A stretch of 53,907 nucleotides of DNA from an uncultured Eubacteriales bacterium. GTDB lineage: Bacteria > Bacillota > Clostridia > Oscillospirales > Acutalibacteraceae. The translations under genes were made by a program, and so were the position numbers. Where the stretch lies: contig CAZGXK010000001.1 in assembly GCA_964529775.1 (NCBI GenBank), forward strand, positions 1 to 53,907. Reading direction: 5' to 3'. Below are positions 1 through 53,907 of the stretch, piece by piece; position 1 is the stretch's first letter; each line of letters opens with the position of its first letter. A model generated the notes under the pieces. The model had not been told where the DNA came from. It made no database searches and saw only the letters and a list, made by a program, of their open reading frames with translations.

Positions 1-100
1 CCGCGCCGTGCCTGCCCGGCCGACGCGCCATCGGTGTGCGTTTCGCGCGCGGCCGGCTTTATGCGGTGCGGTCTAAAACGTTCGAGGAGGAAGACAGGTT

Positions 101-283
101 ATGGCGAATACCGTCACAGTCAGGCTGGTCCGCAGCCTGATCGGTCGCAAGAAGGACCAGATCGCCACCGCGAAGTCTTTGGGGCTGCGCAAGATCGGGG
201 ACACGGTCATCCAGCCGGACAACGAGGCGACCCGCGGCAAGGTGAAAAAGATCGTCCACCTCATCGAAGTGGTGGAGGCGTGA
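101..283 (+). CDS. rpmD: 50S ribosomal protein L30
   Basis: 60 aa MANTVTVRLVRSLIGRKKDQ... typical L30. GAGGAGG RBS at 84-90. Sits directly upstream of L15 and secY. Confidence 0.93.
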   Translation: MANTVTVRLVRSLIGRKKDQIATAKSLGLRKIGDTVIQPDNEATRGKVKKIVHLIEVVEA

Positions 284-316
284 TCCATTTTCAGCGTTTA
301 AGGAGGTGCACGACCC

Positions 317-757
317 ATGAAGCTCCATGAGCTTTCCCCGGCTCCCGGTTCGGTGCGGGATGTGAAGAGAATCGGCCGGGGGCACGGATCCGGCCAGGGC
401 AAAACCGCCGGCAAGGGCCACAAGGGCCAGAAGGCGCGCGCCGGGCGCGGTGTGCGTCCCGGGTTTGAAGGCGGCCAGATGCCGCTGCAAAGGCGGATTC
501 CGAAACGGGGTTTTGTCAACATTTTTGCCACCGACTACGCCATTGTCAATCTCGCCGCGCTCGAGCGGTTCGAGGACGGAGCGGTGGTCGACGCGCAGGC
601 GCTCAAAGACGCCGGCGTGATCAAAAAGGAGAAGGACGGCGTAAAGGTTCTCGCGAACGGCAGGCTCACCAAAAAGCTGACCGTGAAAGCCGCGGCGTTC
701 TCCGGCTCGGCCAAAGAGAAGATCGAGGCGGCCGGCGGAAAGGCTGAGGTGATCTGA
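317..757 (+). CDS. rplO: 50S ribosomal protein L15
   Basis: 146 aa with the Gly/Lys/Arg-rich N-terminus [24 protein letters not shown] characteristic of L15. Synteny L30-L15-SecY. Confidence 0.95.
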
Positions 758-761
758 ACCC

Positions 762-2075
762 ATGTTTCAAACGTTACGCAACGCGTGGAAGGTAGCGGAT
801 ATCCGCAAGAAGATCCTCTACCCCCTGATTATCGTGCTGGTCTTCCGCATCGGGTCGGCGATCACGCTGCCCTTTGTGGATGTGGAAGCGATGCGGGAGG
901 CGACGGCCAACGTCAGCGACGGCATCGGCGTGCTGATGATGATGTCCGGCGGCGGTTTCTCCAACGCCTCCATCTTCGCCCTCTCGATCACCCCGTACAT
1001 CAACGCGAGCATCATCATTCAACTGCTCACGGCCGCCATTCCTGTGCTCGAACGCTGGGCCAAGGAAGGCGAGTCCGGGCGCAAAAAGCTGGGTCAGCTC
1101 ACCCGCTACACCACGGTGGCGCTCGGCCTGATGCTGGGCATTGTCTACTATTTCATGGTGCGCAACCAGTACCATGCGATCCGCTCGTTCAACGGAATCG
1201 GTTGGGAGATTCTGGCGGCGGTTACCATTGTGCTCTGCTTCACCGCCGGGTCTGCTCTGATGATGTGGCTCGGCGAGCAGATCAACGAAAAGGGCATCGG
1301 CAACGGCATCTCGATTCTGCTGCTCGCCGGTATCCTCTCCCGCATCCCCACGGGCGCGAACTACCTGTGGAGAATGTTCTGGGAGGCGGGCATCCAGAAT
1401 ATCTCGAGCGGCGGTGTGTACTATGTGATCATGGTTCCCGTGATCCTGCTGCTGTTCGTCCTGATGATCGGGTTTATCGTCTTCATGACCAACGCGGAGC
1501 GCCGCATACCGGTGCAGTACGCGAAGAGAGTGGTCGGGCGCAAGATGTACGGCGGTCAGAACACCTACATCCCCATCAAGGTGAATATGTCCGGCGTCAT
1601 GCCCATCATTCTCGCGGTGTCTATCATCTCGTTGCCCTCCATCATCGCGGGCTTCTGCGGGAAAGACGAGAGCTCGTGGCACTGGCTGAGCTGGTTTAAC
1701 CAGACCCATCCCTTTTATGTCGTTCTCTATTTTGTGCTGATCATCGCTTTCGCCTTCTTCTATGTGACCATCCAGTACAATCCGCTGGAGATGGCGAACA
1801 ATCTGCGCAAAAACAGCGGGGCGATCCCCGGCTACCGTCCGGGCAAGCCCACCTCCGATTACATCAGCCGTGTTCTGCACAAGGTGACCTTTATCGGCGC
1901 CGTGTTCCTGGGCATTGTCGCCGTCTTCCCGAGCATCTTCGGGGCGATTTCCGGCATATCCGGTCTCGCCATCGGAGGCACCTCGATCATGATCGTCGTC
2001 AGCGTCGCGCTGGAGACGGTGCAGCAGCTCGAGAGTCAGCTGATGATGCGCCATTACAAGGGATTCCTCGAATAG
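762..2075 (+). CDS. secY: preprotein translocase subunit SecY
   Basis: 437 aa polytopic membrane protein. Conserved SecY segments (ALSITPYINASIIIQLL, GEQINEKGIGNGISILL). Position between rplO and adk. Confidence 0.96.
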   Translation: MFQTLRNAWKVADIRKKILYPLIIVLVFRIGSAITLPFVDVEAMREATANVSDGIGVLMMMSGGGFSNASIFALSITPYINASIIIQLLTAAIPVLERWAKEGESGRKKLGQLTRYTTVALGLMLGIVYYFMVRNQYHAIRSFNGIGWEILAAVTIVLCFTAGSALMMWLGEQINEKGIGNGISILLLAGILSRIPTGANYLWRMFWEAGIQNISSGGVYYVIMVPVILLLFVLMIGFIVFMTNAERRIPVQYAKRVVGRKMYGGQNTYIPIKVNMSGVMPIILAVSIISLPSIIAGFCGKDESSWHWLSWFNQTHPFYVVLYFVLIIAFAFFYVTIQYNPLEMANNLRKNSGAIPGYRPGKPTSDYISRVLHKVTFIGAVFLGIVAVFPSIFGAISGISGLAIGGTSIMIVVSVALETVQQLESQLMMRHYKGFLE

Positions 2076-2169
2076 CCTTCGGGGGTGTCCCCCGGTTTAC
2101 GAACGGCTTGTGACGTTGCCGGCGGGGTGTTCCGCCCCGCCGGCACACGGGAGAGAGGAGACGAAGAAC

Positions 2170-2799
2170 ATGAATCTCATTCTCCTCGGCGCCCCGGGCG
2201 CCGGGAAAGGTACACAGGCGGATGTCATCAGCGAGCAGTTCCACATTCCCACCGTTTCCACGGGCAACATGATCCGTGAGGCGCTGAGCAGCGGTACTGA
2301 GCTGGGGCGGAAGGCGAAGTCCTATATGGACAGCGGCGCTCTGGTGCCGGATGACGTGGTCATCGGCATCATCCGGGAGCGCCTCTCGCGCGACGACTGC
2401 CGGGGAGGGTTTATCCTCGACGGTTTTCCCCGCACCATTCCTCAGGCCGAGGCGCTCGAGCGCATGGGTGTCATCATCGACCGCGTCATCGACATCGAAG
2501 TCGCGGACGACGTGATCGCCCGGCGTGTCTCGGGCCGCCGCGTTTGCCCCGCCTGCGGCGCATCCTACCACGTCGACTATAAAAAGCCGGCGGCGGACGG
2601 GGTGTGCGACAGGTGCGGCGGCGCCCTGATTCAGCGCGAGGATGACCGGCCGGACACCGTCGCCGAACGGCTGCGGGTGTACCACGCGCAAACCGAACCG
2701 CTCAAGGCTTTTTACGAGCGGGAAGGCAAACTGATGACCGTGCGGGGCCAGGAGAAAGTCGCGGATACCACCGCGCTGGTCCTGGCGGCGCTGCGGTAG
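2170..2799 (+). CDS. adk: adenylate kinase (zinc-lid type)
   Basis: Internal ATG at 2170 gives MNLILLGAPGAGKGTQ, the P-loop at the canonical N-terminus. CPACG...CDRCG lid cysteines. The track ORF begins 60 nt earlier, which is probably upstream read-in. Confidence 0.94.
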   Translation: MNLILLGAPGAGKGTQADVISEQFHIPTVSTGNMIREALSSGTELGRKAKSYMDSGALVPDDVVIGIIRERLSRDDCRGGFILDGFPRTIPQAEALERMGVIIDRVIDIEVADDVIARRVSGRRVCPACGASYHVDYKKPAADGVCDRCGGALIQREDDRPDTVAERLRVYHAQTEPLKAFYEREGKLMTVRGQEKVADTTALVLAALR

Positions 2800-2812
2800 A
2801 GGCGCGCGGTCC

Positions 2813-3559
2813 ATGATTTCCGTCAAGAGCGGCCGTGAACTGCAGGCCATGAGGGAAGCGTGCCGGCTTTCCGCACAGGCGCTGCAGCTGGCAGGGAGCC
2901 TGGTGCGCCCCGGTATCACCACCGGGGAAATCGCGCACGAGGTGGAGCGCTTTATCCGAAAAGCGGGGGCCAAGCCGTCGTTTTTGGGGTACGGCGGATT
3001 CCCCGCCGCGGCGTGCATCTCGGTGAACGAAACGGTCATTCACGGCATACCCGGTGCGCGGGTGATCCGCGAGGGCGATATCGTCAGCGTGGACGTGGGC
3101 GCGTACTACAACGGCTATCACGGCGATAATGCCGCCACCTTTGCCGCGGGGGAGATTTCCCCTCAGGCGGCCGATCTTCTGAGCACGACCCGCGAGGCCC
3201 TGTACCGGGGCATAGCGGCGGCGCGCCCGGGAGCCCGGGTGGGGGATATCGGCGCTGCCGTACAGGGATATGCCGAGGCGCGTGGCTACTCGGTGGTACG
3301 ACAATTTGTCGGCCACGGAGTAGGCACGGATTTACACGAGGACCCGGACGTGCCGAATTTCGGCACCCCGGGGCGCGGGGTGCGGCTGACCCCGGGCATG
3401 ACCATCGCCATTGAGCCGATGATCAACCAAGGGAGCTACGCGGTGAAGATCCTTCGCGACCGCTGGACGACGGTGACGGCGGACGGAAAGCTGTCCGCGC
3501 ACTTTGAACACACGGTCGCCGTCACCGCAAACGGGCCGGTGATCCTGACGTCGGCCTGA
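2813..3559 (+). CDS. map: type I methionine aminopeptidase
   Basis: 248 aa. Motifs VIHGIP, DIVSVDVGA, GHGVG and TIAIEPM. Canonical adk-map-infA order. Confidence 0.94.
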   Translation: MISVKSGRELQAMREACRLSAQALQLAGSLVRPGITTGEIAHEVERFIRKAGAKPSFLGYGGFPAAACISVNETVIHGIPGARVIREGDIVSVDVGAYYNGYHGDNAATFAAGEISPQAADLLSTTREALYRGIAAARPGARVGDIGAAVQGYAEARGYSVVRQFVGHGVGTDLHEDPDVPNFGTPGRGVRLTPGMTIAIEPMINQGSYAVKILRDRWTTVTADGKLSAHFEHTVAVTANGPVILTSA

Positions 3560-3577
3560 GGGGAGGAAGAGCAACCC

Positions 3578-3796
3578 ATGTCGAAAGCGGACGTAATCGA
3601 AGTGGAGGGCGTCGTGGTGGAAGCGCTGCCGAATGCCTCTTTCCAAGTGGAACTCGCGAACGGACACCAGATTCTTGCCCATATTTCCGGCAAGCTGCGC
3701 ATGAACTTTATCCGCATCCTGCCGGGCGACAAGGTCACCGTGGAGATGTCCCCCTACGATCTCACCAAAGGCCGCATCACCTGGCGCACCAAGTAA
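3578..3796 (+). CDS. infA: translation initiation factor IF-1
   Basis: 72 aa [53 protein letters not shown]..., near-consensus IF-1. Confidence 0.96.
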
Positions 3797-3854
3797 AGAC
3801 GGGAAAAGCCGCGGGCGCTTCGGCGCCGTTTCCCCGACAAAGGAGGAGAGAAAG

Positions 3855-3968
3855 ATGAAAGTCAGACCGTCTGTGAAAAAAATCTGTGAGAAGTGTAAGA
3901 TTATCAAGCGCAAGGGGCGCGTGATGGTCATCTGCGAGAACCCGAAGCACAAGCAGCGTCAGGGTTAA
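3855..3968 (+). CDS. rpmJ: 50S ribosomal protein L36
   Basis: Not in the ORF track because it is only 37 aa. I translated ATG 3855 to TAA 3966-3968 as [48 protein letters not shown] at 3841-3848. Confidence 0.93.
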
Positions 3969-3996
3969 TTTGAGAGCGAAAGGAAGGAGACCAGTT

Positions 3997-4365
3997 ATGG
4001 CGCGTATTGCTGGCGTGGATCTGCCCAGAGACAAGCGCATTGAAATCGGGCTGACCTATATTTACGGGATCGGCCGCAAATCGGCGAACGATATTCTGAA
4101 GGCGACCGGTGTCAACCCCGACACCCGGGTGCGCGATCTGACGGAGGACGATATCTCCAAACTCAGGGAACACATCGACCGCAACTATACGGTGGAGGGC
4201 GACCTGCGCCGGGACGTGGCGTTCGACATCAAGCGTCTTATCGAGATCGGCAGTTACCGCGGGCTTCGCCACCGCAAGGGGTTACCGGTGCGCGGGCAGC
4301 GCTCCAAAACGAACGCCCGCACCCGCAAGGGCCCGAAGAAGACGATCGCCAACAAGAAGAAGTGA
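3997..4365 (+). CDS. rpsM: 30S ribosomal protein S13
   Basis: Start moved to the ATG giving [37 protein letters not shown] upstream. Confidence 0.95.
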
Positions 4366-4388
4366 GAAAATAGGAGGGAATCAACACT

Positions 4389-4796
4389 ATGGCTGCAAAA
4401 ACCGGTGCGGCGCGCAAAGGGGGAACCCGCCGCCGCAAGGAACGCAAACATATTGAGCGTGGCGCCGCGCATATTCAGTCCACCTTCAACAACACCATTG
4501 TGACCCTGACCGATATGCAGGGCAACGCCCTCTCTTGGGCGAGCGCCGGGGAACTCGGGTTCCGCGGTTCTCGGAAATCCACTCCCTTCGCCGCTCAGAC
4601 GGCGGCGGAGGCCGCCGCCAAGGCGGCGATGGAGCACGGCCTGAAGACGGTAGAGGTGTATGTCAAGGGCCCCGGCGCCGGCCGGGAAGCCGCGATTCGC
4701 GCACTGCAGTCCGCGGGGCTGGAGGTCACCATGATCAAGGACGTGACCCCGATTCCGCACAACGGATGCCGTCCTCCCAAGAGAAGACGCGTTTGA
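4389..4796 (+). CDS. rpsK: 30S ribosomal protein S11
   Basis: 135 aa. [16 protein letters not shown] and [14 protein letters not shown] motifs. Confidence 0.95.
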
Positions 4797-4820
4797 TGAT
4801 TTGGAGGTGCAACTGAAAGT

Positions 4821-5447
4821 ATGGCAAGATATACCGGTGCGGTGTGCAGGCAGTGCCGTCGCGAAGGACAGAAACTCTTTCTGAAAGGTTCCCGCTGCTA
4901 TACCGGCAAGTGCGCGCTGGAGCGCCGCAGCTATGCCCCCGGCCAGCACGGGCAGGGTCGCAAGAAAGTTTCGGAATACGGCAGGCAGCTGCGCACCAAG
5001 CAGTATGCGAAGCGGTATTACGGGGTGCAGGAACGGCAGTTCCGCCATTATTTTGATTTGGCCACGAAGATGCAGGGGGTCACGGGCGAGAATCTGCTCC
5101 GCCTGCTGGAATCCCGTTTGGACAACGTGGCGTACCGCCTGGGATTCGCCAGCTCCCGCGCGCAGGCGCGCCAGCTCGTGACCCAGGGGCATTTCACCGT
5201 GAACGGCCGCAAGGTCAACGTGCCCTCCTTCTTAGTGAAACCGGGCATGACGGTCGCCATCAAGGAGGGCAGCCGTTCGCTCGGGCTCATCAAGGATATC
5301 GTGGAGAGCAACGGCTCCCGCCCGGTGCCCCCGTGGCTCGACCTCAACCGTGAGACATCGGAGGCCAAAGTGGTCGCGCTTCCCGCCCGCGAGGATATCG
5401 ATCTGCCCATCGAGGAGACGCTCATCGTCGAGTTGTACTCCAAATAA
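4821..5447 (+). CDS. rpsD: 30S ribosomal protein S4
   Basis: 208 aa, [23 protein letters not shown]... Lies in the alpha operon before rpoA. Confidence 0.95.
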
Positions 5448-5585
5448 GAGATGCGGGTTTTCCGGCGGCGATTCTGTGCGGTTTTCGCCGGAAGGCCCCT
5501 AAGGGCTTGGTCGTAGGGACATAACGTTGACGGCAGGTCGCGGTTTTGCCGCGGTTTTGCCGCGTACTCAAAGGAGGGTTTTCGC

Positions 5586-6539
5586 GTGATTCAGATTGAA
5601 AAGCCCCGCATCGAAGCGTCCGACCTCGCCGAAAACGGCACCCACGGGACGTTTGTGGTGGAGCCGCTGGAGCGCGGTTTCGGCCAGACGCTGGGCAACA
5701 GCCTGCGCAGAGTGCTGCTCTCCTCTCTGCAGGGGGTGGCGGTCACCTCGATTAAAATCGACGGCATCCTGCACGAGTTTTCCACCGTGGAAGGGGTCAA
5801 GGAGGACGTCACCGAGATCGTCCTCAACATCAAGGGGCTCACCGCCCGCATCAACGGCGACGCTCCCAAAACCGTCTACATCGACGCCGTGGGGCCTTGC
5901 GAAGTGACCGCCGGCACCATCAAGTGCGACAGCGAAGTGGAGATTCTGGTGCCGGAAATGCACATCGCGACGCTGGAGGAAAACGCGCACCTGTATATGG
6001 AGATCACCTTAGATAAGGGGCGCGGGTATGTCTCGGCGGAGCGCAACAAACAGATGCTCAACCCGGTGATCGGGATCATTCCGGTGGATTCCATCTACAC
6101 GCCGGTCACCAAGGTGAACTACACGGTGGAGAACACCCGCGTGGGGCAGATCACCGATTACGACAAGCTCACCCTGACCGTGTGGACCAACGGCACCATC
6201 ACCGCGAAAGAGGCGGTGGCTCTGGGGGCGAAGGTGCTCATCGAGCACCTGAATCTCTTTGTCGATCTCTCGGGAGATAAGTATCTGGGCGATTCCATCA
6301 TGGTGGAGAAGGACGACAAGGGCAAGGAAAAGGTGCTGGAGACCACGATTGAGGAGCTGGATCTCTCGGTGAGGTCCTTCAACTGCCTGAAGCGCGCCGG
6401 CATCAGCACGGTGCAGGATTTGATCAGCAAGAGTCAGGAAGATATGATGAAGGTGCGCAACCTCGGGCGCAAGTCGCTAGAGGAGGTCATCAACAAGCTG
6501 AATTCTCTCGGGTTCAGCCTGAAGCAGGAAGACGAATAG
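5586..6539 (+). CDS. rpoA: DNA-directed RNA polymerase subunit alpha
   Basis: 317 aa with a GTG start after an AAAGGAGGG RBS. C-terminal domain motif [16 protein letters not shown]. Confidence 0.96.
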
Positions 6540-6614
6540 GGGAGCCGCCCCCGATGCCCCATGGCGCGCGCCAGGCGGACATCTCCCCGGCACAATAAGT
6601 AAGGAGTGAGTGAT

Positions 6615-6956
6615 ATGCCCGGAACCAGAAAGCTCGGCAGACCTTCCGCCTCCCGGATGGCGATGCTTCGGGCGATGGTGACGTTTCTGCTGGAAAACGG
6701 CCGCATTCAGACCACGGTCACCCGCGCCAAAGAGGTGCGCTCCATGACCGAGAAGATGATCACCATCGCGAAAGAGCCCACGCTCGCCAACAAGCGGCTG
6801 GTGTTTTCCTTCGTGACCAAAGAGAGCGCCGCCAAGAAATTGTTCGATGAGATCGCGCCGAAATACACCGAGCGCTCCGGAGGCTACACCCGCATCGTGC
6901 GGGTCGGCACCCGCCGAGGAGACGGCGCGGAGATGGCGATCATCGAATTGGTCTAA
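6615..6956 (+). CDS. rplQ: 50S ribosomal protein L17
   Basis: ATG at 6615, 8 nt after AAGGAG, gives [21 protein letters not shown], the L17 N-terminus. The track ORF starts at GTG 6606. Confidence 0.94.
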
Positions 6957-7055
6957 GATTTTGCCTCATGGGGGGCGGGCGGTTGGGCAATCCGCCCGAA
7001 TTTCCCGTTTCGCCGTCCGCGCCGCATATTTTTTGAAAAAAAATCAAAAAAAGCG

Positions 7056-7084
7056 TTGACAAATCTGGGACGGCGTGGTAGAAT
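7056..7084 (+). promoter_or_regulatory. sigma-A type promoter (TTGACA-17 nt-TAGAAT with TG extension)
   Basis: TTGACA at 7056-7061, a 17-nt spacer ending in TGG, and TAGAAT at 7079-7084. Lies about 55 nt upstream of the 7139 CDS in an A/T-rich patch. Confidence 0.6.
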
Positions 7085-7138
7085 AGCAAAGTAGTTTGGA
7101 AATTGATTTTTTGAACACACAGATCAAAGGAGGAGTTC

Positions 7139-7759
7139 ATGATGAGAAAGTTAATGGCCGTATTGATGGCTCTGGCCATGGTGTGCGTGATGGCGGTGCC
7201 CGCTTTTGCAGCGGATACTCCCAGTGAAACGCCGACCGTGCTGGAAGATCCCGCCACCGGCATCGTGCTGGAGAGCTCGAAAGATCTGGGCGAAGGCCTT
7301 GAGCTCGTCGTGATGCCGGAAGCGGCATCCGAGGAACTGAAGGGCAAGATCACCGAGGGCACCATTCTCGGCGTGTTCGATATCTTTGTGGAGAAGATCG
7401 ACACCCACGAGAAAGTGCAGCTCAATAACGTCTCGGTCACCCTCAAGGTCCCGAAGAGCGCACTGGGCAACAAGGCCTACAAATTCTATCAGGCGGTCTA
7501 TGTTCCTACCGCCGAGAAGATTGCGGCTGTGGCGGATGTTAACTATGTGTCCTTCACCGTCACCCATCTCAGCGAGTATGCGATTATCGGCAGCGACACG
7601 GAGTTTACCACCGGAGGTTCCACCGGCGAAGGCTCCAACAGCGGAGCGACGGCCCCTGTGACCAGCACCTTCACCTATATGCTCGTCATCGGCGGCGCGG
7701 TGGTTCTCTGCACTGTCGGCGCTCTGGTCAGCGTGAAGAAGGCCAAAGAGTCCCGCTAA
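7139..7759 (+). CDS. secreted protein with signal peptide and C-terminal hydrophobic anchor plus KKAKESR tail (possible sortase substrate)
   Basis: N-terminus MMRKLMAVLMALAMVCVMAVPAFA|AD looks like a signal peptide. C-terminus is ...APVTSTFTYMLVIGGAVVLCTVGALVSVKKAKESR, a hydrophobic stretch followed by a basic tail. No family recognised. Confidence 0.7.
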   Translation: MMRKLMAVLMALAMVCVMAVPAFAADTPSETPTVLEDPATGIVLESSKDLGEGLELVVMPEAASEELKGKITEGTILGVFDIFVEKIDTHEKVQLNNVSVTLKVPKSALGNKAYKFYQAVYVPTAEKIAAVADVNYVSFTVTHLSEYAIIGSDTEFTTGGSTGEGSNSGATAPVTSTFTYMLVIGGAVVLCTVGALVSVKKAKESR

Positions 7760-7780
7760 GTCCTTATTTAGCCTTTCAGA

Positions 7781-7823
7781 AAGACCTCTGCTTTTCTTCG
7801 CGAAAGCAGAGGTCTTTCTTTGA
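7781..7823 (+). terminator. intrinsic terminator
   Basis: 15-bp perfect stem AAAGACCTCTGCTTT / AAAGCAGAGGTCTTT with an 8-nt loop, followed by CTTT. Confidence 0.8.
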
Positions 7824-7872
7824 AAGTGCTCCGTGATTTTTCCATGGCACAAACCGGGGGAAGGAAACACCA

Positions 7873-8673
7873 ATGGCATCTCAGAAAACCAATAAGCGCC
7901 GCACGGTCTGGATTGTCCTCACGATTCTTTTCGCGCTGGCGGCCGGCATCAGTGCCGGGGTATTCACCTGGTACTGGCAAAGCGGGCACACGAAGCCGGA
8001 GGGCGGGCGCACCGAGGTGACCACCGCCGCGCCCACCACCGCGACGGAAATTCCGACCACACAGACCACGCAGCCATTGCCGGAAAATCCCGTGGATTTC
8101 GCGACGCTTCAGGCGCAGAATCCGGATATCTGCGCGTGGCTGTATGTCCCGAACACGAACATCGATTATCCTGTCGCGCAGGCGACCGACCAGTCCGACG
8201 ACTTTTATCTCGACCACAACATCAACAAAGAGTACGAATTTGCGGGCACCATCTACAGCGAGAAGCAGAATGCCCGCGATTTCACCGACCGCATGACGGT
8301 GCTGTACGGGCACAATATGCTCAACGGGACGATGTTCCGCACCCTGCATGATTTTGAGGACGAGGCGTTTTTCAACGCCAACCCCACCTTCACCGTCTAC
8401 ACTCCGGGGCACATCCTCACCTACACCATTTTCGCGGCCTATGAATCCGACAACCGCCATATCCTCAACAACTTCGATTTTTCGGACGACGAGGTGTTCG
8501 CTTCCTATATTCAGCAGGCCCGCTCGCCCCGCGCCACCGCGTATAATCTGCGGGACGATGTGGAGGTCGGCATCGGGGACCGCATCGTCACCCTGAGCAC
8601 CTGTGTGGGGTACACACACGATCTGCGATACTTAGTGCAAGGAGTATTGACCGATGACCAACTCACCCAATGA
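7873..8673 (+). CDS. srtB: class B sortase
   Basis: 266 aa with an N-terminal TM helix. NPDICAWLYVPNTNIDYPVAQ, LYGHNM and the catalytic TLSTC motif. Confidence 0.85.
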   Translation: MASQKTNKRRTVWIVLTILFALAAGISAGVFTWYWQSGHTKPEGGRTEVTTAAPTTATEIPTTQTTQPLPENPVDFATLQAQNPDICAWLYVPNTNIDYPVAQATDQSDDFYLDHNINKEYEFAGTIYSEKQNARDFTDRMTVLYGHNMLNGTMFRTLHDFEDEAFFNANPTFTVYTPGHILTYTIFAAYESDNRHILNNFDFSDDEVFASYIQQARSPRATAYNLRDDVEVGIGDRIVTLSTCVGYTHDLRYLVQGVLTDDQLTQ

Positions 8674-9985
8674 GCGCGACGATGTGTGGGCCTTAGTGGA
8701 TGAGATCGAGCGGGGGCGGGAGCCGGCCGAGCCGCAGGCCTCTCCTGTTCGGGAGCCGCGTCCGCCCGCCCCTCAGACGGCTCAGGAGCCGCCCTCTTCC
8801 ACGGAACATCACGAACATCACGGCAACGGTGAACAGCACGAACACAGTGATCATCACGATCATCACGGGCATCACGACCACGGAGAGCATCACGGGCGCC
8901 ACGGCGGGGATGCGCACAGCCACTCCCGCAGCCACAGCCGCTCGGGCGGTCACCGCCGCACCGGAAGACGGGCGGCGCTCGCCGTCGGCCTGACGCTGCT
9001 CGGCATCGTGGCGGTCGCGGCGGGCACTTACGGGGTGCTGCGGCACATGGGAAGGGAGCAGATGCTCCCCTCCGACACTCAGGAGTTCACCGCTCCCTCC
9101 GGCTCGGCGGTCAGCAGCTCGGACAACGGGCGCCGTGTGGAATATCAAGGTCACAGCTATGTCTTCAACGAGAACCGCACCAACATTCTGTGCATGGGCA
9201 CCGATAAGGAGGAGCTCGGCAGCGAGGCGGGCGAGTTCGGCACCGGCGGGCAGGCGGACGCGGTCTATCTGGTCTCTCTCGACACCGAGACGGGCGAGAC
9301 GGACGTGCTCGCCATCTCGCGGGACAGCATGGTGGACATCGACGTCTACGATGAGAACGGCACCTATCTCGGGCAGAACCGTGCTCAGCTCTGTCTCGCC
9401 TACGCCTTCGGCGACGGGAAGGCGAAGAGCTGTGAAAACATGACCAAGGCGGTCTCCCGCATTCTCTACGGCGTGCCGATCAACGCCTATATCTCGGTGG
9501 ATTTACAGACGGTGGGCATTCTGGCGGACGCGGTGGGCGGCGTGCCGGTCACCGCGCCGGAGGACATCGCTTTTCCGGACGGCACCGTGCTCCCGAAGGG
9601 GGAGAACATCACTCTCACGGGGGACAAGGCGGTCTTCTTCGTCCGGCGGCGCGACACCTCCTATCTCGAGTCCAACAACGCGAGGATGGAGAGGCAAAAG
9701 GCGTTTATCCAGTCCTTTTTCAACCAGGCGGTGGCGGCCTCGAAGAGCAATCTGCAAGTTCCTCTCTCCCTCTTCAACCTGATCTCGGAGCACGCCTCCA
9801 CCGATTTGAACGCGCCGAAGGTCACCTATCTCGCCTCCGCCATGCTCGCGCACACCCCGCAGCTTCGGTTTCAAAAACTGCCGGGCGAGATCGTCCGCGG
9901 GGAATTCCGGCACGCGGAATACCACCTCGACGAGGCCGGGGTGTATGAGATCATTTTAGGTGTGTTTTACCGCCGGGCCGATTAA
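8654..9985 (+). CDS. LCP (LytR-CpsA-Psr) family cell-wall glycopolymer transferase with His-rich N-terminal tail
   Basis: 443 aa with one TM helix (AALAVGLTLLGIVAVAAGTYGVL). LCP core NILCMGTDKEE...GQADAVYLVSLDTETGETDVLAISRDSMVDI. Residues about 51-100 are an H/D/E/G/S-rich tract. Confidence 0.85.
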   Translation: MTNSPNERDDVWALVDEIERGREPAEPQASPVREPRPPAPQTAQEPPSSTEHHEHHGNGEQHEHSDHHDHHGHHDHGEHHGRHGGDAHSHSRSHSRSGGHRRTGRRAALAVGLTLLGIVAVAAGTYGVLRHMGREQMLPSDTQEFTAPSGSAVSSSDNGRRVEYQGHSYVFNENRTNILCMGTDKEELGSEAGEFGTGGQADAVYLVSLDTETGETDVLAISRDSMVDIDVYDENGTYLGQNRAQLCLAYAFGDGKAKSCENMTKAVSRILYGVPINAYISVDLQTVGILADAVGGVPVTAPEDIAFPDGTVLPKGENITLTGDKAVFFVRRRDTSYLESNNARMERQKAFIQSFFNQAVAASKSNLQVPLSLFNLISEHASTDLNAPKVTYLASAMLAHTPQLRFQKLPGEIVRGEFRHAEYHLDEAGVYEIILGVFYRRAD

Positions 9986-10011
9986 ACCGCGCGGCGCGGA
10001 CAGGATACATC

Positions 10012-10046
10012 AAGCCCGCCGAAGGACAGAATCCTTCGGCGGGCTT
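10012..10046. terminator. hairpin between convergent genes (probable bidirectional terminator)
   Basis: 15-bp perfect stem AAGCCCGCCGAAGGA / TCCTTCGGCGGGCTT with a 5-nt loop. The flanking A/T runs are only 2 nt. Confidence 0.55.
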
Positions 10047-10065
10047 AATCGACGGTTTCGTTTCG

Positions 10066-10806
10066 CTACGCCTCGTCGTCCGGGCGGTCCCAGTTGTGCC
10101 AGACGTTCTGGACGTCGTCGTTGTCGTCGAGACGGTCGAGCAATTTGTCCATTTTCTGGCGCTGTTCGGGGTCGTCGATGGTCTGGGTGACATCGGGGAT
10201 CATCTCCAGTTCGGCGGAGACGAAGGTATAGCCTTTTTTCTCCAGATCCTCGCGCACACCGGAGAAATCGTCCGGCTCGGTGACGATCTCCAGCACGTCG
10301 CCGTCGGAGGAGAAATCGGAGGCGCCGGCCTCCAGCGCGTCTTCCATGACTTTGTCCTCGTTGAAGCCCTCCGCTTCGAGGTCCAGAATCCCCTTCTGGC
10401 GGAACATAAACGCGACACAGCCGCTTTGACCGAGGTTGCCGCCGTACTTGTCGAAACAGTGCCGCATTTCCGCGGCGGTGCGGTTGCGGTTGTCGGTGAG
10501 GGTCTCCACGATGACCGCGATGCCGCCGGGGCCGTAGCCCTCGTACCGCAGCGCCTCGAAATTGTCCGCGTTGCCCTCTCCGGCGGCCTTTTTGATGATG
10601 CGCTCGATGTTGTCGTTCGGCACGTTCGCCGCTTTCGCCTTGGCGATGGTATCCCTCAGCCGCGAATTGGCGGCCGGGTCCGCCGAGCCGCCCTCTTTGA
10701 CGGCCACGGCCAGTTCGCGCCCGATCTTGGTGAAGATCTTGGCGCGCGCGCCGTCGGTCTTTTCTTTTTTGCGCTTGATGTTGTTCCACTTGGAATGGCC
10801 GGACAT
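10066..10806 (-). CDS. YebC/PmpR family DNA-binding transcriptional regulator
   Basis: 246 aa, MSGHSKWNNIKRKKEKTDGARAKIFTKIGREL..., the hallmark YebC N-terminus. Confidence 0.93.
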   Translation of the reverse strand: MSGHSKWNNIKRKKEKTDGARAKIFTKIGRELAVAVKEGGSADPAANSRLRDTIAKAKAANVPNDNIERIIKKAAGEGNADNFEALRYEGYGPGGIAVIVETLTDNRNRTAAEMRHCFDKYGGNLGQSGCVAFMFRQKGILDLEAEGFNEDKVMEDALEAGASDFSSDGDVLEIVTEPDDFSGVREDLEKKGYTFVSAELEMIPDVTQTIDDPEQRQKMDKLLDRLDDNDDVQNVWHNWDRPDDEA

Positions 10807-10830
10807 ACGCTATCACTTCCCCTTATGCTG

Positions 10831-11310
10831 TTATGGCTGAGCCGCGGTGACGGTGGCGGCGGCAGAGGCGGTTGTGGTCGCGGTCTCGCCCGCGAGGCGG
10901 GGGTTGGTGCGGGAAGTGGTGGGCTCGCGGGGAACGGTGGTGAACGCGGCGAGCATCTCGGAGGCGTTCGGTTGGTCGTCGAGGTCCGCGTACGCCGCGC
11001 TGATGTAGCCGTAGCCCTCCCCGAAGCGGATTTTGAACCAGTCGCCCTCGCGCCCGACAATCACGAGTTCCTCGCCCCGCGCCATGCCGCCGATCGCCTC
11101 GGTGTTCAGCCCCGGGCCGGAGCGCACGATGAGCTCGCTCGCGTCGAGCACGCCGTGCAGTGTGGTGGTGGGGGCGGCGTCGGTTTGAGTGGTGGGAGCG
11201 GCGTTGGTGGCGGGTGTCTCCGGCGGGGGCGGGGTTTTCCCGCATCCGCCCATGGCAAGCGCCGCCGCGAGCGCCGCCGCGGCCGCCCGCGCTTTGCCTA
11301 TTCCGCCCAT
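10831..11310 (-). CDS. SH3b-domain lipoprotein
   Basis: Start moved to the ATG at 11310 (GGGGGA RBS), giving MGGIGKARAAAAALAAALAMGGC, a lipobox-like sequence. SH3-like core LIVRSGPGLNTEAIGGMARGEELVIVGREGDWFKIRF. The rest of the track ORF (to 11583) is read-in. Confidence 0.7.
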   Translation of the reverse strand: MGGIGKARAAAAALAAALAMGGCGKTPPPPETPATNAAPTTQTDAAPTTTLHGVLDASELIVRSGPGLNTEAIGGMARGEELVIVGREGDWFKIRFGEGYGYISAAYADLDDQPNASEMLAAFTTVPREPTTSRTNPRLAGETATTTASAAATVTAAQP

Positions 11311-11577
11311 CGTGATTCCCCCTGTACCGCCATGCCGCCCCGCTTGGGCGGCTTTTTCTTTTACCCGTTCAGTATACCACAAATTTTTCCGCCGCGCAAG
11401 GGCCATACCGCAAATTCGGCGAAGACAGGGGAGACGGGGAGCCTTGTGCCGGGCAAAGGGGCGCGGCTGTCGCCCGAGGCGGGAGCGGGGGGCCCGATAC
11501 GGGAGAACGCGTTTCTCGGGAGGAGGAAAACTTTTTCCATCCGAAAGAAAAAATTTTCGTTTTTTTTGCGGTTTCCC

Positions 11578-11606
11578 TTGCAATTTTCGGGGATGGGGGG
11601 TATAAT
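11578..11606 (+). promoter_or_regulatory. dcw/mraZ promoter (TTGCAA-17 nt-TATAAT)
   Basis: TTGCAA at 11578-11583, a 17-nt spacer, and TATAAT at 11601-11606. About 100 nt upstream of mraZ. Confidence 0.7.
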
Positions 11607-11614
11607 GAGCCTAT

Positions 11615-11652
11615 AAGTGGGGCAAAGTGTGGAGTTGTGAAGTGAAGTGGGG
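11615..11652 (+). promoter_or_regulatory. MraZ operator-like direct repeats (AGTGGGG / AGTGTGG) with 10-bp phasing
   Basis: AAGTGGGG at 11615, AAGTGTGG at 11625, GTTGTGAAG near 11634 and AAGTGGGG at 11645. They lie immediately downstream of the -10. Repeated GTG-type boxes downstream of the mraZ promoter are the described MraZ binding architecture. Confidence 0.6.
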
Positions 11653-11708
11653 AATTATCCACTTTTTCCACCGGGTTTTCCACAAAATCGGAGGGAGGTG
11701 GACAGGCG

Positions 11709-12128
11709 ATGCGCGGCAGATATCGGCACACCATCGATGCCAAGGGGCGCGTGGCGATTCCCGCCAAGATGCGCGAAACGCTGGGGGAGAATTTTATCGC
11801 CGCCGTGGTGATGGATCCGTGTATCAGCCTGTACACCCAGAGCGGATGGGACGATATGATGCGAAAGCTAGAAGATCTCTCGCTCACCCGCTCGCGTCAG
11901 CTTTTGCGCTACCTCTCCTCCAACGCGGCGGATGTCTCACTGGACGCGCAGGGGCGCATTCTCCTGCCCCGTCACCTGATGGAGCACGCGCGGCTCGAAC
12001 GGGAGGCGCTGATCATCGGCGCCGGGATCGAGCGCGCGGAGATCTGGTCCCCCGCCCTCTTCGAAAAGACGATGGGCGATTTCACCGACGAGGACGTGCT
12101 CGGCGACTTCATCTCGCTCGGCCTGTAA
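11709..12128 (+). CDS. mraZ: division/cell wall cluster transcriptional regulator MraZ
   Basis: 139 aa, MRGRYRHTIDAKGRVAIPAKMRE... with a duplicated DxxGR motif (DAKGRV, DAQGRI). Confidence 0.95.
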   Translation: MRGRYRHTIDAKGRVAIPAKMRETLGENFIAAVVMDPCISLYTQSGWDDMMRKLEDLSLTRSRQLLRYLSSNAADVSLDAQGRILLPRHLMEHARLEREALIIGAGIERAEIWSPALFEKTMGDFTDEDVLGDFISLGL

Positions 12129-12170
12129 ACGCCGCTCCGAAAAAAAGTTACAAAAAGGTTACAAAAAAGG

Positions 12171-12199
12171 TTGCATCTTGTAACTCCCTGTGGTATACT
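12171..12199 (+). promoter_or_regulatory. internal promoter upstream of rsmH (TTGCAT-17 nt-TATACT)
   Basis: TTGCAT at 12171-12176 and TATACT at 12194-12199, preceded by the tandem GTTACAAAAAG GTTACAAAAAAG. Confidence 0.5.
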
Positions 12200-12282
12200 A
12201 AACGTAGTGGTCAAAGGGAGAAAAAAACCCGTTATCTTGTTGCCGCGCGGCCCGGGCGGCGGAAAAGGGAAGAGGCGTCGGC

Positions 12283-13260
12283 ATGGGCGAGACAGGCGCG
12301 CGGTACCATGTGCCGGTGTTGCTGGAACCAACGCTCGCGGCGCTGTCGATCGACCCGGACGGGGTGTATGTGGACGGCACGGCGGGCGGCGGCGGTCACG
12401 CCGCGGCCATCGCCTCCCGGCTGAGGGGCGGGCGGCTGTTCGCGCTCGACCGCGACCCGGACGCCGTCGCTCAGGCGGGCGAACGGCTGCGGGGTCTGCC
12501 CGCCACGGTGGTGCAGGCCAATTTCACGCAGGCCGCGCAGGTGCTTTCCTCTTACGGGATTGCCGGGGCAGACGGAGTGCTGCTGGATCTCGGGGTGTCC
12601 TCTCATCAGCTGGACGATGCGTCCCGCGGCTTTTCCTATCACCGCGATGCGCCGCTGGATATGCGCATGAGCAGGGCCGGCCGCTCGGCGGCGGATCTCT
12701 GCCGCGAGTGCAGCGAGGAACAGCTGGCCGAAATTTTCCAGAGGTACGGGGAAGAGCGGTACGCCCGCCGCATCGCGAGGGCCATCGTGAGCGAGAGGGC
12801 GCGCGCCCCGATAGAGACCACGGGGCGGCTCGCCGACATCGTCCGAGCGGCGTACCCCGCCGCCGCGAGACGGGAGAAGCACCCGGCGAGAAAGGTGTTT
12901 CAGGCGCTGCGCATCGCGGTTAACGACGAGCTTACCTGTCTCTCGCGCGGGCTGGATGTCTGCTTTGATCTGCTGCGGGAGGGAGGCCGGATCGCGGTGA
13001 TCACCTTCCACTCGCTGGAGGACCGCATGGTCAAAGAGCGTTTCGCCGCTTACGCGCGCGGGTGTATCTGCCCTCCGGAGAGCCCGGTGTGCACCTGTCA
13101 CCGCACCCCGGCGGCGCGGTCGGTGCACCGCAGGCCGGTGTGCGCCGATGCCGAGGAGATCGCGGCGAACCCCCGCAGCCGCAGCGCGAAGCTGCGGTGC
13201 ATGGAGAAGTTGCACGAGCGGTACGCGGACGAGACCGGTGCCGCGGGGCCGAGAGAATGA
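12283..13260 (+). CDS. rsmH: 16S rRNA (cytosine1402-N4)-methyltransferase
   Basis: 325 aa. YHVPVLLEP, DGTAGGGGHA, DLGVSSHQLD and ITFHSLEDR motifs. Confidence 0.95.
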   Translation: MGETGARYHVPVLLEPTLAALSIDPDGVYVDGTAGGGGHAAAIASRLRGGRLFALDRDPDAVAQAGERLRGLPATVVQANFTQAAQVLSSYGIAGADGVLLDLGVSSHQLDDASRGFSYHRDAPLDMRMSRAGRSAADLCRECSEEQLAEIFQRYGEERYARRIARAIVSERARAPIETTGRLADIVRAAYPAAARREKHPARKVFQALRIAVNDELTCLSRGLDVCFDLLREGGRIAVITFHSLEDRMVKERFAAYARGCICPPESPVCTCHRTPAARSVHRRPVCADAEEIAANPRSRSAKLRCMEKLHERYADETGAAGPRE

Positions 13261-13311
13261 GCAGGGCCGGACGCGGCCGGACGACACGATAAAGGGAAAG
13301 GATGGTTTCGC

Positions 13312-13788
13312 ATGGGCAAAGGTTCTTCCGAGGCGTATGATCTTTCGCTGTTCGAGACAAAAGAGCCCCAGCTTCACGCGGTGAAATCCCCGCAGAGAGA
13401 GGCGATGCGGGAGCAAAAGCGCGAGCGCGCCCAAAAGCGCAAGCAGCACGCGGCGGTCGCCCTCGTGGTGGCCGCGGTGGCGGTGCTGATGATCCTGATG
13501 GTGGTCTCCCGCATTCAGCTGACCGAGCTGAACGGCCGGATCGCCGAGGCGCAGGATCAGCTGGCCATCCTCCAGAGCGAGAACAGCCGGCTGAGCAACG
13601 AGCTCGCCGCCAAGACCTCCGCCGAGAGCGTGGACGCCTACGCCGAAGCGAACGGCATGAGTGCGGCGGAATCGTATCAGATCGAGTACATCACGGTGGA
13701 CGGCGGCGACCAGGTGGCGGTGTCCGAAGACGGAACATCCTCGGTTTTCGACGCCATCGGAGCGGCGATATTCGGAAAGGGCGATTAA
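13312..13788 (+). CDS. ftsL: cell division protein FtsL-like (single TM plus coiled coil)
   Basis: 158 aa. TM helix AVALVVAAVAVLMILMVV followed by a coiled-coil stretch (LTELNGRIAEAQDQLAILQSENSRL). Canonical position between rsmH and the PBP. Confidence 0.75.
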   Translation: MGKGSSEAYDLSLFETKEPQLHAVKSPQREAMREQKRERAQKRKQHAAVALVVAAVAVLMILMVVSRIQLTELNGRIAEAQDQLAILQSENSRLSNELAAKTSAESVDAYAEANGMSAAESYQIEYITVDGGDQVAVSEDGTSSVFDAIGAAIFGKGD

Positions 13789-13967
13789 AGGCGGCGCCGC
13801 ATCATGGCGCGTTGCGCCGATGAGGCGGGCTTTTTCCGTCGTTTCTCTTACCGGCGACAGCCGAGAGGGGCGAAAGCGCGGCACCGAGAGCCGGGATGAC
13901 TATTCTGGCTCTCGTTTATTGTCCGCGCGCGAGGACGTTCACTTTTTTCGGAAAGGGGCAACGGCAC

Positions 13968-16268
13968 ATGGGGCGCACCCCGCGCGAGCAGACAGAGATA
14001 TCCCCCGTCTTGCCGGAGGACGATGCCAAGGCGGCTTCCAGGCGGCCGACCCGCCGGATGTGGCGGCGGGCGCTCATCGTTCTGTTCGGGGTGATTTTTG
14101 TTTCTTTCGCGGTGATCATCGCGCGGCTCGCCGTGCTGCAGATCGCGCAGAGAGACGAGTGGCAGCGGCGCGCCACCGCGCAGCAGCTCTCCGACACCGT
14201 CATCTCCCCCAACCGCGGCGCCATCTACGATTGCCACATGGAGACGCTCGCGCAGAGTATGCAGGTGTGGACGGTGATCATGTCCCCGCACAACATCGAA
14301 AACGAGGAACAGCGGGTGATGATCGCCGACGAGCTCTCCCCGATGCTCTCGGTGGACCGCGACGAATTATATCAGAAAACCCTGAAGACCGAATCCCAGT
14401 ACGAGGTGGTCAAGCAAAAGATCGAGCGCCCGCTCGCCGAGAAGCTGATCGCCTGGGTGGAGGAAAAGGGCAAAGAGATGCAGGGCGTCTTCCGGGTGAT
14501 CAGCGATTACAAGCGCACTTACCCCTACGGTTCCCTGCTCTCCTGTGTGCTGGGATTTACCGGCACCGATTACTACGGGCTGTACGGGCTGGAGGCGGAG
14601 TACGACGAGGTGCTGCGCGGCAAGGCCGGGCGGATCGTCACCGCGCAAAACGGCGCGGGCGCGGAGCTGCCCGATGCGGTCCCTTACGAGAAGACGGTGG
14701 ACGCGGAGGACGGCGACAGCCTGGTTCTCTCGATCGACCAGACGATTCAGCACGTCACGGAGAAATACCTGGAGGAGGCGGTGGCGCAGACCGGCGCCAC
14801 CAACCGCGCCTGCGCGATCGTGATGGAAGTGGACACCGGTGCGGTGCTCGCGATGGCGACCAAAGGGGATTTCGACCCGAACGACCCGTGGACGGTGGCC
14901 GACCCGAACGAGGCGGCGGCGATTGCGGCGCTCTCGGGGGACGAAGCGGATCAGGCGCTCACGGATGCGCGGCAAAAGCAGTGGGTCAACAAGGCGATCT
15001 CCGAGTATTACGAGCCCGGCTCCGTCTTCAAGATGTTCACCACCAGTATGTCGCTGGAGGAGGGGGTCATCTCCGAGGAGAACACCTTCACCTGCGAGGG
15101 GTACGAGACGGTGCTGGACCGGACCATCCGCTGCGACGTTTACCCCGGCAAGCACGGCACCCAGACTCTGGCGGAGGCCATCTGCCACTCCTGCAACCCG
15201 GCGTTTATTCAGATCGGCCTCTCGGTGGGGCGCGAGCTGTTTTTCCGCTATTTTACCGGCTTCGGCTTTACCGAGCAGACCGGCATCGATATGCTCAGTG
15301 AGGGGGTTATCACCTCCTCCCTCTACCACACCGAGGACGATTTGAATCCGGTGCAGCTGGCGACCTCCGCGATGGGGCAGACATTTAAGGTCACCCCCAT
15401 TCAGATGGTGACCGCGATGTCCGCCATCGCGAACGGCGGCAAGCTGATGCAGCCCTATGTCGTGCAGCAGGTGATCGACAGCGAGGGCAACGTGGTCTCC
15501 AACACCACCCCCACCGTCAAGCGCCAGGTGATCTCCTCCGAGACCGCCTCCCGCGTCTCTGCGCTACTCGCGAACGCCGTGACCAACGGCGGCGGGCGCA
15601 ACGCCTATGTGGAGGGCTACCGCGTCGCCGGAAAGACGGGGACTTCCGAGAAGACGGATACCGAGGGCGACGACGTGGTCGCCTCCTTTGGGGGCTTCGC
15701 CCCGGCGGACGACCCGCAGGTGGCGGTACTGGTGATGATCGATGAGCCGCATTCCGCCGTGCGCTACGGCGGCACCATAGCGGCGCCGGTGGCGAGGAAA
15801 ATCCTCGCCGAAACGCTGCCGTATCTCGGCATCGAGCCGAAATACACCGATGCCGAGCTCGCCGGGCTGAGCGTGGTCACGCCGGCTGTGGAGGGGAAGG
15901 ATATCGCCTCCGCCGAGGCCGAGGTGACCGCCCAGAGCCTGAAGGTGCAGGTGTTCGGAGAGGGGAGCACCGTGGGGAAACAGCTTCCCGAGGCGGGCAC
16001 CGCGATCCCCAAAAACGGGACGGTGGTGCTGTACACCGGCGAGGAGAACGCGCAGGACCACATGGTGGTCGTGCCGGACTTCACCGGGTATTCCCTCTCG
16101 GAGGCGACGGCGCTCGCGGCGGAATCCGGGCTGAACATCCAGTTCACCGGCACGGGGCTGGAGAGCGGCGAAGCGCGCGTGGAGCACCAGAGCGAGACGC
16201 CCGGCACCGAGCTTGCGCGCGGGTCGGTGGTCGTGGTGGAATTTATCTACCGGGACACCATCGCGTGA
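13968..16268 (+). CDS. class B penicillin-binding protein (FtsI/SpoVD-like) with C-terminal PASTA domains
   Basis: Start at ATG 13968 (MGRTPREQ). TM helix, transpeptidase motifs STMK-like EPGSVFK, SCN and KTGT (AGKTGTSE), then two PASTA-like repeats at the C-terminus. Confidence 0.9.
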   Translation: MGRTPREQTEISPVLPEDDAKAASRRPTRRMWRRALIVLFGVIFVSFAVIIARLAVLQIAQRDEWQRRATAQQLSDTVISPNRGAIYDCHMETLAQSMQVWTVIMSPHNIENEEQRVMIADELSPMLSVDRDELYQKTLKTESQYEVVKQKIERPLAEKLIAWVEEKGKEMQGVFRVISDYKRTYPYGSLLSCVLGFTGTDYYGLYGLEAEYDEVLRGKAGRIVTAQNGAGAELPDAVPYEKTVDAEDGDSLVLSIDQTIQHVTEKYLEEAVAQTGATNRACAIVMEVDTGAVLAMATKGDFDPNDPWTVADPNEAAAIAALSGDEADQALTDARQKQWVNKAISEYYEPGSVFKMFTTSMSLEEGVISEENTFTCEGYETVLDRTIRCDVYPGKHGTQTLAEAICHSCNPAFIQIGLSVGRELFFRYFTGFGFTEQTGIDMLSEGVITSSLYHTEDDLNPVQLATSAMGQTFKVTPIQMVTAMSAIANGGKLMQPYVVQQVIDSEGNVVSNTTPTVKRQVISSETASRVSALLANAVTNGGGRNAYVEGYRVAGKTGTSEKTDTEGDDVVASFGGFAPADDPQVAVLVMIDEPHSAVRYGGTIAAPVARKILAETLPYLGIEPKYTDAELAGLSVVTPAVEGKDIASAEAEVTAQSLKVQVFGEGSTVGKQLPEAGTAIPKNGTVVLYTGEENAQDHMVVVPDFTGYSLSEATALAAESGLNIQFTGTGLESGEARVEHQSETPGTELARGSVVVVEFIYRDTIA

Positions 16269-16317
16269 GAGCGCGGGCGGAGAAGAATGTTATCGGGAAA
16301 GGGAGCCGTGGACGAGC

Positions 16318-17772
16318 ATGACGATTTGGGAACTGCTTGAGGACATTCCCGGAAGGGAAACGCTGGACGAATCCGTCGCGTCGCTGCAGGCGGAGGGGCT
16401 CACCTGCGATTCCCGCCGGGCGAAGGCGGGGCAGGTGTTTGTGTGCATCGACGGCACGGCGGTGGACGGCCACCGCTTCGCGCACGACGCGCTGGACGCC
16501 GGTGCCTCCCTTGTGGTGACCCAGCGCCCGATGGGGCTGCCCCGCGAGCTGTGCGTTCCCTCCACCCGACGCGCGTGGGCGCAGATGTGCGCGAACTGGT
16601 TCGGCCGTCCCGCGTCGCACCTGCATCTCATCGGGGTGACCGGCACCAACGGCAAGACCAGCACCACCTATATGCTGAAAGCGATTTTGGAGCGGGCGGG
16701 GCACAAGGTCGGCCTCATCGGCACCATTCAGAACATGGTGGGGGAGAGAATTCTGCCCTCCGGGCACACCACCCCCGATCCGTACGACCTGCAGAGTATG
16801 CTCTCGCTGATGGTGCACGAGGGGTGCACCCACGCGGTGATGGAGGTCTCCTCCCACGCGCTCGACCAGGACAGGGTGGCGGGCTGCCGCTTCGACGCGG
16901 CGGTGTTCACCAATCTCACTCAGGATCATCTGGATTATCACAAGACCATGCAGCGGTACGCCGAGGCGAAGCGCCGTCTCTTTCAGATGGCGAAGGTCGC
17001 CGTGGTCAACATCGACGACCCTTGGGCCCCCACCATGACCGAGGGTTTCACGGGAAAAATCGTCACCTTTTCCGCCTCCGGGCGCGAGGCGGATTTCGCG
17101 GCGGAGGATATCAAGACGCTCGCCGGCGGCGTGGCGTTTACACTGAACGCGGGGGGAGAGCGCCTTCCCCTCACCCTCTCGATTCCCGGGCGCTTTTCGG
17201 TGTACAACGCGCTGGGCGCCGCGGGGGCGGCGTTCGGCATCGGAGTAGAGCTTCCGGTGATCTGCGAGGCGCTGAGCGGCGCCTGCGGGGTGCGCGGCCG
17301 GGCGGAAGTGGTGCCGGTGGACCGCCCTTACACGGTGGTCATCGACTACGCCCACACTCCAGACGGCCTGGAAAACATCTGCAAAACCCTGTACGACGGC
17401 GCCAAGGGGCGTCTGCTCGTGCTGTTCGGCTGCGGCGGGGACCGCTACCGGGGCAAGCGCGCCCAGATGGCGGCGACCGCCGCGAAATACGCGGATTACC
17501 TGATCATTACCTCCGATAATCCCCGAACTGAAGATCCGATGGCGATCATACAGGATATCCTCGAGGGGCTGCCGGAAGGGTTCCCGCACATCGTGGTGGA
17601 GAACCGGGCGGACGCGGTCCGCGCGGCGCTCGCGATGGTAAAGGAGGGGGATACCCTCCTGCTCGCCGGCAAGGGGCACGAGACGTACCAGATTCTCAAA
17701 GATAAGGTGGTCCACCTCGACGAGCGGGAGATCATCGCCGAGACGCTTGGGGGAGAGGCACAGCCGAGATGA
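16318..17772 (+). CDS. murE: UDP-N-acetylmuramoyl-L-alanyl-D-glutamate--2,6-diaminopimelate ligase
   Basis: Start at ATG 16318 (MTIWELLEDI). GVTGTNGKTST P-loop, DYAHTPD and DNPR motifs. Confidence 0.92.
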   Translation: MTIWELLEDIPGRETLDESVASLQAEGLTCDSRRAKAGQVFVCIDGTAVDGHRFAHDALDAGASLVVTQRPMGLPRELCVPSTRRAWAQMCANWFGRPASHLHLIGVTGTNGKTSTTYMLKAILERAGHKVGLIGTIQNMVGERILPSGHTTPDPYDLQSMLSLMVHEGCTHAVMEVSSHALDQDRVAGCRFDAAVFTNLTQDHLDYHKTMQRYAEAKRRLFQMAKVAVVNIDDPWAPTMTEGFTGKIVTFSASGREADFAAEDIKTLAGGVAFTLNAGGERLPLTLSIPGRFSVYNALGAAGAAFGIGVELPVICEALSGACGVRGRAEVVPVDRPYTVVIDYAHTPDGLENICKTLYDGAKGRLLVLFGCGGDRYRGKRAQMAATAAKYADYLIITSDNPRTEDPMAIIQDILEGLPEGFPHIVVENRADAVRAALAMVKEGDTLLLAGKGHETYQILKDKVVHLDEREIIAETLGGEAQPR

Positions 17773-18791
17773 GGGATACCGTAGTGCGCATGGCGGTACT
17801 CAGCGGGACGGTGCTCGTCGGCTTTGCCGCGGCGGCGCTGCTGGGAAAGCTGATCGTGCCGGTGCTCCGGAGGCTGCACCTTGGGCAGACCATCCGCGAA
17901 GAGGGGCCGAAGTGGCACAGGGAGAAACAGGGCACCCCCACCATGGGCGGTGTGATCTTCATCGCGGGCTGCTTTATCGCCCTGCTGGCGGCGCTCATCG
18001 TCTGTGAGACGGCGCTGCCCTACCACCCGCTGAGCGGGGTGACTTCCGCCGAGCGGGCAAGGCTGATCTCCGGCATCTGTTTCGCCGTGGCCTGCGGGCT
18101 CATCGGTTTCGCGGACGACTATATTAAGGTCGTGCGGCACCGGAATCTCGGTCTCACGCCGGGGCAGAAGATTGTGCTGCAAGTGATCGCCGCCGGAGGA
18201 TACGCCAGCGCGATGTTCCTGATCGGGGACGGCGCCGGGATCACCCTGCCCTTCGTGGGAAAGGTGAACCTTGGGTTGTGGTATCTGCCGCTGTGCATCT
18301 TTTTCGCGGTGGGATTTCCGAACGCCGCCAACCTCACCGACGGGGTGGACGGTCTGTGCGGCTCGGTGACCGCGGTCGCCTCTCTCTGTCTGATGACCGC
18401 GGCGACGGTCGGCGGGCATTTCGGGCAAGGCCTGTTCGCTGCGGCGCTCGCCGGGGGGCTCGCGGGGTTCCTGCTGTGGAATCTGCACCCCGCCAAGGTC
18501 TTTATGGGGGATACCGGTTCGCTTTTCTTGGGCGGCGCGGTGTGCGCCGTCGCCTTCGGCATCGGCAGGCCCGCGCTGCTTCTCGCGGTGGGCGTCGTGT
18601 ATGTCGTCGAGACCCTCTCGGTGATCCTGCAGGTGACCTATTTCAAGATCACGAAGGGCAAGCGGCTCTTCAAGATGAGCCCTCTGCACCATCATTTTGA
18701 GCTGTGCGGGTGGAGCGAGAACGTCATCGTCCTCGTCTTCAGCGCGGTCACCGCCCTGTGCGGCGGGATGGCGCTCGCGTTTTTCCGATAA
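17769..18791 (+). CDS. mraY: phospho-N-acetylmuramoyl-pentapeptide transferase
   Basis: 340 aa polytopic. PTMGG, NLTDGVDGL and MGDTGSL motifs. Overlaps the murE stop by 4 nt. Confidence 0.95.
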   Translation: MRDTVVRMAVLSGTVLVGFAAAALLGKLIVPVLRRLHLGQTIREEGPKWHREKQGTPTMGGVIFIAGCFIALLAALIVCETALPYHPLSGVTSAERARLISGICFAVACGLIGFADDYIKVVRHRNLGLTPGQKIVLQVIAAGGYASAMFLIGDGAGITLPFVGKVNLGLWYLPLCIFFAVGFPNAANLTDGVDGLCGSVTAVASLCLMTAATVGGHFGQGLFAAALAGGLAGFLLWNLHPAKVFMGDTGSLFLGGAVCAVAFGIGRPALLLAVGVVYVVETLSVILQVTYFKITKGKRLFKMSPLHHHFELCGWSENVIVLVFSAVTALCGGMALAFFR

Positions 18792-18819
18792 ATTTTTTCA
18801 AAGGCGCAGGTGACTTCCG

Positions 18820-20250
18820 TTGGTCTTTTCCAGTATGGTCTTCGTCTTCCTTTTCTTCGCTGCGGTCCTCCTCGCGCACAGTCTGTGCCGGACCGTCCGG
18901 GCAAAGAATATCTGCCTGCTGGTCGCCTCGCTGATTTTTTACAGCTGGTCCTCTCTCCGGTTCACGCTGATTTTGCTCTTCGAGGTGGCGGTGTGCTGGA
19001 TTTTCGCACGGCTCATCGACCGCTCCCGGGGCAAGGGCAGGCGCGGCCTGCTGATCGCCTGCGTGACGATTCAGCTGCTGGTCTTAGGCGTTTTCAAATA
19101 CCTCGGCTTTTTCCTCGACAATTTCCGCCTGCTCACCGGGCATCCGCAGGTGGTGCCGGATATCGTGCTTCCGCTGGGCATCTCCTTTTACACCTTCCAG
19201 CTCATCTCGTATGTGGCGGACGTCTATCGCGGGGAAATCCCCGCGCAGCGCAAATTCTGGATGCTCCTGCTGTACGCCAGCCTCTTTCACCAGTGCGTGG
19301 CGGGGCCGATTGTGCGGTACAGCGATCTCTACGAGCAGCTGGAGGACCGGCGCATCTCGACCGGCATGACCTCCAAGGGAATCAGCCGCTTCACCGTTGG
19401 GCTCGCCAAGAAAGCGATTCTCGCCAATTCCTGCGCCCTTGTCGCCGACGCCTTCTTCAAGGGGGACGCGGCGGCGCTGGCGGCCCAACCCGCGGCGGGG
19501 CTGTGGATCTCGGGGCTTGCGTACGCCCTGCAAATTTACCTCGATTTTTCCGCCTATTCGGATATGGCGGTGGGCATGGGGCTGATGTGCGGGTTCTTTT
19601 ACCCCGAAAATTTCCGCTACCCGTATCTCGCCGGTTCGGTGACCGATTTCTGGAGGCGCTGGCATATCACCCTGAGCAGCTTCTTCCGGGATTACGTCTA
19701 CATCCCCCTCGGCGGCAACCGTCGCGGGCTGCCCAGGCAGATTCTCAATCTTCTGGTGGTGTGGCTGCTCACCGGCTTCTGGCACGGCGCCTCGTGGAAC
19801 TACGTCCTGTGGGGGCTCTACTTCTTCGTGTTCCTGGCGGCGGAAAAGCTGATCGGCGAGCAGCGGCTCTCGAAAATTCCGCGGGTCATTCGGCACGCCG
19901 GGGTGATTGTCATCCTCTTCTTCTGCTGGGTTCTCTTCCGCTTTGAGGATCTCCCCTCGCTGTGGACGGCGCTAAAAGGGCTGTTCTGCTTGAACGGCAA
20001 CCCCGCGGGGAACGCGGTGGCGTCGCTCACGCTCCGCTCCAACTGGGCGCTGCTGGCCGTCTCGGTGTTCGCCTGCACGCCGGTGGTGAAAAATATCGCC
20101 GAGAGACTGAGAGAGTCCTGCCGCCAAAGCACGCTGGCCACCAAGGTGTACGCCGTCGCCGACGTGATTCACCCGGTGCTGTGGCTGGTGCTCAGCGCGA
20201 TGGTGCTCACCGGCAACAGCTACAACCCCTTTATTTACTGGACTTTTTAG
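18820..20250 (+). CDS. MBOAT family O-acyltransferase (AlgI/DltB/PatA-like)
   Basis: 476 aa polytopic. FWRRWHITLSSFFRDYVYIPLGGNRRG and the conserved His in TGFWHGASWNY. Start could be TTG 18820 or ATG 18835. Confidence 0.88.
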   Translation: MVFSSMVFVFLFFAAVLLAHSLCRTVRAKNICLLVASLIFYSWSSLRFTLILLFEVAVCWIFARLIDRSRGKGRRGLLIACVTIQLLVLGVFKYLGFFLDNFRLLTGHPQVVPDIVLPLGISFYTFQLISYVADVYRGEIPAQRKFWMLLLYASLFHQCVAGPIVRYSDLYEQLEDRRISTGMTSKGISRFTVGLAKKAILANSCALVADAFFKGDAAALAAQPAAGLWISGLAYALQIYLDFSAYSDMAVGMGLMCGFFYPENFRYPYLAGSVTDFWRRWHITLSSFFRDYVYIPLGGNRRGLPRQILNLLVVWLLTGFWHGASWNYVLWGLYFFVFLAAEKLIGEQRLSKIPRVIRHAGVIVILFFCWVLFRFEDLPSLWTALKGLFCLNGNPAGNAVASLTLRSNWALLAVSVFACTPVVKNIAERLRESCRQSTLATKVYAVADVIHPVLWLVLSAMVLTGNSYNPFIYWTF

Positions 20251-20268
20251 CGGGAGAGGGCGTCGCAC

Positions 20269-21645
20269 ATGAAAACCGAGACGAAAAAAGAATACGCCGT
20301 CCCGTTCAAGGCCATCCGCAGGACCAAGAATATTGTCTTTTTCACGGTTCTCGGGGTGTTCGCGGTCATCGGGCTGATGTGGTTTTGGCGCCCCACCGTC
20401 TCGGAGACGGAAAAGCGGGAGCTCACCCCCTTTCCGGAACTGACCTTCTCCGGACTGATGGACGGCAGCTTCGCCGACGGGGTGAGCAAGTGGTATTCCG
20501 ATACCTATCCGCTGCGGGAATGGTTTATCGGCGGGGCGCACGCGCTGCAGTCCCTCTACGGCGACCGCTCCGAGCAGATCATCATCCACGACCCCCCGCC
20601 GGACGACGTCCCGCCGGCGCCTTCCGCCGAACCGACCCAGCCCGCCTCCCGCCCGTCATCGGTGCCGGGCGCCGCGACATCCACCACTCCGTCGTCCTCC
20701 GCCACGGAGGCGCCCACCACGACCACCTCCCGCGACGGCACCGTCACCACTCCGGGAGAGGTGCTCGGCTCCATCTATGTGACGGGGGACAGCGGCTACA
20801 GCCTCTACTACTTCAGCCAAGGCGTTGTGGACCAGTACGCGGATTTTGTCAACCGATCGCACCGGGCGCTCGGCGAGGGCGTGAATGTGTACTCGATGCC
20901 CATCCCGCTGAGCTCCGGGGTGATGCTGGACCCGTCGCTTCTGGAGGCGGTGGGCGCGAGCGACCAGAAAGCGGCGATCGCCTATATCGACAGCCGGATG
21001 GAGCCGGGCGTGCACGGGCTGGATTTGTTCGACACGCTGAAAGAGCACAACGCGGAGTACCTCTATTTCCGTACCGACCACCATTGGACGGCTCTCGGCG
21101 CGTATTACGCCTACACCGTTTTCTGCCGCGAAAAAGGGGTGACGCCTCACGGGCTCGAGCGGTTTGAACAGAAGAGCTACCCCGGTTTCCTCGGCACCTT
21201 CTACGCCGAATCGCTCTCTCAGGCGATGAAGGCGAATCCCGACACCCTTACGGCGTACATCCCCATGGGGACCAACGAGATGACCTTCACCGATAAAAGC
21301 GGCAACCAGATCCCGTGGTCCATCGTCATGGACGCGACGGATTACAGCAGCTCCGGCAAGTACAACTGTTTCGCCGGCTCCGACCAGCCGTACGCCGTCG
21401 CGCACAACCCGAAAATCACCGACGGAAGCGCCTGCGTCGTCGTCAAGGATTCCTTCGGCAACGCGTTTGTGCCGTTCCTGGTCGACCACTACGAGTATGT
21501 GTACTGGATTGATTTCCGCTATTACAAGGGTACCCTGACCGATCTCGTCAAGGAGAAAAACATCGGCGACGTGATCTACTGCCTGAATTTGTACAACACC
21601 ACCACGTCCAGCGCCATCGGTCTGCTGAACGGCCTGGTACCCTGA
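20269..21645 (+). CDS. DHHW family protein (AlgX/AlgJ/PatB-like partner of MBOAT)
   Basis: 458 aa with an N-terminal TM helix and a P/S/T-rich linker. Literal FRTDHHWT motif. Always paired with an MBOAT in Firmicutes. Confidence 0.82.
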   Translation: MKTETKKEYAVPFKAIRRTKNIVFFTVLGVFAVIGLMWFWRPTVSETEKRELTPFPELTFSGLMDGSFADGVSKWYSDTYPLREWFIGGAHALQSLYGDRSEQIIIHDPPPDDVPPAPSAEPTQPASRPSSVPGAATSTTPSSSATEAPTTTTSRDGTVTTPGEVLGSIYVTGDSGYSLYYFSQGVVDQYADFVNRSHRALGEGVNVYSMPIPLSSGVMLDPSLLEAVGASDQKAAIAYIDSRMEPGVHGLDLFDTLKEHNAEYLYFRTDHHWTALGAYYAYTVFCREKGVTPHGLERFEQKSYPGFLGTFYAESLSQAMKANPDTLTAYIPMGTNEMTFTDKSGNQIPWSIVMDATDYSSSGKYNCFAGSDQPYAVAHNPKITDGSACVVVKDSFGNAFVPFLVDHYEYVYWIDFRYYKGTLTDLVKEKNIGDVIYCLNLYNTTTSSAIGLLNGLVP

Positions 21646-21675
21646 CGATCCGTTTTCCGAAAGGAGAGAGACGCC

Positions 21676-22878
21676 TTGGCGAGCGCCGCCAAATCCCGTC
21701 CCCGCAAAAAGAAGGAAAAAATTCCGATTTTTTCCGCCTCCGGCCACATCGACACCCCGTTTCTGGTGATCCTGCTGCTGCTCTTGCTGGTGGGGCTCGC
21801 CTGTATGCTCTCGGCGGGGTACGCGAACGCCTACTACTGGTACAAAGACAGCTATTACTACATCAAAAAGCAGTTGATCTTCGCCGCGATCGGCATCGCC
21901 GTGATGATTCTCCTCTCGTTTGTCAACACCCGCGTGTGGCACAAGCTGGCGCTCCCCGTCGCCGGGGTTTCGCTGGTGCTGCTGGTGGTGGTGCTGTTCC
22001 TGCCGAGCCAGACCGGTATTCACCGGTGGATCGACATCCCCGGCATCGGGCAGTTCCAGCCCTCGGAGATTGCGAAATTCGCGGTGATTCTGCTGTTCGC
22101 CCACATGATTTCTCTCAATTACCGTGAGATGAAGACCTTTAAAAAGGGCTTTCTGCCGTTTATGCTGGTGCTCGCCGTCTTCTGCGCGCTGGTGCTCAGG
22201 GAGCCCCATCTCTCCGGCACACTGCTGATTTTCGCCATCGGCTGCATCATGATGTTCGTGGGGGGCACCCGCCCCGTGTACCTTGTCGGCACTCTCGTGC
22301 TGGGGGCGGCGGTCGTCGGGGTGATGGTCTTTGTGCTCGGGTACGAACAGGACCGCATCGACGTGTGGCTGCACCTCGACGAGGTGTTCGTCTCCGACCG
22401 CGACGCCGCCTGGCAGACCATGCAGTCGCTGTACGCCATAGGCTCCGGCGGCCTGATGGGCAGGGGTTTCGGCAATTCTCTGGCGAAACATCTCTTTTTG
22501 CCGGAACCGCAAAACGATTTCGTGTTCTCCGTCTGGTGCGAGGAGATGGGGTTTGTGGGCGCGGTGCTGGTCATCGTGCTGTTCGCGGTGCTGGTGTGGC
22601 GCGGCTTTGTGATCGCGATGCGCGCGCAGGATAAATTCGGTTTTCTGATCGCCATCGGGTTCTCGTCCCAGATCGCCGTGCAGGTGGCGATCAACATCGC
22701 GGTGGTGACCAATCTGCTTCCGAACACCGGCATCAGCCTGCCGTTTTTCAGCGCCGGCGGAACCTCGCTTATCATGCTGCTCGCGCAGATGGGCATCATG
22801 CTCGCCATCTCCAAGACCGGCCGCAAGAAGGAAAAAACGGAGGAACCGGCGCCGAAGGCAGAGGGGAGTGTCGCGTAG
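21676..22878 (+). CDS. ftsW: FtsW/RodA/SpoVE family peptidoglycan glycosyltransferase
   Basis: 400 aa SEDS protein. QPSEIAKF, LPEPQNDFVFS and GISLPFFSAGGTS motifs. TTG start as given in the track. Confidence 0.9.
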   Translation: MASAAKSRPRKKKEKIPIFSASGHIDTPFLVILLLLLLVGLACMLSAGYANAYYWYKDSYYYIKKQLIFAAIGIAVMILLSFVNTRVWHKLALPVAGVSLVLLVVVLFLPSQTGIHRWIDIPGIGQFQPSEIAKFAVILLFAHMISLNYREMKTFKKGFLPFMLVLAVFCALVLREPHLSGTLLIFAIGCIMMFVGGTRPVYLVGTLVLGAAVVGVMVFVLGYEQDRIDVWLHLDEVFVSDRDAAWQTMQSLYAIGSGGLMGRGFGNSLAKHLFLPEPQNDFVFSVWCEEMGFVGAVLVIVLFAVLVWRGFVIAMRAQDKFGFLIAIGFSSQIAVQVAINIAVVTNLLPNTGISLPFFSAGGTSLIMLLAQMGIMLAISKTGRKKEKTEEPAPKAEGSVA

Positions 22879-22880
22879 AC

Positions 22881-23999
22881 GTGCGGGTGCTGATGACGGG
22901 CGGCGGTACCGCGGGGCACATTCACCCCGCGCTGACCATCGCCAGGGCGCTGCAGAGCGCCGACCCGAAAACCGAAATTCTCTTTGTGGGCGCTAAGGGG
23001 CGCATGGAAACCCGCCTTGTCCCGCAGGCCGGATTTCCCATGCGTACCATGTCCGTCAGCGGGTTCGAGCGCAGCATGACCCCGAAGGCGGTGGCGCACA
23101 ATATCGCCGCCTGCTGGCACGCGGTGAGCGGGTGGGTGGTGTCCCGCCGGATACTGCGCGCGTTCTCGCCGGATGTCGCGGTGGGGACCGGCGGGTATGT
23201 GTGCGGCCCGGTGCTGGGGGCCGCCGAGAAAATGGGCATACCCGTGGTGCTGCACGAGTCCAACGCGCTCCCCGGGGTGACGGTGAAGATGCTCTGCCAT
23301 TTCGCGACCGTGTGCCTCGCAGAGGAATCGGCGAGGGCGCATTTGCCCCCCGAGACCGAAACGGTGGTGACCGGCAACCCCATCCCGCCCGAGATGACCG
23401 TGGCGGACCGGCGGGAGGCGAGGCAAAAGCTGAAGCTGGACGACCGCCCGCTCGTGCTCTCGTTTGGCGGCAGCCTCGGGGCGAGGGCGATCAACGAGGC
23501 GATGGCGCAGGTGTTCGCGCTCGCCGGGGGAGAGGCGCAGTTTGTGCACGGTGCCGGCAGCGCGGGATATGAGGAGATGAGAGCGGATCTCGCCCGCCGC
23601 GGGATTCCCGACCACGGCAGCGGCATATGGGTGAGGGAATACATCGACGATATGGCCGATTGCCTGGCGGCGGCGGACCTCGTCGTGTGCCGGTGCGGGG
23701 CGATGACCCTCACCGAGCTTCAGGCCTGCGGCAAGCCCTCGGTGCTGATTCCCTCCCCCCATGTGGCGGAGAACCATCAGCTGTACAACGCCCAGGCGCT
23801 GGTGGAAAGGGGCGCCGCCGTCTGCCTCGAGGAAAAGGATCTCACTCCCGAGACGCTCTGGCAGACGATTCGTTCCCTCATCACATCGAGGGAGCGTCTG
23901 AGCGAAATGTCCGAGCGCGCGAGGGAAGGGGCGGCGCCGGACGCACTGTCGCGCATCGTGCGGGTGATCCTCTCCCGGGCGCGGCAGCCGAAAGAATAG
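22881..23999 (+). CDS. murG: undecaprenyldiphospho-muramoylpentapeptide beta-N-acetylglucosaminyltransferase
   Basis: 372 aa. GGGTAGHIHPAL N-terminus and the C-terminal donor-binding region (CRCGAMTLTEL). Confidence 0.94.
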   Translation: MRVLMTGGGTAGHIHPALTIARALQSADPKTEILFVGAKGRMETRLVPQAGFPMRTMSVSGFERSMTPKAVAHNIAACWHAVSGWVVSRRILRAFSPDVAVGTGGYVCGPVLGAAEKMGIPVVLHESNALPGVTVKMLCHFATVCLAEESARAHLPPETETVVTGNPIPPEMTVADRREARQKLKLDDRPLVLSFGGSLGARAINEAMAQVFALAGGEAQFVHGAGSAGYEEMRADLARRGIPDHGSGIWVREYIDDMADCLAAADLVVCRCGAMTLTELQACGKPSVLIPSPHVAENHQLYNAQALVERGAAVCLEEKDLTPETLWQTIRSLITSRERLSEMSERAREGAAPDALSRIVRVILSRARQPKE

Positions 24000-24053
24000 G
24001 ACCGGAGCACGGCGCATCCCCGCAGCCAAAAAGGGGAGGGGGAGGAGGACGGC

Positions 24054-24983
24054 ATGGGCAAGACCCCGCAGGAAAAACTGACCCGGCAGCGGTATATCAC
24101 TCTGGTCGTGATGCTGCTGCTCATCCTGATGCTGGCGGTCGGTTCGGTCGTGCTGTGGATTCTCACCCCCCGCCCCGTCGTCAACGACCCTCAGGCGCCG
24201 TTCGCCGTGCGCACGGTCACGCTGGAGGGCAACACCAAATACCGCGAGGACGCGGTTCTGGGCATGAGCGGCGTCACGGTGGGGCAAAATCTCTTTACGG
24301 TGAACACCGACGACGTGCGCGAGCGCCTGCTCGCCGCCTTTCCCTACTTCGAGACGGTGGACGTGCAGACGTTGCACATGAACGAGGTGCATATCGCGGT
24401 GACCGAGACCTCCCCCGCCGCGGCGGTGGCGCAAAACGGGTGCTGGCTGCTGTTCAGCCGCTCGGGCCGGGTGCTCGAACAGCGCGAGATGCGCGGCGAT
24501 CTCCCCGAGGGGTTTCTCTGGGTGAAGGGGGCGGATCCCCCGCCCGACGCAGAGGGCGATCTGACGGTGGGCGGCAAAGTCATGGACGATTACTGCCTTA
24601 CCATCTTTCACTCCCTGACGGATGCCATCTCCGCCCACGGCCTTTCCGGTGTGACCGCCATGGATTTGAGCGACAAGAACGATTTGCGCCTGACGTGGGA
24701 CGACCGCATCGAAATCCGCCTCGGCAACACCTCCAACCTCGACCACGAGATCGGGGTGGTGGCGGTCACCATCCCCAAGGTGCTGGGCAGACACGGGCAA
24801 AACGCCTCCGGGGTGCTGAACGTCAGCTCCTATTCCAACCCGGCCCTCGAGAATCAGGCGGTGTTCACCCCGTCGTCGCTGCTCCCGACGACCACCACCG
24901 CCCAAAGACGTCCCTCGCCCGGCGACCAGACTCAGCCTTCGGAGACCGAACCGTCGGAGGACGGCGGCGGGGAAGAGGAGTGA
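24054..24983 (+). CDS. ftsQ: cell division protein FtsQ/DivIB (POTRA)
   Basis: 309 aa with one TM helix and a POTRA-like segment (VRTVTLEGNTKYREDAVLGMSGVTVGQNLF). Located between murG and ftsZ. Confidence 0.8.
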   Translation: MGKTPQEKLTRQRYITLVVMLLLILMLAVGSVVLWILTPRPVVNDPQAPFAVRTVTLEGNTKYREDAVLGMSGVTVGQNLFTVNTDDVRERLLAAFPYFETVDVQTLHMNEVHIAVTETSPAAAVAQNGCWLLFSRSGRVLEQREMRGDLPEGFLWVKGADPPPDAEGDLTVGGKVMDDYCLTIFHSLTDAISAHGLSGVTAMDLSDKNDLRLTWDDRIEIRLGNTSNLDHEIGVVAVTIPKVLGRHGQNASGVLNVSSYSNPALENQAVFTPSSLLPTTTTAQRRPSPGDQTQPSETEPSEDGGGEEE

Positions 24984-25154
24984 CAGCCCAAAAATTTTCC
25001 GTAAATCGCAAAAAACCCCGGGGCAGGGCTTGAATTGGCGGAGAAATTGTGATACAGTAAACTATGAGTAAGATTTTTCGGCATCGGTTGTTTGATTCGC
25101 CCCAACCCGGCGGGGGAATCGGTTGTCAGCTATTCAAAAAGGGAGGATGGTTTC

Positions 25155-26240
25155 ATGGGATTCCAGATTGAAAACGACTACGCGGGCAGTGTGCAGATAA
25201 AGATTGTCGGCGTCGGAGGCGGCGGCGGCAACGCGGTGGACCGCATGGTGCGCTCCGGCCTGCAGGGCGTGGAGTTTGTGGCGATCAACACCGACCGCCA
25301 GGCGATTTCGCGCTCGCAGGCGACCCTGAAAATTCAGATCGGGGAGAAGCTGACCCACGGCATGGGCGCCGGCGCGAACCCGGACAAGGGCCAGCGCGCG
25401 GCGGAAGAAAGCCGGGAGGAGATCGAGGCGGCGCTCAAGGGCACCGATATGGTGTTCATCACCGCCGGCATGGGCGGCGGCACCGGCACGGGGGCGGCCC
25501 CCGTGGTGGCGGGCATCGCGCGGGATCTGGGCATTCTCACCGTGGGCATTGTCACCAAGCCGTTCGCCTTTGAGGGGCGCCGTCGCATGGAACAGGCGGA
25601 GCAGGGCATCACCAGCCTGCGCGAGCACGTGGACAGCCTTTTGGTCATTCCCAACGAGCGCCTCAAGCTGATTACCGACCAGCGGGTGACCCTCGCCAAC
25701 GCCTTCAATATGGCGGACGATGTGCTGCGCCAGGGCGTGCAGTCGATTTCCGATTTGATCACCAGCCAGGCGATGGTCAACCTCGATTTCGCGGACGTGA
25801 CCGCGATCATGAAAGACGCCGGTTACGCGCACATGGGCTTCGGCCGTGCCGGGGGCAAGGACAAGGCGACGGAAGCGGCCGAGCGCGCGGTGGCGAGCCC
25901 CCTGCTGGAGACCTCCATCAAGGGCGCGCGCGGCGTGATCATCAACATCACCTCCTCCCCCGATGTCGATTTGGAAGACGTGGACACCGCGGCGTCGCTC
26001 ATCAGCAGCGCGGCGCACCCCGACGCGAACATCATCTGGGGCATGGCGTTCGACGACACACTGGACGACGAGATGGTGGTCACCGTGGTGGCGACCGGAT
26101 TCGACGAGGGCGGCGGCGGCTTCCCGGCATCGACCTCGATCGAGGATATCCCCGGCTTCTCGCCGCTCAAAAACGCGGCGCAGGAAGAGGAGAGCGACGG
26201 GTTCGACGAGATCATGAATCTGTTCGGGAACCGGCATTAA
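25155..26240 (+). CDS. ftsZ: cell division GTPase FtsZ
   Basis: Start at ATG 25155 (MGFQIENDY) after a GGGAGGA RBS. GGGGGNA and the tubulin signature [15 protein letters not shown]. Confidence 0.97.
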
Positions 26241-26253
26241 ACCGTCACAACCA

Positions 26254-26287
26254 AAGGGGAGGGCGACGCCCTCCCCTTTCTTCTTCC
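26254..26287 (+). terminator. intrinsic terminator after ftsZ
   Basis: 12-bp stem AAAGGGGAGGGC / GCCCTCCCCTTT with a 3-nt loop, followed by CTTCTT. Confidence 0.8.
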
Positions 26288-26332
26288 GGTGGGCCCCGGC
26301 CGCGCCGGAAAGAGAGAGGGGGAAGGAGCCTT

Positions 26333-26953
26333 ATGCGCATCGTTTCCGCCGAGAAGAAAAGAGGGCACCTCATGGCGGTGGCGCTGGACGACGGGCAGAC
26401 GGCGGATATCGACATCGCCGTCTGGGAGCACAGCCGGGCACGGACGGGCGACGAGATCGGCGAGGAGGCGTGGGAGAACCTGCGGGAGACATCGGTGCGC
26501 ACCCGCGTGCATGAACGGGCGCTCTACTATCTCTCCGCGCGCGATTACGGGAGCGGGGAGATGGCGGGCAAGCTCCGCGCGGCGGGCTTTCCGCGCGACG
26601 CGGCGGAGAGGGAAGTCCGCCGCCTCTGCGACGCGGGGCTGATCGACGACGAGCGCACCGCGGGGAGAATCGCGCGCGATCTCGCCTCCCGCAAGCTCTA
26701 TCCGAGGCGGCGGATTGTCCTGGCGCTGAGGGACAGGGGCTTTTCCGCCGAGACGGCGGAGCGGGCGGCGGAAGCCCTGCCGGACGACGAAGTGCAGCAG
26801 GCTCTTGCATTGCTGCGCAGAAAACGGTATAATGGGAATATGGATTTTTCCGACCGGCAAAAGGCTCTGGGTGCGCTCGCCCGTTACGGTTTTTCCTACG
26901 GGGCCGCCAAAGAGGCCATCGAGAGGCTGGGGGAGGACGAATCATCGCAGTGA
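26333..26953 (+). CDS. recX: recombination regulator RecX
   Basis: 206 aa of helical repeats. ALYYLSARDYGSGEMAGKL and LIDDERTA are typical RecX repeats. Confidence 0.8.
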   Translation: MRIVSAEKKRGHLMAVALDDGQTADIDIAVWEHSRARTGDEIGEEAWENLRETSVRTRVHERALYYLSARDYGSGEMAGKLRAAGFPRDAAEREVRRLCDAGLIDDERTAGRIARDLASRKLYPRRRIVLALRDRGFSAETAERAAEALPDDEVQQALALLRRKRYNGNMDFSDRQKALGALARYGFSYGAAKEAIERLGEDESSQ

Positions 26954-26969
26954 AGAGAAGGAGCGGGAG

Positions 26970-28331
26970 ATGGCGGTCAAAGTCGGGATGGTTTCCCTCG
27001 GGTGCCCCAAAAATCAGATGGACGCCGAGCTCATGCTCGCGTCCCTCAGAGAGGCAGGGTATGAGCTGACGTCGGACGCGGAGAGCGCGGACGTCGTGGT
27101 GGTTAACACCTGCGGTTTTATCGAGGACGCCAAACGCGAGGCCATTGAAAATATTCTGGAATTTGCGAAGCTCAAGGAAGAGGGGCGCATCCGAAAACTG
27201 GTGGTCACCGGCTGCCTTGCGCAGCGGTACCGCGAGGAGCTGGCGCGCGAGATACCCGAGTGCGACGCGGTGCTGGGGCTCGGCGCGAACGCCGACATCG
27301 CCCGCGCCGTCGGCGAGGTGTTGCGGGGGGAGAGCGTCGTGTCGTTTCCTCCGCTCAGCCGGTGGAAGACAGACGGGCGCCGGGTGCAGACCACCCCCTC
27401 CTATTTCGCCTATCTGAGAGTGGCGGACGGGTGCGACAACCGCTGCGCCTACTGCGCGATCCCGTCCATCCGCGGTCCTCTGCGCAGCCGGAGCGAGGAG
27501 GATATCCTTGAGGAGGCGGGCGTTCTCGCCCGAAACGGGGTCAGGGAACTCAACCTGGTCGCGCAGGATCTCACCCTGTACGGCGCCGACAAAACCGGTG
27601 AGAGCCGCCTCGCGGAGCTGGTGCAAAAATTGTGCCGAATCGACGGCATCGAGTGGATTCGGCTGCTGTACTGCTATCCCGACCACATCACCGAGCCGCT
27701 GCTCGATGTGATCGCCGGAGAGAAAAAAGTGGTGAAATATCTCGATATCCCGCTTCAGCACGCGGACGGAGAGGTCCTGCGCGCGATGGGGAGACAGGGG
27801 GACGCCGAGAGCCTTGCGCGGCTTCTCTCCCATATCCGACGTCGCGTGCCGGGCATTGTGCTGCGCACGACCGTGATGGTGGGGTTTCCCGGGGAGACCG
27901 GGCGGGCGTTTGAGACGCTGTGCGCCTTCCTGCGGGACGTCCGCTTTGAGTGGCTGGGCTGCTTCCCCTTCTCCGCGGAAGAGGGTACTCCCGCCGAAAA
28001 GATGCCGCGTCAGATCCCGCAGAAGGTGAAAGAGCGGCGGCGCGACACCGTGATGAGCCGGCAGGCGGAAATCACGGGGGAGTGGCTGAGCTCGCTGGTC
28101 GGCCGGCGCGTGGAGGTGCTGGCGGAGGGCTTTGACCGCTGCGCCGGGTGCTGGTTTGGCCGGGCGGCGTTCCAGGCACCGGATATCGACGGCAAGGTGT
28201 TCTTCTCGGCGCGCGGCGCCGAGGTGGCGCCGGGGGATCTCGTGTCGGTGGACGTCACGGACACGATGGACTGGGATGTGCTCGGAGAGCTTTGTCCCGC
28301 GGACAGGGGGGAGAAACATGAATCTGCCTAA
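26970..28331 (+). CDS. rimO: ribosomal protein S12 methylthiotransferase RimO (radical SAM MiaB family)
   Basis: Start at ATG 26970 (MAVKVGMVSLGCPKNQ). N-terminal Cys triad (C...C...C) and the radical-SAM CDNRCAYCAIP motif, followed by a TRAM-like C-terminus. Confidence 0.88.
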   Translation: MAVKVGMVSLGCPKNQMDAELMLASLREAGYELTSDAESADVVVVNTCGFIEDAKREAIENILEFAKLKEEGRIRKLVVTGCLAQRYREELAREIPECDAVLGLGANADIARAVGEVLRGESVVSFPPLSRWKTDGRRVQTTPSYFAYLRVADGCDNRCAYCAIPSIRGPLRSRSEEDILEEAGVLARNGVRELNLVAQDLTLYGADKTGESRLAELVQKLCRIDGIEWIRLLYCYPDHITEPLLDVIAGEKKVVKYLDIPLQHADGEVLRAMGRQGDAESLARLLSHIRRRVPGIVLRTTVMVGFPGETGRAFETLCAFLRDVRFEWLGCFPFSAEEGTPAEKMPRQIPQKVKERRRDTVMSRQAEITGEWLSSLVGRRVEVLAEGFDRCAGCWFGRAAFQAPDIDGKVFFSARGAEVAPGDLVSVDVTDTMDWDVLGELCPADRGEKHESA

Positions 28332-28911
28332 CCGGCTCACGCTGCTGCGCGTGCTGATGGTGCCGCTCATCATGGTGCTGCTGCTTTGTACTTTTCCGTT
28401 CCACACTCTCGCGGCGGCGGCGGTGTTCGGCCTCGCCTGCCTGACCGATTATTTCGACGGCAAAATCGCCCGCGAGAGGGGACTTGTCACCGATTTCGGC
28501 AAATTTCTCGACCCGATCGCCGACAAAATGCTGACCACGGGCGTTTTTGTGGTCTTTCTGCGGATGGGGATCATCGACGTTTGGGCGGTGATGCTGGTGC
28601 TCACCCGCGAGTTCGCGGTGAGTTCGATGCGTATGCTCGCCGCCAAAGAGGGGGAAGTGGTGCCGGCGAGCATCGCCGGCAAGGTCAAGACAGTGGCGCA
28701 GTATGTGGCGCTCCTGTTCACCATGGCCCTGCTGCAGTGGCGCGAGTTGGCCGAGAGATTCCCCGTGATGCACATCACCTTTACGCCGCCGCTCTGGACG
28801 GCGAGAGTGATGATCTGGATTTCGGTGATCCTCACGGTGATTTCCGGCGCGGAGTACTGCTGGAAGCTGAGATGGGTCGTCCTTCCCAAAGGGGGCGACC
28901 GCCGTGTTTGA
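28318..28911 (+). CDS. pgsA: CDP-diacylglycerol--glycerol-3-phosphate 3-phosphatidyltransferase
   Basis: Start at ATG 28318 ([17 protein letters not shown]). CDP-alcohol motif [27 protein letters not shown]. Confidence 0.92.
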
Positions 28912-29557
28912 CCTCCTCAGGGAGGATATCGCCACCGTGCGCTCGCGGGACCCTGCCGCGCGCTCCGCTTTGGAGATTTTGCTGCTGTACAATGGCATCA
29001 AGGCGGTGCGCTCCCACCGGAGGGCGCAGTGGTGCTCCCGCCACGGGCACAAATTTCTGGCGCGCTGGATCTCCCAGCGGTGCGTGCGCCGCACCAACAT
29101 CGAGATTCACCCCGACGCGGTGATCGGCAGGCGGTTGTTTATCGACCACGGCACCGGGGTGGTGATCGGGGAAACCACCGAGATCGGCGACGACTGCACC
29201 CTGTATCAGGGGGTGACGCTGGGCGGCACCGGCAAGGATAAGGGCAAGCGCCATCCCACCCTGGGCAACAACGTGATGGTGGGGGCGGGCGCCACAATTC
29301 TGGGCCCCATCCGCATCGGCGACAACGTGCGCATCGCGGCGGGCGCGGTGGTGCTCTCGGATATCCCCGACAACTGCACCGCGGTGGGCGTCCCGGCGCG
29401 GGTGGTGCGGGTGAACGGGGAGCGAGTGCGGCAGGCGGACCTCGACCAGATCCACATCCCCGACCCGGTCTCGCAGGAGCTGTGCCGTCTGCAGTATGAG
29501 ATCGACACGCTGAAAAAAGAGCGGACGGCATCGAGAGGAAAGGACAGTCCCGCATGA
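28904..29557 (+). CDS. cysE: serine O-acetyltransferase
   Basis: 217 aa with hexapeptide repeats ([41 protein letters not shown]). Located upstream of cysS. Confidence 0.9.
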
Positions 29558-30957
29558 AGATTTGGAATACCATGACCCGTGAAAAAGAGGAACTTCTCCC
29601 CGGCGAGGACGGGGTGCTGCGGGTGTACGCCTGCGGCCCGACGGTGTACGACTACATCCACATCGGCAACGCGCGCCCGCTGTGCGTCTTTGACGTGCTG
29701 CGGCGCTATCTGGAGTGGCGCGGGGTCACGGTGCGGTTTGTGCAGAATTTCACCGATATCGACGACAAGATCATCCGCCGCGCCGCCGAGGAGGGAGTGA
29801 GCTGCGGAGAAGTCGCCGAGCGGTTTATCCGGGAATACTGGGTCGACGCGGACGGGCTCGGCGTGAAAAAAGCGACGGTGCACCCCCGCGCGACCGAGAA
29901 TATGGACGAGATCCTCGCTATGATCGCCGATCTGGTGCACAAGGGGCATGCCTACCCCTCGGAGGGCGGCGACGTCTATTTTCGCGTGCGCTCTTTCCCG
30001 GAGTACGGCAAACTCAGCCATCAGCCGCTGGACGAGCTGGAGAGCGGGGCGCGGATTCAGGTGGGCGAGGATAAGGAGGATCCGCTGGATTTCGCACTGT
30101 GGAAGGCGGCCAAGCCCGGTGAGCCGTACTGGGATTCCCCCTGGGGCAGGGGGAGGCCGGGCTGGCACATCGAGTGCTCCGCTATGGCGAGGCGGTATCT
30201 CGGGACGACGATCGATCTGCACTGCGGCGGGCAGGATCTGATATTCCCCCACCACGAAAACGAGATTGCGCAGAGCGAGTGCTGCAACGAGGCACCGTTT
30301 GCCCGCCGCTGGATGCACAACGGGCACATCAACGTCCAAAACAAAAAGATGTCCAAATCTTTGGGCAATTTTTTCACGGTGCGGGACGTCGCCGCCCGGT
30401 ACGGCTATGAGGCGATCCGCTTCTTCCTCATCTCCTCGTCCTACCGAAGCCCCCTCAATTACACCGAGGAGAGCATCGGGCAGGCGGTGTCCGCCCTCGA
30501 CCGGCTGACCCGCTGCCGGGACGCGCTGGAGCACGCGGTGCGGCACGGCGGCAGCGGGGAGGGCGACGCCGAGGCGGAGAAGACGTTCGCCGCCCGCCGC
30601 GATCGCTTTATCGAGGTGATGGACGACGATCTCAACACGGCGGACGCGATAGCGGCTCTCTTTGAGTGGGTGCGCGACGTCAATCTTTTCCTTCGGGACG
30701 CCTCTCTCTCGTCGGACGGCGCGCGGAGGGCGCTCGAAGGTCTGCTCGAACTGACCGGCGTGCTCGGTCTGACGCTTAAGCGGAAGGAAGAGAACCGGGA
30801 GGACGAGGGCGAGATCGAGGCGCTGATCGCCGAGAGGAGCGAGGCGAGGGCGCGAAAAGACTGGGCCCGCTCGGACGCCGTTCGCGACCGTCTGCGACAG
30901 ATGGGTATTGTGCTGGAGGACACCCCGGACGGGGTGCGCTGGCACAGAGAATCCTGA
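29554..30957 (+). CDS. cysS: cysteine--tRNA ligase
   Basis: 467 aa. HIGNAR (HIGH) and KMSKS motifs are both literally present. Confidence 0.96.
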
Positions 30958-30975
30958 AAAAAGGGGGAGTTTACG

Positions 30976-31296
30976 GTGATCACCTGTGTGAACGAACAGG
31001 AGTTTGAGGGATTTTTGGCGCAAAATCCCATGGCGCTGGTGGATTTTTGGGCGGAGTGGTGTCTGCCCTGCCGCATGATGGCCACGGTGCTCGAGGACCT
31101 CGAGGCCGAGTCGCCGTCGCTCGCCATCGGCAAGGTCGATGTGGACGAGTGCCCGAACCTCGCCGACCGGTTCGGGGTGGATGCCATCCCTCATCTCGTC
31201 CTGTTTCAAAACGGCGAGCCGAGGGAGAAGATGGTCGGGGTGCACACGCTCGAGGATGTGAAAGCGGCGCTCGCCCGCCTGTCAAAAAAAGAATAA
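30976..31296 (+). CDS. trxA: thioredoxin (active site WCLPC)
   Basis: 106 aa. FWAEWCLPCRMM replaces the canonical WCGPC. cis-Pro region AIPHLVLF. GTG start. Confidence 0.85.
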   Translation: MITCVNEQEFEGFLAQNPMALVDFWAEWCLPCRMMATVLEDLEAESPSLAIGKVDVDECPNLADRFGVDAIPHLVLFQNGEPREKMVGVHTLEDVKAALARLSKKE

Positions 31297-31308
31297 GACT
31301 GTTTCTTT

Positions 31309-31354
31309 ACCGAAAAACCGCCGCTCCGTCAAGCCGGGACGGCGGTTTTTCGGT
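31309..31354. terminator. bidirectional intrinsic terminator (trx / ung)
   Basis: ACCGAAAAACCGCCG ... CGGCGGTTTTTCGGT. This 15-bp stem has an A-tract and a T-tract built in and lies between convergent genes. Confidence 0.8.
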
Positions 31355-31385
31355 ACGGTGCTGGGAAAAGGGCAGGGGCCGGCGG

Positions 31386-32051
31386 TCACAGACGCCAGTC
31401 GATCTCGCCCTCCCCGTTTTCGCGCAGGAAGGCGTTGGCTCTGGAAAAATGCCGGCAGCCGAAAAACCCGGAATAGGCGGAGAGCGGGCTTGGGTGGGCG
31501 GCGAGCAGCGCCAGATGGCGGGAGTTTGAGATGAGCGGGAGCTTGGCGCGGGCGTTGGCCCCCCACAGCAGAAAGACCATCGGCTTCTCCCTCTCGTTGA
31601 GCAGGGAGATCACACGGTCGGTGAAGATCTCCCAGCCCATGCCCCGGTGGCTGTTCGGCTGCCCCGCGCGCACCGTCAGCACCGTGTTGAGCAGAAGAAC
31701 TCCCTGGCGCGTCCACGGCGTGAGGCATCCGGTTTGGGGGATAGGCACTCCGAGGTCGTCGTGCAGCTCGCGGAAGATGTTTTGCAAAGAGGGAGGCGGC
31801 GGCACCCCTTCCTGCACCGAAAAGCACAGCCCGTGCGCCTGCCCCGGACCGTGGTACGGGTCCTGCCCCAGAATCACCGCCCGCACCTCGCTGTAGGAGG
31901 TGGACTGCAGGGCGGCAAAGATGCGGTACATATCCGGGTAGACCGTCTGGGTGCGGTATTCCCGCTTCAGGAACTCCCGCAGCCGGAGATAGTAATCTTT
32001 GTGAAATTCCCCGCTCAGCAGGCCGTCCCATTCGTTGCCGAAATGCACCAT
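31386..32051 (-). CDS. ung: uracil-DNA glycosylase (family 1)
   Basis: 221 aa. VILGQDPYHGPGQAHGLCFSV and HPSPLSA motifs. Confidence 0.95.
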   Translation of the reverse strand: MVHFGNEWDGLLSGEFHKDYYLRLREFLKREYRTQTVYPDMYRIFAALQSTSYSEVRAVILGQDPYHGPGQAHGLCFSVQEGVPPPPSLQNIFRELHDDLGVPIPQTGCLTPWTRQGVLLLNTVLTVRAGQPNSHRGMGWEIFTDRVISLLNEREKPMVFLLWGANARAKLPLISNSRHLALLAAHPSPLSAYSGFFGCRHFSRANAFLRENGEGEIDWRL

Positions 32052-32147
32052 GCCGCATCCCCCTCTCTTTTGCCCATTATACCATATTTTTCGCCGCGCG
32101 GCAGGCTTTTACCGAAAAATTCGGAAAATCGGCGGTCCGCATAAGAA

Positions 32148-32195
32148 GCCGGCCGGGACCCGTGATTTTCGGCCCCGGCCGGCGGGATTTTTTCG
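32148..32195. terminator. GC-rich hairpin between the 32222-32809 gene and ung
   Basis: GCCGGCCGGG ... CCCCGGCCGGC stem. GGGATTTTTT follows on the plus strand and TTCTTAT on the minus strand. Function is uncertain. Confidence 0.4.
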
Positions 32196-32221
32196 GACGC
32201 GCTCGCCCCGCCATGCAGAAA

Positions 32222-32809
32222 CTACGGATGACATTTTTTGCACGGCTCATAACCCTGGCGGATGATGTCGTCCCTGCTGCCGTGGTATTCCTGCTTGTTT
32301 TCGTCTTTTATCCGTTTCACTTCGGAGCAGCTTGGCAGATGAAACTTATGGGTATTGGTGTTCAAAATATAGGTTGCGCTCGCCTCGGGGGGATCGGTCG
32401 GCGGTTCGGTGGGCGGCGCGGCGGGCGCTTCCGTCGGCGGTTCGGTAGGAGGGGGATTCGTCGGCGGCTCGGTCGGCGGCTCGGTCGGCGGCTCAGTCGG
32501 AGGCTCGGTAGGAGGCTCGGTGAATTCGGTCGTCGGCACGGGTTGTGTGGTCGTGGTGTGGCGTCGGGTGGTGCGCGAGGGTAAGACGGAAGAGACGATG
32601 CCGGAAGGTTCCGTCAGCGGGTCATCATCGGGGGGGGGAGTATTGTCGCCTGAAAAGATGCCGTAAAGCACGGATATGCCGAGTATACCCGCGACCACGG
32701 CGATGATGATTTTCTTCTTGCTCGATTTTTTCTTTCCCTGCTCTTCGCCGGCGGCCTGCTCCGCGGGCACGCTGACGAGAATTTCCTGAGTTTCCTTTTT
32801 CCGTTTCAT
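32222..32809 (-). CDS. membrane-anchored protein with a Pro/Thr/Glu repeat stalk and a C-terminal Cys-rich (Ada-like zinc) domain
   Basis: Start at ATG 32809 (GGAGG RBS): MKRKKETQ... TM helix IIIAVVAGILGISVLYGIF, (PTEP)n stalk, and C-terminus YILNTNTHKFHLPSCSEVKRIKDENKQEYHGSRDDIIRQGYEPCKKCHP. The rest of the track ORF (to 33082) runs over the tRNA and is read-in. Confidence 0.75.
   Translation of the reverse strand: MKRKKETQEILVSVPAEQAAGEEQGKKKSSKKKIIIAVVAGILGISVLYGIFSGDNTPPPDDDPLTEPSGIVSSVLPSRTTRRHTTTTQPVPTTEFTEPPTEPPTEPPTEPPTEPPTNPPPTEPPTEAPAAPPTEPPTDPPEASATYILNTNTHKFHLPSCSEVKRIKDENKQEYHGSRDDIIRQGYEPCKKCHP
32395..32525 (-). repeat. imperfect 12-bp tandem repeat (GGCTCGGTCGGC)n encoding PTEPPTEPP
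   Basis: At least five consecutive near-identical 12-mers are visible at 32458-32521, with more degenerate copies to the left. In frame within the CDS. Confidence 0.85.
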
Positions 32810-33074
32810 CGGGTGAACACCTCCGTTGTCGTGTTGATGAGCCTTCGGGAAAAAGCCTTGCCGGACTTCGGTTCCCCCTCTCGCGCGGAACCCATGCCCC
32901 GTCTTCGGGGGATGGCCGAATGGCACGGCGCCGACCGAAAACATTATACCATCTTCCGCCGGGCGGTACAAGTTTTTGCCGAAAAATTCGGGAAAGCGCG
33001 GCGGACGGGGGATTGACAAACGGACACCCCCTGTGGTAAAATACTCTCGTTCCGCGCCGGGGCGCGGAAGACAG

Positions 33075-33150
33075 GCTGGCATAGCTCAGTTGGTAGAGCA
33101 GCTGATTTGTAATCAGCAGGTCGGGGGTTCAAATCCGTCTGCCAGCTCCA
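33075..33150 (+). tRNA. tRNA-Thr (anticodon TGT)
   Basis: 76 nt folded by hand. Acceptor GCTGGCA/TGCCAGC, D arm GCTC-AGTTGGTA-GAGC, anticodon arm GCTGA-TTTGTAA-TCAGC, T loop TTCAAAT and encoded CCA. There is one G-G mismatch in the T stem. Confidence 0.9.
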
Positions 33151-33153
33151 GTC

Positions 33154-33184
33154 GCGGCGGGGTCAAACGGCCCCGCCGCGTTTG
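33154..33184 (+). terminator. intrinsic terminator after tRNA-Thr
   Basis: CGCGGCGGGG / CCCCGCCGCG stem followed by TTTGTG. Confidence 0.6.
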
Positions 33185-33223
33185 TGACGGGGCGTCTTTA
33201 ACAAAAGTTTCACAAATAAGTTC

Positions 33224-33252
33224 TTGACAGAGAGGGCGGGACGTGGTACTCT
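33224..33252 (+). promoter_or_regulatory. hrcA-dnaK operon promoter (TTGACA-17 nt-TACTCT)
   Basis: TTGACA at 33224-33229, a 17-nt spacer ending in TGG, and TACTCT at 33247-33252. The CIRCE element starts 5 nt downstream. Confidence 0.65.
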
Positions 33253-33256
33253 ATCG

Positions 33257-33283
33257 TTAGCACTCGGCGGCATAGAGTGCTAA
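33257..33283 (+). promoter_or_regulatory. CIRCE operator (HrcA binding site)
   Basis: TTAGCACTC-GGCGGCATA-GAGTGCTAA is a perfect match to the CIRCE consensus TTAGCACTC-N9-GAGTGCTAA. Confidence 0.95.
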
Positions 33284-33310
33284 TCGGCAGCCGATGAGGG
33301 AAGAAGGGGT

Positions 33311-34339
33311 TTGTCCGTGGAGCCGTTGGACGCCAGAAAGCGAAAGCTGCTGACAGCGGTGATCGAGACCTATATTCAAACCGACGAGCCGGTGGGTTCC
33401 AAGGCGCTCGCGGAGATGCAGGGGAACGAAGTGTCCTCCGCCACCATCCGCTCGGAGCTCGCGGCGCTCGGCGCGCTGGGTTATCTGGAGCAGCCGCACA
33501 CCTCGGCGGGCAGGGTGCCCACCGCAAAGGCGTACCGTCTATACATCGACTGTCTGATGACCCCGCACGCGCCGGGGGCGCAGAGCAAAGAGGCCATCCG
33601 GCGGCGCCTCTCGGAGGCCGCGGGGGATCCTCGGCATCTGCTCTCCGCCGCCTGCGAGATTCTCAGCGGGATGACGGGCTGCGCCGCGCTGACGGCGTCT
33701 TCCGGCGCCGGAGAGACCCTTCTGCGGCGCGTCGAGCTTTGGCGGCTGTCGCCGCACGCGGTGATGGCGGCGGTGGTCACCTCGTCGGGGGATCTGCGCT
33801 CCCGACTGTGCCGGGTGGAGGAGACGGTGACGGACGAGCGGATTGCCGCCCTGGGGGCGGAGATGAACCGGGAGTTCGGCGAAAAGCCCCTTTCATTGGT
33901 CACCCGCGCCGCCGTGCAGACGCTGCTCGGCTCGCTGGAGGACGGTCTGTCGCTCGCCGGTGTGGGCATGACAGTAGGCGAGCTCTGCTGCGAGGACGGG
34001 GGAGAGGTGCAGCTCTCCGGCGAATGGCAGCTGCTCCGCAGCCCGGATTACCCCTACGAGCACGCGCGGGATTTGCTGGGATTTCTCTCCCGGCGCGAGC
34101 GCCTTGCCGGTTGGCTTCCGGGGGGTTCGCGCGAAGTGCAGGTGATGCTGGGGGGCGAGGGCATCTGGCCGGAGCTCTCCGGTTCGAGCGTCATCGTCGC
34201 GCGGTATCTGCCGGAGGATACCCGCAAGGGCGGGGCGATCGGGCTTATCGGTCCGCTCCGCATGGATTATTCCCGCGCCATCCCACAGCTGCTCTACACC
34301 GCCCGCACGGTCGGCAGCCTGATGGCGGATTTGTGGTAA
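33311..34339 (+). CDS. hrcA: heat-inducible transcription repressor HrcA
   Basis: 342 aa. LDARKRKLLTAVIETYIQTDEPVGSKAL N-terminus. First gene of hrcA-grpE-dnaK-dnaJ. Start is TTG 33311 or GTG 33317. Confidence 0.93.
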   Translation: MSVEPLDARKRKLLTAVIETYIQTDEPVGSKALAEMQGNEVSSATIRSELAALGALGYLEQPHTSAGRVPTAKAYRLYIDCLMTPHAPGAQSKEAIRRRLSEAAGDPRHLLSAACEILSGMTGCAALTASSGAGETLLRRVELWRLSPHAVMAAVVTSSGDLRSRLCRVEETVTDERIAALGAEMNREFGEKPLSLVTRAAVQTLLGSLEDGLSLAGVGMTVGELCCEDGGEVQLSGEWQLLRSPDYPYEHARDLLGFLSRRERLAGWLPGGSREVQVMLGGEGIWPELSGSSVIVARYLPEDTRKGGAIGLIGPLRMDYSRAIPQLLYTARTVGSLMADLW

Positions 34340-34372
34340 GATTATCCCGGTCCGAGAAAGGAAGGATTTGCC

Positions 34373-34903
34373 GTGGAGAGTGAGCAGGCGCCTCAAAACG
34401 AGGCGGAGGAACAGAAGCAGCCGGAAGAAGAGACGAAGGCCAAGAAAAAGAAAAAAGAGACGCTCTCGGAGAAACTGGCGGCGACCAAAGAGGAGCTCGC
34501 CAATTTACAAGAGCAGTATACCCGAATGCTCGCGGAGTACGCCAACTACAAGCGGCGCACCGAACAGGAGAAGGAGAGCATCGGGCAGTTCGCCAAATCC
34601 GAGGTGCTGCGCGAGCTGCTGCCGTGCCTGGACAATCTGGAGCGCTCCGCCCTTGCCCCCGACGGGCCGGAATACCGCAAGGGCGTGGATATGACCGTCC
34701 GGCAGCTGCAAGAGCTGCTGCGCAAGCAGGGGCTCACCGAGATCGAGGCCGAGGGACGGCCGTTCGACCCGGAAATCCATCACGCGGTGATGCGGGAGGA
34801 CGCGGACGGCGTGGCGCCGGACACGGTGACCGAGGTCTTTCAAAAGGGGTATAAAGTGGGGGATCGGGTCATCCGCCCCGCGATGGTGAAAGTCGCCAAT
34901 TAG
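34373..34903 (+). CDS. grpE: nucleotide exchange factor GrpE
   Basis: 176 aa. Acidic/basic N-terminus, [12 protein letters not shown], and C-terminal FDPEIHHAV...[16 protein letters not shown]. Confidence 0.95.
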
Positions 34904-34959
34904 GCAGGGCACAGTTTGCGGCATCGGCATCTGTGCGATATTATAAGGAGGAATGCATT

Positions 34960-36786
34960 ATGGCAAAAATCATCGGTATCGATCTCGGGACCACCAATTC
35001 GTGCGTCGCGGTGATCGAGGGCGGCGAAGCGGTCGTCATCCCCAACGCCGAGGGGGCGCGCACCACCCCGTCGGTGGTCGGTTTCAAGAAAGACGGGGAA
35101 CGCCTGGTGGGGCGCACCGCCAAACAGCAGGCGGTGAGCAATCCCGACCGCACCGTTTCCTCCATCAAGCGCGAGATGGGCAGCGGGCACAAGGTCACGA
35201 TCGACGGCAAATCCTATACCCCGCAGGAAATCTCCGCGATGATTCTGCAGAAGCTGAAGGCGGACGCGGAGAGCTATCTCGGCGACACGGTGACCGAGGC
35301 GGTCATCACGGTGCCCGCGTATTTCACCGACGCCCAGCGCCAGGCGACCAAAGACGCCGGCAAGATCGCGGGGCTGGAGGTCAAGCGCATCATCAACGAG
35401 CCGACGGCGGCGGCGCTCGCCTACGGCATCGACAAGGAAAGCGACCAGAAGATTATGGTGTACGACCTCGGCGGCGGCACGTTCGACGTCTCCATCATCG
35501 AGATGGGGGACGGCGTGCAGGAGGTGCTGGCGACGGCCGGCAACAACCGTCTGGGCGGCGACGATTTCGACCAGAAGATTGTGAACTGGATGCTCGCCGA
35601 GTTTAAGAAGAGCGACGGCATCGACCTGTCGGGCGACAAAATGGCGATGCAGCGTCTGCGTGAGGCGGCGGAAAAGGCCAAGATCGAGCTCTCCGGCGGG
35701 GTGAGCAGCAACATCAACCTGCCGTTCATCACGGCGGACGCCAACGGCCCGAAGCACTTGGACCTCACGCTCACCCGCGCCGATTTCAACCGGCTGACGG
35801 CGGATCTGGTCGAGATGACGATGGGACCGGTCAAGCAGGCACTCTCCGACAGCGGCCTGACGGCCTCGCAGATCGACAAGGTGCTGCTCGTGGGCGGCTC
35901 TACCCGCATACCCGCGGTGCAGGAGGCCGTGAAGAAAGCGATGGGCAAGGAGCCGTTCAAGGGCATCAACCCGGACGAGTGCGTGGCGATGGGTGCCGCT
36001 CTTCAGGGCGGCGTGCTCGGCGGCGAGGTCAAGGGTCTGCTGCTGCTGGACGTCACCCCGCTTTCGCTCGGGGTGGAGACCATGGGCGGCATTATGACGA
36101 AGATCATCGACCGCAACACCACCATCCCCACCAAGAAGAGCCAGATCTTCTCCACGGCGGCGGACAACCAGCCTTCGGTGGAGATCAACGTGCTGCAGGG
36201 CGAGCGGGAATTTGCGCGGGACAACAAGTCGCTGGGGATGTTCCACCTCGACGGGATCGCCCCCGCGCCGCGCGGCGTCCCGCAGATCGAGGTCACCTTC
36301 GACATCGACGCGAACGGCATCGTCAACGTGAGCGCAAAGGATATGGCGACCGGCCGCGAGCAGAAGATCACCATCACGTCCAACACGAATATGTCCAAGG
36401 AGGATGTGGAGAAGGCGGTCAAGGACGCGGAGCAGTACGCGGCGGAGGACAAAAAGCGCCGCGAGCAGGTGGAGACCCGCAACGAGGCCGACCAGGCGGT
36501 GTACCAGTGTGAAAAGGCGCTGAGCGATTTCGGCGACAAGGTGGACGCGGCAGACAAGAGCGCCGTGCAGGCGAAGATCGACGAGCTCAAGGAGGCGCTC
36601 AAGGGCGAGGATATCGGCGCGATCCAGGCCAAGAAGGACGAGCTGATGAAGGCCTTCGGCGATGTCGCCACCAAGGCGTATCAGGCGAGCGCGCAGCAGG
36701 GAGAGCAGTCTCAGCAGCCTCCGCAGACCCCGCCGCCTGAGGGGACGGGCAGCGGCGACGGCTATTACAGCGGAGACGTTCAATAA
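34960..36786 (+). CDS. dnaK: molecular chaperone DnaK (Hsp70)
   Basis: Start at ATG 34960 ([14 protein letters not shown]). [10 protein letters not shown] and the other Hsp70 signatures are present. Confidence 0.98.
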
Positions 36787-36898
36787 GCGTTCCAGCCGGT
36801 AGGGAGCGGGCTTTCGCGGCGCCGAACGCCGCCGCGAAAGCCCCCGGCAGGATCAAGGGCGCAGTCACAATTAAGGTTCCGGAAAGGGTAGTCACGCG

Positions 36899-38038
36899 AT
36901 GGCGGACAAACGCGATTATTATGAGGTGCTCGGGGTACAGCGGGGGGCGTCGGAAGACGAGATCAAGAAGGCGTACCGCAAGCTGGCCAAGCAGTACCAT
37001 CCCGATCTGAACCCGGGGGATAAGTCGGCGGAGGCCCACTTCAAGGAGATCAACGAGGCCTACGAGGTGCTCTCCGACAGCCAGAAGCGGGCGAGATACG
37101 ACCAGTTCGGCCACGCGGGGGTCGACCCCAATTTCGGCGCTGGCGGCAGCGCCTACGGCGGGTTCCAGGATATGGATATCGACCTCGGGGATGTTTTCTC
37201 CTCCTTCTTCGGCGGGGGCTCCAGACGCTCCAACCCGAACGCCCCGCGCCGGGGCACGGATGTGGGCGCGAGCGTCATCCTCTCGTTTGAGGAATCCGCC
37301 CACGGCTGTAAGAAGCAGGTGGACGTCACTCTTGTGGAGAGCTGTCCCGAATGTGGCGGCAGCGGCGCGGCCAGGGGAACCTCGCCCGTCGTCTGCCCCG
37401 ACTGCGGAGGCAGCGGGCAGGTGAGGCGCCAGCAGCGCACGCCGTTTGGGGTGATGCAGAGCCAGAGCGTCTGTCCGCGCTGCCACGGCAGCGGGCGGGT
37501 GATTCAAAACCCCTGCGGTTCCTGCCACGGCAGCGGGCACGTCAGCGTGCGCCGCAAGGTGGGGGTCAATATCCCCGCCGGCATCGACGACGGACAGGTC
37601 ATCTCCATCCGCGGCAAGGGCAACGCGGGCCAAAACGGCGGCCCCGCCGGGGATTTGCAGGTGCAGGTTTCGGTGCGGCCCCACCCGTTCTTCGAGCGGA
37701 GGGACAACGACATCGTCTGCGATTTGCCCCTGACCTTTGTGCAGGCGTCGCTCGGCGCGGAGATTCAGGTGCCGACCCTCGACGGTCCGGTTCCCTACAC
37801 CGTCCGGGAGGGGACTCAGCCGGGAGAGCTGCTGCGCATCAAGGGCAAGGGTTTTCCCGATGTGCAGGGCAGGCGTCCGGGGGATCTCATCTTCCGCGTG
37901 ACGGTGGAGGTCCCGAAAAACCTCAGCGCGGAACAGAAAGATTTGCTGCGCCGGTTCGACGGTACGACCACCCCGCACAATTACCAAAAACGCAGCAGCT
38001 TTTTTGAGAAGATAAAAAAAGTCTTCGGGGGAGACTGA
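36899..38038 (+). CDS. dnaJ: molecular chaperone DnaJ
   Basis: 379 aa. J domain with HPD (YHPDLNP), G/F region and four CxxCxGxG zinc motifs. Confidence 0.97.
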
Positions 38039-38057
38039 CTCCGCACGGAGGCGCGAG

Positions 38058-38104
38058 AAAAACCGCCGGCAGACGGGACGTAAACCCTTCTGCCGGCGGT
38101 TTTG
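38058..38104. terminator. bidirectional intrinsic terminator (dnaJ / comEA-like)
   Basis: AAAACCGCCGGCAGA ... TCTGCCGGCGGTTTT stem with flanking A and T tracts, between convergent genes. Confidence 0.85.
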
Positions 38105-38114
38105 CTCTGCGCGG

Positions 38115-38450
38115 TTATGTCACCGTGAAATAGGGGCTCCACCTGCGGTAGCGCGTATCGCCTATGCCCTCGATCTCCCGCAGCTGCGACACGCTTTGAA
38201 AACCCCCGTGTTCTTCGCGGTAGGCGATCACTCTCCCCGCCAGCGTCTCGCTCATCCCGTCGAGAAGCAGCAGCGTATCGAAAGAGACCGTGTTCAAATC
38301 GGCGGGCCAGCTGAGCGCGGACGGGTCGGGGGCGTCTGTCGTGTGCTCGGGCGTCAGCAGCGGCCCCGGGGCGCACAGGACGCACAGTACCGCGACCAGC
38401 ACGGCCGCCGCCGCGACGGCGCACCGCAGGATCACCGAGCGGACCGCCAT
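38115..38450 (-). CDS. ComEA family helix-hairpin-helix DNA-binding protein (short form)
   Basis: Start at ATG 38450 (GGGGGAGGAA RBS), 111 aa. TM helix AVAAAAVLVAVLCVLC. HhH region LLLLDGMSETLAGRVIAYREEHGGFQSVSQLREIEGIG. Confidence 0.8.
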   Translation of the reverse strand: MAVRSVILRCAVAAAAVLVAVLCVLCAPGPLLTPEHTTDAPDPSALSWPADLNTVSFDTLLLLDGMSETLAGRVIAYREEHGGFQSVSQLREIEGIGDTRYRRWSPYFTVT

Positions 38451-38875
38451 GGTTCCTCCCCCCTTTTTGTCTATTTTACCCGAAATCCCCGCGCGGCGCA
38501 AGGGGATTCCGCTTTTTTCGCGGGGGGCCGCGCGGGGCGGCGCGGCGGGAGAACCTTCGCCCTCCGGGGCGGCCGTCCGGGGCGCGCTTTTTCCGCCGCC
38601 GTCTTGCCGCTTTCGGCGGATTTTGATCCCCCATGGGGAGGGGATTCGGGAAATGTCCAAAAATTTTTCACACGCCTTTTTTCACCCAGTCGGGATAGGG
38701 GCAAGGAGAATTTTTGGAGAAACATACAAAATTTTTTTGGAAAGGCCTTGTACGGAGCCGATTTTCGGCGTTTTTGCCGCTTGCTTTTCGAGAGGGGGAG
38801 AGGTATACTTTAATCAGGAGGACTGTGTCCGGCAGCGCCGCGCCATGCGGCACGTAGAAAGTATGGGGGATTCCT

Positions 38876-39724
38876 GTGTCTTGCGATTTACACTGTCACA
38901 CCAAAATATCCGACGGCTCGATGGGGATTGAGGATCTCATCGGCATGGCCAAGCGGCGGGGGATCACCGCCCTCGCGGTCACCGACCACGATACCACCGC
39001 CGGGGCGACCCGCGCGGTCATCTTGGGCAGGAGACAGGGGCTGAACGTCATTCACGGGGTGGAACTTTCCGCCTCGGACGGGCCCCGCGGGGGGAAGGCG
39101 CACCTGCTGTGTTATTTGTGTGACACGCCGGACAGGCTGGAGAGCATCTGCCGCGCCACCGGCGAGCAGCGAAAAAAGGCCGCCACCGAGATGGTGCGGC
39201 GGGTGATGCGGTATTACCCGGTCACCCCGGAGATGATCGTGCGCGAGGCGGCGGGCAGCACCAATATCTACAAGCAGCACATCATGCACGCGCTGATGGA
39301 CGCGGGATATGCGGACAGTATTTACGGGGATGTCTATCAAAAGCTGTTCGGCGAGAAAGGGGTCGCGCGCGCGCAGATCGAGTACCCGGACGTGCGGGAC
39401 GTGCTCGAACTCATCCACAGCGCGGGCGGCATCGCGGTGCTCGCGCACCCGTACCAGTACGGCAACGAGGCGCTGCTCGAGGAGCTGACCGATCTCGGGC
39501 TCGACGGCGTGGAGGTGTGGCATCCCTCCCACACGCCGGAGCAGACGGAGGCGCTGAAGACTTTCGCCGAGGAACACCGTCTGCTGATGACCGGCGGCTC
39601 GGATTTTCACGGTATGTACAGCACCACCACCCGCGCCGTCGGCAGCACCTCGGCGCCCGTGGAACAGGTGGCGGAGCTGCTCGCGTTCAAGGAAATGACG
39701 AAGAAAAAACTGGTTCACCGATAA
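38876..39724 (+). CDS. PHP domain metal-dependent phosphoesterase
   Basis: 282 aa. CDLHCHTKISDG, ALAVTDHDT, VLAHP and GGSDFHG motifs. GTG start. Confidence 0.88.
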   Translation: MSCDLHCHTKISDGSMGIEDLIGMAKRRGITALAVTDHDTTAGATRAVILGRRQGLNVIHGVELSASDGPRGGKAHLLCYLCDTPDRLESICRATGEQRKKAATEMVRRVMRYYPVTPEMIVREAAGSTNIYKQHIMHALMDAGYADSIYGDVYQKLFGEKGVARAQIEYPDVRDVLELIHSAGGIAVLAHPYQYGNEALLEELTDLGLDGVEVWHPSHTPEQTEALKTFAEEHRLLMTGGSDFHGMYSTTTRAVGSTSAPVEQVAELLAFKEMTKKKLVHR

Positions 39725-39742
39725 AGAGAGGGAGTGTGTGCG

Positions 39743-40027
39743 ATGACGATCACTTATCAGCCGCAGGGCGTGTGCTCGCGGGAGATTGTGATTGAGCTGG
39801 ACAAACAGGATGTGGTGCGGGATATCCGCTTTACGGGAGGGTGCAGCGGCAACACCCAGGGGGTTTCCCGCCTGGCCGTCGGGCTTCCGGCGGCGGAGGT
39901 GGTCGAGCGGCTGCGCGGCATCCGCTGCGGGCTGCACAGGATGCCGGACGGCACCCCCACCTCCTGCCCGGATCAGCTCGCCCGCGCGATCGAGCAGGCG
40001 CTCGGCAGCCGGGACGCGGCGAAGTGA
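39743..40027 (+). CDS. TSCPD-domain protein (TIGR03905-like)
   Basis: 94 aa from ATG 39743. GGCSGNTQG and a literal TSCPDQLA motif. Confidence 0.8.
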   Translation: MTITYQPQGVCSREIVIELDKQDVVRDIRFTGGCSGNTQGVSRLAVGLPAAEVVERLRGIRCGLHRMPDGTPTSCPDQLARAIEQALGSRDAAK

Positions 40028-40092
40028 GCGCGGTGCGCAAGGGCCGTACCCCGCAGCGCGGAAGACAGGACCGTTATTCACAAAATAAGACC

Positions 40093-40128
40093 ATCGGCGC
40101 CGGAAAACCGGCGCCGATTGGTGTTTTT
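40093..40128. terminator. intrinsic terminator between convergent genes
   Basis: ATCGGCGCCGG-AAAA-CCGGCGCCGAT, an 11-bp stem, followed by TGGTGTTTTT. Confidence 0.8.
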
Positions 40129-40143
40129 CGAGGGTGAGGGAAG

Positions 40144-41874
40144 CTACGCGGCGGACGGCTGGACCGGCTCGCTCTGCGGCGCCTCCTCGACGGCGATCGA
40201 CGTCACCGTGCAGAGCTCGTCCGGGGACTGCTCCCACGCCTCGGCGTCCGCCACCCGAAGGGTGACCGTGTCGCCTGGGGAGGCGAAGGGGAGCGCGGGC
40301 GAGAGCGAGAGGGAGGCGCGGTAGATGTGCGGGTCGTCTTGCAGACGCAGGTAGTAGTTGGTGGTGCCGTCGAGGACGGCGGTGGAGATCTCGGCGACGG
40401 TGCCGGAAACTTCTTTTGTTCCCGTCTCCCCCGGTGAGATGTCGTCGATGTCCTCCGACTGGGCGAGTTTCTCGCGGTAGGCGACGCTCGCCCCGCTCAC
40501 CGTGTCCCCGGTGCCCACGATTTGATACCGCTGCACATCCACAAAGGCGTACATCTTCACGAGCCCCGAGGCGTCTTTGAGGGACATGAAATAGGTGGGC
40601 CGGTCGGCCACGTTGAGCAGAAGCGGGAAGGTCGCCTGATAATTGAGGTGCTGCACCTGCCCCTCGGCCGAGGCCATCGCGGAATATTCCTCCGCGCCCG
40701 GCACGGTGTAGAAATGGGTCTCTTTGGTGCGCATATTCACCAGCACAAAGCCGATGTTGGATTCGTCCGCGGTGGCGGAGGTCATGCCGGTGTAGAGGTA
40801 GACGTCGTCGTTGTTCGCGATGTAGTTGTATCCCTCGGTGACGAGGCGCACGCCGCGCTGCCCGAAGTAGGCGTTGATGAAGCCGTCCTGGAACTGGCCG
40901 TTCCAATCCAGCTGCCGCACGATGAGGTCCGCGTCGAACACCCTGTCCACCCACTGCGGGATTTCCGCGAGCGTGTAATACTGGGATTCGCCGGTGATGG
41001 CGTTGCACAGTACCGCACCCTCCACATCGATGCCGCTCCACAGCGCGATGCGGTAGGTCATGGTGGGGGCGATCCAGTAGGGGGTGCCGGTGTCGTCGAC
41101 CTCAAACAGCACGTTGCCGAAAATTTTGGTGGGGTAGGCGAAACGCAGATGGCGCGAGATGTTGCGCAGGAACAGCTCGCTCTCGGAATAGCGGATCTGG
41201 CTGCCCTGCGGCAGGCGCACCAGAGTGGTCTCCTGAGTGGCCATATCCACGCTGATGTAGCCGGGGATGCCGGAGGACTGGTTGTTCCACCACTTGAAGA
41301 AATCGGCGTAGACGAGAGGGGTCACCCGCACGGGGCGGCCGTTGACGTTGATTTGGGTGTAGTCGTCGGAGATCTCAAACTGCGAGACGAGGTCCGGTAT
41401 GGTGCCGAGCTGGCGCTGGCCGAGCTGTTCCGCCATGTCTTTGTCCACCACAGGGATCTGGGACATCGAGAGCTCGGCGACCTCGGAGGCGAAATTGCCC
41501 TCGCTGATGGTGATCAAATCGCGGTAGGCGTTCGCGTGAAAGATCTCCGCCCCCGCCAGATCCCCCAGCAGCAGCACCGCGACAATCACGAGCGCCACGG
41601 CCGCCACCCGGAAGGGGGCGCGCTTTAAAAGGGCGCGTATGTCGGGGGCGTGAAAGGAGAAGGTGCCGTCCGCCGTGCCGGTGGCAACGCCGCGCAGGAA
41701 GCGGAGAATTTTGCCCGCCTCAAAGCACACCAGCCACACGATCAGCAGCGTGATCACAAACCGCCAGAAGAGCGGGGAGCGCAGATGGATGGGCGGCAGC
41801 GAGAACCAGTAGAAAAGAAAAGAGATGAGCAGAGCCGCCAGTGTGCTGAGGAGATACGAGACCGATTTTTTCAC
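40144..41874 (-). CDS. conserved membrane protein of unknown function (3 N-terminal TM helices plus a large extracytoplasmic domain)
   Basis: GTG start at 41874, 6 nt after AAAGGAGCG, 576 aa. Three hydrophobic helices are followed by about 430 aa of soluble domain. GC3-rich codon usage matches the neighbouring genes. Family not recognised. Confidence 0.75.
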   Translation of the reverse strand: MKKSVSYLLSTLAALLISFLFYWFSLPPIHLRSPLFWRFVITLLIVWLVCFEAGKILRFLRGVATGTADGTFSFHAPDIRALLKRAPFRVAAVALVIVAVLLLGDLAGAEIFHANAYRDLITISEGNFASEVAELSMSQIPVVDKDMAEQLGQRQLGTIPDLVSQFEISDDYTQINVNGRPVRVTPLVYADFFKWWNNQSSGIPGYISVDMATQETTLVRLPQGSQIRYSESELFLRNISRHLRFAYPTKIFGNVLFEVDDTGTPYWIAPTMTYRIALWSGIDVEGAVLCNAITGESQYYTLAEIPQWVDRVFDADLIVRQLDWNGQFQDGFINAYFGQRGVRLVTEGYNYIANNDDVYLYTGMTSATADESNIGFVLVNMRTKETHFYTVPGAEEYSAMASAEGQVQHLNYQATFPLLLNVADRPTYFMSLKDASGLVKMYAFVDVQRYQIVGTGDTVSGASVAYREKLAQSEDIDDISPGETGTKEVSGTVAEISTAVLDGTTNYYLRLQDDPHIYRASLSLSPALPFASPGDTVTLRVADAEAWEQSPDELCTVTSIAVEEAPQSEPVQPSAA

Positions 41875-41892
41875 GTTTTTCGCTCCTTTCAC

Positions 41893-41921
41893 TTGACAAT
41901 GCGGGAAAAGTGCGGTATACT
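41893..41921 (+). promoter_or_regulatory. promoter P1 (TTGACA-17 nt-TATACT)
   Basis: TTGACA at 41893-41898 and TATACT at 41916-41921. Reads rightwards, towards and antisense to the XRE gene. Confidence 0.65.
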
Positions 41922-41927
41922 TAATAA

Positions 41928-41941
41928 CGAACAAATGTTCT
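41928..41941. promoter_or_regulatory. LexA (Cheo/SOS) box 1
   Basis: CGAACAAATGTTCT matches the Gram-positive LexA consensus CGAACRNRYGTTYC at 13 of 14 positions. It begins 7 nt after the -10 of P1. Confidence 0.7.
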
Positions 41942-41963
41942 GTTAAGGGAGGCGAGCGGCGGC

Positions 41964-42152
41964 TTGGAGAAGGCAAAAGAGAGCGCGGTGCCGGACGGCG
42001 GAGAAGCGGACGGGTCGCGCCTGTCGGTGCTTGCGCGCGCCGTGGAAGACGCCGCGGGCGGATGTCCGGACGTCGCCGCGCGGATCATCGAGGCTCTGGT
42101 GAGGGATATCGGTCAATCGGCATCGAGCAGGGATTTGAGGCGGGAGAGGTAA
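41964..42152 (+). CDS. small hypothetical protein (62 aa), candidate SOS-induced factor
   Basis: TTG start 12 nt after AAGGGAGG. GC3-rich codons. Helical-looking sequence SRLSVLARAVEDAAGGCPDVAARIIEALVRDIG. Overlaps the 3' end of the convergent XRE gene by 40 nt. Coding status is uncertain. Confidence 0.35.
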   Translation: MEKAKESAVPDGGEADGSRLSVLARAVEDAAGGCPDVAARIIEALVRDIGQSASSRDLRRER

Positions 42153-42454
42153 TCGTCGAGCTGCTCCTGCGTGAGATCCTCCCCCTTTTTGAGAATTCCG
42201 TGTGAGCGGAACGCCTCGCTCAGCAGCGAGAGCGCGGTCGGCTCGTCCTCGCCGAGCAGCCACGCCGGCGTGACGCAGAGCGCGCGGGCGATCTTCTCCA
42301 GACGGTCCGCCGGTATCTTCGAGACGGTGCCTGCCTCATAGCGCTGAAGCACCGATTTGGCATAGCCTGTCCGCGCGGAGAGCTCGCCGAATGTCAGCCC
42401 CGCGGCCCGGCGCGCTTCTTTGAGCCGGGCGGGAATCGGCCGACTGTTCTCCAT
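42113..42454 (-). CDS. XRE/cI-type helix-turn-helix repressor (no S24 peptidase domain)
   Basis: Start at ATG 42454, 113 aa. IPARLKEARRAAGLTFGELSARTGYAKSVLQRYEAGTVSKIPADRLEKIARALCVTPAWLLG is a classical HTH_XRE, followed by a 45-aa tail only. Confidence 0.88.
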   Translation of the reverse strand: MENSRPIPARLKEARRAAGLTFGELSARTGYAKSVLQRYEAGTVSKIPADRLEKIARALCVTPAWLLGEDEPTALSLLSEAFRSHGILKKGEDLTQEQLDDYLSRLKSLLDAD

Positions 42455-42493
42455 GCTATTCACCGCCCCCGTGCGAAAATTCCCGTCCCTTTG

Positions 42494-42522
42494 ATTATAG
42501 CAAATGATGCCCGCTTTTTCAA
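42494..42522 (-). promoter_or_regulatory. promoter of the XRE repressor gene (TTGAAA-17 nt-TATAAT on the minus strand)
   Basis: The reverse complement reads TTGAAA (42522-42517), a 17-nt spacer, and TATAAT (42499-42494). It lies about 40 nt upstream of the XRE start and is divergent from P2. Confidence 0.7.
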
Positions 42523-42550
42523 CCGAAACGCAAAATTTTCCGAAAAGGGC

Positions 42551-42579
42551 TTGACAAAAAACGAAAAATGTGGTATAAT
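42551..42579 (+). promoter_or_regulatory. promoter P2 (TTGACA-17 nt-TATAAT with TG extension)
   Basis: TTGACA at 42551-42556, a spacer ending in TGTGG, and TATAAT at 42574-42579. The sequence is clearly paralogous to P1. Confidence 0.8.
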
Positions 42580-42585
42580 AAGGGA

Positions 42586-42599
42586 CGAACAAACGTTCT
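42586..42599. promoter_or_regulatory. LexA (Cheo/SOS) box 2
   Basis: CGAACAAACGTTCT differs from box 1 at a single position. It begins 7 nt after the -10 of P2, the same geometry as at P1. Confidence 0.72.
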
Positions 42600-43170
42600 T
42601 TATAGAGGACGGTCTCCCTCCGCTTCGGGCGGTCGCCGAAGGATATCCGGGGGCCCGGAAGGCGGACAAGAGGGGTTCGTCTGTTTCATGCGTCCCGAAA
42701 ACGGGACGGCATGGGAGAGAGAGGCACGAAAACCCAAGGGGGAAGTCCGCACGGATGCCGCTGATGAAGAGGAGCGCGGATTGAGTGTTCCGAAAATGGG
42801 ACAGCAGCGACGGGCCGGGCGGCGATGAGCCGAGGGCGAGGGGTATTCGCGCGGGCTTTGCCTTTCCCCGTGCTTTGAGGAATCCGAGCGGCCGAAGCGC
42901 GCGGGGCAGGGGGGAGAAGAGCGCTCCGTGCCCGATGCGGGCGGACTTTGCCCGGAAGGCCGCTGTTTGCATGGGAGTTTCGCGGATAACGGGACTCCCT
43001 TTGGGTGAGAACGGGGAAAGGCGGCGCTGCACACGGAGTGGCCGCTCCATACCCCAGGCGTTTGCGCCCCCCTGAACCCGCGGCGCGAAAGGCGCGGGCA
43101 GGGGGAAAAAAGAGGATATTTCAGAGAGACCATCGAGAATATTTTATCGGCGGTGTCCTCACACCACCGA
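42600..43170 (+). ncRNA. candidate large structured non-coding RNA or long structured leader (about 570 nt)
   Basis: No credible ORF in any frame; only R/G/P-rich shadow ORFs without an RBS. Many local hairpins: GTCCCG-AAAA-CGGGAC at 42692-42707, GTTCC-GAAAAT-GGGAC at 42787-42802, GGGAGT...ACTCCC at 42973-42999, and a long interrupted stem CCCCCTG..CCCGCG...CGCGGG.CAGGGGG at about 43060-43106. Class not established. Confidence 0.4.
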
Positions 43171-43183
43171 AAGAAAGGGGAGC

Positions 43184-43483
43184 ATGAGAATGATCTGCAA
43201 AGGCTGCGGGGAACGGTTGGAAGCCTGGGAGCTGGAGACGGTGAACGAATGGGTCTCGTACCGGGGAAGGGAGGTGCTGGTGCCGGTGGACACCCTCTGC
43301 CCGGTGTGCGGCGGCTCGGAGTTCGCACTGGAGGGGGAGTGCGCGGAGTGCGGGCGGATGACGGACGAAACGGCGCTGAGGGACGGGCTGTGCCCCGCCT
43401 GCGCGAGGGAGGCCGAGGAGATGTGGCGGGAGATGACCCCTGCGCAGCGAAAGTATCTGCTGGGGCTGGACGAAGGGGAATAG
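43184..43483 (+). CDS. small double zinc-ribbon protein (4 CxxC pairs)
   Basis: 99 aa after an AAAGGGGAG RBS. CKGC...CPVC and CAEC...CPAC. GC3-rich codons like the neighbouring genes. Confidence 0.65.
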   Translation: MRMICKGCGERLEAWELETVNEWVSYRGREVLVPVDTLCPVCGGSEFALEGECAECGRMTDETALRDGLCPACAREAEEMWREMTPAQRKYLLGLDEGE

Positions 43484-43954
43484 CGGACCGCTTTCGTGAT
43501 GCCGGTGCCGTTTCCCGTTTCCGATGACATCCGCCACGCGGGCGCGGCCGGGGCGCTTGAAGAATCTGCCGCTCCTGTCCTCGCCGGGGCCGTGGCGCGG
43601 ATGCTTCAGATCGGCGAATCGGCGCGGTGTTCCCGCAGGATTTTCCGGTTTGGGACGCGTGTGCCGCGGAGGGCGAGACAACCGCCGAGGACCACGGAGG
43701 CCCTCGCCATAAGGAAAAGGCACCTATTCTGACCCGTCTGTGGGGGCAGATACACGCCTGTGTGTGCTGCCTTCGGGGCAAAAGCGACGGACGGCCGCTC
43801 CCGGGGCGGGAGAAACCACAGACGCTGGACGGCCCGCTATTCGGCTTTGAGGGCACCGCCGGGCCGCTTCAAAAAGCGGCGGCCGTTCCGATGCCCGAAA
43901 ACGCGCGCCCGTGCCCCAGGGGAAGAGCACAGGGGTGAAAGGGGGAAAAGCACA

Positions 43955-44308
43955 TTGACGGACAAGCAGAAAAAATTTGCGGATGAATTTATCCGCCGGG
44001 GGGACGCGCGCGAGGCGTGGGTCGCCGCCGGGTTCAGCGGGCGCTCGGCGGAGACGTACATCCCCCGTGTGCTGGGCCGCGAGGATGTGGCGCAGTACAT
44101 CGAGAGCCGGCTCGGGGGGAGCAAGGACCCCGGCATCGCGGGCAGGACGGAGATTCTGCGGTATCTGACCCGCCTGTTGCGCGGCAGGGATACGGGGGAG
44201 CGGGAGCGCCTTCGGGCGGCGGAACTGCTCGGCAAGGGGTGCGGACTGTTCTCGGACAAGACGAGAGAGGAGAGTTCGGGAGTGACGATTGTGGATGATG
44301 TGCGATGA
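43955..44308 (+). CDS. phage terminase small subunit
   Basis: TTG start at 43955 after AAAGGGGGAAAAG, 117 aa. LTDKQKKFADEFIRRGDAREAWVAAGFSGRSAETYIPRVLGREDVAQYIESRL matches the Terminase_2-type HTH N-terminus. The stop overlaps the terL start (ATGA). Confidence 0.8.
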   Translation: MTDKQKKFADEFIRRGDAREAWVAAGFSGRSAETYIPRVLGREDVAQYIESRLGGSKDPGIAGRTEILRYLTRLLRGRDTGERERLRAAELLGKGCGLFSDKTREESSGVTIVDDVR

Positions 44309-45615
44309 ACGGGCGGACGGTGAGTCTGAGAGAGACGGTAGGGTCGGGCTACGGGGCGTTTTGGCGGTGGCGCGGGCGGTACCGCGCGGTGAAGGGCGGC
44401 CGCGCCTCCAAGAAGAGCTGCACGACGGCGCTGTGGCTGATTGTGAACATCATGCGGATGCGGGGGGCGAACGCGCTGGTGGTGCGCAGGACCTACCGCA
44501 GCCTGCGGGACAGCTGCTATGCCCAGCTGCGCTGGGCGATTCACCGCTTGCGCGCGGACGCGTGGTGGAGCGCCAGGGAGAACCCTCTGGAACTCGTCTA
44601 CAGGCCGACGGGGCAGCGCATCGCTTTCCGGGGCCTGGACGACCCCCTGAAGGTCTCCTCCATCGCGGTGGAGACGGGCAGCTTGTGCTGGCTGTGGGTG
44701 GAGGAGGCGTACGAGATCGCGAGCGAGAGCGATTTCGACACGCTGGACGAGGCGATACGCGGAGAGGTCGCGCCGCCGCTCTTCAAGCAGACGACGCTGA
44801 CTTTTAACCCGTGGAGCGGGCGGCACTGGCTGAAGGGCCGGTTTTTCGACCGGAAAAGCCCGGACGTGCTGGCGATGACGACCGATTACCGCTGCAACGA
44901 GTGGCTGGACGACGCCGACCGCGCGATGTTCCGGCGTATGGAGCGCGAAAACCCGCGTCGGTACCGGGTGGCCGGGCTCGGCGAATGGGGGATGGCGGAG
45001 GGGCTTGTCTACGACGACTGGGAGGTGGCGCCGTTTGACGTGCGGGAACTGCTCACGGGCGAGGGCGGAGAGGAAATCCGCTGCGTGTACGGGCTGGATT
45101 ACGGGTACAGCAACGACCCGACGGCGTTTATCGCGGCGGCGGCGGACGGGCGGCGCAGGAGGCTGTATATTTTCGACGAGTTCGTGGGCGCGCGCATGGT
45201 GAACAGCGAGATTGCGCGGATGATTGTGCGTAAGGGCTATCAGAAGGAGCGCATCCGGGCGGACAGCGCGGAGCCGAAGAGCAACGAGGAACTGAGGCGG
45301 CTGGGCATTTCGCGGATCACCCCCGCGCCGAAGGGGCGGGACAGCGTGCTCTACGGCATCTCGGCGCTGAGGGAATACCACATGGTGGTGCATCCCCGGT
45401 GCCGCAACACCATAGCGGAGCTTGCGAGCTACGCCTGGGAGACGCAGAGGGACGGCACCGGCGTCAACCGGCCGGCGGACCGCGACAATCACCTGATGGA
45501 CGCGCTGCGCTACGCGATGGCCGACGCGAAAAGAGGATGCCGGGCGGAGCAGTGGAGCGCGGGGCTCTTCGAGAGCGGGATCACCGCGCGCGACCTGCTT
45601 GGGAGCCGGACGTGA
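44305..45615 (+). CDS. phage terminase large subunit (PBSX-like)
   Basis: 436 aa. Walker-A-like VKGGRASKKS, Walker-B-like LCWLWVEEA, and a C-terminal nuclease region (YGLDYGYSNDPTAF, DRDNHLMDALRYA). Confidence 0.88.
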   Translation: MNGRTVSLRETVGSGYGAFWRWRGRYRAVKGGRASKKSCTTALWLIVNIMRMRGANALVVRRTYRSLRDSCYAQLRWAIHRLRADAWWSARENPLELVYRPTGQRIAFRGLDDPLKVSSIAVETGSLCWLWVEEAYEIASESDFDTLDEAIRGEVAPPLFKQTTLTFNPWSGRHWLKGRFFDRKSPDVLAMTTDYRCNEWLDDADRAMFRRMERENPRRYRVAGLGEWGMAEGLVYDDWEVAPFDVRELLTGEGGEEIRCVYGLDYGYSNDPTAFIAAAADGRRRRLYIFDEFVGARMVNSEIARMIVRKGYQKERIRADSAEPKSNEELRRLGISRITPAPKGRDSVLYGISALREYHMVVHPRCRNTIAELASYAWETQRDGTGVNRPADRDNHLMDALRYAMADAKRGCRAEQWSAGLFESGITARDLLGSRT

Positions 45616-45636
45616 CAAAAGAAGGAGGAAGGCCGA

Positions 45637-45816
45637 ATGAAGGTGGCGATACTGGCGGCGATGTTTTTGCTGACGGGCGGCGGCGCGCTGCTGGCGCGGA
45701 GAGCGCGCGGGCGGCGGAAAAGGGCGGTTCCCCCGCCGGGGGAGCCGAGCCGCGAAGAGCGGTATATGATGAATTTCCTGCGGTATGACGGCACGCCGCA
45801 GGAGGAGGTGAGATGA
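45637..45816 (+). CDS. small membrane protein (59 aa), hypothetical
   Basis: Not in the track because it is under 60 aa. GAAGGAGGAAGG RBS, then ATG 45637: MKVAILAAMFLLTGGGALLARRARGRRKR... The stop at 45814-45816 overlaps the portal ATG at 45813. Confidence 0.5.
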   Translation: MKVAILAAMFLLTGGGALLARRARGRRKRAVPPPGEPSREERYMMNFLRYDGTPQEEVR

Positions 45817-47402
45817 TGGACGGCAGGGCGAGGGAGATTTTCCGGGAGTACGACGAGGGGGTGAGGTACAAGGCGTCGCTCGGGGAGCTGGGGCTTGTGG
45901 AGCAGGGGAAGCGAAACGAGCGGTTTTACCTGGGCGATCAGTGGCACGGGGCGCAGTGCGGCGGAGAGCGTCCGCTGGTGCGGTACAACGTGATCAAGCG
46001 GATCGGCGACTACAAGACGGCGATGGTGAGCGGCGCGCCGATGCGGGTGAGCTATTACGCCGAGGGGGAACCCGACGGGGACGGGCGGGGCGGGACGCCG
46101 TCTTCCGGCTCGGGAGAACGGAATGTGGCGGAGGCGCTGGGGGATTTATCCGCCTATTTTGACGCGAGTGCGCAGAGACTGGGGCTTGACGAGATGCGCG
46201 AGAGGGTGCTGCGCGACGCGTTTATCCGGGGCACCGCGTTTCTCTACACCTACTGGGATTCGGACGTGCCCACCGGGTTGTATGCCGACGCCGGGCGAAC
46301 CGTGCCGGTGCGCGGGGACATCGCCTGCGAGACGCTGGACATCGAGCAGGTGACGATGGGCGATCCCGGGCAGGAGGACATCCAAAAGCAGCCGTACCTG
46401 CTGATCTCTCAGCGCCTTCCCCTCGCCCGGGTGAGAGAGCGGGCGGAAGAATACGGGCTGCCCCCGGCGCGGAGGGACGCTATCCGCCCGGACGCGCCGT
46501 CTTCCCCCGCGGGGGACGGCGGGACGGCGACCGTGGTCACCCGTCTTTGGAAAACCGGGCGCGGGGACGGCGTGCGGGTGATGGCCGCGCAGGCGACCAG
46601 GGAGGTAATGCTGAGGGAGCCGTGGAATCTCGGGATTCGCCGCTACCCCTTAAGCGTGTTTCGCTGGGAGTGCGGACAGGGTCTCGCCTACGGGGAGAGC
46701 GAGGTGACGCATCTCATCCCGAACCAGATCGCGATCAACCGTCTGCTCACCGCGAACGTGTGGGCGGGCATGATGACGGGGGCACCGATCACCGTGGTGA
46801 ACGGGGACGTGGTGCAGGGGCCGGTGACCAACGACCCCGGTCAGGTGCTGAAAGTGTTCGGCTCGGCGGAGGAGGTCGGCGGCGCCGTCCGCTATGTCTC
46901 CCCTCCGGACACCTCCTCGGGGCTGCTGCGCACCGTCGCCTCTCTGATTGGGGACACCCTCTCGAACGCGGGGGCGAACGAGGCGGCGCTCGGGGATGTG
47001 AAGGCGGAAAACGCCGCCGCGATTCTCGCGCTTCAGGAGGCGGCGTCGCTGCCGCTGCAATCGGTACAGCGCCGTTTCACCCGTTTTATGCGGGACGTCG
47101 CCCTCACCTGGGCGGAGTTCTGGGTGATGACCTACGGCGCGAGGCCCCTGAGGGTCGGCGGCCGGTACCGGCCGTTTGACGGCAGGCTCTACCGCGATTT
47201 GGTGCTGCGCGCGAGAGTGGAGGTGACGGGCTCGCCCCTGTGGGCGCGCTCTCAGATGCAGGCGGCGTTGGATAAGCTGCTGGACGGCGGCTGGATTGGC
47301 GGGGCGGACTATATCGCCCACCTGCCGGGGTGCGCTCTGCCGGGGCAGCGGGAGCTGTTGCGGACGCTGAGGGAGAAAGAAGGCAAGGAGGTCAGGGCAT
47401 GA
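45813..47402 (+). CDS. phage portal protein
   Basis: 529 aa directly after terL. N-terminal NERFYLGDQW-type segment, plus size and position typical of SPP1-like portals. Confidence 0.78.
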   Translation: MMDGRAREIFREYDEGVRYKASLGELGLVEQGKRNERFYLGDQWHGAQCGGERPLVRYNVIKRIGDYKTAMVSGAPMRVSYYAEGEPDGDGRGGTPSSGSGERNVAEALGDLSAYFDASAQRLGLDEMRERVLRDAFIRGTAFLYTYWDSDVPTGLYADAGRTVPVRGDIACETLDIEQVTMGDPGQEDIQKQPYLLISQRLPLARVRERAEEYGLPPARRDAIRPDAPSSPAGDGGTATVVTRLWKTGRGDGVRVMAAQATREVMLREPWNLGIRRYPLSVFRWECGQGLAYGESEVTHLIPNQIAINRLLTANVWAGMMTGAPITVVNGDVVQGPVTNDPGQVLKVFGSAEEVGGAVRYVSPPDTSSGLLRTVASLIGDTLSNAGANEAALGDVKAENAAAILALQEAASLPLQSVQRRFTRFMRDVALTWAEFWVMTYGARPLRVGGRYRPFDGRLYRDLVLRARVEVTGSPLWARSQMQAALDKLLDGGWIGGADYIAHLPGCALPGQRELLRTLREKEGKEVRA

Positions 47403-48115
47403 AGGCGAAGGACGAGACGCCGAAAGAGGCTTTGCGGGCGGATCCGCCCCGGGAGGCCGGAGAGGCCGGGCGGGAGGAAAGCGGAGAGGAGGAATGGTAT
47501 CTGCCGGTGTACAACGGGGAGGTTCGCCCGGTGCGCCGGACCGAGCGGGAGGAGATCACCGCTCTCCTGCAGCTCGGGATGAAGCAGAGGGATTTTCTGC
47601 CGGAGTACGAACTGCTCCGGGAAATGGCGGAGGACGAGGGGGTCACGGTGCGCGAGTGGGTGCGGGACCGCGCCGACCGGCACGAGAAGGCGCTGCTGAG
47701 CGACGCCGTGGAGAAGTACGGAGAGCGGGACGGCACGGCGTTTTACGAGATGCACAGGCAGAGCCGTCTCGCCCGCTGCCGTGAGCAGGAGGAGAGGGAG
47801 AAGGCGCGCGAGATGAGCGAAAAACAGCGGGAGGCATCCCGTTGGCAGAGCGAGTTTGCCGAGCTCAAAGAGGCGGTGCCGCGCTTTGAGACGCCGGAAG
47901 ATGTGCCTTTGCAGGTGAAGAATCTCGCGCTCGCCCGCGGTATTCCGCTGCTGGACGCGTACCACCGATTCGCGTTTGACGAGCGGCGCCGGGCGATGGA
48001 GGAGAAGTTTGAGGAGGAGATGGCGAGGGCGCTTTCGACCGGACCGCTTTCCGCCACCGAACGGGGCGGACCGGACAGCGCCAGAGAGGCTTTTTTGCGG
48101 GGATTATCCCTGTGA
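47399..48115 (+). CDS. phage scaffolding protein (acidic, helical)
   Basis: ATG at 47399 overlaps the portal stop. 238 aa, very rich in E/R/A and coiled-coil-like. Located between portal and capsid. Confidence 0.6.
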   Translation: MKAKDETPKEALRADPPREAGEAGREESGEEEWYLPVYNGEVRPVRRTEREEITALLQLGMKQRDFLPEYELLREMAEDEGVTVREWVRDRADRHEKALLSDAVEKYGERDGTAFYEMHRQSRLARCREQEEREKAREMSEKQREASRWQSEFAELKEAVPRFETPEDVPLQVKNLALARGIPLLDAYHRFAFDERRRAMEEKFEEEMARALSTGPLSATERGGPDSAREAFLRGLSL

Positions 48116-48198
48116 GAGAAGGCTTTGAAACTGCCGCGCGCCCGAGGGCGCGGTCACGCGGGCCGGGGGCGCGGCCGACATATGAAGGAGGAGAGCTT

Positions 48199-49107
48199 AT
48201 GGCTATCAACACGTTATCGTTTCGCGAGGAGATGTCGGGAGAACTGGAGCGCGCGGTACAGCGCGGGGCGGTCGTCGGGTTTTTCGAGGACAACCCGCTG
48301 CGCGCGAAATTTGTGGGCGCGAAGACGGTGCTCATCCCGGAGATGGGGCTGAGCGGACTGGGGGATTACGACCGCGACAACGGCTTTGTGCGGGGGGCGA
48401 TCACCGTCACGAGCGAGCCGTACGAGCTTAAGCAGGACCGCGCACGCACGTTCCAGCTGGACCGGGAGGACAACGACGAGACGGGCATCGCCTCGCTCGC
48501 CGGTCAGGTGCTGGGAGAGTTTGTGCGCACCAAGGTGGTGCCGGAGGTGGACGCCTACTGCCTCTCGAAAATCGGTGGGTACGCCGTCTCGGAGGAGCAG
48601 ACGGTGACCGGAGCCCCGCAGACCGAGGCGTATGCGATGTTCCAGACCGCTCTGGGACAGGCGCAGGAGAACGTGGGGTTTGACGAGGAGATCGTCTGCT
48701 TTGTGAGCGGAGATTTCCTGCGGGCTCTGCAGAGTTCCCCGGAGATCGCGAGGCAAATCGGCATCTCGGATTTTCGCAAGGGGGACGTGAACCTGCAGGT
48801 GAAATCGCTCGACGGGGTGGCGCTGCTGCCGGTGCCCGCCTCGCGCATGAAGACGTCGTTCACCTTTGATTCCGGCGCGGACGGGGACGAGGGGGGATTC
48901 CACCCCGACCCGAGCGCGAAATCCATCGGATTTTTGCTCTGTCCGAAGCGCGCGGCGTCGCTTGTGAAGAAGAGCGAGACGGTGAGGGTGTTTACCCCGG
49001 AGCAGAACATCAAGGCGGACGCCTGGAAATTCGATTACCGGCTGTACTACGACGTGTTTCTGAAGAACAGTCTGAAGCCGGGCATCCGCGCCTATGTGAC
49101 CGAGTGA
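48199..49107 (+). CDS. phage major capsid protein
   Basis: ATG at 48199 after a GAAGGAGGAG RBS, 302 aa. The size, position after the scaffold and overall sequence character are capsid-like. The fold was not verified. Confidence 0.7.
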   Translation: MAINTLSFREEMSGELERAVQRGAVVGFFEDNPLRAKFVGAKTVLIPEMGLSGLGDYDRDNGFVRGAITVTSEPYELKQDRARTFQLDREDNDETGIASLAGQVLGEFVRTKVVPEVDAYCLSKIGGYAVSEEQTVTGAPQTEAYAMFQTALGQAQENVGFDEEIVCFVSGDFLRALQSSPEIARQIGISDFRKGDVNLQVKSLDGVALLPVPASRMKTSFTFDSGADGDEGGFHPDPSAKSIGFLLCPKRAASLVKKSETVRVFTPEQNIKADAWKFDYRLYYDVFLKNSLKPGIRAYVTE

Positions 49108-49136
49108 AAAAACCGAAAACGGGGAGGAGAGACGTG

Positions 49137-49910
49137 ATGGAGATACTCGAGAGCGCGCTTGTCTTTCGCGACAACCACACCCTGCGCGGAAAAGCGCCCG
49201 CCGGGATTGTGCTGCACCACGCGGCGGGGACCGGCAGCGTGGAGGACGTGCACCGCTGGCACCTGCAAAACGGCTGGGCGGGCATCGGCTACCATTTTTA
49301 CGTGCGGCGGGACGGCAAGGTCTACCGCGGGCGGCCGGAAGAGTGGACGGGCGCACACGCCGTCGGCGCGAACGACCAGCTCGGCATCTGCGCCGAGGGC
49401 AATTTTGAGCGGGAGCGGATGAAACCGGCGCAAAAGCAGGCGATCGCCGAACTTGTCCGGGCGCTGAGGCGGAAATACGGGGCGCTCGCGTGTCACCGGC
49501 ACAGCGAGTACGGCAGCACCGCCTGCCCGGGGAGATATTTTCCGTTTGAGGAAATTGTGCGCGAGGGCGCGGGGGACGGCGCGGCGGCGAAGGACGCGAA
49601 TCTTGTGAAACGCTTTCAGAGCGCCTGCCTCGCGGACGGCATCCCCCTGCCGGTCTACGGCGCGGACGGCGTCTGGGAACGCGAGACCGAGGGCGCCGCG
49701 AGGCACGCGGTGGCGAGCGGGAGCCGGGGAGAGAGAGTGCGGCTGGCGCAGCAGGTCTGCATGGAGGCGAAAATCGGTCTGCCGTGCGGCGCGGACGGGA
49801 TTTTCGGCGCACACACGGCGGCCGCCGTGCGCGAGTTCCAAAAGCAAAAGGGACTGGTCATCGACGGGATTGCGGGGATAAAGACGTGGAAAGCGATGCT
49901 GGGGGTGTGA
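49137..49910 (+). CDS. N-acetylmuramoyl-L-alanine amidase (PGRP/Amidase_2) with C-terminal peptidoglycan-binding domain; endolysin
   Basis: IVLHHAAG, GWAGIGYHFYVRRDG, GAHAVGANDQ and STACPG motifs. C-terminus GADGIFGAHTAAAVREFQKQKGLVIDGIAGIKTW is PG_binding_1-like. ATG at 49137 follows GGAGGAG. Confidence 0.88.
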   Translation: MEILESALVFRDNHTLRGKAPAGIVLHHAAGTGSVEDVHRWHLQNGWAGIGYHFYVRRDGKVYRGRPEEWTGAHAVGANDQLGICAEGNFERERMKPAQKQAIAELVRALRRKYGALACHRHSEYGSTACPGRYFPFEEIVREGAGDGAAAKDANLVKRFQSACLADGIPLPVYGADGVWERETEGAARHAVASGSRGERVRLAQQVCMEAKIGLPCGADGIFGAHTAAAVREFQKQKGLVIDGIAGIKTWKAMLGV

Positions 49911-50191
49911 TGATGGCGGCGACACATGAGGCGCTGACACTCTCCCGGGAGAACGAGAGGCGGCTGACGGCGGTGGAGGAGCAGATGCAGACGCTGCAGG
50001 AGCTGTCGCGCACGGCCGCGGTGACCGAGAGCCTTGTGGCAAATTTGCGGGAGGACGTCCGCTCTATCCGGCGGGCGGTGGACGCGCTGACGGAAAAACC
50101 GGCCAGGCGCGCGGACGCGGTGGCGGCCGCCGTCTTGGGGGCGATCGCTTCCGGGGCGGTGTGCACCGCGCTGGGGATGCTGGTGCGGTGA
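49910..50191 (+). CDS. XhlA-like protein (coiled coil plus C-terminal TM)
   Basis: 93 aa. The ATG overlaps the amidase stop. Heptad-like N-terminus (LTAVEEQMQTLQEL...) and C-terminal helix AVAAAVLGAIASGAVCTALGMLV. This is the architecture of PBSX XhlA. Confidence 0.55.
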   Translation: MMAATHEALTLSRENERRLTAVEEQMQTLQELSRTAAVTESLVANLREDVRSIRRAVDALTEKPARRADAVAAAVLGAIASGAVCTALGMLVR

Positions 50192-50208
50192 CGGGAAAAG
50201 GGGGAGAA

Positions 50209-50427
50209 ATGATGCGCAAAGAGATCGGGGCGTGGCTGAGGGCGGCGGGAATCCGCGCGATCAAAACGGTGGCGCAGACGGCGGCGGCGAGCGTCGGCAC
50301 GGCGGTGCTGCTGGAATCGGTCGACTGGCTTGCGGTGGTTTCGGCGTCGCTGCTCGCGGGGATTCTGAGCCTGCTGACGAGCCTTGCGGGGCTGCCGGAA
50401 TTGGACGGCGGGGAGGCCAAACGGTGA
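50209..50427 (+). CDS. phage holin (r1t-type, two TM helices)
   Basis: 72 aa from ATG 50209 (AAGGGGGAG RBS). IRAIKTVAQTAAASVGTAVLLESVDWLAVVSASLLAGILSLLTSLAGLPE resembles r1t-family holins. Confidence 0.7.
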   Translation: MMRKEIGAWLRAAGIRAIKTVAQTAAASVGTAVLLESVDWLAVVSASLLAGILSLLTSLAGLPELDGGEAKR

Positions 50428-50780
50428 AGACGGGGGAAGAGCTGTGGAACCGGGCGCTGCGGCTGCTCCACTACGCGGATATCCGGAGGATGGACGGCGG
50501 GGAGGAGACGGCGCTGGCGATCATCAATCAGGTGGTGAGCGACCTGTGGTACGGCACCCGGGAGGGAGATTTTTCCCCTCTCTCGGAGCTGTCCGACCCG
50601 CTGCCGCTGACGGGAAGGCTGGTTGAGGACGTGATGCCGTACGGCGTGGCGATGCTGCTCTCGCAGAATCTGGGGGACGCGGACAGCCAGGCGCTGTTTG
50701 CCTCCCTCTACAATCAAAAACGCGCGCGGATGCGGGGCGGGGAAAGCCGTCTGGACGTGATGCCGCGCGGCGGGATGTGA
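50424..50780 (+). CDS. hypothetical protein (118 aa)
   Basis: GTG at 50424 overlaps the holin stop. GC3-rich codons. No family recognised. Confidence 0.5.
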   Translation: MKTGEELWNRALRLLHYADIRRMDGGEETALAIINQVVSDLWYGTREGDFSPLSELSDPLPLTGRLVEDVMPYGVAMLLSQNLGDADSQALFASLYNQKRARMRGGESRLDVMPRGGM

Positions 50781-50791
50781 GGAGGGAGATC

Positions 50792-52771
50792 ATGCGGTTT
50801 CCGGCGATGAAACGGGGGTTGCGGGCCGGCACCGCCACTCCGGCGCTCACCGGCGGGGCGCGCAAGGGGGTGCCGCGCGGGGAGATCGGCAGCGGTCAGC
50901 TCGCCGAGGCGCAAAACGTCTGCTATTGCGGGGAGACGCTGGTGAGCCGCCCGTGCTTTCGCGCGCGGGGGACGGCGGACGGGTGCGGGGGAGAGCTTCT
51001 CTCGGTGCGCGGCGGCATCTCTTTCGAGGGAGAGGCGGCATCGGTGATGCTCTTTCGCACCGGCGTCGGGGTGACGCTGCGGGTTATCGCCGGGGACGGG
51101 CGGGCGCTCGGGGCGTACACGCTCGCGGGGTGCGACGGCGGCGCGGCGGTGCCGGGGGTGGAGGAGCCGTTTTTGTTCTTCACCGGGCGGCGCGTCTATG
51201 TGCCGGGGGATGGCGAGCTTTTGCCGATGCCGGGGGAAAGACTCACCGTCCCGACGGTGCTCGTGAACGCGAGGCCCTACGGCGAGCGGGAGCAGGGCGT
51301 ACCGGCGGACGGGCATCTCCCCCCGCGGGGGGAGATGGCGCAGGCGCTCAACCGCTACTGCCCGCGCTACCGCTGCCTCTTCACGACCACGGGGGACGGG
51401 GAAAACCTCTTTGAGGTGATGGTGCTGCCGACTCCCGTCCCGCAGAGCGAGGAGGTGAAGCTGACCTACTTCGCCGAGGACGGGGAGTACACGGCGGTGT
51501 TCCCGGCGGGGAGCGAGGGGCCCGTGATTCTGCAGAGGGGCGAAAAGACGCTGGGGGGCGAAATCCGTCTGGTGCGGGAAAAGGGTTATGCGGTCACCCA
51601 TTTTTCGCTGCCGGCGGGAGGGGAAAACAACCTGTGCATCGAGGCGGGCTATGAGGCGGAGGACGCAGATCCCCCGGGCTTCGGGATGTGGCTGCCCGGT
51701 CAGAACGGCGGGGCGAGGCTGTTCCTCGGCGGCTACCGGGGGCAGCCCGCCGCCGTGCGGTGGAGCGAGACGGACGATCCCGGGTATTTTGCCGAGAGCG
51801 GCGTGCGCGCCGTGGGGCAGGCGGGGGAACCCGTCACCGCTTTCGGCAGGCAATCGGATATGCTGGCGGTTTTCAAGAGAGGCTCCACCCACTGTCTGAC
51901 CTACGCCGACCGCGAGACCGCCGGTTCCGGGGAGCGGGACAGGCAGGCGCGGGGCATTGCGCTCTCCACCCGCACCGTCTCCCCGTCGGTCGGGTGCGAC
52001 TGCCCGGACACGGTCGCGCTGTGCGAGGGGAAGCTGGTCTGGATGACCTCCGACGCCCGGGTGCACGCGCTGGTGACGGCCAGCGCGCACAGCAACCGCA
52101 ACGTGGTGGACGTGGGGGAAAACATCGCCCCCGCGATTCTCGGGCGCAGCGGCGTTTCGGAGAGGAGGGCGGCGAGCGCGCGGTCCGCTCCGGAAGGGTA
52201 CGCGCTGGCGGTGGCGGGGCGAATCTATCTGTTGAAGACCTCCGATCTCGCCTTTCGGAATCTCTCGTACTACTACCGGCAGAAAACGCTGGAAGAACAC
52301 CTGACGTGGGTGGAATGGACGCTGCCGGACGGGTGCGAAAACGCTTTTCTGCTGCCCGGCAGCGAGGTGACTCTCGGCCTCATCCGGGAGGGGACGCTCG
52401 CCGTCTACGCGGCGGGGGAACCTCTTTTCGGGGAGGGAGGCGAGCTGCGCGACGAGATCCCCGGCGAAGCGGGGGAGACCAGCCGGGTGGTCGCCTGTGT
52501 GGAGACGCGCGAGATGCCCCTCGGTTCCCGCTCGCAGACGGCGCGCGTGACGTCGGTCGCGCTGGAGGGGGAGTGCGAAGGGGCGACGGCGACCCCGATA
52601 ACCGACGGGCGGGAGCGGGAGCCGCAGACCTTCGCGCTGCGGGGGAGGCACACGGTGGTCCTCCCGGAAATGCCTCTGTGCCACCGCGCGGGCGTGCGGC
52701 TTCAGAGCGGGATGCCGCTGCGGTTTTTGGGGGCGGAAATTCTGTTCTCGCCGCGCGCGCACCTCGGATGA
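50792..52771 (+). CDS. hypothetical large protein (659 aa), possibly a virion or tail-proximal component
   Basis: ATG at 50792 after GAGGAGGGA (alternative GTG 50777). Long uninterrupted GC3-rich ORF that looks beta-rich. No recognisable motifs. Last gene before tRNA-Lys. Confidence 0.6.
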   Translation: MRFPAMKRGLRAGTATPALTGGARKGVPRGEIGSGQLAEAQNVCYCGETLVSRPCFRARGTADGCGGELLSVRGGISFEGEAASVMLFRTGVGVTLRVIAGDGRALGAYTLAGCDGGAAVPGVEEPFLFFTGRRVYVPGDGELLPMPGERLTVPTVLVNARPYGEREQGVPADGHLPPRGEMAQALNRYCPRYRCLFTTTGDGENLFEVMVLPTPVPQSEEVKLTYFAEDGEYTAVFPAGSEGPVILQRGEKTLGGEIRLVREKGYAVTHFSLPAGGENNLCIEAGYEAEDADPPGFGMWLPGQNGGARLFLGGYRGQPAAVRWSETDDPGYFAESGVRAVGQAGEPVTAFGRQSDMLAVFKRGSTHCLTYADRETAGSGERDRQARGIALSTRTVSPSVGCDCPDTVALCEGKLVWMTSDARVHALVTASAHSNRNVVDVGENIAPAILGRSGVSERRAASARSAPEGYALAVAGRIYLLKTSDLAFRNLSYYYRQKTLEEHLTWVEWTLPDGCENAFLLPGSEVTLGLIREGTLAVYAAGEPLFGEGGELRDEIPGEAGETSRVVACVETREMPLGSRSQTARVTSVALEGECEGATATPITDGREREPQTFALRGRHTVVLPEMPLCHRAGVRLQSGMPLRFLGAEILFSPRAHLG

Positions 52772-52814
52772 GACGGGGGATGCCCGCAAAACGGAGCCTA
52801 CGGCAAATTTTCTC

Positions 52815-52843
52815 TTGACAAAGGCGGGCCCGTCCGCTATAAT
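52815..52843 (+). promoter_or_regulatory. tRNA-Lys promoter (TTGACA-17 nt-TATAAT)
   Basis: Consensus -35 at 52815-52820 and consensus -10 at 52838-52843, 11 nt upstream of the tRNA 5' end. Confidence 0.8.
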
Positions 52844-52854
52844 AAGTGGGCAAC

Positions 52855-52930
52855 GATCCATTAGCTCAGTCGGCAGAGCACCTGACTTTTAATCAGGGTG
52901 TCCGGGGTTCGAATCCCCGATGGATCACCA
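52855..52930 (+). tRNA. tRNA-Lys (anticodon TTT)
   Basis: 76 nt folded by hand. Acceptor GATCCAT/ATGGATC, D arm GCTC-AGTCGGCA-GAGC, anticodon arm CCTGA-CTTTTAA-TCAGG, T arm CGGGG-TTCGAAT-CCCCG and encoded CCA. Confidence 0.93.
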
Positions 52931-53200
52931 CTTTTCGTGAGACGGCACCGTGCGGGGTCGCTTTCCCGCACGGTGCCGGACAACATCCGGACTTCTCACC
53001 CGGCGGTGATGGGTTCGGTTTTTTTAAGGCACATCCGTCCAAGGCGGCCGCGCGGGGCGGAGGTTTCGCCGGACGAAACCCAAGGCCGCGGCGAAGAAAC
53101 GCCCCGGTTTTCGGAGCAACCGGCGGAGAATCCGCACGAGGGCGGCAGGGCAAAAAACCGGCGCGAAGGGCGTACCTTCGCGGGAGCGGGGGAACAGAGG

Positions 53201-53907
53201 ATGAACAATACGGAAAAATCCATGGAGACCATCGTCTCGCTGTGCAAGGCGCGCGGGTTTGTGTACCCCGGATCGGATATTTACGGGGGGCTGGCCAACG
53301 CCTGGGATTACGGCCCGCTCGGCGTGGAGCTGAAGAACAACGTCAAAAGGGCGTGGTGGAAAAAGTTTGTCAAGGAGAACCCCTACAACGTGGGGCTGGA
53401 CAGCGCCATCCTGATGAACCCGCAGGTCTGGGTCGCATCGGGGCACGTGGGCAACTTTTCCGACCCGCTGATGGACTGCAAAAGCTGCAAGACCCGCCAC
53501 CGTGCGGACAAGCTCATCGAGGACACGGGCGTTATCCCCGCCGGATGGAGCTTTGAGCGGATGAAGGCGTATATCGACGAGCTCCCCATCGACTGCCCCG
53601 TCTGCGGGGCGCACGATTTTACCGAGATACGCACCTTCAACCTCATGTTCCGAACCTATCAGGGCGTGACCGAGGATGCGAAGAGCGAGCTGTATCTGCG
53701 CCCGGAGACGGCGCAGGGCATCTTCGTGAATTTTGCGAACATCCAGCGCACCACCCGCCGCAAGCTCCCCTTCGGCGTGGCGCAAATCGGCAAGAGTTTC
53801 CGCAACGAGATCACTCCCGGCAACTTTATTTTCCGAACCCGCGAATTCGAGCAGATGGAGCTGGAGTTCTTCTGCGAGCCGGACACGGATCTGGAGTGGT
53901 TTGCCTA
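53201..53907 (+). CDS. glyQS: glycine--tRNA ligase (homodimeric GlyQS type), 5' partial; runs off the window
   Basis: I translated from ATG 53201: [57 protein letters not shown]...[25 protein letters not shown]. It is open to the end of the window and is not in the track because no stop codon is reached. Confidence 0.93.

Follow-up and report, generated by a model that had tools for sequence, protein, structure and literature searches.

What does a chromosomal cluster of phage head and lysis genes encode when it carries no integrase and no replication genes? The question is raised by an island of ~10.9 kb in the 53,907-nt stretch of DNA analyzed here (the window), in which a phage head, a predicted two-protein stubby tail, and lysis genes lie side by side.

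Gene content and setting of the island

The island is flanked by host genes (hrcA-grpE-dnaK-dnaJ, a membrane protein gene, tRNA-Lys, and glyQS). Every gene listed in an earlier, sequence-only reading of the window was found and was intact, with all 12 remaining ORFs full length. Start/stop overlaps were confirmed at six junctions (44305, 45813, 47399, 49910, 50424, and 50777). The intact, translationally coupled ORFs bear out the view that the island is not simply decaying. Its packaging, head, and lysis genes, and the adjoining tRNA gene, are as follows.

43955 to 44308, + strand: terS, small terminase subunit, 117 aa (Pfam Terminase_2, E = 2.4e-13)
44305 to 45615, + strand: terL, large terminase subunit (Terminase_3 and Terminase_3C, full length; NCBIfam PBSX-family model, score 130.6 bits, cutoff 105 bits)
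45637 to 45816, + strand: small membrane ORF, 59 aa
45813 to 47402, + strand: P22-like portal (Pfam P22_portal, 28.1 bits against a gathering score of 26.1; phrog_156, E = 3.7e-22)
47399 to 48115, + strand: scaffolding-like acidic protein (in relatives, its homologue lies between the portal and capsid genes)
48199 to 49107, + strand: major capsid protein (phrog_422, E = 3.4e-77)
49137 to 49910, + strand: endolysin, N-acetylmuramoyl-L-alanine amidase with peptidoglycan-binding domain (Amidase_2 and PG_binding_1)
49910 to 50191, + strand: XhlA-like lysis accessory protein, 93 aa, coiled coil and C-terminal TM (XhlA/hemolysin PHROG, E = 1.5e-4, a weak assignment)
50209 to 50427, + strand: r1t-type holin (E = 1.1e-10)
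52855 to 52930: tRNA-Lys

An earlier start codon for terS was rejected, TTG at 43955 being the most likely start. TerS retains the N-terminal part of Terminase_2, usually the DNA-binding part, which points to pac-specific rather than random packaging and counts against the GTA-like reading preferred below. TerL has full-length ATPase and nuclease domains. The small ORF between terL and the portal gene is conserved across the family described below (clusters c22/c7, 47 loci). The phrog_422 capsid belongs to an HK97-type family that long-tailed phages of Firmicutes use as well; no NCBIfam model matched the capsid protein, and no Pfam model matched the 93-aa coiled-coil/TM ORF.

Codon usage was like that of the flanking genes, as had been observed before (GC3 of 0.76 to 0.89 in both), and GC content and GC skew were somewhat higher in the island. 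Profile searches of the island ORFs (Pfam, PHROG, and NCBIfam) gave no match to integrase, replication, or long-tail families, in agreement with the integrase and replication genes reported missing earlier. No att-like repeats bounding the island were found.

Tail genes predicted from structure

The sequence-only reading had also recognized no tail genes. This stands for sequence families but not for structure prediction, which identified a tail adaptor and a nozzle in the two orphan ORFs for which searches of this kind had been proposed.

50424 to 50780, + strand: orf118, putative head-to-tail adaptor, 118 aa, four-helix, P22 gp4/Sf6 gp7 type (AF2 model, pLDDT 86)
50792 to 52771, + strand: orf659, putative tail nozzle, 659 aa, T7 gp12/P22 gp10-type beta-propeller (AF2 pLDDT 91.9, pTM 0.90)

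In Foldseek searches, podovirus nozzle proteins made up all of the top 28 PDB matches of the orf659 model (E = 3e-16 to 1.6e-8). Weak sequence matches linked orf659 to phrog_3287 and to a virion protein from the tail cluster of Bacillus Pagevirus podophages. For orf118, the nine best PDB matches were Sf6 gp7 or the cyanophage A4 portal-tail complex, with probabilities of up to 0.98 but E values of 0.1 to 0.5. The adaptor gene always adjoins the nozzle gene in the family and is fused to it in one relative (L045).

These models identify orf659 as a predicted nozzle and orf118 as a predicted adaptor, and the module as a podovirus-type head with a minimal tail and a lysis cassette. Of the options raised earlier, the best fit is a domesticated particle producer whose two orphan ORFs supply a minimal stubby tail, given the nozzle fold and the Sf6 gp7 match, and the same folds speak against a tail-less particle. 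We rejected the proposed likeness to PBSX with its tail block missing: only terL and the lysis cassette are PBSX-like, and the predicted particle type is P22/T7-like and short tailed, not that of a tail-deprived myovirus. No receptor-binding protein was recognizable in the window copy.

Predicted SOS control

Upstream of terS lie the following features.

41893 to 41941, + strand: promoter P1 (TTGACA-17-TATACT), 6 nt, then LexA box 1 (CGAACAAATGTTC); 50-nt duplicate of P2, 74% identical
42113 to 42454, − strand: xre, XRE-family HTH regulator, 113 aa (HTH_3/HTH_31, E about 3e-11)
42551 to 42599, + strand: operon promoter P2 (12/12 consensus, extended −10), then LexA box 2 (CGAACAAACGTTC)
42600 to 43183, + strand: untranslated leader, 584 nt, predicted to be unusually structured (z = −3.9)
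43184 to 43483, + strand: double zinc ribbon protein, 99 aa, four CxxC motifs (cluster c26)

Only two matches to CGAACN4GTTC occur in the 54 kb, at 41928 and 42586, and both lie 6 nt past the −10 box of a near-consensus promoter. Their bare count is not significant (0.75 expected; 16% of shuffles reach two). The assignment is convincing because each box follows a promoter and because this arrangement recurs in seven related loci (L005, L007, L008, L009, L011, L012, and L208), where a consensus promoter and one to three LexA boxes precede the first gene, which encodes the zinc ribbon protein. Most of these seven loci lack an element-encoded repressor. Direct LexA (SOS) control of the operon is predicted from this architecture, in keeping with the earlier description of the island as SOS wired.

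P1 is directed toward xre and antisense to it; xre has its own promoter at 42522 to 42494, back-to-back with P2. Domain searches found no S24 peptidase domain in the XRE regulator, and its HTH is similar to that of the HTH plus Peptidase_S24 repressors of other family subtypes. The 584-nt leader had no Rfam match and no similar sequence in relatives. The zinc ribbon gene is the conserved first gene of the window's subtype, and a regulatory role for its product is our guess.

Relatives, locus, and divergence

At least 405 stretches from species-representative genomes contain relatives of the island; most of these stretches are from Acutalibacteraceae. Homology places the island in a large, undescribed family in gut Clostridia. 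The family includes real phages, with genes for ParB, Sak, a replication initiator, SSB, and RusA followed by terS through nozzle to a post-nozzle gene (c9); other members are compact chromosomal forms. Because of the replicating phage members, the presence of two copies in some MAGs, and a gene order that differs between subtypes, the family as a whole is not purely domesticated.

In at least five species, the subtype represented in the window sits at a single orthologous locus, without an integrase. In L208, L007, L012, and L008, the order is mem610/MBOAT/DHHW, element, DUF4363/YetF. The window retains the mem610 junction; compared with these loci, the right flank of its island is rearranged and holds tRNA-Lys/glyQS instead of DUF4363/YetF. 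No integrase or replication genes were found in the island's relatives, and no recurring integrase family (at least two clusters) was found among 126 flank-protein clusters from 59 loci. In metagenomes, 80 loci whose mem610 homologues are similarly diverged have no element alongside, which implies either frequent gain and loss or a conserved locus limited to one clade.

At the orthologous locus, element proteins are about as diverged as flank proteins. Identities between the window and L008 are 60% for mem610, 64% for terL, and 72% for capsid; those between L007 and L012 are 51% for DHHW, 72% for YetF, 73% for terL, and 71% for capsid. Across 12 species of a sister subtype, the identity of capsid, terL, and portal tracks that of neighboring SufC/SufD-like genes (Spearman coefficients of 0.74 to 0.95), and capsid conservation equals that of SufD (85% versus 86%). 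A strain copy of the island (L127) is 99.4% identical to it, with 18 nucleotide differences, and shares its structure through the tRNA gene. The differences are mostly synonymous; in the adaptor and nozzle genes, 10 synonymous changes compare with 6 nonsynonymous codons. This pattern suggests purifying selection within a recent strain pair, which we count in favor of a maintained element.

Possible origin and function

The reading that we prefer, with somewhat better than even confidence, is that the island is a vertically inherited, podovirus-derived producer of GTA-like particles (a "viriform" or a defective prophage that selection maintains) and is under direct control of the host SOS response. 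In undamaged cells, LexA would occupy the boxes overlapping the P1 and P2 start sites, with XRE as a second lock. Upon DNA damage, LexA self-cleavage would allow P2 to transcribe one coupled operon, with the zinc ribbon protein as a possible regulator, and antisense transcription from P1 into xre would lower XRE simultaneously. TerS, TerL, portal, scaffold, and capsid protein would assemble the heads and fill them, the adaptor and nozzle would seal the portal as a stubby tail, and holin, XhlA-like protein, and amidase would lyse the cell. Because excision and replication functions are missing, the DNA would have to be packaged from the chromosome in situ, as random host DNA or as headfuls begun near terS. 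We infer particle formation and the nature of the packaged DNA; the particles may or may not be able to deliver it, as this copy has no recognizable receptor-binding protein. Actual packaging and transfer by the window element are conjecture.

FpGTA of Faecalibacterium prausnitzii forms 40-nm particles with 8.4 to 8.9 kb of host DNA and is encoded by genes for terS, terL, portal, scaffold, capsid, adaptor, nozzle, holin, and endolysin (Borodovich et al., Nat Commun 2026, PMC12946183). The window element likewise is a chromosomal cluster in the order Oscillospirales, with a ~10-kb main operon, no integrase or replication genes, and the same gene set, including a podovirus adaptor with the same best PDB match (7sp4) and a nozzle (8eap). 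However, FpGTA has a capsid annotated as N4-gp56 family (phrog_422 without an NCBIfam match in the window) and a terL annotated as "Terminase-like family" (PBSX family/Terminase_3 in the window). Its fibers and lysis genes lie in a second operon 125 kb away, whereas in the window the lysis genes form part of the operon, and no fiber gene was found. LexA control is unreported for FpGTA, and the host families differ. By this comparison of annotations, the window element is best read as a putative analogue of FpGTA that is distinct from it. In Table S1 of the same paper, GTA-type packaging is entered for "UMGS856 sp900546265," with a peak at 10.4 kb. A minimal member of the present family (L023: repressor, terL, portal, scaffold, capsid, adaptor, nozzle, and nothing else) comes from a MAG named UMGS856, a link that consists of a name match and correlation only.

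The defective, GTA-like prophage PBSX of Bacillus subtilis is also SOS inducible and not self-propagating, and it shares with the island an xre-type regulator, a PBSX-family large terminase, and a lysis cassette of XhlA-like protein (weakly assigned in the window), holin, and amidase. In contrast, PBSX kills via a long contractile tail, and the window has a predicted P22/T7-type adaptor and nozzle and LexA boxes at the operon promoter itself.

A recently truncated prophage had been suggested as well, and part of that suggestion holds. The closest same-locus relatives carry one or more fiber-like genes (800 to 913 aa, or split) and the conserved ~330-aa gene c9. Both are missing from the window copy, with no homologues elsewhere in the window, and its particles may therefore be unable to adsorb; given the rearranged right flank, with tRNA-Lys/glyQS in place of DUF4363/YetF, c9 may have been lost by a breakpoint. 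Noncoding stretches of 584 and 470 nt, versus 20 to 250 nt in relatives, also fit a remnant, and the extra XRE gene and duplicated promoter suggest local remodeling. The island could thus be what is left of a small temperate podovirus or GTA-like element after loss of receptor-binding genes and right end, making at most noninfective heads or serving merely as an SOS-induced lysis module, its ORFs still intact because the losses are recent. We consider this possible but unlikely. No full-length tailed, integrase-bearing prophage was found at the locus, the 12 ORFs are full length with coupled junctions, and the holin stop and adaptor start overlap cleanly, without gene fragments. The second strain has the identical structure and mostly synonymous differences, and L014/L085 and L023 also extend from repressor to nozzle only, one of them from a species reported to have GTA-type packaging.

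A capsid-forming satellite with its own head, adaptor, and nozzle, which borrows fibers (and perhaps replication and mobilization functions) from a helper podovirus of the same family, either co-resident or infecting, is improbable. Fiber borrowing is mechanically plausible, since podovirus tails such as those of P22 and T7 are built up on the head protein by protein; the missing parts could come from real phages that share the structural module, and some subtypes lack even the nozzle. Known cf-PICIs have integrase, regulatory, and replication modules, excise and replicate, take long tails from their helper, and lack lysis genes (Alqurainy et al., bioRxiv 10.1101/2022.09.08.507074). The island resembles them in being compact and in encoding a terminase, a portal, a capsid, and a head-tail joining protein of its own but no full tail; none of the other features just listed fits it. 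The proposal is weak because the PICI/cf-PICI hallmarks (integrase, excisionase, primase or replication gene, and att repeats) are absent from the island and its relatives and because the element sits at a single orthologous locus, codiverging with its host. Predicted control by host LexA rather than a helper-sensing repressor, and a lysis cassette usually absent from known satellites, also count against it. An autonomous minimal temperate phage using host functions alone for integration and replication is highly improbable: at ~10.2 kb from P2 to the nozzle gene end, close to the 10.4 kb reported for UMGS856 particles, a whole copy could fit one head, but replication, integration, and excision functions, terminal repeats, and a receptor-binding protein are absent, and the same locus is occupied in divergent species.

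The predicted folds of orf118 and orf659 match tail adaptors and nozzles of P22-like and T7-like podoviruses (P22 gp4/gp10, Sf6 gp7, and T7 gp11/gp12), and the portal matches P22_portal above threshold. These podoviruses differ from the island in sequence (~10% identity), and the island has a Gram-positive host, no tailspike, fiber, or needle/plug, and no recognized proteins for ejection or an internal core. Among isolated phages, sequence similarity to orf659 was detectable only in the Bacillus megaterium podophages Pascal and Page (Pagevirus; E = 3e-10, 25% identity across 36% of the protein, in the central part of the nozzle only), whose orf659 homologue lies between the tailspike and tail fiber genes. 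Unlike the island, both phages are virulent, have genomes of 40 kb, and encode a full tail apparatus.

Gene content and chromosomal setting of the island

Family searches bore out the genes that a sequence-only reading had placed between 41.9 and 52.8 kb. The features of this phage-like island (41893–52771) on which the analysis turns are the following.

41892–41941: promoter-plus-box module of P1 (promoter and LexA box, at 41893)
42113–42454, minus strand: XRE-type helix-turn-helix (HTH) regulator (xre), by family search
42550–42599: promoter-plus-box module of P2 (promoter and LexA box, at 42551)
42600–43183: untranslated leader of 584 nt between P2 and the first gene
43484–43954: gap of 470 nt between the zinc-ribbon ORF and terS
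43955: most probable start (TTG) of terS
45637–45816: 59-aa ORF between terL and the portal gene
50424–50780: orf118, putative adaptor
50792–52771: orf659, predicted nozzle

The small terminase gene, terS (Terminase_2), when read from TTG 43955, encodes a protein beginning MTDKQKKF and has a good ribosome-binding site ahead of it; a longer ORF from GTG 43760 is probably an artifact. The large terminase, terL, matched Terminase_3 and Terminase_3C over its full length and scored above the cutoff for the NCBIfam PBSX family. The portal protein was placed in Pfam P22_portal, just over the gathering score, and in phrog_156, and the major capsid protein in phrog_422 (E 3e-77). The endolysin combines Amidase_2 and PG_binding_1 domains and the holin is r1t-type, while PHROG support was weak for the scaffold ORF and the XhlA-like ORF. 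At the position of the 59-aa ORF, 47 loci carry a small (55 to 95 aa) membrane-like ORF in the interval between terL and the portal gene, which frequently overlaps the portal start and is without family assignment.

All six overlapping start/stop junctions reported earlier are real, GC3 in the island equals that of the flanks, and no island ORF matched an integrase, excisionase, replication, or long-tail family in the Pfam, PHROGs, and NCBIfam scans, in agreement with the sequence-only reading on each point. No direct or att repeats were found at the island ends. Both flanks are ordinary host genes, with hrcA-grpE-dnaK-dnaJ, a ComEA-like HHH protein, a PHP protein, a TSCPD protein, and a 576-aa membrane protein upstream and tRNA-Lys and glyQS downstream. 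The tRNA-Lys gene was rejected as an integration site; the island lies upstream of the tRNA 5′ end, and its left end carries no tRNA repeat.

The window copy has two long noncoding stretches. Leaders in relatives measure 100 to 250 nt, and the predicted fold of the 584-nt leader is far more stable than that of shuffled controls (z = −3.9). Rfam searches returned only two tRNAs across the whole window, and a search of 41.8 to 44.0 kb at E up to 1 added nothing, so the leader belongs to no known RNA family. The 470-nt spacer, at a position where relatives have ~20 nt, has no unusual structure (z = +0.4) and no detectable gene remnant. Neither stretch matched any of the relatives by blastn.

Two orphan ORFs encode a predicted short tail

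The island appears to encode a head, an adaptor, and a nozzle, with orf118 and orf659 as its short tail according to their predicted folds. A word-indexed search returned two relatives of orf659, and an exhaustive profile search returned 1,255 cluster representatives. Its AlphaFold2 model (72-sequence alignment; pLDDT 91.9, pTM 0.90) was compared with the PDB by Foldseek, and the best 28 matches were all nozzles of short-tailed phages (E 3e-16 to 1.6e-8), including those of HRP29, Pa223, E1004, PhiM1, SU10, GP4, and VP1, T7 gp12, and P22 gp10. Model and matches together point to the hexameric beta-propeller nozzle of podoviruses. By sequence, orf659 weakly matched a virion protein from the tail gene cluster of Bacillus Pagevirus podophages, and the copy in a relative matched phrog_3287, annotated as a virion structural protein.

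In podovirus tails of the P22/T7 type, a dodecameric adaptor sits on the portal. The model of orf118 is a four-helix protein (pLDDT 86), and its nine best PDB matches were the Sf6 gp7 tail adaptor or the cyanophage A4 portal-tail complex, with a probability of 0.9 to 0.98 and a TM score of about 0.55 but E values of only 0.1 to 0.5. Matches in BFVD were mostly unnamed viral proteins, with some head-to-tail adaptor entries at weak scores. Homologues of orf118 always directly precede the nozzle gene and often directly follow the portal gene, and at one related locus (L045, 5019–7514) adaptor and nozzle share a single 831-aa ORF, which reflects a genuine fusion or else a frameshift in the assembly; this context and the fusion support the adaptor call. 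PDB sequence-profile searches with the orf659 and orf118 alignments found nothing, and only fold comparison gave matches. The earlier statement that the island has no recognizable tail genes therefore holds for sequence-family scans and fails for predicted folds, and neither a tail-less particle nor a PBSX minus its tail block describes a cluster with podovirus-type tail proteins. Among other podovirus components, no tailspike, fiber, plug, or needle was found in the window. For annotation, the names putative adaptor and nozzle can now be given to two “hypothetical” proteins that occur in hundreds of genomes.

A predicted SOS switch

The LexA consensus of Firmicutes is well established. The motif CGAACN4GTTC has only two matches in the window, each 6 nt past the −10 hexamer of a near-consensus promoter aimed into the island. 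A count of two boxes per 54 kb is not significant by itself; the case is convincing because of their position after promoters and their conservation in relatives. Seven related loci have TTGACA-17-TATxxT followed by one to three LexA boxes ahead of the zinc-ribbon ORF, their first gene, and most of the seven have no repressor gene of their own. L008 carries three CGAACAAACGTTCG boxes, all perfect, and in L208 there are three GAACN4GTTC matches, one of them CGAACAAACGTTCG. The SOS wiring proposed earlier thus recurs as a shared design, and we infer that LexA binds at these boxes.

In the window, the two 50-nt promoter-plus-box modules are duplicates of each other (74% identity) that bracket xre, whose own promoter is back-to-back with P2. 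P1 runs antisense into xre, across a doubtful 62-aa ORF (41964–42152), and may act as an SOS-driven antisense lock on the repressor. Ahead of the LexA-controlled promoter in L008 (4804), L011 (4778), and L012 (3138), ~25 nt upstream of its −35 box, a palindrome, GTGTCGCA-N4-TGCGACAC, is conserved, which suggests a second operator; the L012 copy is terminator-like, and the palindrome is absent from the window.

Locus conservation and selection

In at least five species, the window subtype occupies one and the same orthologous locus. In L208, the closest relative by capsid identity (77%), the left flank consists of mem610 (the homologue of the 576-aa membrane protein gene, on the minus strand), MBOAT, and DHHW. 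The element then runs from a promoter with three LexA boxes through the zinc-ribbon ORF, terS, terL, small ORF, portal, scaffold, capsid, two fiber-like genes (258 and 634 aa), amidase, XhlA-like ORF, holin, adaptor, and nozzle to c9 (a gene of ~330 aa), with DUF4363, YetF, and rpoB on the right. L007 and L012 have DHHW on the left (with MBOAT also in L012) and DUF4363/YetF on the right, and L008 is flanked by mem610 (left) and DUF4363 (right). The window keeps the mem610 junction, with its MBOAT and DHHW genes (alginate-O-acetylation-like) at 18820–21639, 21 kb upstream. Since these genes adjoin the element in relatives, the neighborhood has evidently been rearranged around a conserved site. 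Element proteins and flank proteins have diverged to a similar degree, as would be expected after long residence at one site and not from repeated site-specific insertion. There is no integrase to carry out such insertion.

The 576-aa membrane protein, which has no Pfam family, is encoded by a host gene that is widespread, with 381 relatives in metagenomes. At the best 80 of these 381 loci (L128 to L207), no element lies beside the mem610 homologue; as empty sites, these 80 loci are uninformative, with the MBOAT/DHHW/DUF4363/YetF neighborhood also missing. Synonymous sites are saturated between species (50 to 75% protein identity), and selection was read from a strain pair. A second strain of the window organism (L127) has the same right end and 99.4% nucleotide identity over 3 kb, with 10 synonymous changes versus 6 nonsynonymous codons, small numbers that suggest purifying selection.

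A wider family of graded completeness

The capsid protein has 2,734 relatives at 90% clustering, and a scan of one genome per species confirmed at least 405 family stretches, mostly in MAGs labeled Acutalibacteraceae, Ruminococcaceae, or Clostridia. We found no published description of the family in the literature searched. ORF clustering of about 120 loci showed a linked core (capsid to nozzle in the list below) and further recurring genes.

Core genes and further recurring genes of the family by ORF clustering (about 120 loci)
Capsid: 104 loci
terL: 96 loci
Portal: 93 loci
Scaffold: 78 loci
Adaptor: 75 loci
Nozzle: 61 loci
Divergent HTH + Peptidase_S24 repressor: 28 loci
c9 (~330 aa, after the nozzle): 26 loci

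Gene order differs among subtypes, and some genomes have double copies of the element. In IMG/VR contigs of 20 to 36 kb, the structural module lies behind ParB, a Sak annealase, a replication initiator, SSB, RusA, and a late activator, and true temperate phages are therefore part of the family. Among the chromosomal members, many span just 6 to 13 kb and have housekeeping genes on either side. Across 126 non-redundant proteins from the flanks of 59 loci, an aggregated Pfam scan found no recurring integrase family; single, non-recurrent integrases are possible in such a scan.

A sister subtype lies at about 5 to 11.5 kb in each of its loci (L018, L019, L022, L035, L039, L042, L043, L050, L056, L059, L068, and L070). 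It has an S24 repressor, a terS-like gene, terL, portal, a short scaffold, capsid, and adaptor only, with no nozzle found near the element, and may be a head-only domesticated element or have its tail genes elsewhere. In 12 species, it always adjoins ScmC-like, PqqD, SpoU, and SufCD genes. Pairwise identity of its capsid, terL, and portal proteins tracks that of the SufC/SufD-like proteins (Spearman 0.74 to 0.95), and the capsid proteins are conserved to the same degree as SufD. From real phages through compact chromosomal forms with a nozzle to adaptor-only forms, the family offers a graded series in which to study the reduction of a short-tailed phage to a host-kept device. For the vertical inheritance and purifying selection expected of a gene transfer agent (GTA) count the locus shared by at least five species, the like divergence of element and flanks, the L127 pair, and the co-divergence in the sister subtype; against them count the family's real phages, its double copies and varying gene order, and the 80 element-free mem610 loci.

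Genes missing from the window copy

Compared with L208, L008, L007, L005, L012, and L066, the window lacks both the fiber-like gene (800 to 913 aa or split, with weak tail-fiber PHROG matches) and c9, and its right flank also differs. It has gained the XRE gene and the duplicated promoter, and it also has the two long noncoding stretches. Neither a fiber or c9 homologue nor a second operon with them was found elsewhere in the window, and the window, island included, yielded no receptor-binding protein. These gaps might be read as those of a recently crippled remnant, an account that we consider unlikely; L014/L085 and L023 likewise run from repressor to nozzle only, so a fiber-less set is not unique to the window.

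Some relatives carry further genes past the nozzle. At the c9 position, L008 (17621–18974, equal to L088) encodes a 339-aa protein with a C-terminal toxin deaminase domain of the BURPS668_1122 family, followed by a small ORF that is a possible immunity gene; the protein may be a tail-attached toxin or merely a neighboring polymorphic toxin. Six larger members (L021, L025, L030, L037, L047, and L055) have M23 peptidase and GDSL/SGNH esterase-like genes, whose products could be tail-associated wall-degrading or receptor-modifying enzymes.

Comparison with known systems

GTAs and related viriforms are defined by a chromosomal, phage-derived structural cluster without replication, excision, or integration functions of its own, by host-regulated expression, by vertical inheritance with purifying selection, by packaging of host DNA without preference for their own genes and in pieces too small for the whole cluster, and by release through lysis followed by DNA delivery into recipients (Kogay et al. 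2022, PMC9662315). The island is a structural cluster without such functions, as judged from the family scans, the absence of att repeats, and the host flanks; its LexA boxes predict host control at the sequence level, and it carries lysis genes (holin, XhlA-like protein, and amidase). PICI and cf-PICI satellites have an integrase, att sites, and a replication (primase/rep) module, none of which was found in the island, and a helper-dependent satellite is correspondingly improbable. An autonomous mini-phage is scarcely credible. The island shares with PBSX a PBSX-family terL, whereas no family of the PBSX contractile tail (sheath, tube, and baseplate) was matched.

The closest parallel is FpGTA, the short-tailed GTA of Faecalibacterium, which has the same architecture as is predicted for the island. 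FpGTA operon I encodes terS, terL, portal, scaffold, capsid, adaptor (PDB 7sp4), and nozzle (PDB 8eap), operon II encodes fibers, holin, and endolysin, and the 40-nm particles, with no visible tail, contain 8.4 to 8.9 kb of host DNA (Borodovich et al., Nat Commun 2026, PMC12946183). By published annotation, the FpGTA capsid belongs to the N4-gp56 family, in contrast to phrog_422 for the island, and the terminase annotations differ as well. With a capsid that has no NCBIfam match at E 0.01 and lysis genes within its single operon rather than in an operon II, the island falls outside the FpGTA lineage as judged by these two features. No SOS or LexA control was reported for FpGTA (PMC12946183).

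On balance, we lean toward the island being a GTA-like producer of particles that derives from a podovirus, is controlled by LexA, and is kept at a fixed site in the chromosome, here in a reduced, fiber-less form. This retains the domesticated, stubby-tailed particle producer among the earlier interpretations and drops the tail-less and PBSX-derived versions. A broader reading is possible, and we offer it tentatively, as one with the greater chance of being wrong. It posits a large, undescribed lineage of LexA-wired, podovirus-type GTAs, vertically inherited across Acutalibacteraceae and related Oscillospirales (with relatives in hundreds of species), separate from FpGTA by capsid and terminase families, and ranging from head-plus-adaptor-only forms to forms with fibers and toxin-tipped proteins. 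On this reading, DNA damage would lead even fiber-less copies to package chromosomal fragments of ~10 kb and transfer them from cell to cell.

According to a recent report, chromosomal DNA of gut Clostridia enters capsids most commonly by GTA-type packaging, and the genes behind it are known only for Faecalibacterium. For a second and much wider group of gut anaerobes, the genes of this island and its family are concrete candidates, and the LexA-box switch predicts particle release and gene flow upon exposure to DNA-damaging drugs and inflammation. Since the FpGTA report, the kind of element is already known, and interest lies mainly in the size of the family, its readable SOS switch, and its graded reductions. 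Table S1 of PMC12946183 includes an entry, not discussed in the text, for GTA-type packaging with a 10.4-kb peak in UMGS856 sp900546265. The minimal family member L023 comes from a MAG named UMGS856, a link by name and correlation only that gives a first hint of DNA-filled particles from this family.

Follow-up and report, generated by a model that had tools for sequence, protein, structure and literature searches.

Our analysis of a 53,907-nt stretch of DNA (hereafter, the window) indicates that the region around the xre gene probably acts as the control switch for a particle module of podovirus-like type, domesticated or defective, in which two promoters, P1 and P2, are repressed by LexA, an XRE-family protein acts as a second lock, and the SOS response brings release. 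The elements of this switch, their geometry and the genes of the module are listed in Table 1; the promoter and its box are conserved in about 30 species. The positions of P1, P2, both boxes, Pxre and xre in an initial annotation of this DNA proved exact to the base. That annotation also proposed that the island is wired to the SOS response at two points, which is the most likely reading of the sequence and is strengthened by the recurrence of the boxed promoter in about 30 related loci.

Table 1. Positions of the control elements and genes of the module in the window.
Feature	Position	Strand	Details
mem576, 576-aa membrane protein gene	40144..41874	-	GC3 gene call; divergent from P1, co-directional with xre, which lies upstream
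P1, sigma-A type promoter	41893-41921	+	TTGACA 41893-41898, 17-nt spacer, TATACT 41916-41921; 11/12 consensus; island promoter family
Box 1, predicted LexA (Cheo)-type operator	41928-41941		CGAACAAATGTTCT
orf62, putative 62-aa orphan ORF	41964..42152	+	TTG start; RBS AAGGGAGG 11 nt upstream
xre, XRE-family HTH repressor, 113 aa	42113..42454	-	Pfam HTH_3/HTH_31; PHROG transcriptional regulators
Pxre, TTGAAA-17-TATAAT (TG-extended)	42522-42494	-	back to back with P2; 11/12 in promoter scan
P2, consensus sigma-A promoter	42551-42579	+	TTGACA 42551-42556, 17-nt spacer, TATAAT 42574-42579; 12/12
Box 2, predicted LexA (Cheo)-type operator	42586-42599		CGAACAAACGTTCT
Leader, non-coding, G+C-rich, structured, ~585 nt	42600..43183	+	between P2 and first gene
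Znr99, 99-aa double zinc-ribbon protein	43184..43483	+	weak Pfam zinc-ribbon matches; first operon gene
Small terminase subunit (TerS)	43925..44308	+	Pfam Terminase_2; tblastn to relatives; start approximate, ORF open from 43760
Large terminase subunit (TerL)	44305..45615	+	Pfam Terminase_3 and Terminase_3C
Portal protein (P22-like)	45813..47402	+	Pfam P22_portal; phrog_156
p261, probable scaffold protein	47330..48115	+	assigned by position only
Major head protein (MCP)	48112..49107	+	phrog_422, E=5e-77
Endolysin, N-acetylmuramoyl-L-alanine amidase with peptidoglycan-binding domain	49104..49910	+	Pfam Amidase_2 and PG_binding_1
Holin (r1t type)	50161..50427	+	Pfam Phage_r1t_holin, E=2e-10
p120, probable podovirus head-to-tail adaptor	50424..50780	+	the ORF open from 50232 is longer by an upstream extension
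p664, conserved large protein after adaptor	50777..52771	+	present in 25 loci
tRNA-Lys gene, downstream module boundary	52855..52930	+	own consensus promoter 52815-52843

After P1 and P2 alike, a gap of 6 nt separates the -10 element, which in P2 is preceded by TG and hence of the extended type, from the sequence CGAACAAA(T/C)GTTCT. Each box agrees with the LexA consensus CGAAC-N4-GTTCG (as quoted in PMC4551915 and PMC4234289) at 13 of its 14 positions, has an A/T-rich spacer and, beginning so close to the -10 element, would cover the expected transcription start. Judged by sequence, the two boxes are thus canonical Bacillota LexA (Cheo) operators placed over two co-directional promoter starts. 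They account for both occurrences of CGAAC-N4-GTTC in the window; the only other GAAC-N4-GTTC sites (4551 and 5031) are within the rpsK and rpsD coding sequences, and their spacers are rich in G+C. A scan for consensus promoters from 38000 to 53907 returned just four sites, namely P2 (12/12), P1 (11/12), Pxre (11/12) and the promoter of tRNA-Lys, and a repeat search identified the P1 and P2 modules as a 50-nt direct repeat of 74% identity, 658 nt apart. That promoters and palindromes came together by chance alone is a reading to which we give practically no credence. Two or more CGAAC-N4-GTTC sites did arise in 16 of 100 dinucleotide-shuffled windows of equal size; however, both boxes stand in the same register behind two of the four consensus promoters of 16 kb, and the arrangement is found again in about 30 independent genomes. 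It is mainly this retention of the promoter-plus-box unit in related loci, and less the counts within the window, that effectively refutes chance.

The comparison set comprised 80 related loci. In about 30 of these, from Acutalibacteraceae and Oscillospiraceae MAGs, a TTGACA-17-TAnnnT promoter followed by the box heads the operon of TerS/TerL, portal and capsid genes. When 1.19 Mb of TerL-related loci were scanned for GAAC-N4-GTTC with an A/T spacer, 31 of the 34 sites fell within the control region of an island. Each of the 31 modules examined, from 29 loci together with P1 and P2, has TTGACA or TTGAAC, a 17-nt spacer, TAnnnT and then the box, which in the relatives follows the -10 element after 7-15 nt. 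Not one of the 31 departs from GAAC and GTTC in its arms, while the flanks diverge; such constancy over about 30 diverged islands indicates continuing selection on exactly those bases. The boxed promoter was also considered as a general trait of the phage lineage, and this was rejected: the MCP relatives in IMG/VR are viral contigs of 33-39 kb that have no promoter-type boxes.

In the closest clade, the layout is promoter, box 1, hairpin, box 2 and first gene, and in these close relatives no separate promoter can be recognised for box 2. The window is atypical: here each of the two boxes comes with a promoter, and a private xre/orf62 cassette lies in between. P2 is 83% identical over 35 nt to the promoter of locus L004, as compared with 63% to P1. 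The description of P1 and P2 as paralogous twins therefore holds insofar as both belong to one promoter-operator family, but the nearest relative of P2 is its orthologue in another species (L004) rather than P1, and in related species the orthologue of P2 is the main promoter of the island.

From the motif, its position and a conservation that does not depend on the island's own repressor, we infer that LexA binds the boxes. Short palindromes are also bound by HTH repressors, and in the window and in clade 2 a divergent repressor gene adjoins the boxed promoter, the usual place of an operator, so that the palindromes might belong to an element-encoded repressor (XRE here, CI-like HTH+S24 proteins in relatives) and resemble LexA sites by coincidence or mimicry. 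We consider this very unlikely. In clade 2 the same box adjoins genes for HTH+Peptidase_S24 (CI-like) repressors, at a position homologous to that of xre, yet these repressors and that of L064 are only 31-41% identical to the HTH of the window XRE; for the repressors that adjoin the unchanged box, the HTH identity is about 31-38%. The box is also conserved, and even duplicated, in L003, L004, L006 and L236, where no regulator gene is adjacent, and conversely L237, of a more distant clade, has a short XRE and no such box. Moreover, the same sequence occurs at promoters outside the islands: in L007 at the promoter of a gene that encodes a small membrane protein and adjoins a DivIVA-like gene, and in L087-L097 as canonical CGAACATTTGTTCG on the promoter immediately after lexA. 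The host flanks of island-bearing genomes hold only one or two canonical boxes. A box that stays constant while its flanks change and the adjacent repressor varies from S24 CI-like to short XRE to none points to host LexA, and not XRE, as the binding protein.

The window contains no lexA or recA gene, and recA was found only in L141, an unrelated soil contig. The lexA promoters available for comparison are those of relatives of the L057 LexA, from related gut Clostridia; true lexA genes in this group are preceded by (C/A)AAAC-AAAT-GTTTG, which has the core AACAAATGTT in common with the boxes, and about 26 of about 30 distinct lexA promoters of the closest LexA relatives have the (C/A)AAAC...GTTTG form, with AAAC/GTTT on both arms. 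The LexA preference of the lineage may therefore be shifted, and GAAC/GTTC sites may be weaker or belong to another protein. Pursued further, this would make the boxes inherited yet weak or non-functional, with LexA preferring AAAC-N4-GTTT and control resting mainly on XRE and other factors. Such a situation appears improbable, considering that the GAAC/GTTC arms are invariant over about 30 diverged islands and that the L087-type lexA locus has both the GAAC/GTTC and the AAAC/GTTT form in a span of 800 nt. Autoregulated lexA operators, in addition, are often weaker variants. Clostridial LexA operators that are bound in vitro vary as GAAC-N4-GTT(C/T), and the C. difficile LexA binds GTTC and GTTT forms alike (PMC4234289). 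A differing motif at the organism's own lexA had been named in the initial annotation as evidence against LexA control; the motif of the relatives does depart from exact GAAC/GTTC, but lies within the known clostridial range. A perfect CIRCE element at hrcA indicates that canonical Bacillota operators are retained in the window organism. We retain host LexA as the predicted ligand of both boxes.

The module under this predicted control is part of the core chromosome, with the dnaK operon region on one side and tRNA-Lys on the other. Its gene content identifies it as a reduced podovirus-like module of about 10 kb, with a predicted zinc-ribbon protein, TerS, TerL, portal, scaffold, capsid, endolysin, holin, adaptor and p664. 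Profile searches between mem576 and tRNA-Lys revealed no integrase or recombinase and no replication (primase/rep) genes; likewise, none were found in those relatives that are bounded by host genes. In clade 2, a recombinase was suspected among conserved genes lying upstream, but these proved to encode GH3 glycosidases of the host. As for a Cro-like regulator, none is found behind P2, which is followed by the leader and then by zinc-ribbon and terminase genes. On these grounds the element does not qualify as a temperate prophage with a CI/Cro switch, and we have abandoned both the temperate-type island and the cI/Cro-like divergent switch that had been proposed for it. Nor can it be classed as a PICI, as integrase and replication module were not found. 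Rather, genes for head, packaging and lysis, combined with the lack of replication and integration genes and with an operator of host type, mark it as a predicted PBSX/GTA-like defective module. Several MAGs hold two copies of the module, and 18 loci compared by upstream context formed 12 clusters. The window does not have the 741-913-aa gene seen between MCP and amidase in relatives, nor the large genes that follow p664 in L236, nor anything like the fibre-repeat protein of L237.

The transcript expected from P2 begins with the leader, which holds two near-identical hairpins, GTCCCGAAAACGGGAC (42692) and GTTCCGAAAATGGGAC (42787). Its folding energy has an MFE z-score of -3.9, and none of 100 shuffled sequences folds as well; it shows no frame-specific GC3 signal, has no homologue, and matches no Rfam family even at E<=1. 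The leader is followed by Znr99, which is kept directly behind the boxes in L002-L006 at 32-49% identity; in L236, a 103-aa ORF starting with MICQEC takes its position. Further downstream, p261 is kept between portal and MCP in 40 loci, although neither Pfam nor PHROG assigns it to a family. The product of p120, whose homologues have 122-126 aa, is probably a podovirus head-to-tail adaptor: its AF2 model (pLDDT 84) best matches the folds of Sf6 gp7 and further tail adaptors of podoviruses, with a probability of 0.98, a TM of ~0.58 and a weak E-value of 0.2. For p664, which is possibly a tail hub or nozzle, Pfam and PHROG gave no match and the PDB only faint beta-propeller repeats, and the AF2 model is unusable (pLDDT 32, from a 3-sequence alignment).

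The xre/orf62 cassette between the two boxed promoters is, as far as these searches reach, private to the window organism. The XRE protein has no relative below E=1e-8 among 5.8 billion proteins, i.e., xre is a singleton, and the sole match in an exact look-up is one 1.4-kb Logan contig identical to the window. As the initial annotation had it, the protein is protease-less: Pfam detects an HTH domain (HTH_3/HTH_31) and no peptidase domain, and the self-cleaving S24 domain that is present in the clade-2 repressors is absent. The small frame orf62 is convergent with xre and overlaps its 3' end by 40 nt. The GC content of orf62 by codon position is 0.70/0.54/0.76, with only moderate codon bias; no homologue was found in the 80 related loci, and 1.84 billion representative proteins yielded low-complexity matches only. 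A T[T/C]CCGAAAANGG motif with three copies at 42538-42799 was considered as an XRE operator and set aside, the pattern having been defined from those same copies; CCGAAAA is enriched throughout the window, and the motif is therefore kept merely as a lead.

The absence of a self-cleaving domain from XRE leads us to propose P1 as the device that removes it. P1, box 1 and orf62 face xre, such that a small ORF lies directly behind a boxed promoter and near a repressor gene of non-cleavable type. In addition, the + strand has no predicted terminator-like site from P1 as far as the operon, and transcripts from P1 should therefore cross xre in antisense. The manner in which P1 counters XRE is conjectural, as is the role of orf62 as an antirepressor; a protein antirepressor is no likelier than an antisense mechanism. 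Set against antirepressor modules of the Tum/Ant type, the small ORF is found in the right position, but orf62 displays neither the homology nor the conservation. It could also be that P1 is a leftover second island promoter devoid of any regulatory role, either reading into the operon or silent, and that orf62 is not a gene. In favour of this are an orf62 unmatched in every search, a cassette that is unique, and close relatives in which one promoter is followed by two boxes. We take it to be unlikely, though it deserves some weight; a promoter with an 11/12 consensus match and an intact box is not expected of a decaying relic, and its orientation gives a transcript antisense to xre with no predicted terminator between.

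Box 1 had also been placed in the only plausible upstream region of mem576. This does not hold, given that mem576 lies directly downstream of xre on the same strand, which makes read-through from Pxre an alternative source of its transcript. A by-eye candidate for a sigma-A promoter of mem576 overlapping box 1 (TTAACA-18-AAGTAT, minus strand) is weak and does not appear in the promoter scan; it was rejected. The start codon of mem576 agrees with the public gene call on L001. Pfam, PHROG and PDB searches gave no match for its product, which is thus assigned to no family or structure; its homologues, of 60-64% identity, adjoin the island in L003 and L006, making mem576 a conserved island neighbour common to these loci and the window.

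Taken together, the proposed mechanism is as follows. In uninduced cells, a dimer of host LexA on box 1 and on box 2 would block RNA polymerase, and XRE, expressed from Pxre, would lock P2 or the leader a second time, in an element-specific way. Upon DNA damage, RecA-stimulated self-cleavage of LexA would free P1 and P2. P2 would then transcribe the leader and the packaging, head and lysis operon, while P1 would fire convergently into xre and remove XRE by antisense transcription or transcriptional collision, possibly aided by the 62-aa product of orf62 as an antirepressor. The outcome would be particle production and lysis in SOS-induced cells.

The closest parallel for the placement of the boxes is GIL01 of Bacillus thuringiensis, whose P1 start is closely followed by a CGAAC-N4-GTTCG box that LexA binds. 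As in the window, the box lies right behind the start of a strong phage promoter and there are multiple LexA sites, dinBox1 and dinBox1b (PMC4551915); also alike is the lack of a CI-type self-cleaving repressor, so that SOS control is exerted directly by host LexA, as predicted here. GIL01, however, is a replicating linear plasmid-prophage (a tectivirus) with boxes on early or regulatory genes and with gp7, which stabilises LexA, whereas in the window the module is chromosomal and non-replicating, has xre as well, and carries the box at the promoter of its packaging, structural and lysis genes. No homologue of gp7 was found in the window. PBSX of Bacillus subtilis resembles the window in being defective and GTA-like, in having a LexA-controlled gene next to its repressor, and in being SOS-inducible, the last two being predictions for the window. 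The Xre protein of PBSX is reportedly, like that of the window, a short 113-aa XRE-family repressor that has no peptidase domain. Its xkdA is listed as lexA/SOS-regulated (PMC3896406). In contrast to the window, PBSX is myovirus-like, spans about 28 kb, uses a dedicated late sigma factor, Xpf, and has in xkdA the gene of an ImmA/IrrE-type protease homologue; in the window no such protease or sigma factor is present, the genes are podovirus-like, and the LexA-type boxes lie directly on the operon promoter.

Tum of coliphage 186 and the Gifsy antirepressors share with the window a non-self-cleaving repressor and, apart from it, a LexA-boxed promoter in front of a small ORF; in the window this is orf62, directed at the repressor gene. 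However, orf62 has no similarity to Tum or any other protein, stands behind a motif of Gram-positive type and is not conserved in relatives. The promoter PrstA of CTXphi in Vibrio cholerae is under dual repression by host LexA and the divergent, element-encoded HTH repressor RstR (cited in PMC12527982), a likeness to the dual control that we predict for the window; yet CTXphi is filamentous, has a LexA motif of Gram-negative type and controls replication and integration genes, and the window has a second LexA-boxed promoter on the far side of the repressor gene. In pBS32 of B. subtilis, host LexA acts on sigN, the regulator of a phage-like cell-killing element (PMC10601692), and in the alphaproteobacterial GTAs (RcGTA, Dinoroseobacter) the influence of LexA and SOS is indirect, via CckA/CtrA (PMC6473078 and related papers); in the window, unlike in either, the structural operon has the operator at its own promoter.

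Because LexA control of GIL01, CTXphi, PBSX xkdA and pBS32 sigN is established, the principle is not new. What is new is the placement of the operator: in a minimal, non-replicating element, it stands at the promoter that drives the packaging, capsid and lysis genes. Also new is its consistency across three repressor arrangements and some 30 species of gut and rumen Clostridia, which are abundant but little studied. More tentatively, these loci may represent a widespread and previously undescribed family of podovirus-like modules of 8-16 kb, devoid of integrase and replication genes, in gut and rumen Clostridia including Acutalibacteraceae and Oscillospiraceae. Two clades of this possible family would be LexA-gated, SOS-triggered and GTA-like, with LexA operators that are often two in number with a terminator between, sometimes double-locked by a CI-like or XRE repressor; the window would then be a LexA-gated antisense rewiring against a non-cleavable repressor, and DNA-damaged cells would lyse and release small DNA-filled capsids.

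If the modules do make particles, DNA-damaging drugs and inflammation could lead to lysis, and possibly to generalised DNA transfer, in major gut commensals. The conserved module could also serve as a natural SOS reporter promoter where genetic tools are lacking, and further elements of this kind can be searched for by the signature TTGACA-17-TAnnnT, a gap of 7-15 nt and CGAACAAAYGTTC, followed by terminase genes.

Reading the sequence of 41700-42900 showed that the coordinates given in the initial annotation for the two sigma-A type promoters P1 and P2, the LexA (Cheo)-type palindromes 3' of them (boxes 1 and 2) and the XRE-family repressor gene, xre, are all exact. The description of the repressor as protease-less also holds; a domain search gives HTH only. 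A consensus scan of 38000-53907 reports only four promoter-like sites, namely P2, P1, the promoter of xre (Pxre) and a tRNA-Lys promoter. CGAAC-N4-GTTC occurs twice in the 53,907 nt, as boxes 1 and 2; the two other matches to GAAC-N4-GTTC lie within rpsK and rpsD and have G+C-rich spacers. The P1 and P2 modules form a 50-nt direct repeat (74% identity, 658 nt apart). In both, the -10 element and GAAC are separated by 7 nt, a gap found elsewhere only in the related loci L013 and L032.

Coordinates of control features in the window and of regions and elements at related loci (L handles)
Feature	Position	Strand	Description
P1	TTGACA 41893-41898; TATACT 41916-41921	+	17-nt spacer; sequence reading of 41700-42900
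Box 1, CGAACAAATGTTCT	41928-41941		after P1; sequence reading
P2	TTGACA 42551-42556; TATAAT 42574-42579	+	17-nt spacer; TG upstream; sequence reading
Box 2, CGAACAAACGTTCT	42586-42599		after P2; sequence reading
Pxre, TTGAAA-17-TATAAT	42522-42494	-	back to back with P2; promoter scan
xre	42113-42454	-	113 aa; HTH domains only
CIRCE operator, TTAGCACTC-N9-GAGTGCTAA	33257-33283		perfect match; just 5' of hrcA-grpE-dnaK-dnaJ
Clade-1 control regions	L003 9069-9265; L006 9131-9258; L004 2411-2527; L236 328-447		hairpin terminator-like
L009 element	8299-15146, ~7 kb		tRNA and GDSL lipase on one side, oxidoreductase and YfhO on the other
L236 element, clade 1			741-aa gene after capsid gene; two more large genes after p664 homologue
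L237 element	2450-17946, ~15.5 kb		MreB on one side, DUF1846 and GlmS on the other

For comparison, 80 loci were fetched from reference genomes with TerL (49-68% identity), nearly all of them Acutalibacteraceae, Oscillospiraceae and other Clostridia MAGs from gut and rumen. Their 1.19 Mb hold 34 GAAC-N4-GTTC sites with an A/T spacer, 31 of which, in 29 loci, are in the control region 5' of the packaging genes. Each of the 31 modules, P1 and P2 among them, is built of TTGACA (TTGAAC once), a 17-nt spacer, TAnnnT and a box 7-15 nt past the -10. Neither the GAAC nor the GTTC arm varies, the box spacer is AAA(T/C) in most, and the flanks have diverged. The box is absent from more distant loci, which have lower G+C and shuffled gene order, and was not found on 33-39 kb viral contigs with related capsid genes. 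Thus, the sequence comparison indicates that the boxed promoter is a conserved, selected trait of two chromosomal island clades. Most modules have an A-tract at positions 8-11 of the 17-nt promoter spacer (20-28 of 32 island promoters at each position), usually inside G-AAAA-(T/G)G, as in the window at 41899-41915 and 42557-42573. Such conservation exceeds what a sigma-A promoter needs, and the tract could bind a further factor or reflect a need for a particular DNA shape.

By synteny, the boxed islands split into two clades. Clade 2 has a divergent, CI-like repressor of 213-249 aa with HTH_3 and Peptidase_S24 domains. Clade 1 (L002-L006, L236) is closest to the window; in L003, L004, L006 and L236 no regulator gene adjoins the promoter, which is followed in order by box 1, a short leader (hairpin and T-run), box 2, RBS and zinc-ribbon gene, with three boxes in the control region of L003. 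Box 2 of these relatives directly follows what looks like a leader terminator, and no separate promoter is recognisable for it, whereas each box of the window has its own full promoter and the ~600 nt between the two modules hold orf62 (a 62-aa ORF after P1), xre and Pxre. The window XRE is ~31-38% identical to the clade-2 repressors, in the HTH part only, and no closer relative was found in 5.8 billion proteins. Judging from 83% identity over 35 nt, P2 is clearly the ortholog of the main promoter of L004; P1, 63% identical to P2, is a more divergent member of the promoter family. The two promoters are therefore paralogous, as initially annotated, in the family sense, and not as a recent duplicate pair.

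The same operator thus stands beside three different repressor arrangements, which argues for a host factor as the box-binding protein. The sequence of the box is that of the canonical LexA operator of Gram-positive bacteria. In C. difficile, LexA operators of the GAAC-N4-GTTC and GAAC-N4-GTTT forms were identified and tested by SPR (PMC4234289), and in GIL01 LexA binds such a box just 3' of the P1 start (PMC4551915). The motif, its placement and the fact that it is conserved whatever the island repressor lend good support to LexA, which we consider the probable binder; our confidence is limited mainly by the variant box of the nearest lexA promoters, as the preference of LexA may have shifted in these lineages. 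The window itself contains none of the organism's own SOS genes. The related locus L057 has a true lexA (LexA_DNA_bind and S24 domains), with a palindrome, GCAAACAAATGTTTGC (4390-4405), overlapping its -35, and its LexA was used to fetch 80 lexA loci from metagenomes. Almost all of the closest (50-62% identity; many labelled human gut metagenome) carry (C/A)AAAC-AAAT-GTTTG or CAAACAATCGTTTG 5' of lexA. This variant, roughly 55-150 nt upstream of lexA in L082-L120, a large group of Clostridia, has AAAC/GTTT on both arms, not GAAC/GTTC, and it is this that would allow for a shifted preference. More distant lexA loci have CGAAC-N4-GTTCG or CGAAC-N4-GTTTG.

The initial annotation held that a different motif at the organism's own SOS promoters would speak against LexA. 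Among relatives, to which the comparison is confined, the outcome is mixed: the arms near lexA are AAAC/GTTT, but the lexA operator of the close lineages shares the AACAAATGTT core with the island boxes, differing in the outer arm (A/T versus G/C), and both forms coexist within 800 nt in L087-L097: the variant before lexA, and the canonical CGAACATTTGTTCG on the next promoter, which drives a 76-aa orphan. In our view, the lexA sites and the island boxes belong to a single motif, of which the lexA sites are variants that may have lower affinity. A box also occurs outside the island in L007, a gut Clostridia MAG locus (2091-2465, minus strand), where CGAACACTTGTTCT (+ strand) lies 6 nt past TATAAT in the promoter of a gene for a small membrane protein (113 aa); a DivIVA-domain-like gene follows, next to thrS. 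We take this arrangement to resemble Gram-positive SOS division inhibitors, and by analogy the 113-aa protein may, like YneA or SosA, inhibit cell division on SOS induction.

The window belongs to the core chromosome and begins with the rplO-secY-adk...rpsK-rpsD-rpoA cluster and a PBP/Mur (dcw) cluster, followed by tRNA-Thr, a perfect CIRCE operator and hrcA-grpE-dnaK-dnaJ, then ComEA-like, PHP and TSCPD genes, a 576-aa membrane protein gene (minus strand) and the switch. The CIRCE site is ordinary HrcA heat-shock control, and its perfect match is evidence that canonical Bacillota operators are kept in this organism. The + strand genes 3' of the switch encode a zinc-ribbon protein, TerS, TerL, a P22-like portal, a probable scaffold, the major head protein (phrog_422), an amidase endolysin, an r1t-type holin, a ~120-aa protein and a 664-aa protein; tRNA-Lys closes the run. 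The AF2 model of the 120-aa protein is confident (pLDDT 84), and its top fold matches are podovirus tail adaptors (Sf6 gp7: probability 0.98, TM ~0.58, weak E-value). Gene and domain annotation of the module finds no integrase, replication or Cro-like gene. The module is therefore a reduced podovirus-like unit of ~10 kb with head, adaptor, packaging and lysis functions rather than a temperate prophage, and the reading as a temperate island with a cI/Cro switch is not supported.

A family of podovirus-like modules of 7-16 kb that lack integrase and replication genes is widespread in Oscillospirales MAGs (L002-L081, L236, L237). The modules share TerS, TerL, portal, scaffold, MCP and adaptor; p664, fibre and lysis genes are variable, and more distant members have their genes in a shuffled order. 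The 33-39 kb viral contigs (L165-L183) also carry related capsid genes. Where host genes bound a relative, its sequence shows a small and self-contained element. L009 is a shortened copy, since most clade-2 loci share further genes past the adaptor; L237 encodes an 83-aa XRE, a fibre-repeat protein and an M15 endolysin and has no Cheo box; and L009, L236 and L237 encode no integrase and no replication functions. Upstream contexts vary (12 clusters among 18 loci), and several MAGs hold two copies. These elements may be vertically inherited, GTA-like or mobilised in some other way. The more distant locus L081 has four Cheo-type boxes (at 2706, 3794, 4595 and 9962); CGAACATAAGTTTG (2706) is directly 3' of TATAAT, and CGAACAAATGTTTT (9962) is just 5' of the RBS of the large terminase gene.

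Transcription from P1 would enter xre at its 3' end. With no terminator-like site predicted between P1 and the operon on the + strand, an SOS-induced P1 transcript should run antisense across xre. We conjecture that such transcription would remove XRE, with or without the orf62 protein, a route made plausible by the lack of a self-cleavage domain in XRE. orf62 has a good RBS and only moderate codon bias, and no homologues in the related loci or in a protein database search; a role of the P1 unit as antirepressor is plausible, resting on this orphan ORF. The 576-aa gene (40144-41874, minus strand) has the same direction as xre, 238 nt away, and may thus be read from Pxre. Co-regulation by box 1, as initially suggested, is possible and not required: a weak divergent promoter with box 1 as spacer, TTAACA-18-AAGTAT, is seen by eye and is not reported by the promoter scan. 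In L003, the ortholog has a candidate promoter, TTGCAA-17-TATACT (minus strand, by eye), ~270 nt from the first box. The protein has no Pfam, PHROG or PDB match. Homologues adjoin the island in L003 (7038-8729) and L006 (4338-5942), i.e., in three genomes with the window, at 60-64% identity; the gene could be part of the element or mark a shared chromosomal site.

The Xre of PBSX is short. PBSX pairs this repressor with a LexA-controlled xkdA (PMC3896406), and the window likewise has a short XRE and LexA-type boxes. In GIL01, a LexA box lies on a phage promoter (PMC4551915), as predicted for the window. These two systems are closest in logic to that of the window, which differs in that the LexA-type operator directly overlies the promoter from which a minimal podovirus-like module would express its structural and lysis genes.

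Inside the operon, the leader (42600-43183, 585 nt) and a stretch of ~440 nt before TerS (43484-43925) are G+C-rich, with neither coding signal nor homologues found. None of 100 shuffles folds as well as the leader (z = -3.9), which is much longer than those of close relatives, has no Rfam match and includes a pair of near-identical hairpins, GTCCCGAAAACGGGAC (42692) and GTTCCGAAAATGGGAC (42787). Exactly three copies of the 12-mer T[T/C]CCGAAAANGG are present in the window (42538-42549, 42693-42704 and 42788-42799), within 260 nt around P2 and the leader; the pattern was defined from these copies, and CCGAAAA is enriched window-wide (33 observed, 9.7 expected). The 12-mer is a candidate for an XRE operator or for a hairpin motif in the RNA.

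Follow-up and report, generated by a model that had tools for sequence, protein, structure and literature searches.

Tum of coliphage 186 is a LexA-controlled small antirepressor. Proteins of the same kind are GfoA and GfhA of the Gifsy prophages (PMC3121763) and Sar of SPbeta-like phages (bioRxiv 10.1101/2025.11.27.690993), and an 'extended arbitrium' module, AimX-AimC-AimL, has recently been described in Bacillus phages such as phi106 and BMBtp14 (bioRxiv 10.1101/2025.11.23.689978; PDB 9iaq). AimC repressors are HTH proteins of 80-140 aa with no cleavage domain, which oligomerise through a C-terminal helical domain, and AimX is a small helical protein encoded immediately beside aimC in the opposite direction (Kabel et al., bioRxiv 10.1101/2025.11.23.689978). 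The AimX ORF of phi106 is situated just 3' of a LexA site and shares 30 bp with the aimC end, and the aimX transcript is antisense to aimC; recoded and stop-codon alleles established that it is the AimX protein that relieves repression and that antisense pairing is dispensable, the protein binding to AimC's C-terminal domain and stopping its oligomerisation (bioRxiv 10.1101/2025.11.23.689978).

Here we analysed a locus of similar layout in a contig of an uncultured Eubacteriales bacterium; the window, that is the whole stretch of DNA analysed, measures 53,907 nucleotides. As with AimC, the XRE repressor of this locus is a short HTH protein that lacks an autocleavage domain and has a predicted helical C-terminal tail, and as with the AimX-AimC pair a small, predicted helical ORF (ORF62) runs convergently over the end of the repressor gene, by 40 nt here and 30 bp there. 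ORF62 also lies 3' of a LexA box, its transcript would pass antisense through the repressor gene as in phi106, and the lytic promoter is divergent from the repressor gene as in the AimX-AimC phages. Unlike those phages, the window has no aimR or aimP upstream of ORF62, the neighbour there being a host membrane gene, and no cro-like gene follows the lytic promoter P2. In a search of PDB sequences with XRE, no likeness to AimC was seen beyond the HTH. The host here belongs to a gut Firmicute order and has a small genome of 65% GC, whereas that of AimX-AimC is Bacillus, and what is controlled is not a full phage but a capsid/lysis island of 11 kb that bears a second LexA box of its own.

Tum, GfoA/GfhA and Sar share with the proposed arrangement an SOS-coupled logic, in which an uncleaved repressor is inactivated through binding by a small protein under a LexA box. 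Their genes, unlike ORF62, are neither convergent with nor overlapping the repressor gene, the repressors belong to other families (SroF has an integrase fold), and Pfam and PHROG reveal no sequence relation of ORF62 to any of these antirepressors. A further comparison is offered by SinR-SinI of Bacillus subtilis, where sinI lies upstream of sinR and in the same direction. SinR (PDB 1b0n) is an XRE-type protein of about 111 aa with an HTH and a two-helix C-terminal domain, to which SinI, a two-helix antagonist of about 57 aa, binds; that pair is neither SOS-controlled nor phage-borne, and neither XRE nor ORF62 contains the SinI Pfam domain (E up to 10). ImmR-ImmA-type systems, which pair an XRE protein with a HEXXH metalloprotease, solve the same problem of inactivating an XRE repressor that has no S24 domain; in contrast to these, the window has no protease gene beside XRE, and the convergent ORF62 takes that downstream position.

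A sequence-only reading of the locus had proposed two roles for the small ORF, as an antirepressor protein and as an antisense transcript. We rank first, at somewhat better than even odds, that ORF62 is a LexA-controlled, arbitrium-less protein antirepressor of XRE, and the locus is most likely a new arbitrium-less example of the recently described switch rather than a new kind of switch.

The P1-XRE-P2 region and its LexA boxes

The features of the region are as follows.

40147-41874, minus strand: gene of a 576-aa membrane protein, a conserved host gene that starts 18 nt from P1
41893..41921, plus strand: promoter P1, with -35 TTGACA at 41893-41898, a 17-nt spacer and -10 TATACT at 41916-41921
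41928..41941: LexA box 1, Cheo-type, CGAACAAATGTTCT, 6 nt 3' of the P1 -10
41945..41952, plus strand: Shine-Dalgarno (SD) sequence AAGGGAGG, 11 nt 5' of the TTG start
41964..42152, plus strand: ORF62, candidate antirepressor of 62 aa, TTG start at 41964, TAA stop at 42150-42152
42113..42152: 40 nt in which the coding ends of ORF62 and XRE overlap convergently
42113..42454, minus strand: XRE repressor gene, 113 aa, five-helix HTH and helix-loop-helix tail
42494..42522, minus strand: XRE promoter Pxre, TTGAAA, 17-nt spacer, TATAAT with extended TG, divergent from P2
42551..42599, plus strand: promoter P2 (12/12 consensus) with LexA box 2, CGAACAAACGTTCT, at 42586-42599, heading the capsid/lysis operon
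42600..52771, plus strand: downstream operon with leader, Zn-ribbon, terS, terL, portal, major capsid, amidase endolysin, holin-like gene and two orphan ORFs

On re-checking the letters, the order given by the sequence-only reading, in which P1 and its LexA box are followed by a ribosome-binding site and a TTG-started 62-codon ORF, was found throughout, as was the claimed 40-nt overlap of the ORF end with the 3' end of XRE; the distance from the ribosome-binding site to the start was corrected from 12 to 11 nt. P1 matches the sigma-70 consensus at 11/12 positions, and a consensus scan of 3.5 kb returned 3 sites as good as P1 against 0.6 expected. The P2 promoter elements occupy 42551-42579 on the plus strand, and P1 and P2 together are a direct repeat of 50 nt, 74% identical, with a box that begins 6 nt past the -10 in both. 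Box 1 spans the expected P1 transcription start and agrees with the Firmicute consensus CGAAC-N4-GTTCG at 13/14 positions, and these two boxes are the only promoter-associated Cheo boxes in the whole genome.

A lexA gene was found in the host genome, while the promoters of its own recA and lexA bear degenerate box copies only and no good box. The case for LexA binding therefore rests on the Firmicute consensus and on likeness to relatives: the core AACAAATGTT is common to box 1 and to a palindrome in the lexA promoters of 10 genus members. We infer, on what we consider good grounds, that LexA binds the boxes at P1 and P2. Relatives of the island's terL were found in 83 of 401 family genomes, and a box stands about 0.9 kb 5' of terL in 13 of the 20 upstream regions inspected; in related elements of the family a LexA box lies at the promoter that corresponds to P2. 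Several of these terL-related elements, more distant relatives of the island, carry a divergent repressor of HTH+S24 type and, beside the box, a different palindrome that is the likely CI operator; the box is thus a conserved feature and independent of the resident repressor, which points to a host factor.

These observations bear on the proposal that the two boxes are operators of XRE or of another factor of the element, with P1 taking part in an autoregulatory loop unrelated to SOS. Near-identical palindromes on either side of the XRE gene would suit such operators, and so would the lack of a good copy in the host recA and lexA promoters. Sister elements that have no XRE gene nevertheless bear the same boxes, and the separate CI palindrome beside the box, the near-complete consensus and the core held in common with the genus lexA promoters all speak for LexA, such that we regard control by XRE or by another element factor as very improbable.

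P2 heads an operon whose gene identities come from Pfam and PHROG matches. Its leader of about 580 nt is untranslated, and indels in a second strain show that it is non-coding; the two orphan ORFs end the operon, with tRNA-Lys beyond them at 52855. On the other side of the region, 26 of 61 relatives keep the 576-aa membrane protein gene, with identities of 62-68% inside the genus.

ORF62 and XRE: coding signal and predicted folds

At 65% GC, chance alone would be expected to yield an uninterrupted frame of 62 codons, and an ORF of this length is by itself no evidence of a gene. Codon usage is a different matter. Over the 49 codons that do not overlap XRE, and with the host codon table, ORF62 has a log-likelihood of 0.40 bits/codon, far ahead of the other five frames, and 0 of 5000 dinucleotide shuffles matched it. 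XRE scores 0.41 and terS 0.37 bits/codon, whereas the maximum for the non-coding P2 leader is 0.18, and the GC content of ORF62 by codon position (0.78, 0.51, 0.80) follows the pattern of this genome's real genes. The codon-usage signal of ORF62 is not due to chance, and ORF62 is probably a real protein gene. In the second strain (run X2), where about 0.8 changes would be expected in ORF62, there are 0 and the frame is undisrupted; with no substitution there, this strain gives no measure of selection on the frame. No RNA run is among the sequencing runs listed as containing the locus.

An AF2 single-sequence model of the product (pLDDT 82) contains two helices, at residues 13-31 and 35-61, both predicted to be amphipathic, and the protein contains 12 acidic and 10 basic residues (GRAVY -0.42). 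ORF62 is accordingly not a small hydrophobic membrane peptide, and an SOS-induced type I toxin of the TisB/DinQ kind was rejected. Searches for homologues by sequence returned little: there was no match in Pfam or PHROG; in 200 family genomes the best tblastn match (E 0.015) fell within large unrelated frames; phmmer against 1.84 billion representatives returned only four long repetitive proteins, through multi-stretch compositional matches; and the ESM Atlas offered no lead (best score 0.78), the recognition value of ORF62 there being below that typical of known families. Scans of JGI metagenomes with ORF62 and with XRE as queries found nothing.

XRE matches HTH_31 and HTH_3 in Pfam (E about 3e-11) and no other domain. 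The claim that this 113-aa repressor lacks an S24 domain was borne out, as Pfam shows the HTH only and no S24 remnant follows downstream; a self-cleaving repressor of the CI/LexA type was rejected on these grounds, and a reading of the ORF62 region as the decayed S24 domain of a formerly longer repressor was set aside, with no similarity detected. The AF2 model of XRE (pLDDT 83) has a tail formed by helices 74-84 and 96-111 with a loop between them (tail pLDDT about 80), and this loop-helix tail motif recurs in homologues. With Foldseek, the model gave full-length matches to SinR as solved in its complex with SinI (1b0n_A) and to AimC (9iaq), over alignments of 105-112 columns (106-112 for the AimC chains), at E 1.4e-3 to 3.2e-3 and TM 0.50-0.55. 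By sequence, SinR and 434 Cro were returned from the PDB at E up to 0.01 and AimC was not among them, SinR being the best match to the XRE HTH among solved structures. A scan of genome contigs revealed no close XRE homologue, and a word-indexed protein search returned XRE itself only. Scanning IMG/VR with XRE found nothing, and with the XRE of one related locus (L093) only matches that lack the tail. Among deposited phage genomes the best matches to XRE are HTH-only and the sole match at 80% coverage is an XRE-ImmA pair; the small ORFs had no match there.

Prediction of a complex between XRE and ORF62 gave 0.42, against 0.00 for the best control, with runs that agree in at least 91% of contacts and a partner pLDDT of at least 62. 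Of 78 solved complexes 51 passed the mark set for this prediction, and of 108 mismatched pairs 2 did. Passes at 0.60 or below came from only 5 of these solved complexes and from all 4 of the passing mismatches, and the XRE-ORF62 score of 0.42 falls in a range that holds more wrong than right passes. The complex prediction thus weakly supports the proposed binding of ORF62 to XRE.

Recurrence of the small ORF opposite XRE

We searched 400 family genomes with the whole of XRE and 400 order genomes with a profile of its tail, followed by searches with a profile of the small ORF. Nine loci carry a tail-bearing XRE. Seven of the nine also have a convergent, SD-preceded small ORF, 41-62 codons long, whose overlap with the 3' end of XRE measures 33-114 nt. 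These seven paired loci (the window, L093, L100, L116, L117, L119 and L127) are drawn from three or more families of the order; as loci of kin are not independent of one another, counts are given with no statistical test. Only 1 of 25 XRE loci without the tail has such a small ORF, and one tail-bearing XRE (L103) is without it. A further locus, L104, whose small ORF and XRE lie outside the family by profile (p 0.82), was excluded from the member counts. A Cheo box stands between promoter and SD in four of the seven paired loci, namely the window, L093, L100 and L116.

Likeness among the small ORFs in their C-terminal parts partly mirrors the conserved XRE tail on the opposite strand, and we therefore compared their non-overlapping N-terminal parts, from which this mirror effect is removed. 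In a leave-one-out profile comparison of these parts, scored against shuffles, L100, L116 and L119 reached p values of 0.0005 or below and L093 and L117 about 0.02; for ORF62 the likeness to the family is modest (p 0.0145) and comes from about 49 residues. BLASTP of ORF62 against the related small ORFs found nothing, and since BLASTP alone is blind to the likeness, we regard membership of ORF62 in the family as probable, not proven. Five of the first seven residues are identical between ORF62 and the L093 ORF, and both have non-ATG starts.

The sequence-only reading had called the ORF weak, on account of its TTG start and long SD spacing. That doubt is eased by the relatives, which likewise have GTG starts and SD spacings of 8-11 nt; three more homologues combine a GTG start with the same 11-nt spacing as ORF62. 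Six of the paired small ORFs are already called as genes in public protein sets, where they have neither family nor name. Across the family the pI ranges from 4.1 to 9.9 and the net charge varies widely, which led us to reject a DNA-mimic reading. The logic of SinI, in which ORF62 would mimic the XRE tail, is not supported: when ORF62 or its family was compared with the tail by BLASTP and by profile-profile alignment, nothing was found.

The neighbourhoods of the related loci differ, with integrase, Bro-N or HSDR_N genes upstream, and the unit of promoter, box, SD and small ORF faces a homologous XRE in unrelated elements that have no island. This argues that P1, ORF62 and XRE travel as one cassette. 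It also bears on whether P1 is instead a duplicated or stranded SOS promoter of the island, left upstream when an XRE cassette inserted into the leader, with ORF62 a decaying fragment or chance frame that has no function today. Several features would fit such a history: the P1/P2 repeat, the chance expectation for a frame of this length, and the islands of three relatives (G001, G011 and G007), which have one promoter of this kind with two or three identical-type boxes and no XRE gene. Of these, the G011 island occupies the same chromosomal site and that of G001 is one or two genes distant; a 10-nt spacer word is common to P1 and the G001 promoter, and the leader of G007 likewise holds a foreign minus-strand gene. 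A stranded leftover, however, accords poorly with a codon signal at the level of real genes, with an ORF62 that is undisrupted in the second strain and with the recurrence of the unit opposite XRE homologues in elements without an island, and we give it a small probability.

Antisense transcription offers another account of why the overlap is kept. No terminator-like site was found on the plus strand from P1 to P2 in a consensus scan, in agreement with the claim that none precedes the XRE coding region, and antisense transcription of XRE is therefore unavoidable once P1 fires. An RNA-only role would have the LexA-controlled P1 transcript lower XRE, by convergent interference with Pxre or by pairing with the mRNA, while ORF62 is untranslated or inert; that transcript would also read into the P2 operon. 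All 342 nt of XRE would be transcribed antisense, P1 and Pxre are of near-equal consensus strength (11/12 each), the 3' overlap is kept in all seven paired loci, and ORF62 combines weak start signals with the lack of a BLAST homologue. Lambda OOP, whose promoter is convergent with a lysogeny regulator gene and whose transcript runs over the cII 3' end, with a LexA sequence in the oop-pO promoter region, provides a precedent. OOP is nevertheless a short, terminated, non-coding RNA, whereas the P1 transcript has no terminator and carries an ORF with a coding signature, which an RNA element would not need. An imperfect hairpin with U5 just after the ORF62 stop (about 42141-42195) folds like shuffled sequence (z -0.9), and a cis-antisense RNA of the OOP type was rejected here; the fold of the P1 transcript is itself no more stable than shuffles (z -1.2). 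Relatives retain an SD and a start codon before an open frame of similar size, and the recoded overlap and stop allele of AimX-AimC show that there the protein is necessary and the pairing dispensable. We consider a role through RNA alone improbable, and antisense transcription across XRE is probably of secondary importance.

A role of ORF62 as a partner protein of this XRE subfamily other than an antirepressor, for example as a co-regulator, an excision or replication helper or a superinfection/immunity factor, is also unlikely, and stands first among the alternatives. The comparative evidence gives linkage and not the direction of an effect, the spread of pI leaves no evident surface property in common, and in genus g171 there are homologues that have no XRE beside them. 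Against this, the LexA boxes in four of the seven paired loci place expression at induction, and other XRE homologues have an ImmA-type protease gene, a known repressor-inactivating partner, directly downstream at the equivalent place, though co-directional. The AimX precedent and the weak pass of the complex prediction likewise favour antagonism of XRE. Of the two roles first proposed for the locus, the antirepressor thus gains real but indirect support from the coding signal, the recurring loci, the weak profile likeness of ORF62 to their ORFs, the complex prediction and AimX-AimC, while the antisense transcript is unsupported as a mechanism.

A proposed SOS-persistence switch

Taken together, these results suggest the following working of ORF62 as a protein antirepressor. 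LexA would occupy the P1 box and its twin at P2 in undamaged cells, and XRE, with no autocleavage domain, would act as a second lock on the capsid/lysis operon, its repression of P2 being deduced from position. Upon DNA damage, self-cleavage of LexA would let P1 fire, and the TTG start and 11-nt SD spacing of ORF62 would keep its translation low. The predicted two-helix product may then bind the helix-loop-helix tail of XRE, such that the repressor would neither oligomerise nor bind DNA; with XRE inactivated, P2 would be fully open. With a box at each of P1 and P2, LexA would act on the operon along two paths, one direct and one by way of ORF62 and XRE. Such an arrangement would form a coherent feed-forward loop that demands sustained SOS before the lysis genes are expressed and so acts as a persistence filter. 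The P1 transcript, which would cross XRE in antisense and probably continue into the P2 operon, would likely add a minor second layer.

More speculatively, LexA box, small ORF and convergent tail-bearing XRE may together constitute an unannotated, widespread, arbitrium-free immunity cassette of gut Firmicute prophages, an ancestral core to which Bacillus phages later added AimR and AimP, and which has here been co-opted as an SOS-persistence lock on a vertically inherited, tail-less capsid/lysis island with the behaviour of a gene-transfer-agent-type element. We put this broader proposal forward tentatively, as a possibility rather than an expectation. Should ORF62 work in the way proposed above, the small-antirepressor switch of the Bacillus arbitrium phages would also operate outside Bacillus and without peptide signalling, with LexA as its sole input, which would suggest that arbitrium modules arose by the addition of a receptor to an existing LexA-antirepressor-repressor core. 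It would give a name and a testable role to ORFs of 40-60 residues that gene callers find and no database describes, and it would account for the response to DNA damage of a lysis-causing, capsid-only island whose repressor is non-cleavable. Predictors of prophage induction that are based on S24 or ImmA alone would miss such elements in gut metagenomes.

Promoters and leaders around the island boundary

The leader downstream of P2, the predicted SOS promoter of the capsid/lysis operon, spans 42600-43183 of the window and differs in the second strain (run X2) by 9 substitutions and 5 small indels; across the 1.2 kb to its left, this strain carries 5 substitutions. The P2 leader is a non-coding, fast-evolving region.

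Relatives carry the host membrane gene behind its own promoter, TTGCAA-17-TATACT. At 40147-41941 of the window, only 18 nt separate the start codon of this gene from the -35 element of P1, the other predicted SOS promoter. The gene must therefore be expressed either from a weak minus-strand promoter overlapping the LexA box, or by read-through from Pxre, the promoter of the XRE repressor gene, across the 62-aa candidate antirepressor ORF.

LexA boxes and repressor arrangements in relatives

The palindrome CAAAC-N4-GTTTG is conserved at the -35 position of lexA promoters in 10 genus members (L075-L084), whose lexA leaders also contain a second element, CGAACAAAC. The lexA gene of this genome is located at an AT-rich contig end (contig C41, 1-490), and its box is merely half-conserved.

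Six more distant terL-related elements (L057, L060, L065, L073, L058 and L061) encode a self-cleaving HTH+S24 repressor. Their divergent promoter carries a LexA box and is flanked by TTGCA-N4-TGCAA palindromes. Two cleavable repressors would here amount to double SOS control. At three other loci (L095, L098 and L139), a short XRE homologue is followed directly by a co-directional gene for an ImmA/IrrE-type HEXXH protease, in the position held by the convergent small ORF in the XRE subfamily with a C-terminal helix-loop-helix tail.

Homologues of the small protein, 53 aa in length, are encoded at 1498-1659 in three loci of genus g171 (L126, L130 and L131), with a GTG start, an 11-nt SD spacing and a LexA-like box (GAACAAATGTAC) within the promoter spacer. 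No XRE gene was found next to the small ORF at these loci, and these proteins may thus be trans-acting antirepressors.

Island site and inheritance

The 11-kb capsid/lysis island (window 41893-52771) adjoins the membrane protein gene. The related island loci compared were:

L054 (sister genome G011): same island site, beside the membrane protein gene
L056 (G001): capsid/lysis island near, not at, the window's site
L055 (G007): gene for a zinc-ribbon membrane protein at 699-1470, on the minus strand as oriented here, with the SOS promoter on one side and the Zn-ribbon gene on the other

Because a minus-strand gene also sits behind the SOS promoter in L055, predicted SOS-driven antisense read-through across an inserted gene recurs in the island's element family. 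Among island relatives, TerL (65-66% identity) and the host membrane protein (62-68%) are conserved to about the same degree. Taken with the shared chromosomal site, these matching levels suggest vertical inheritance, and the island looks like a LexA-controlled, tail-less, gene-transfer-agent-like element passed down with its host chromosome.
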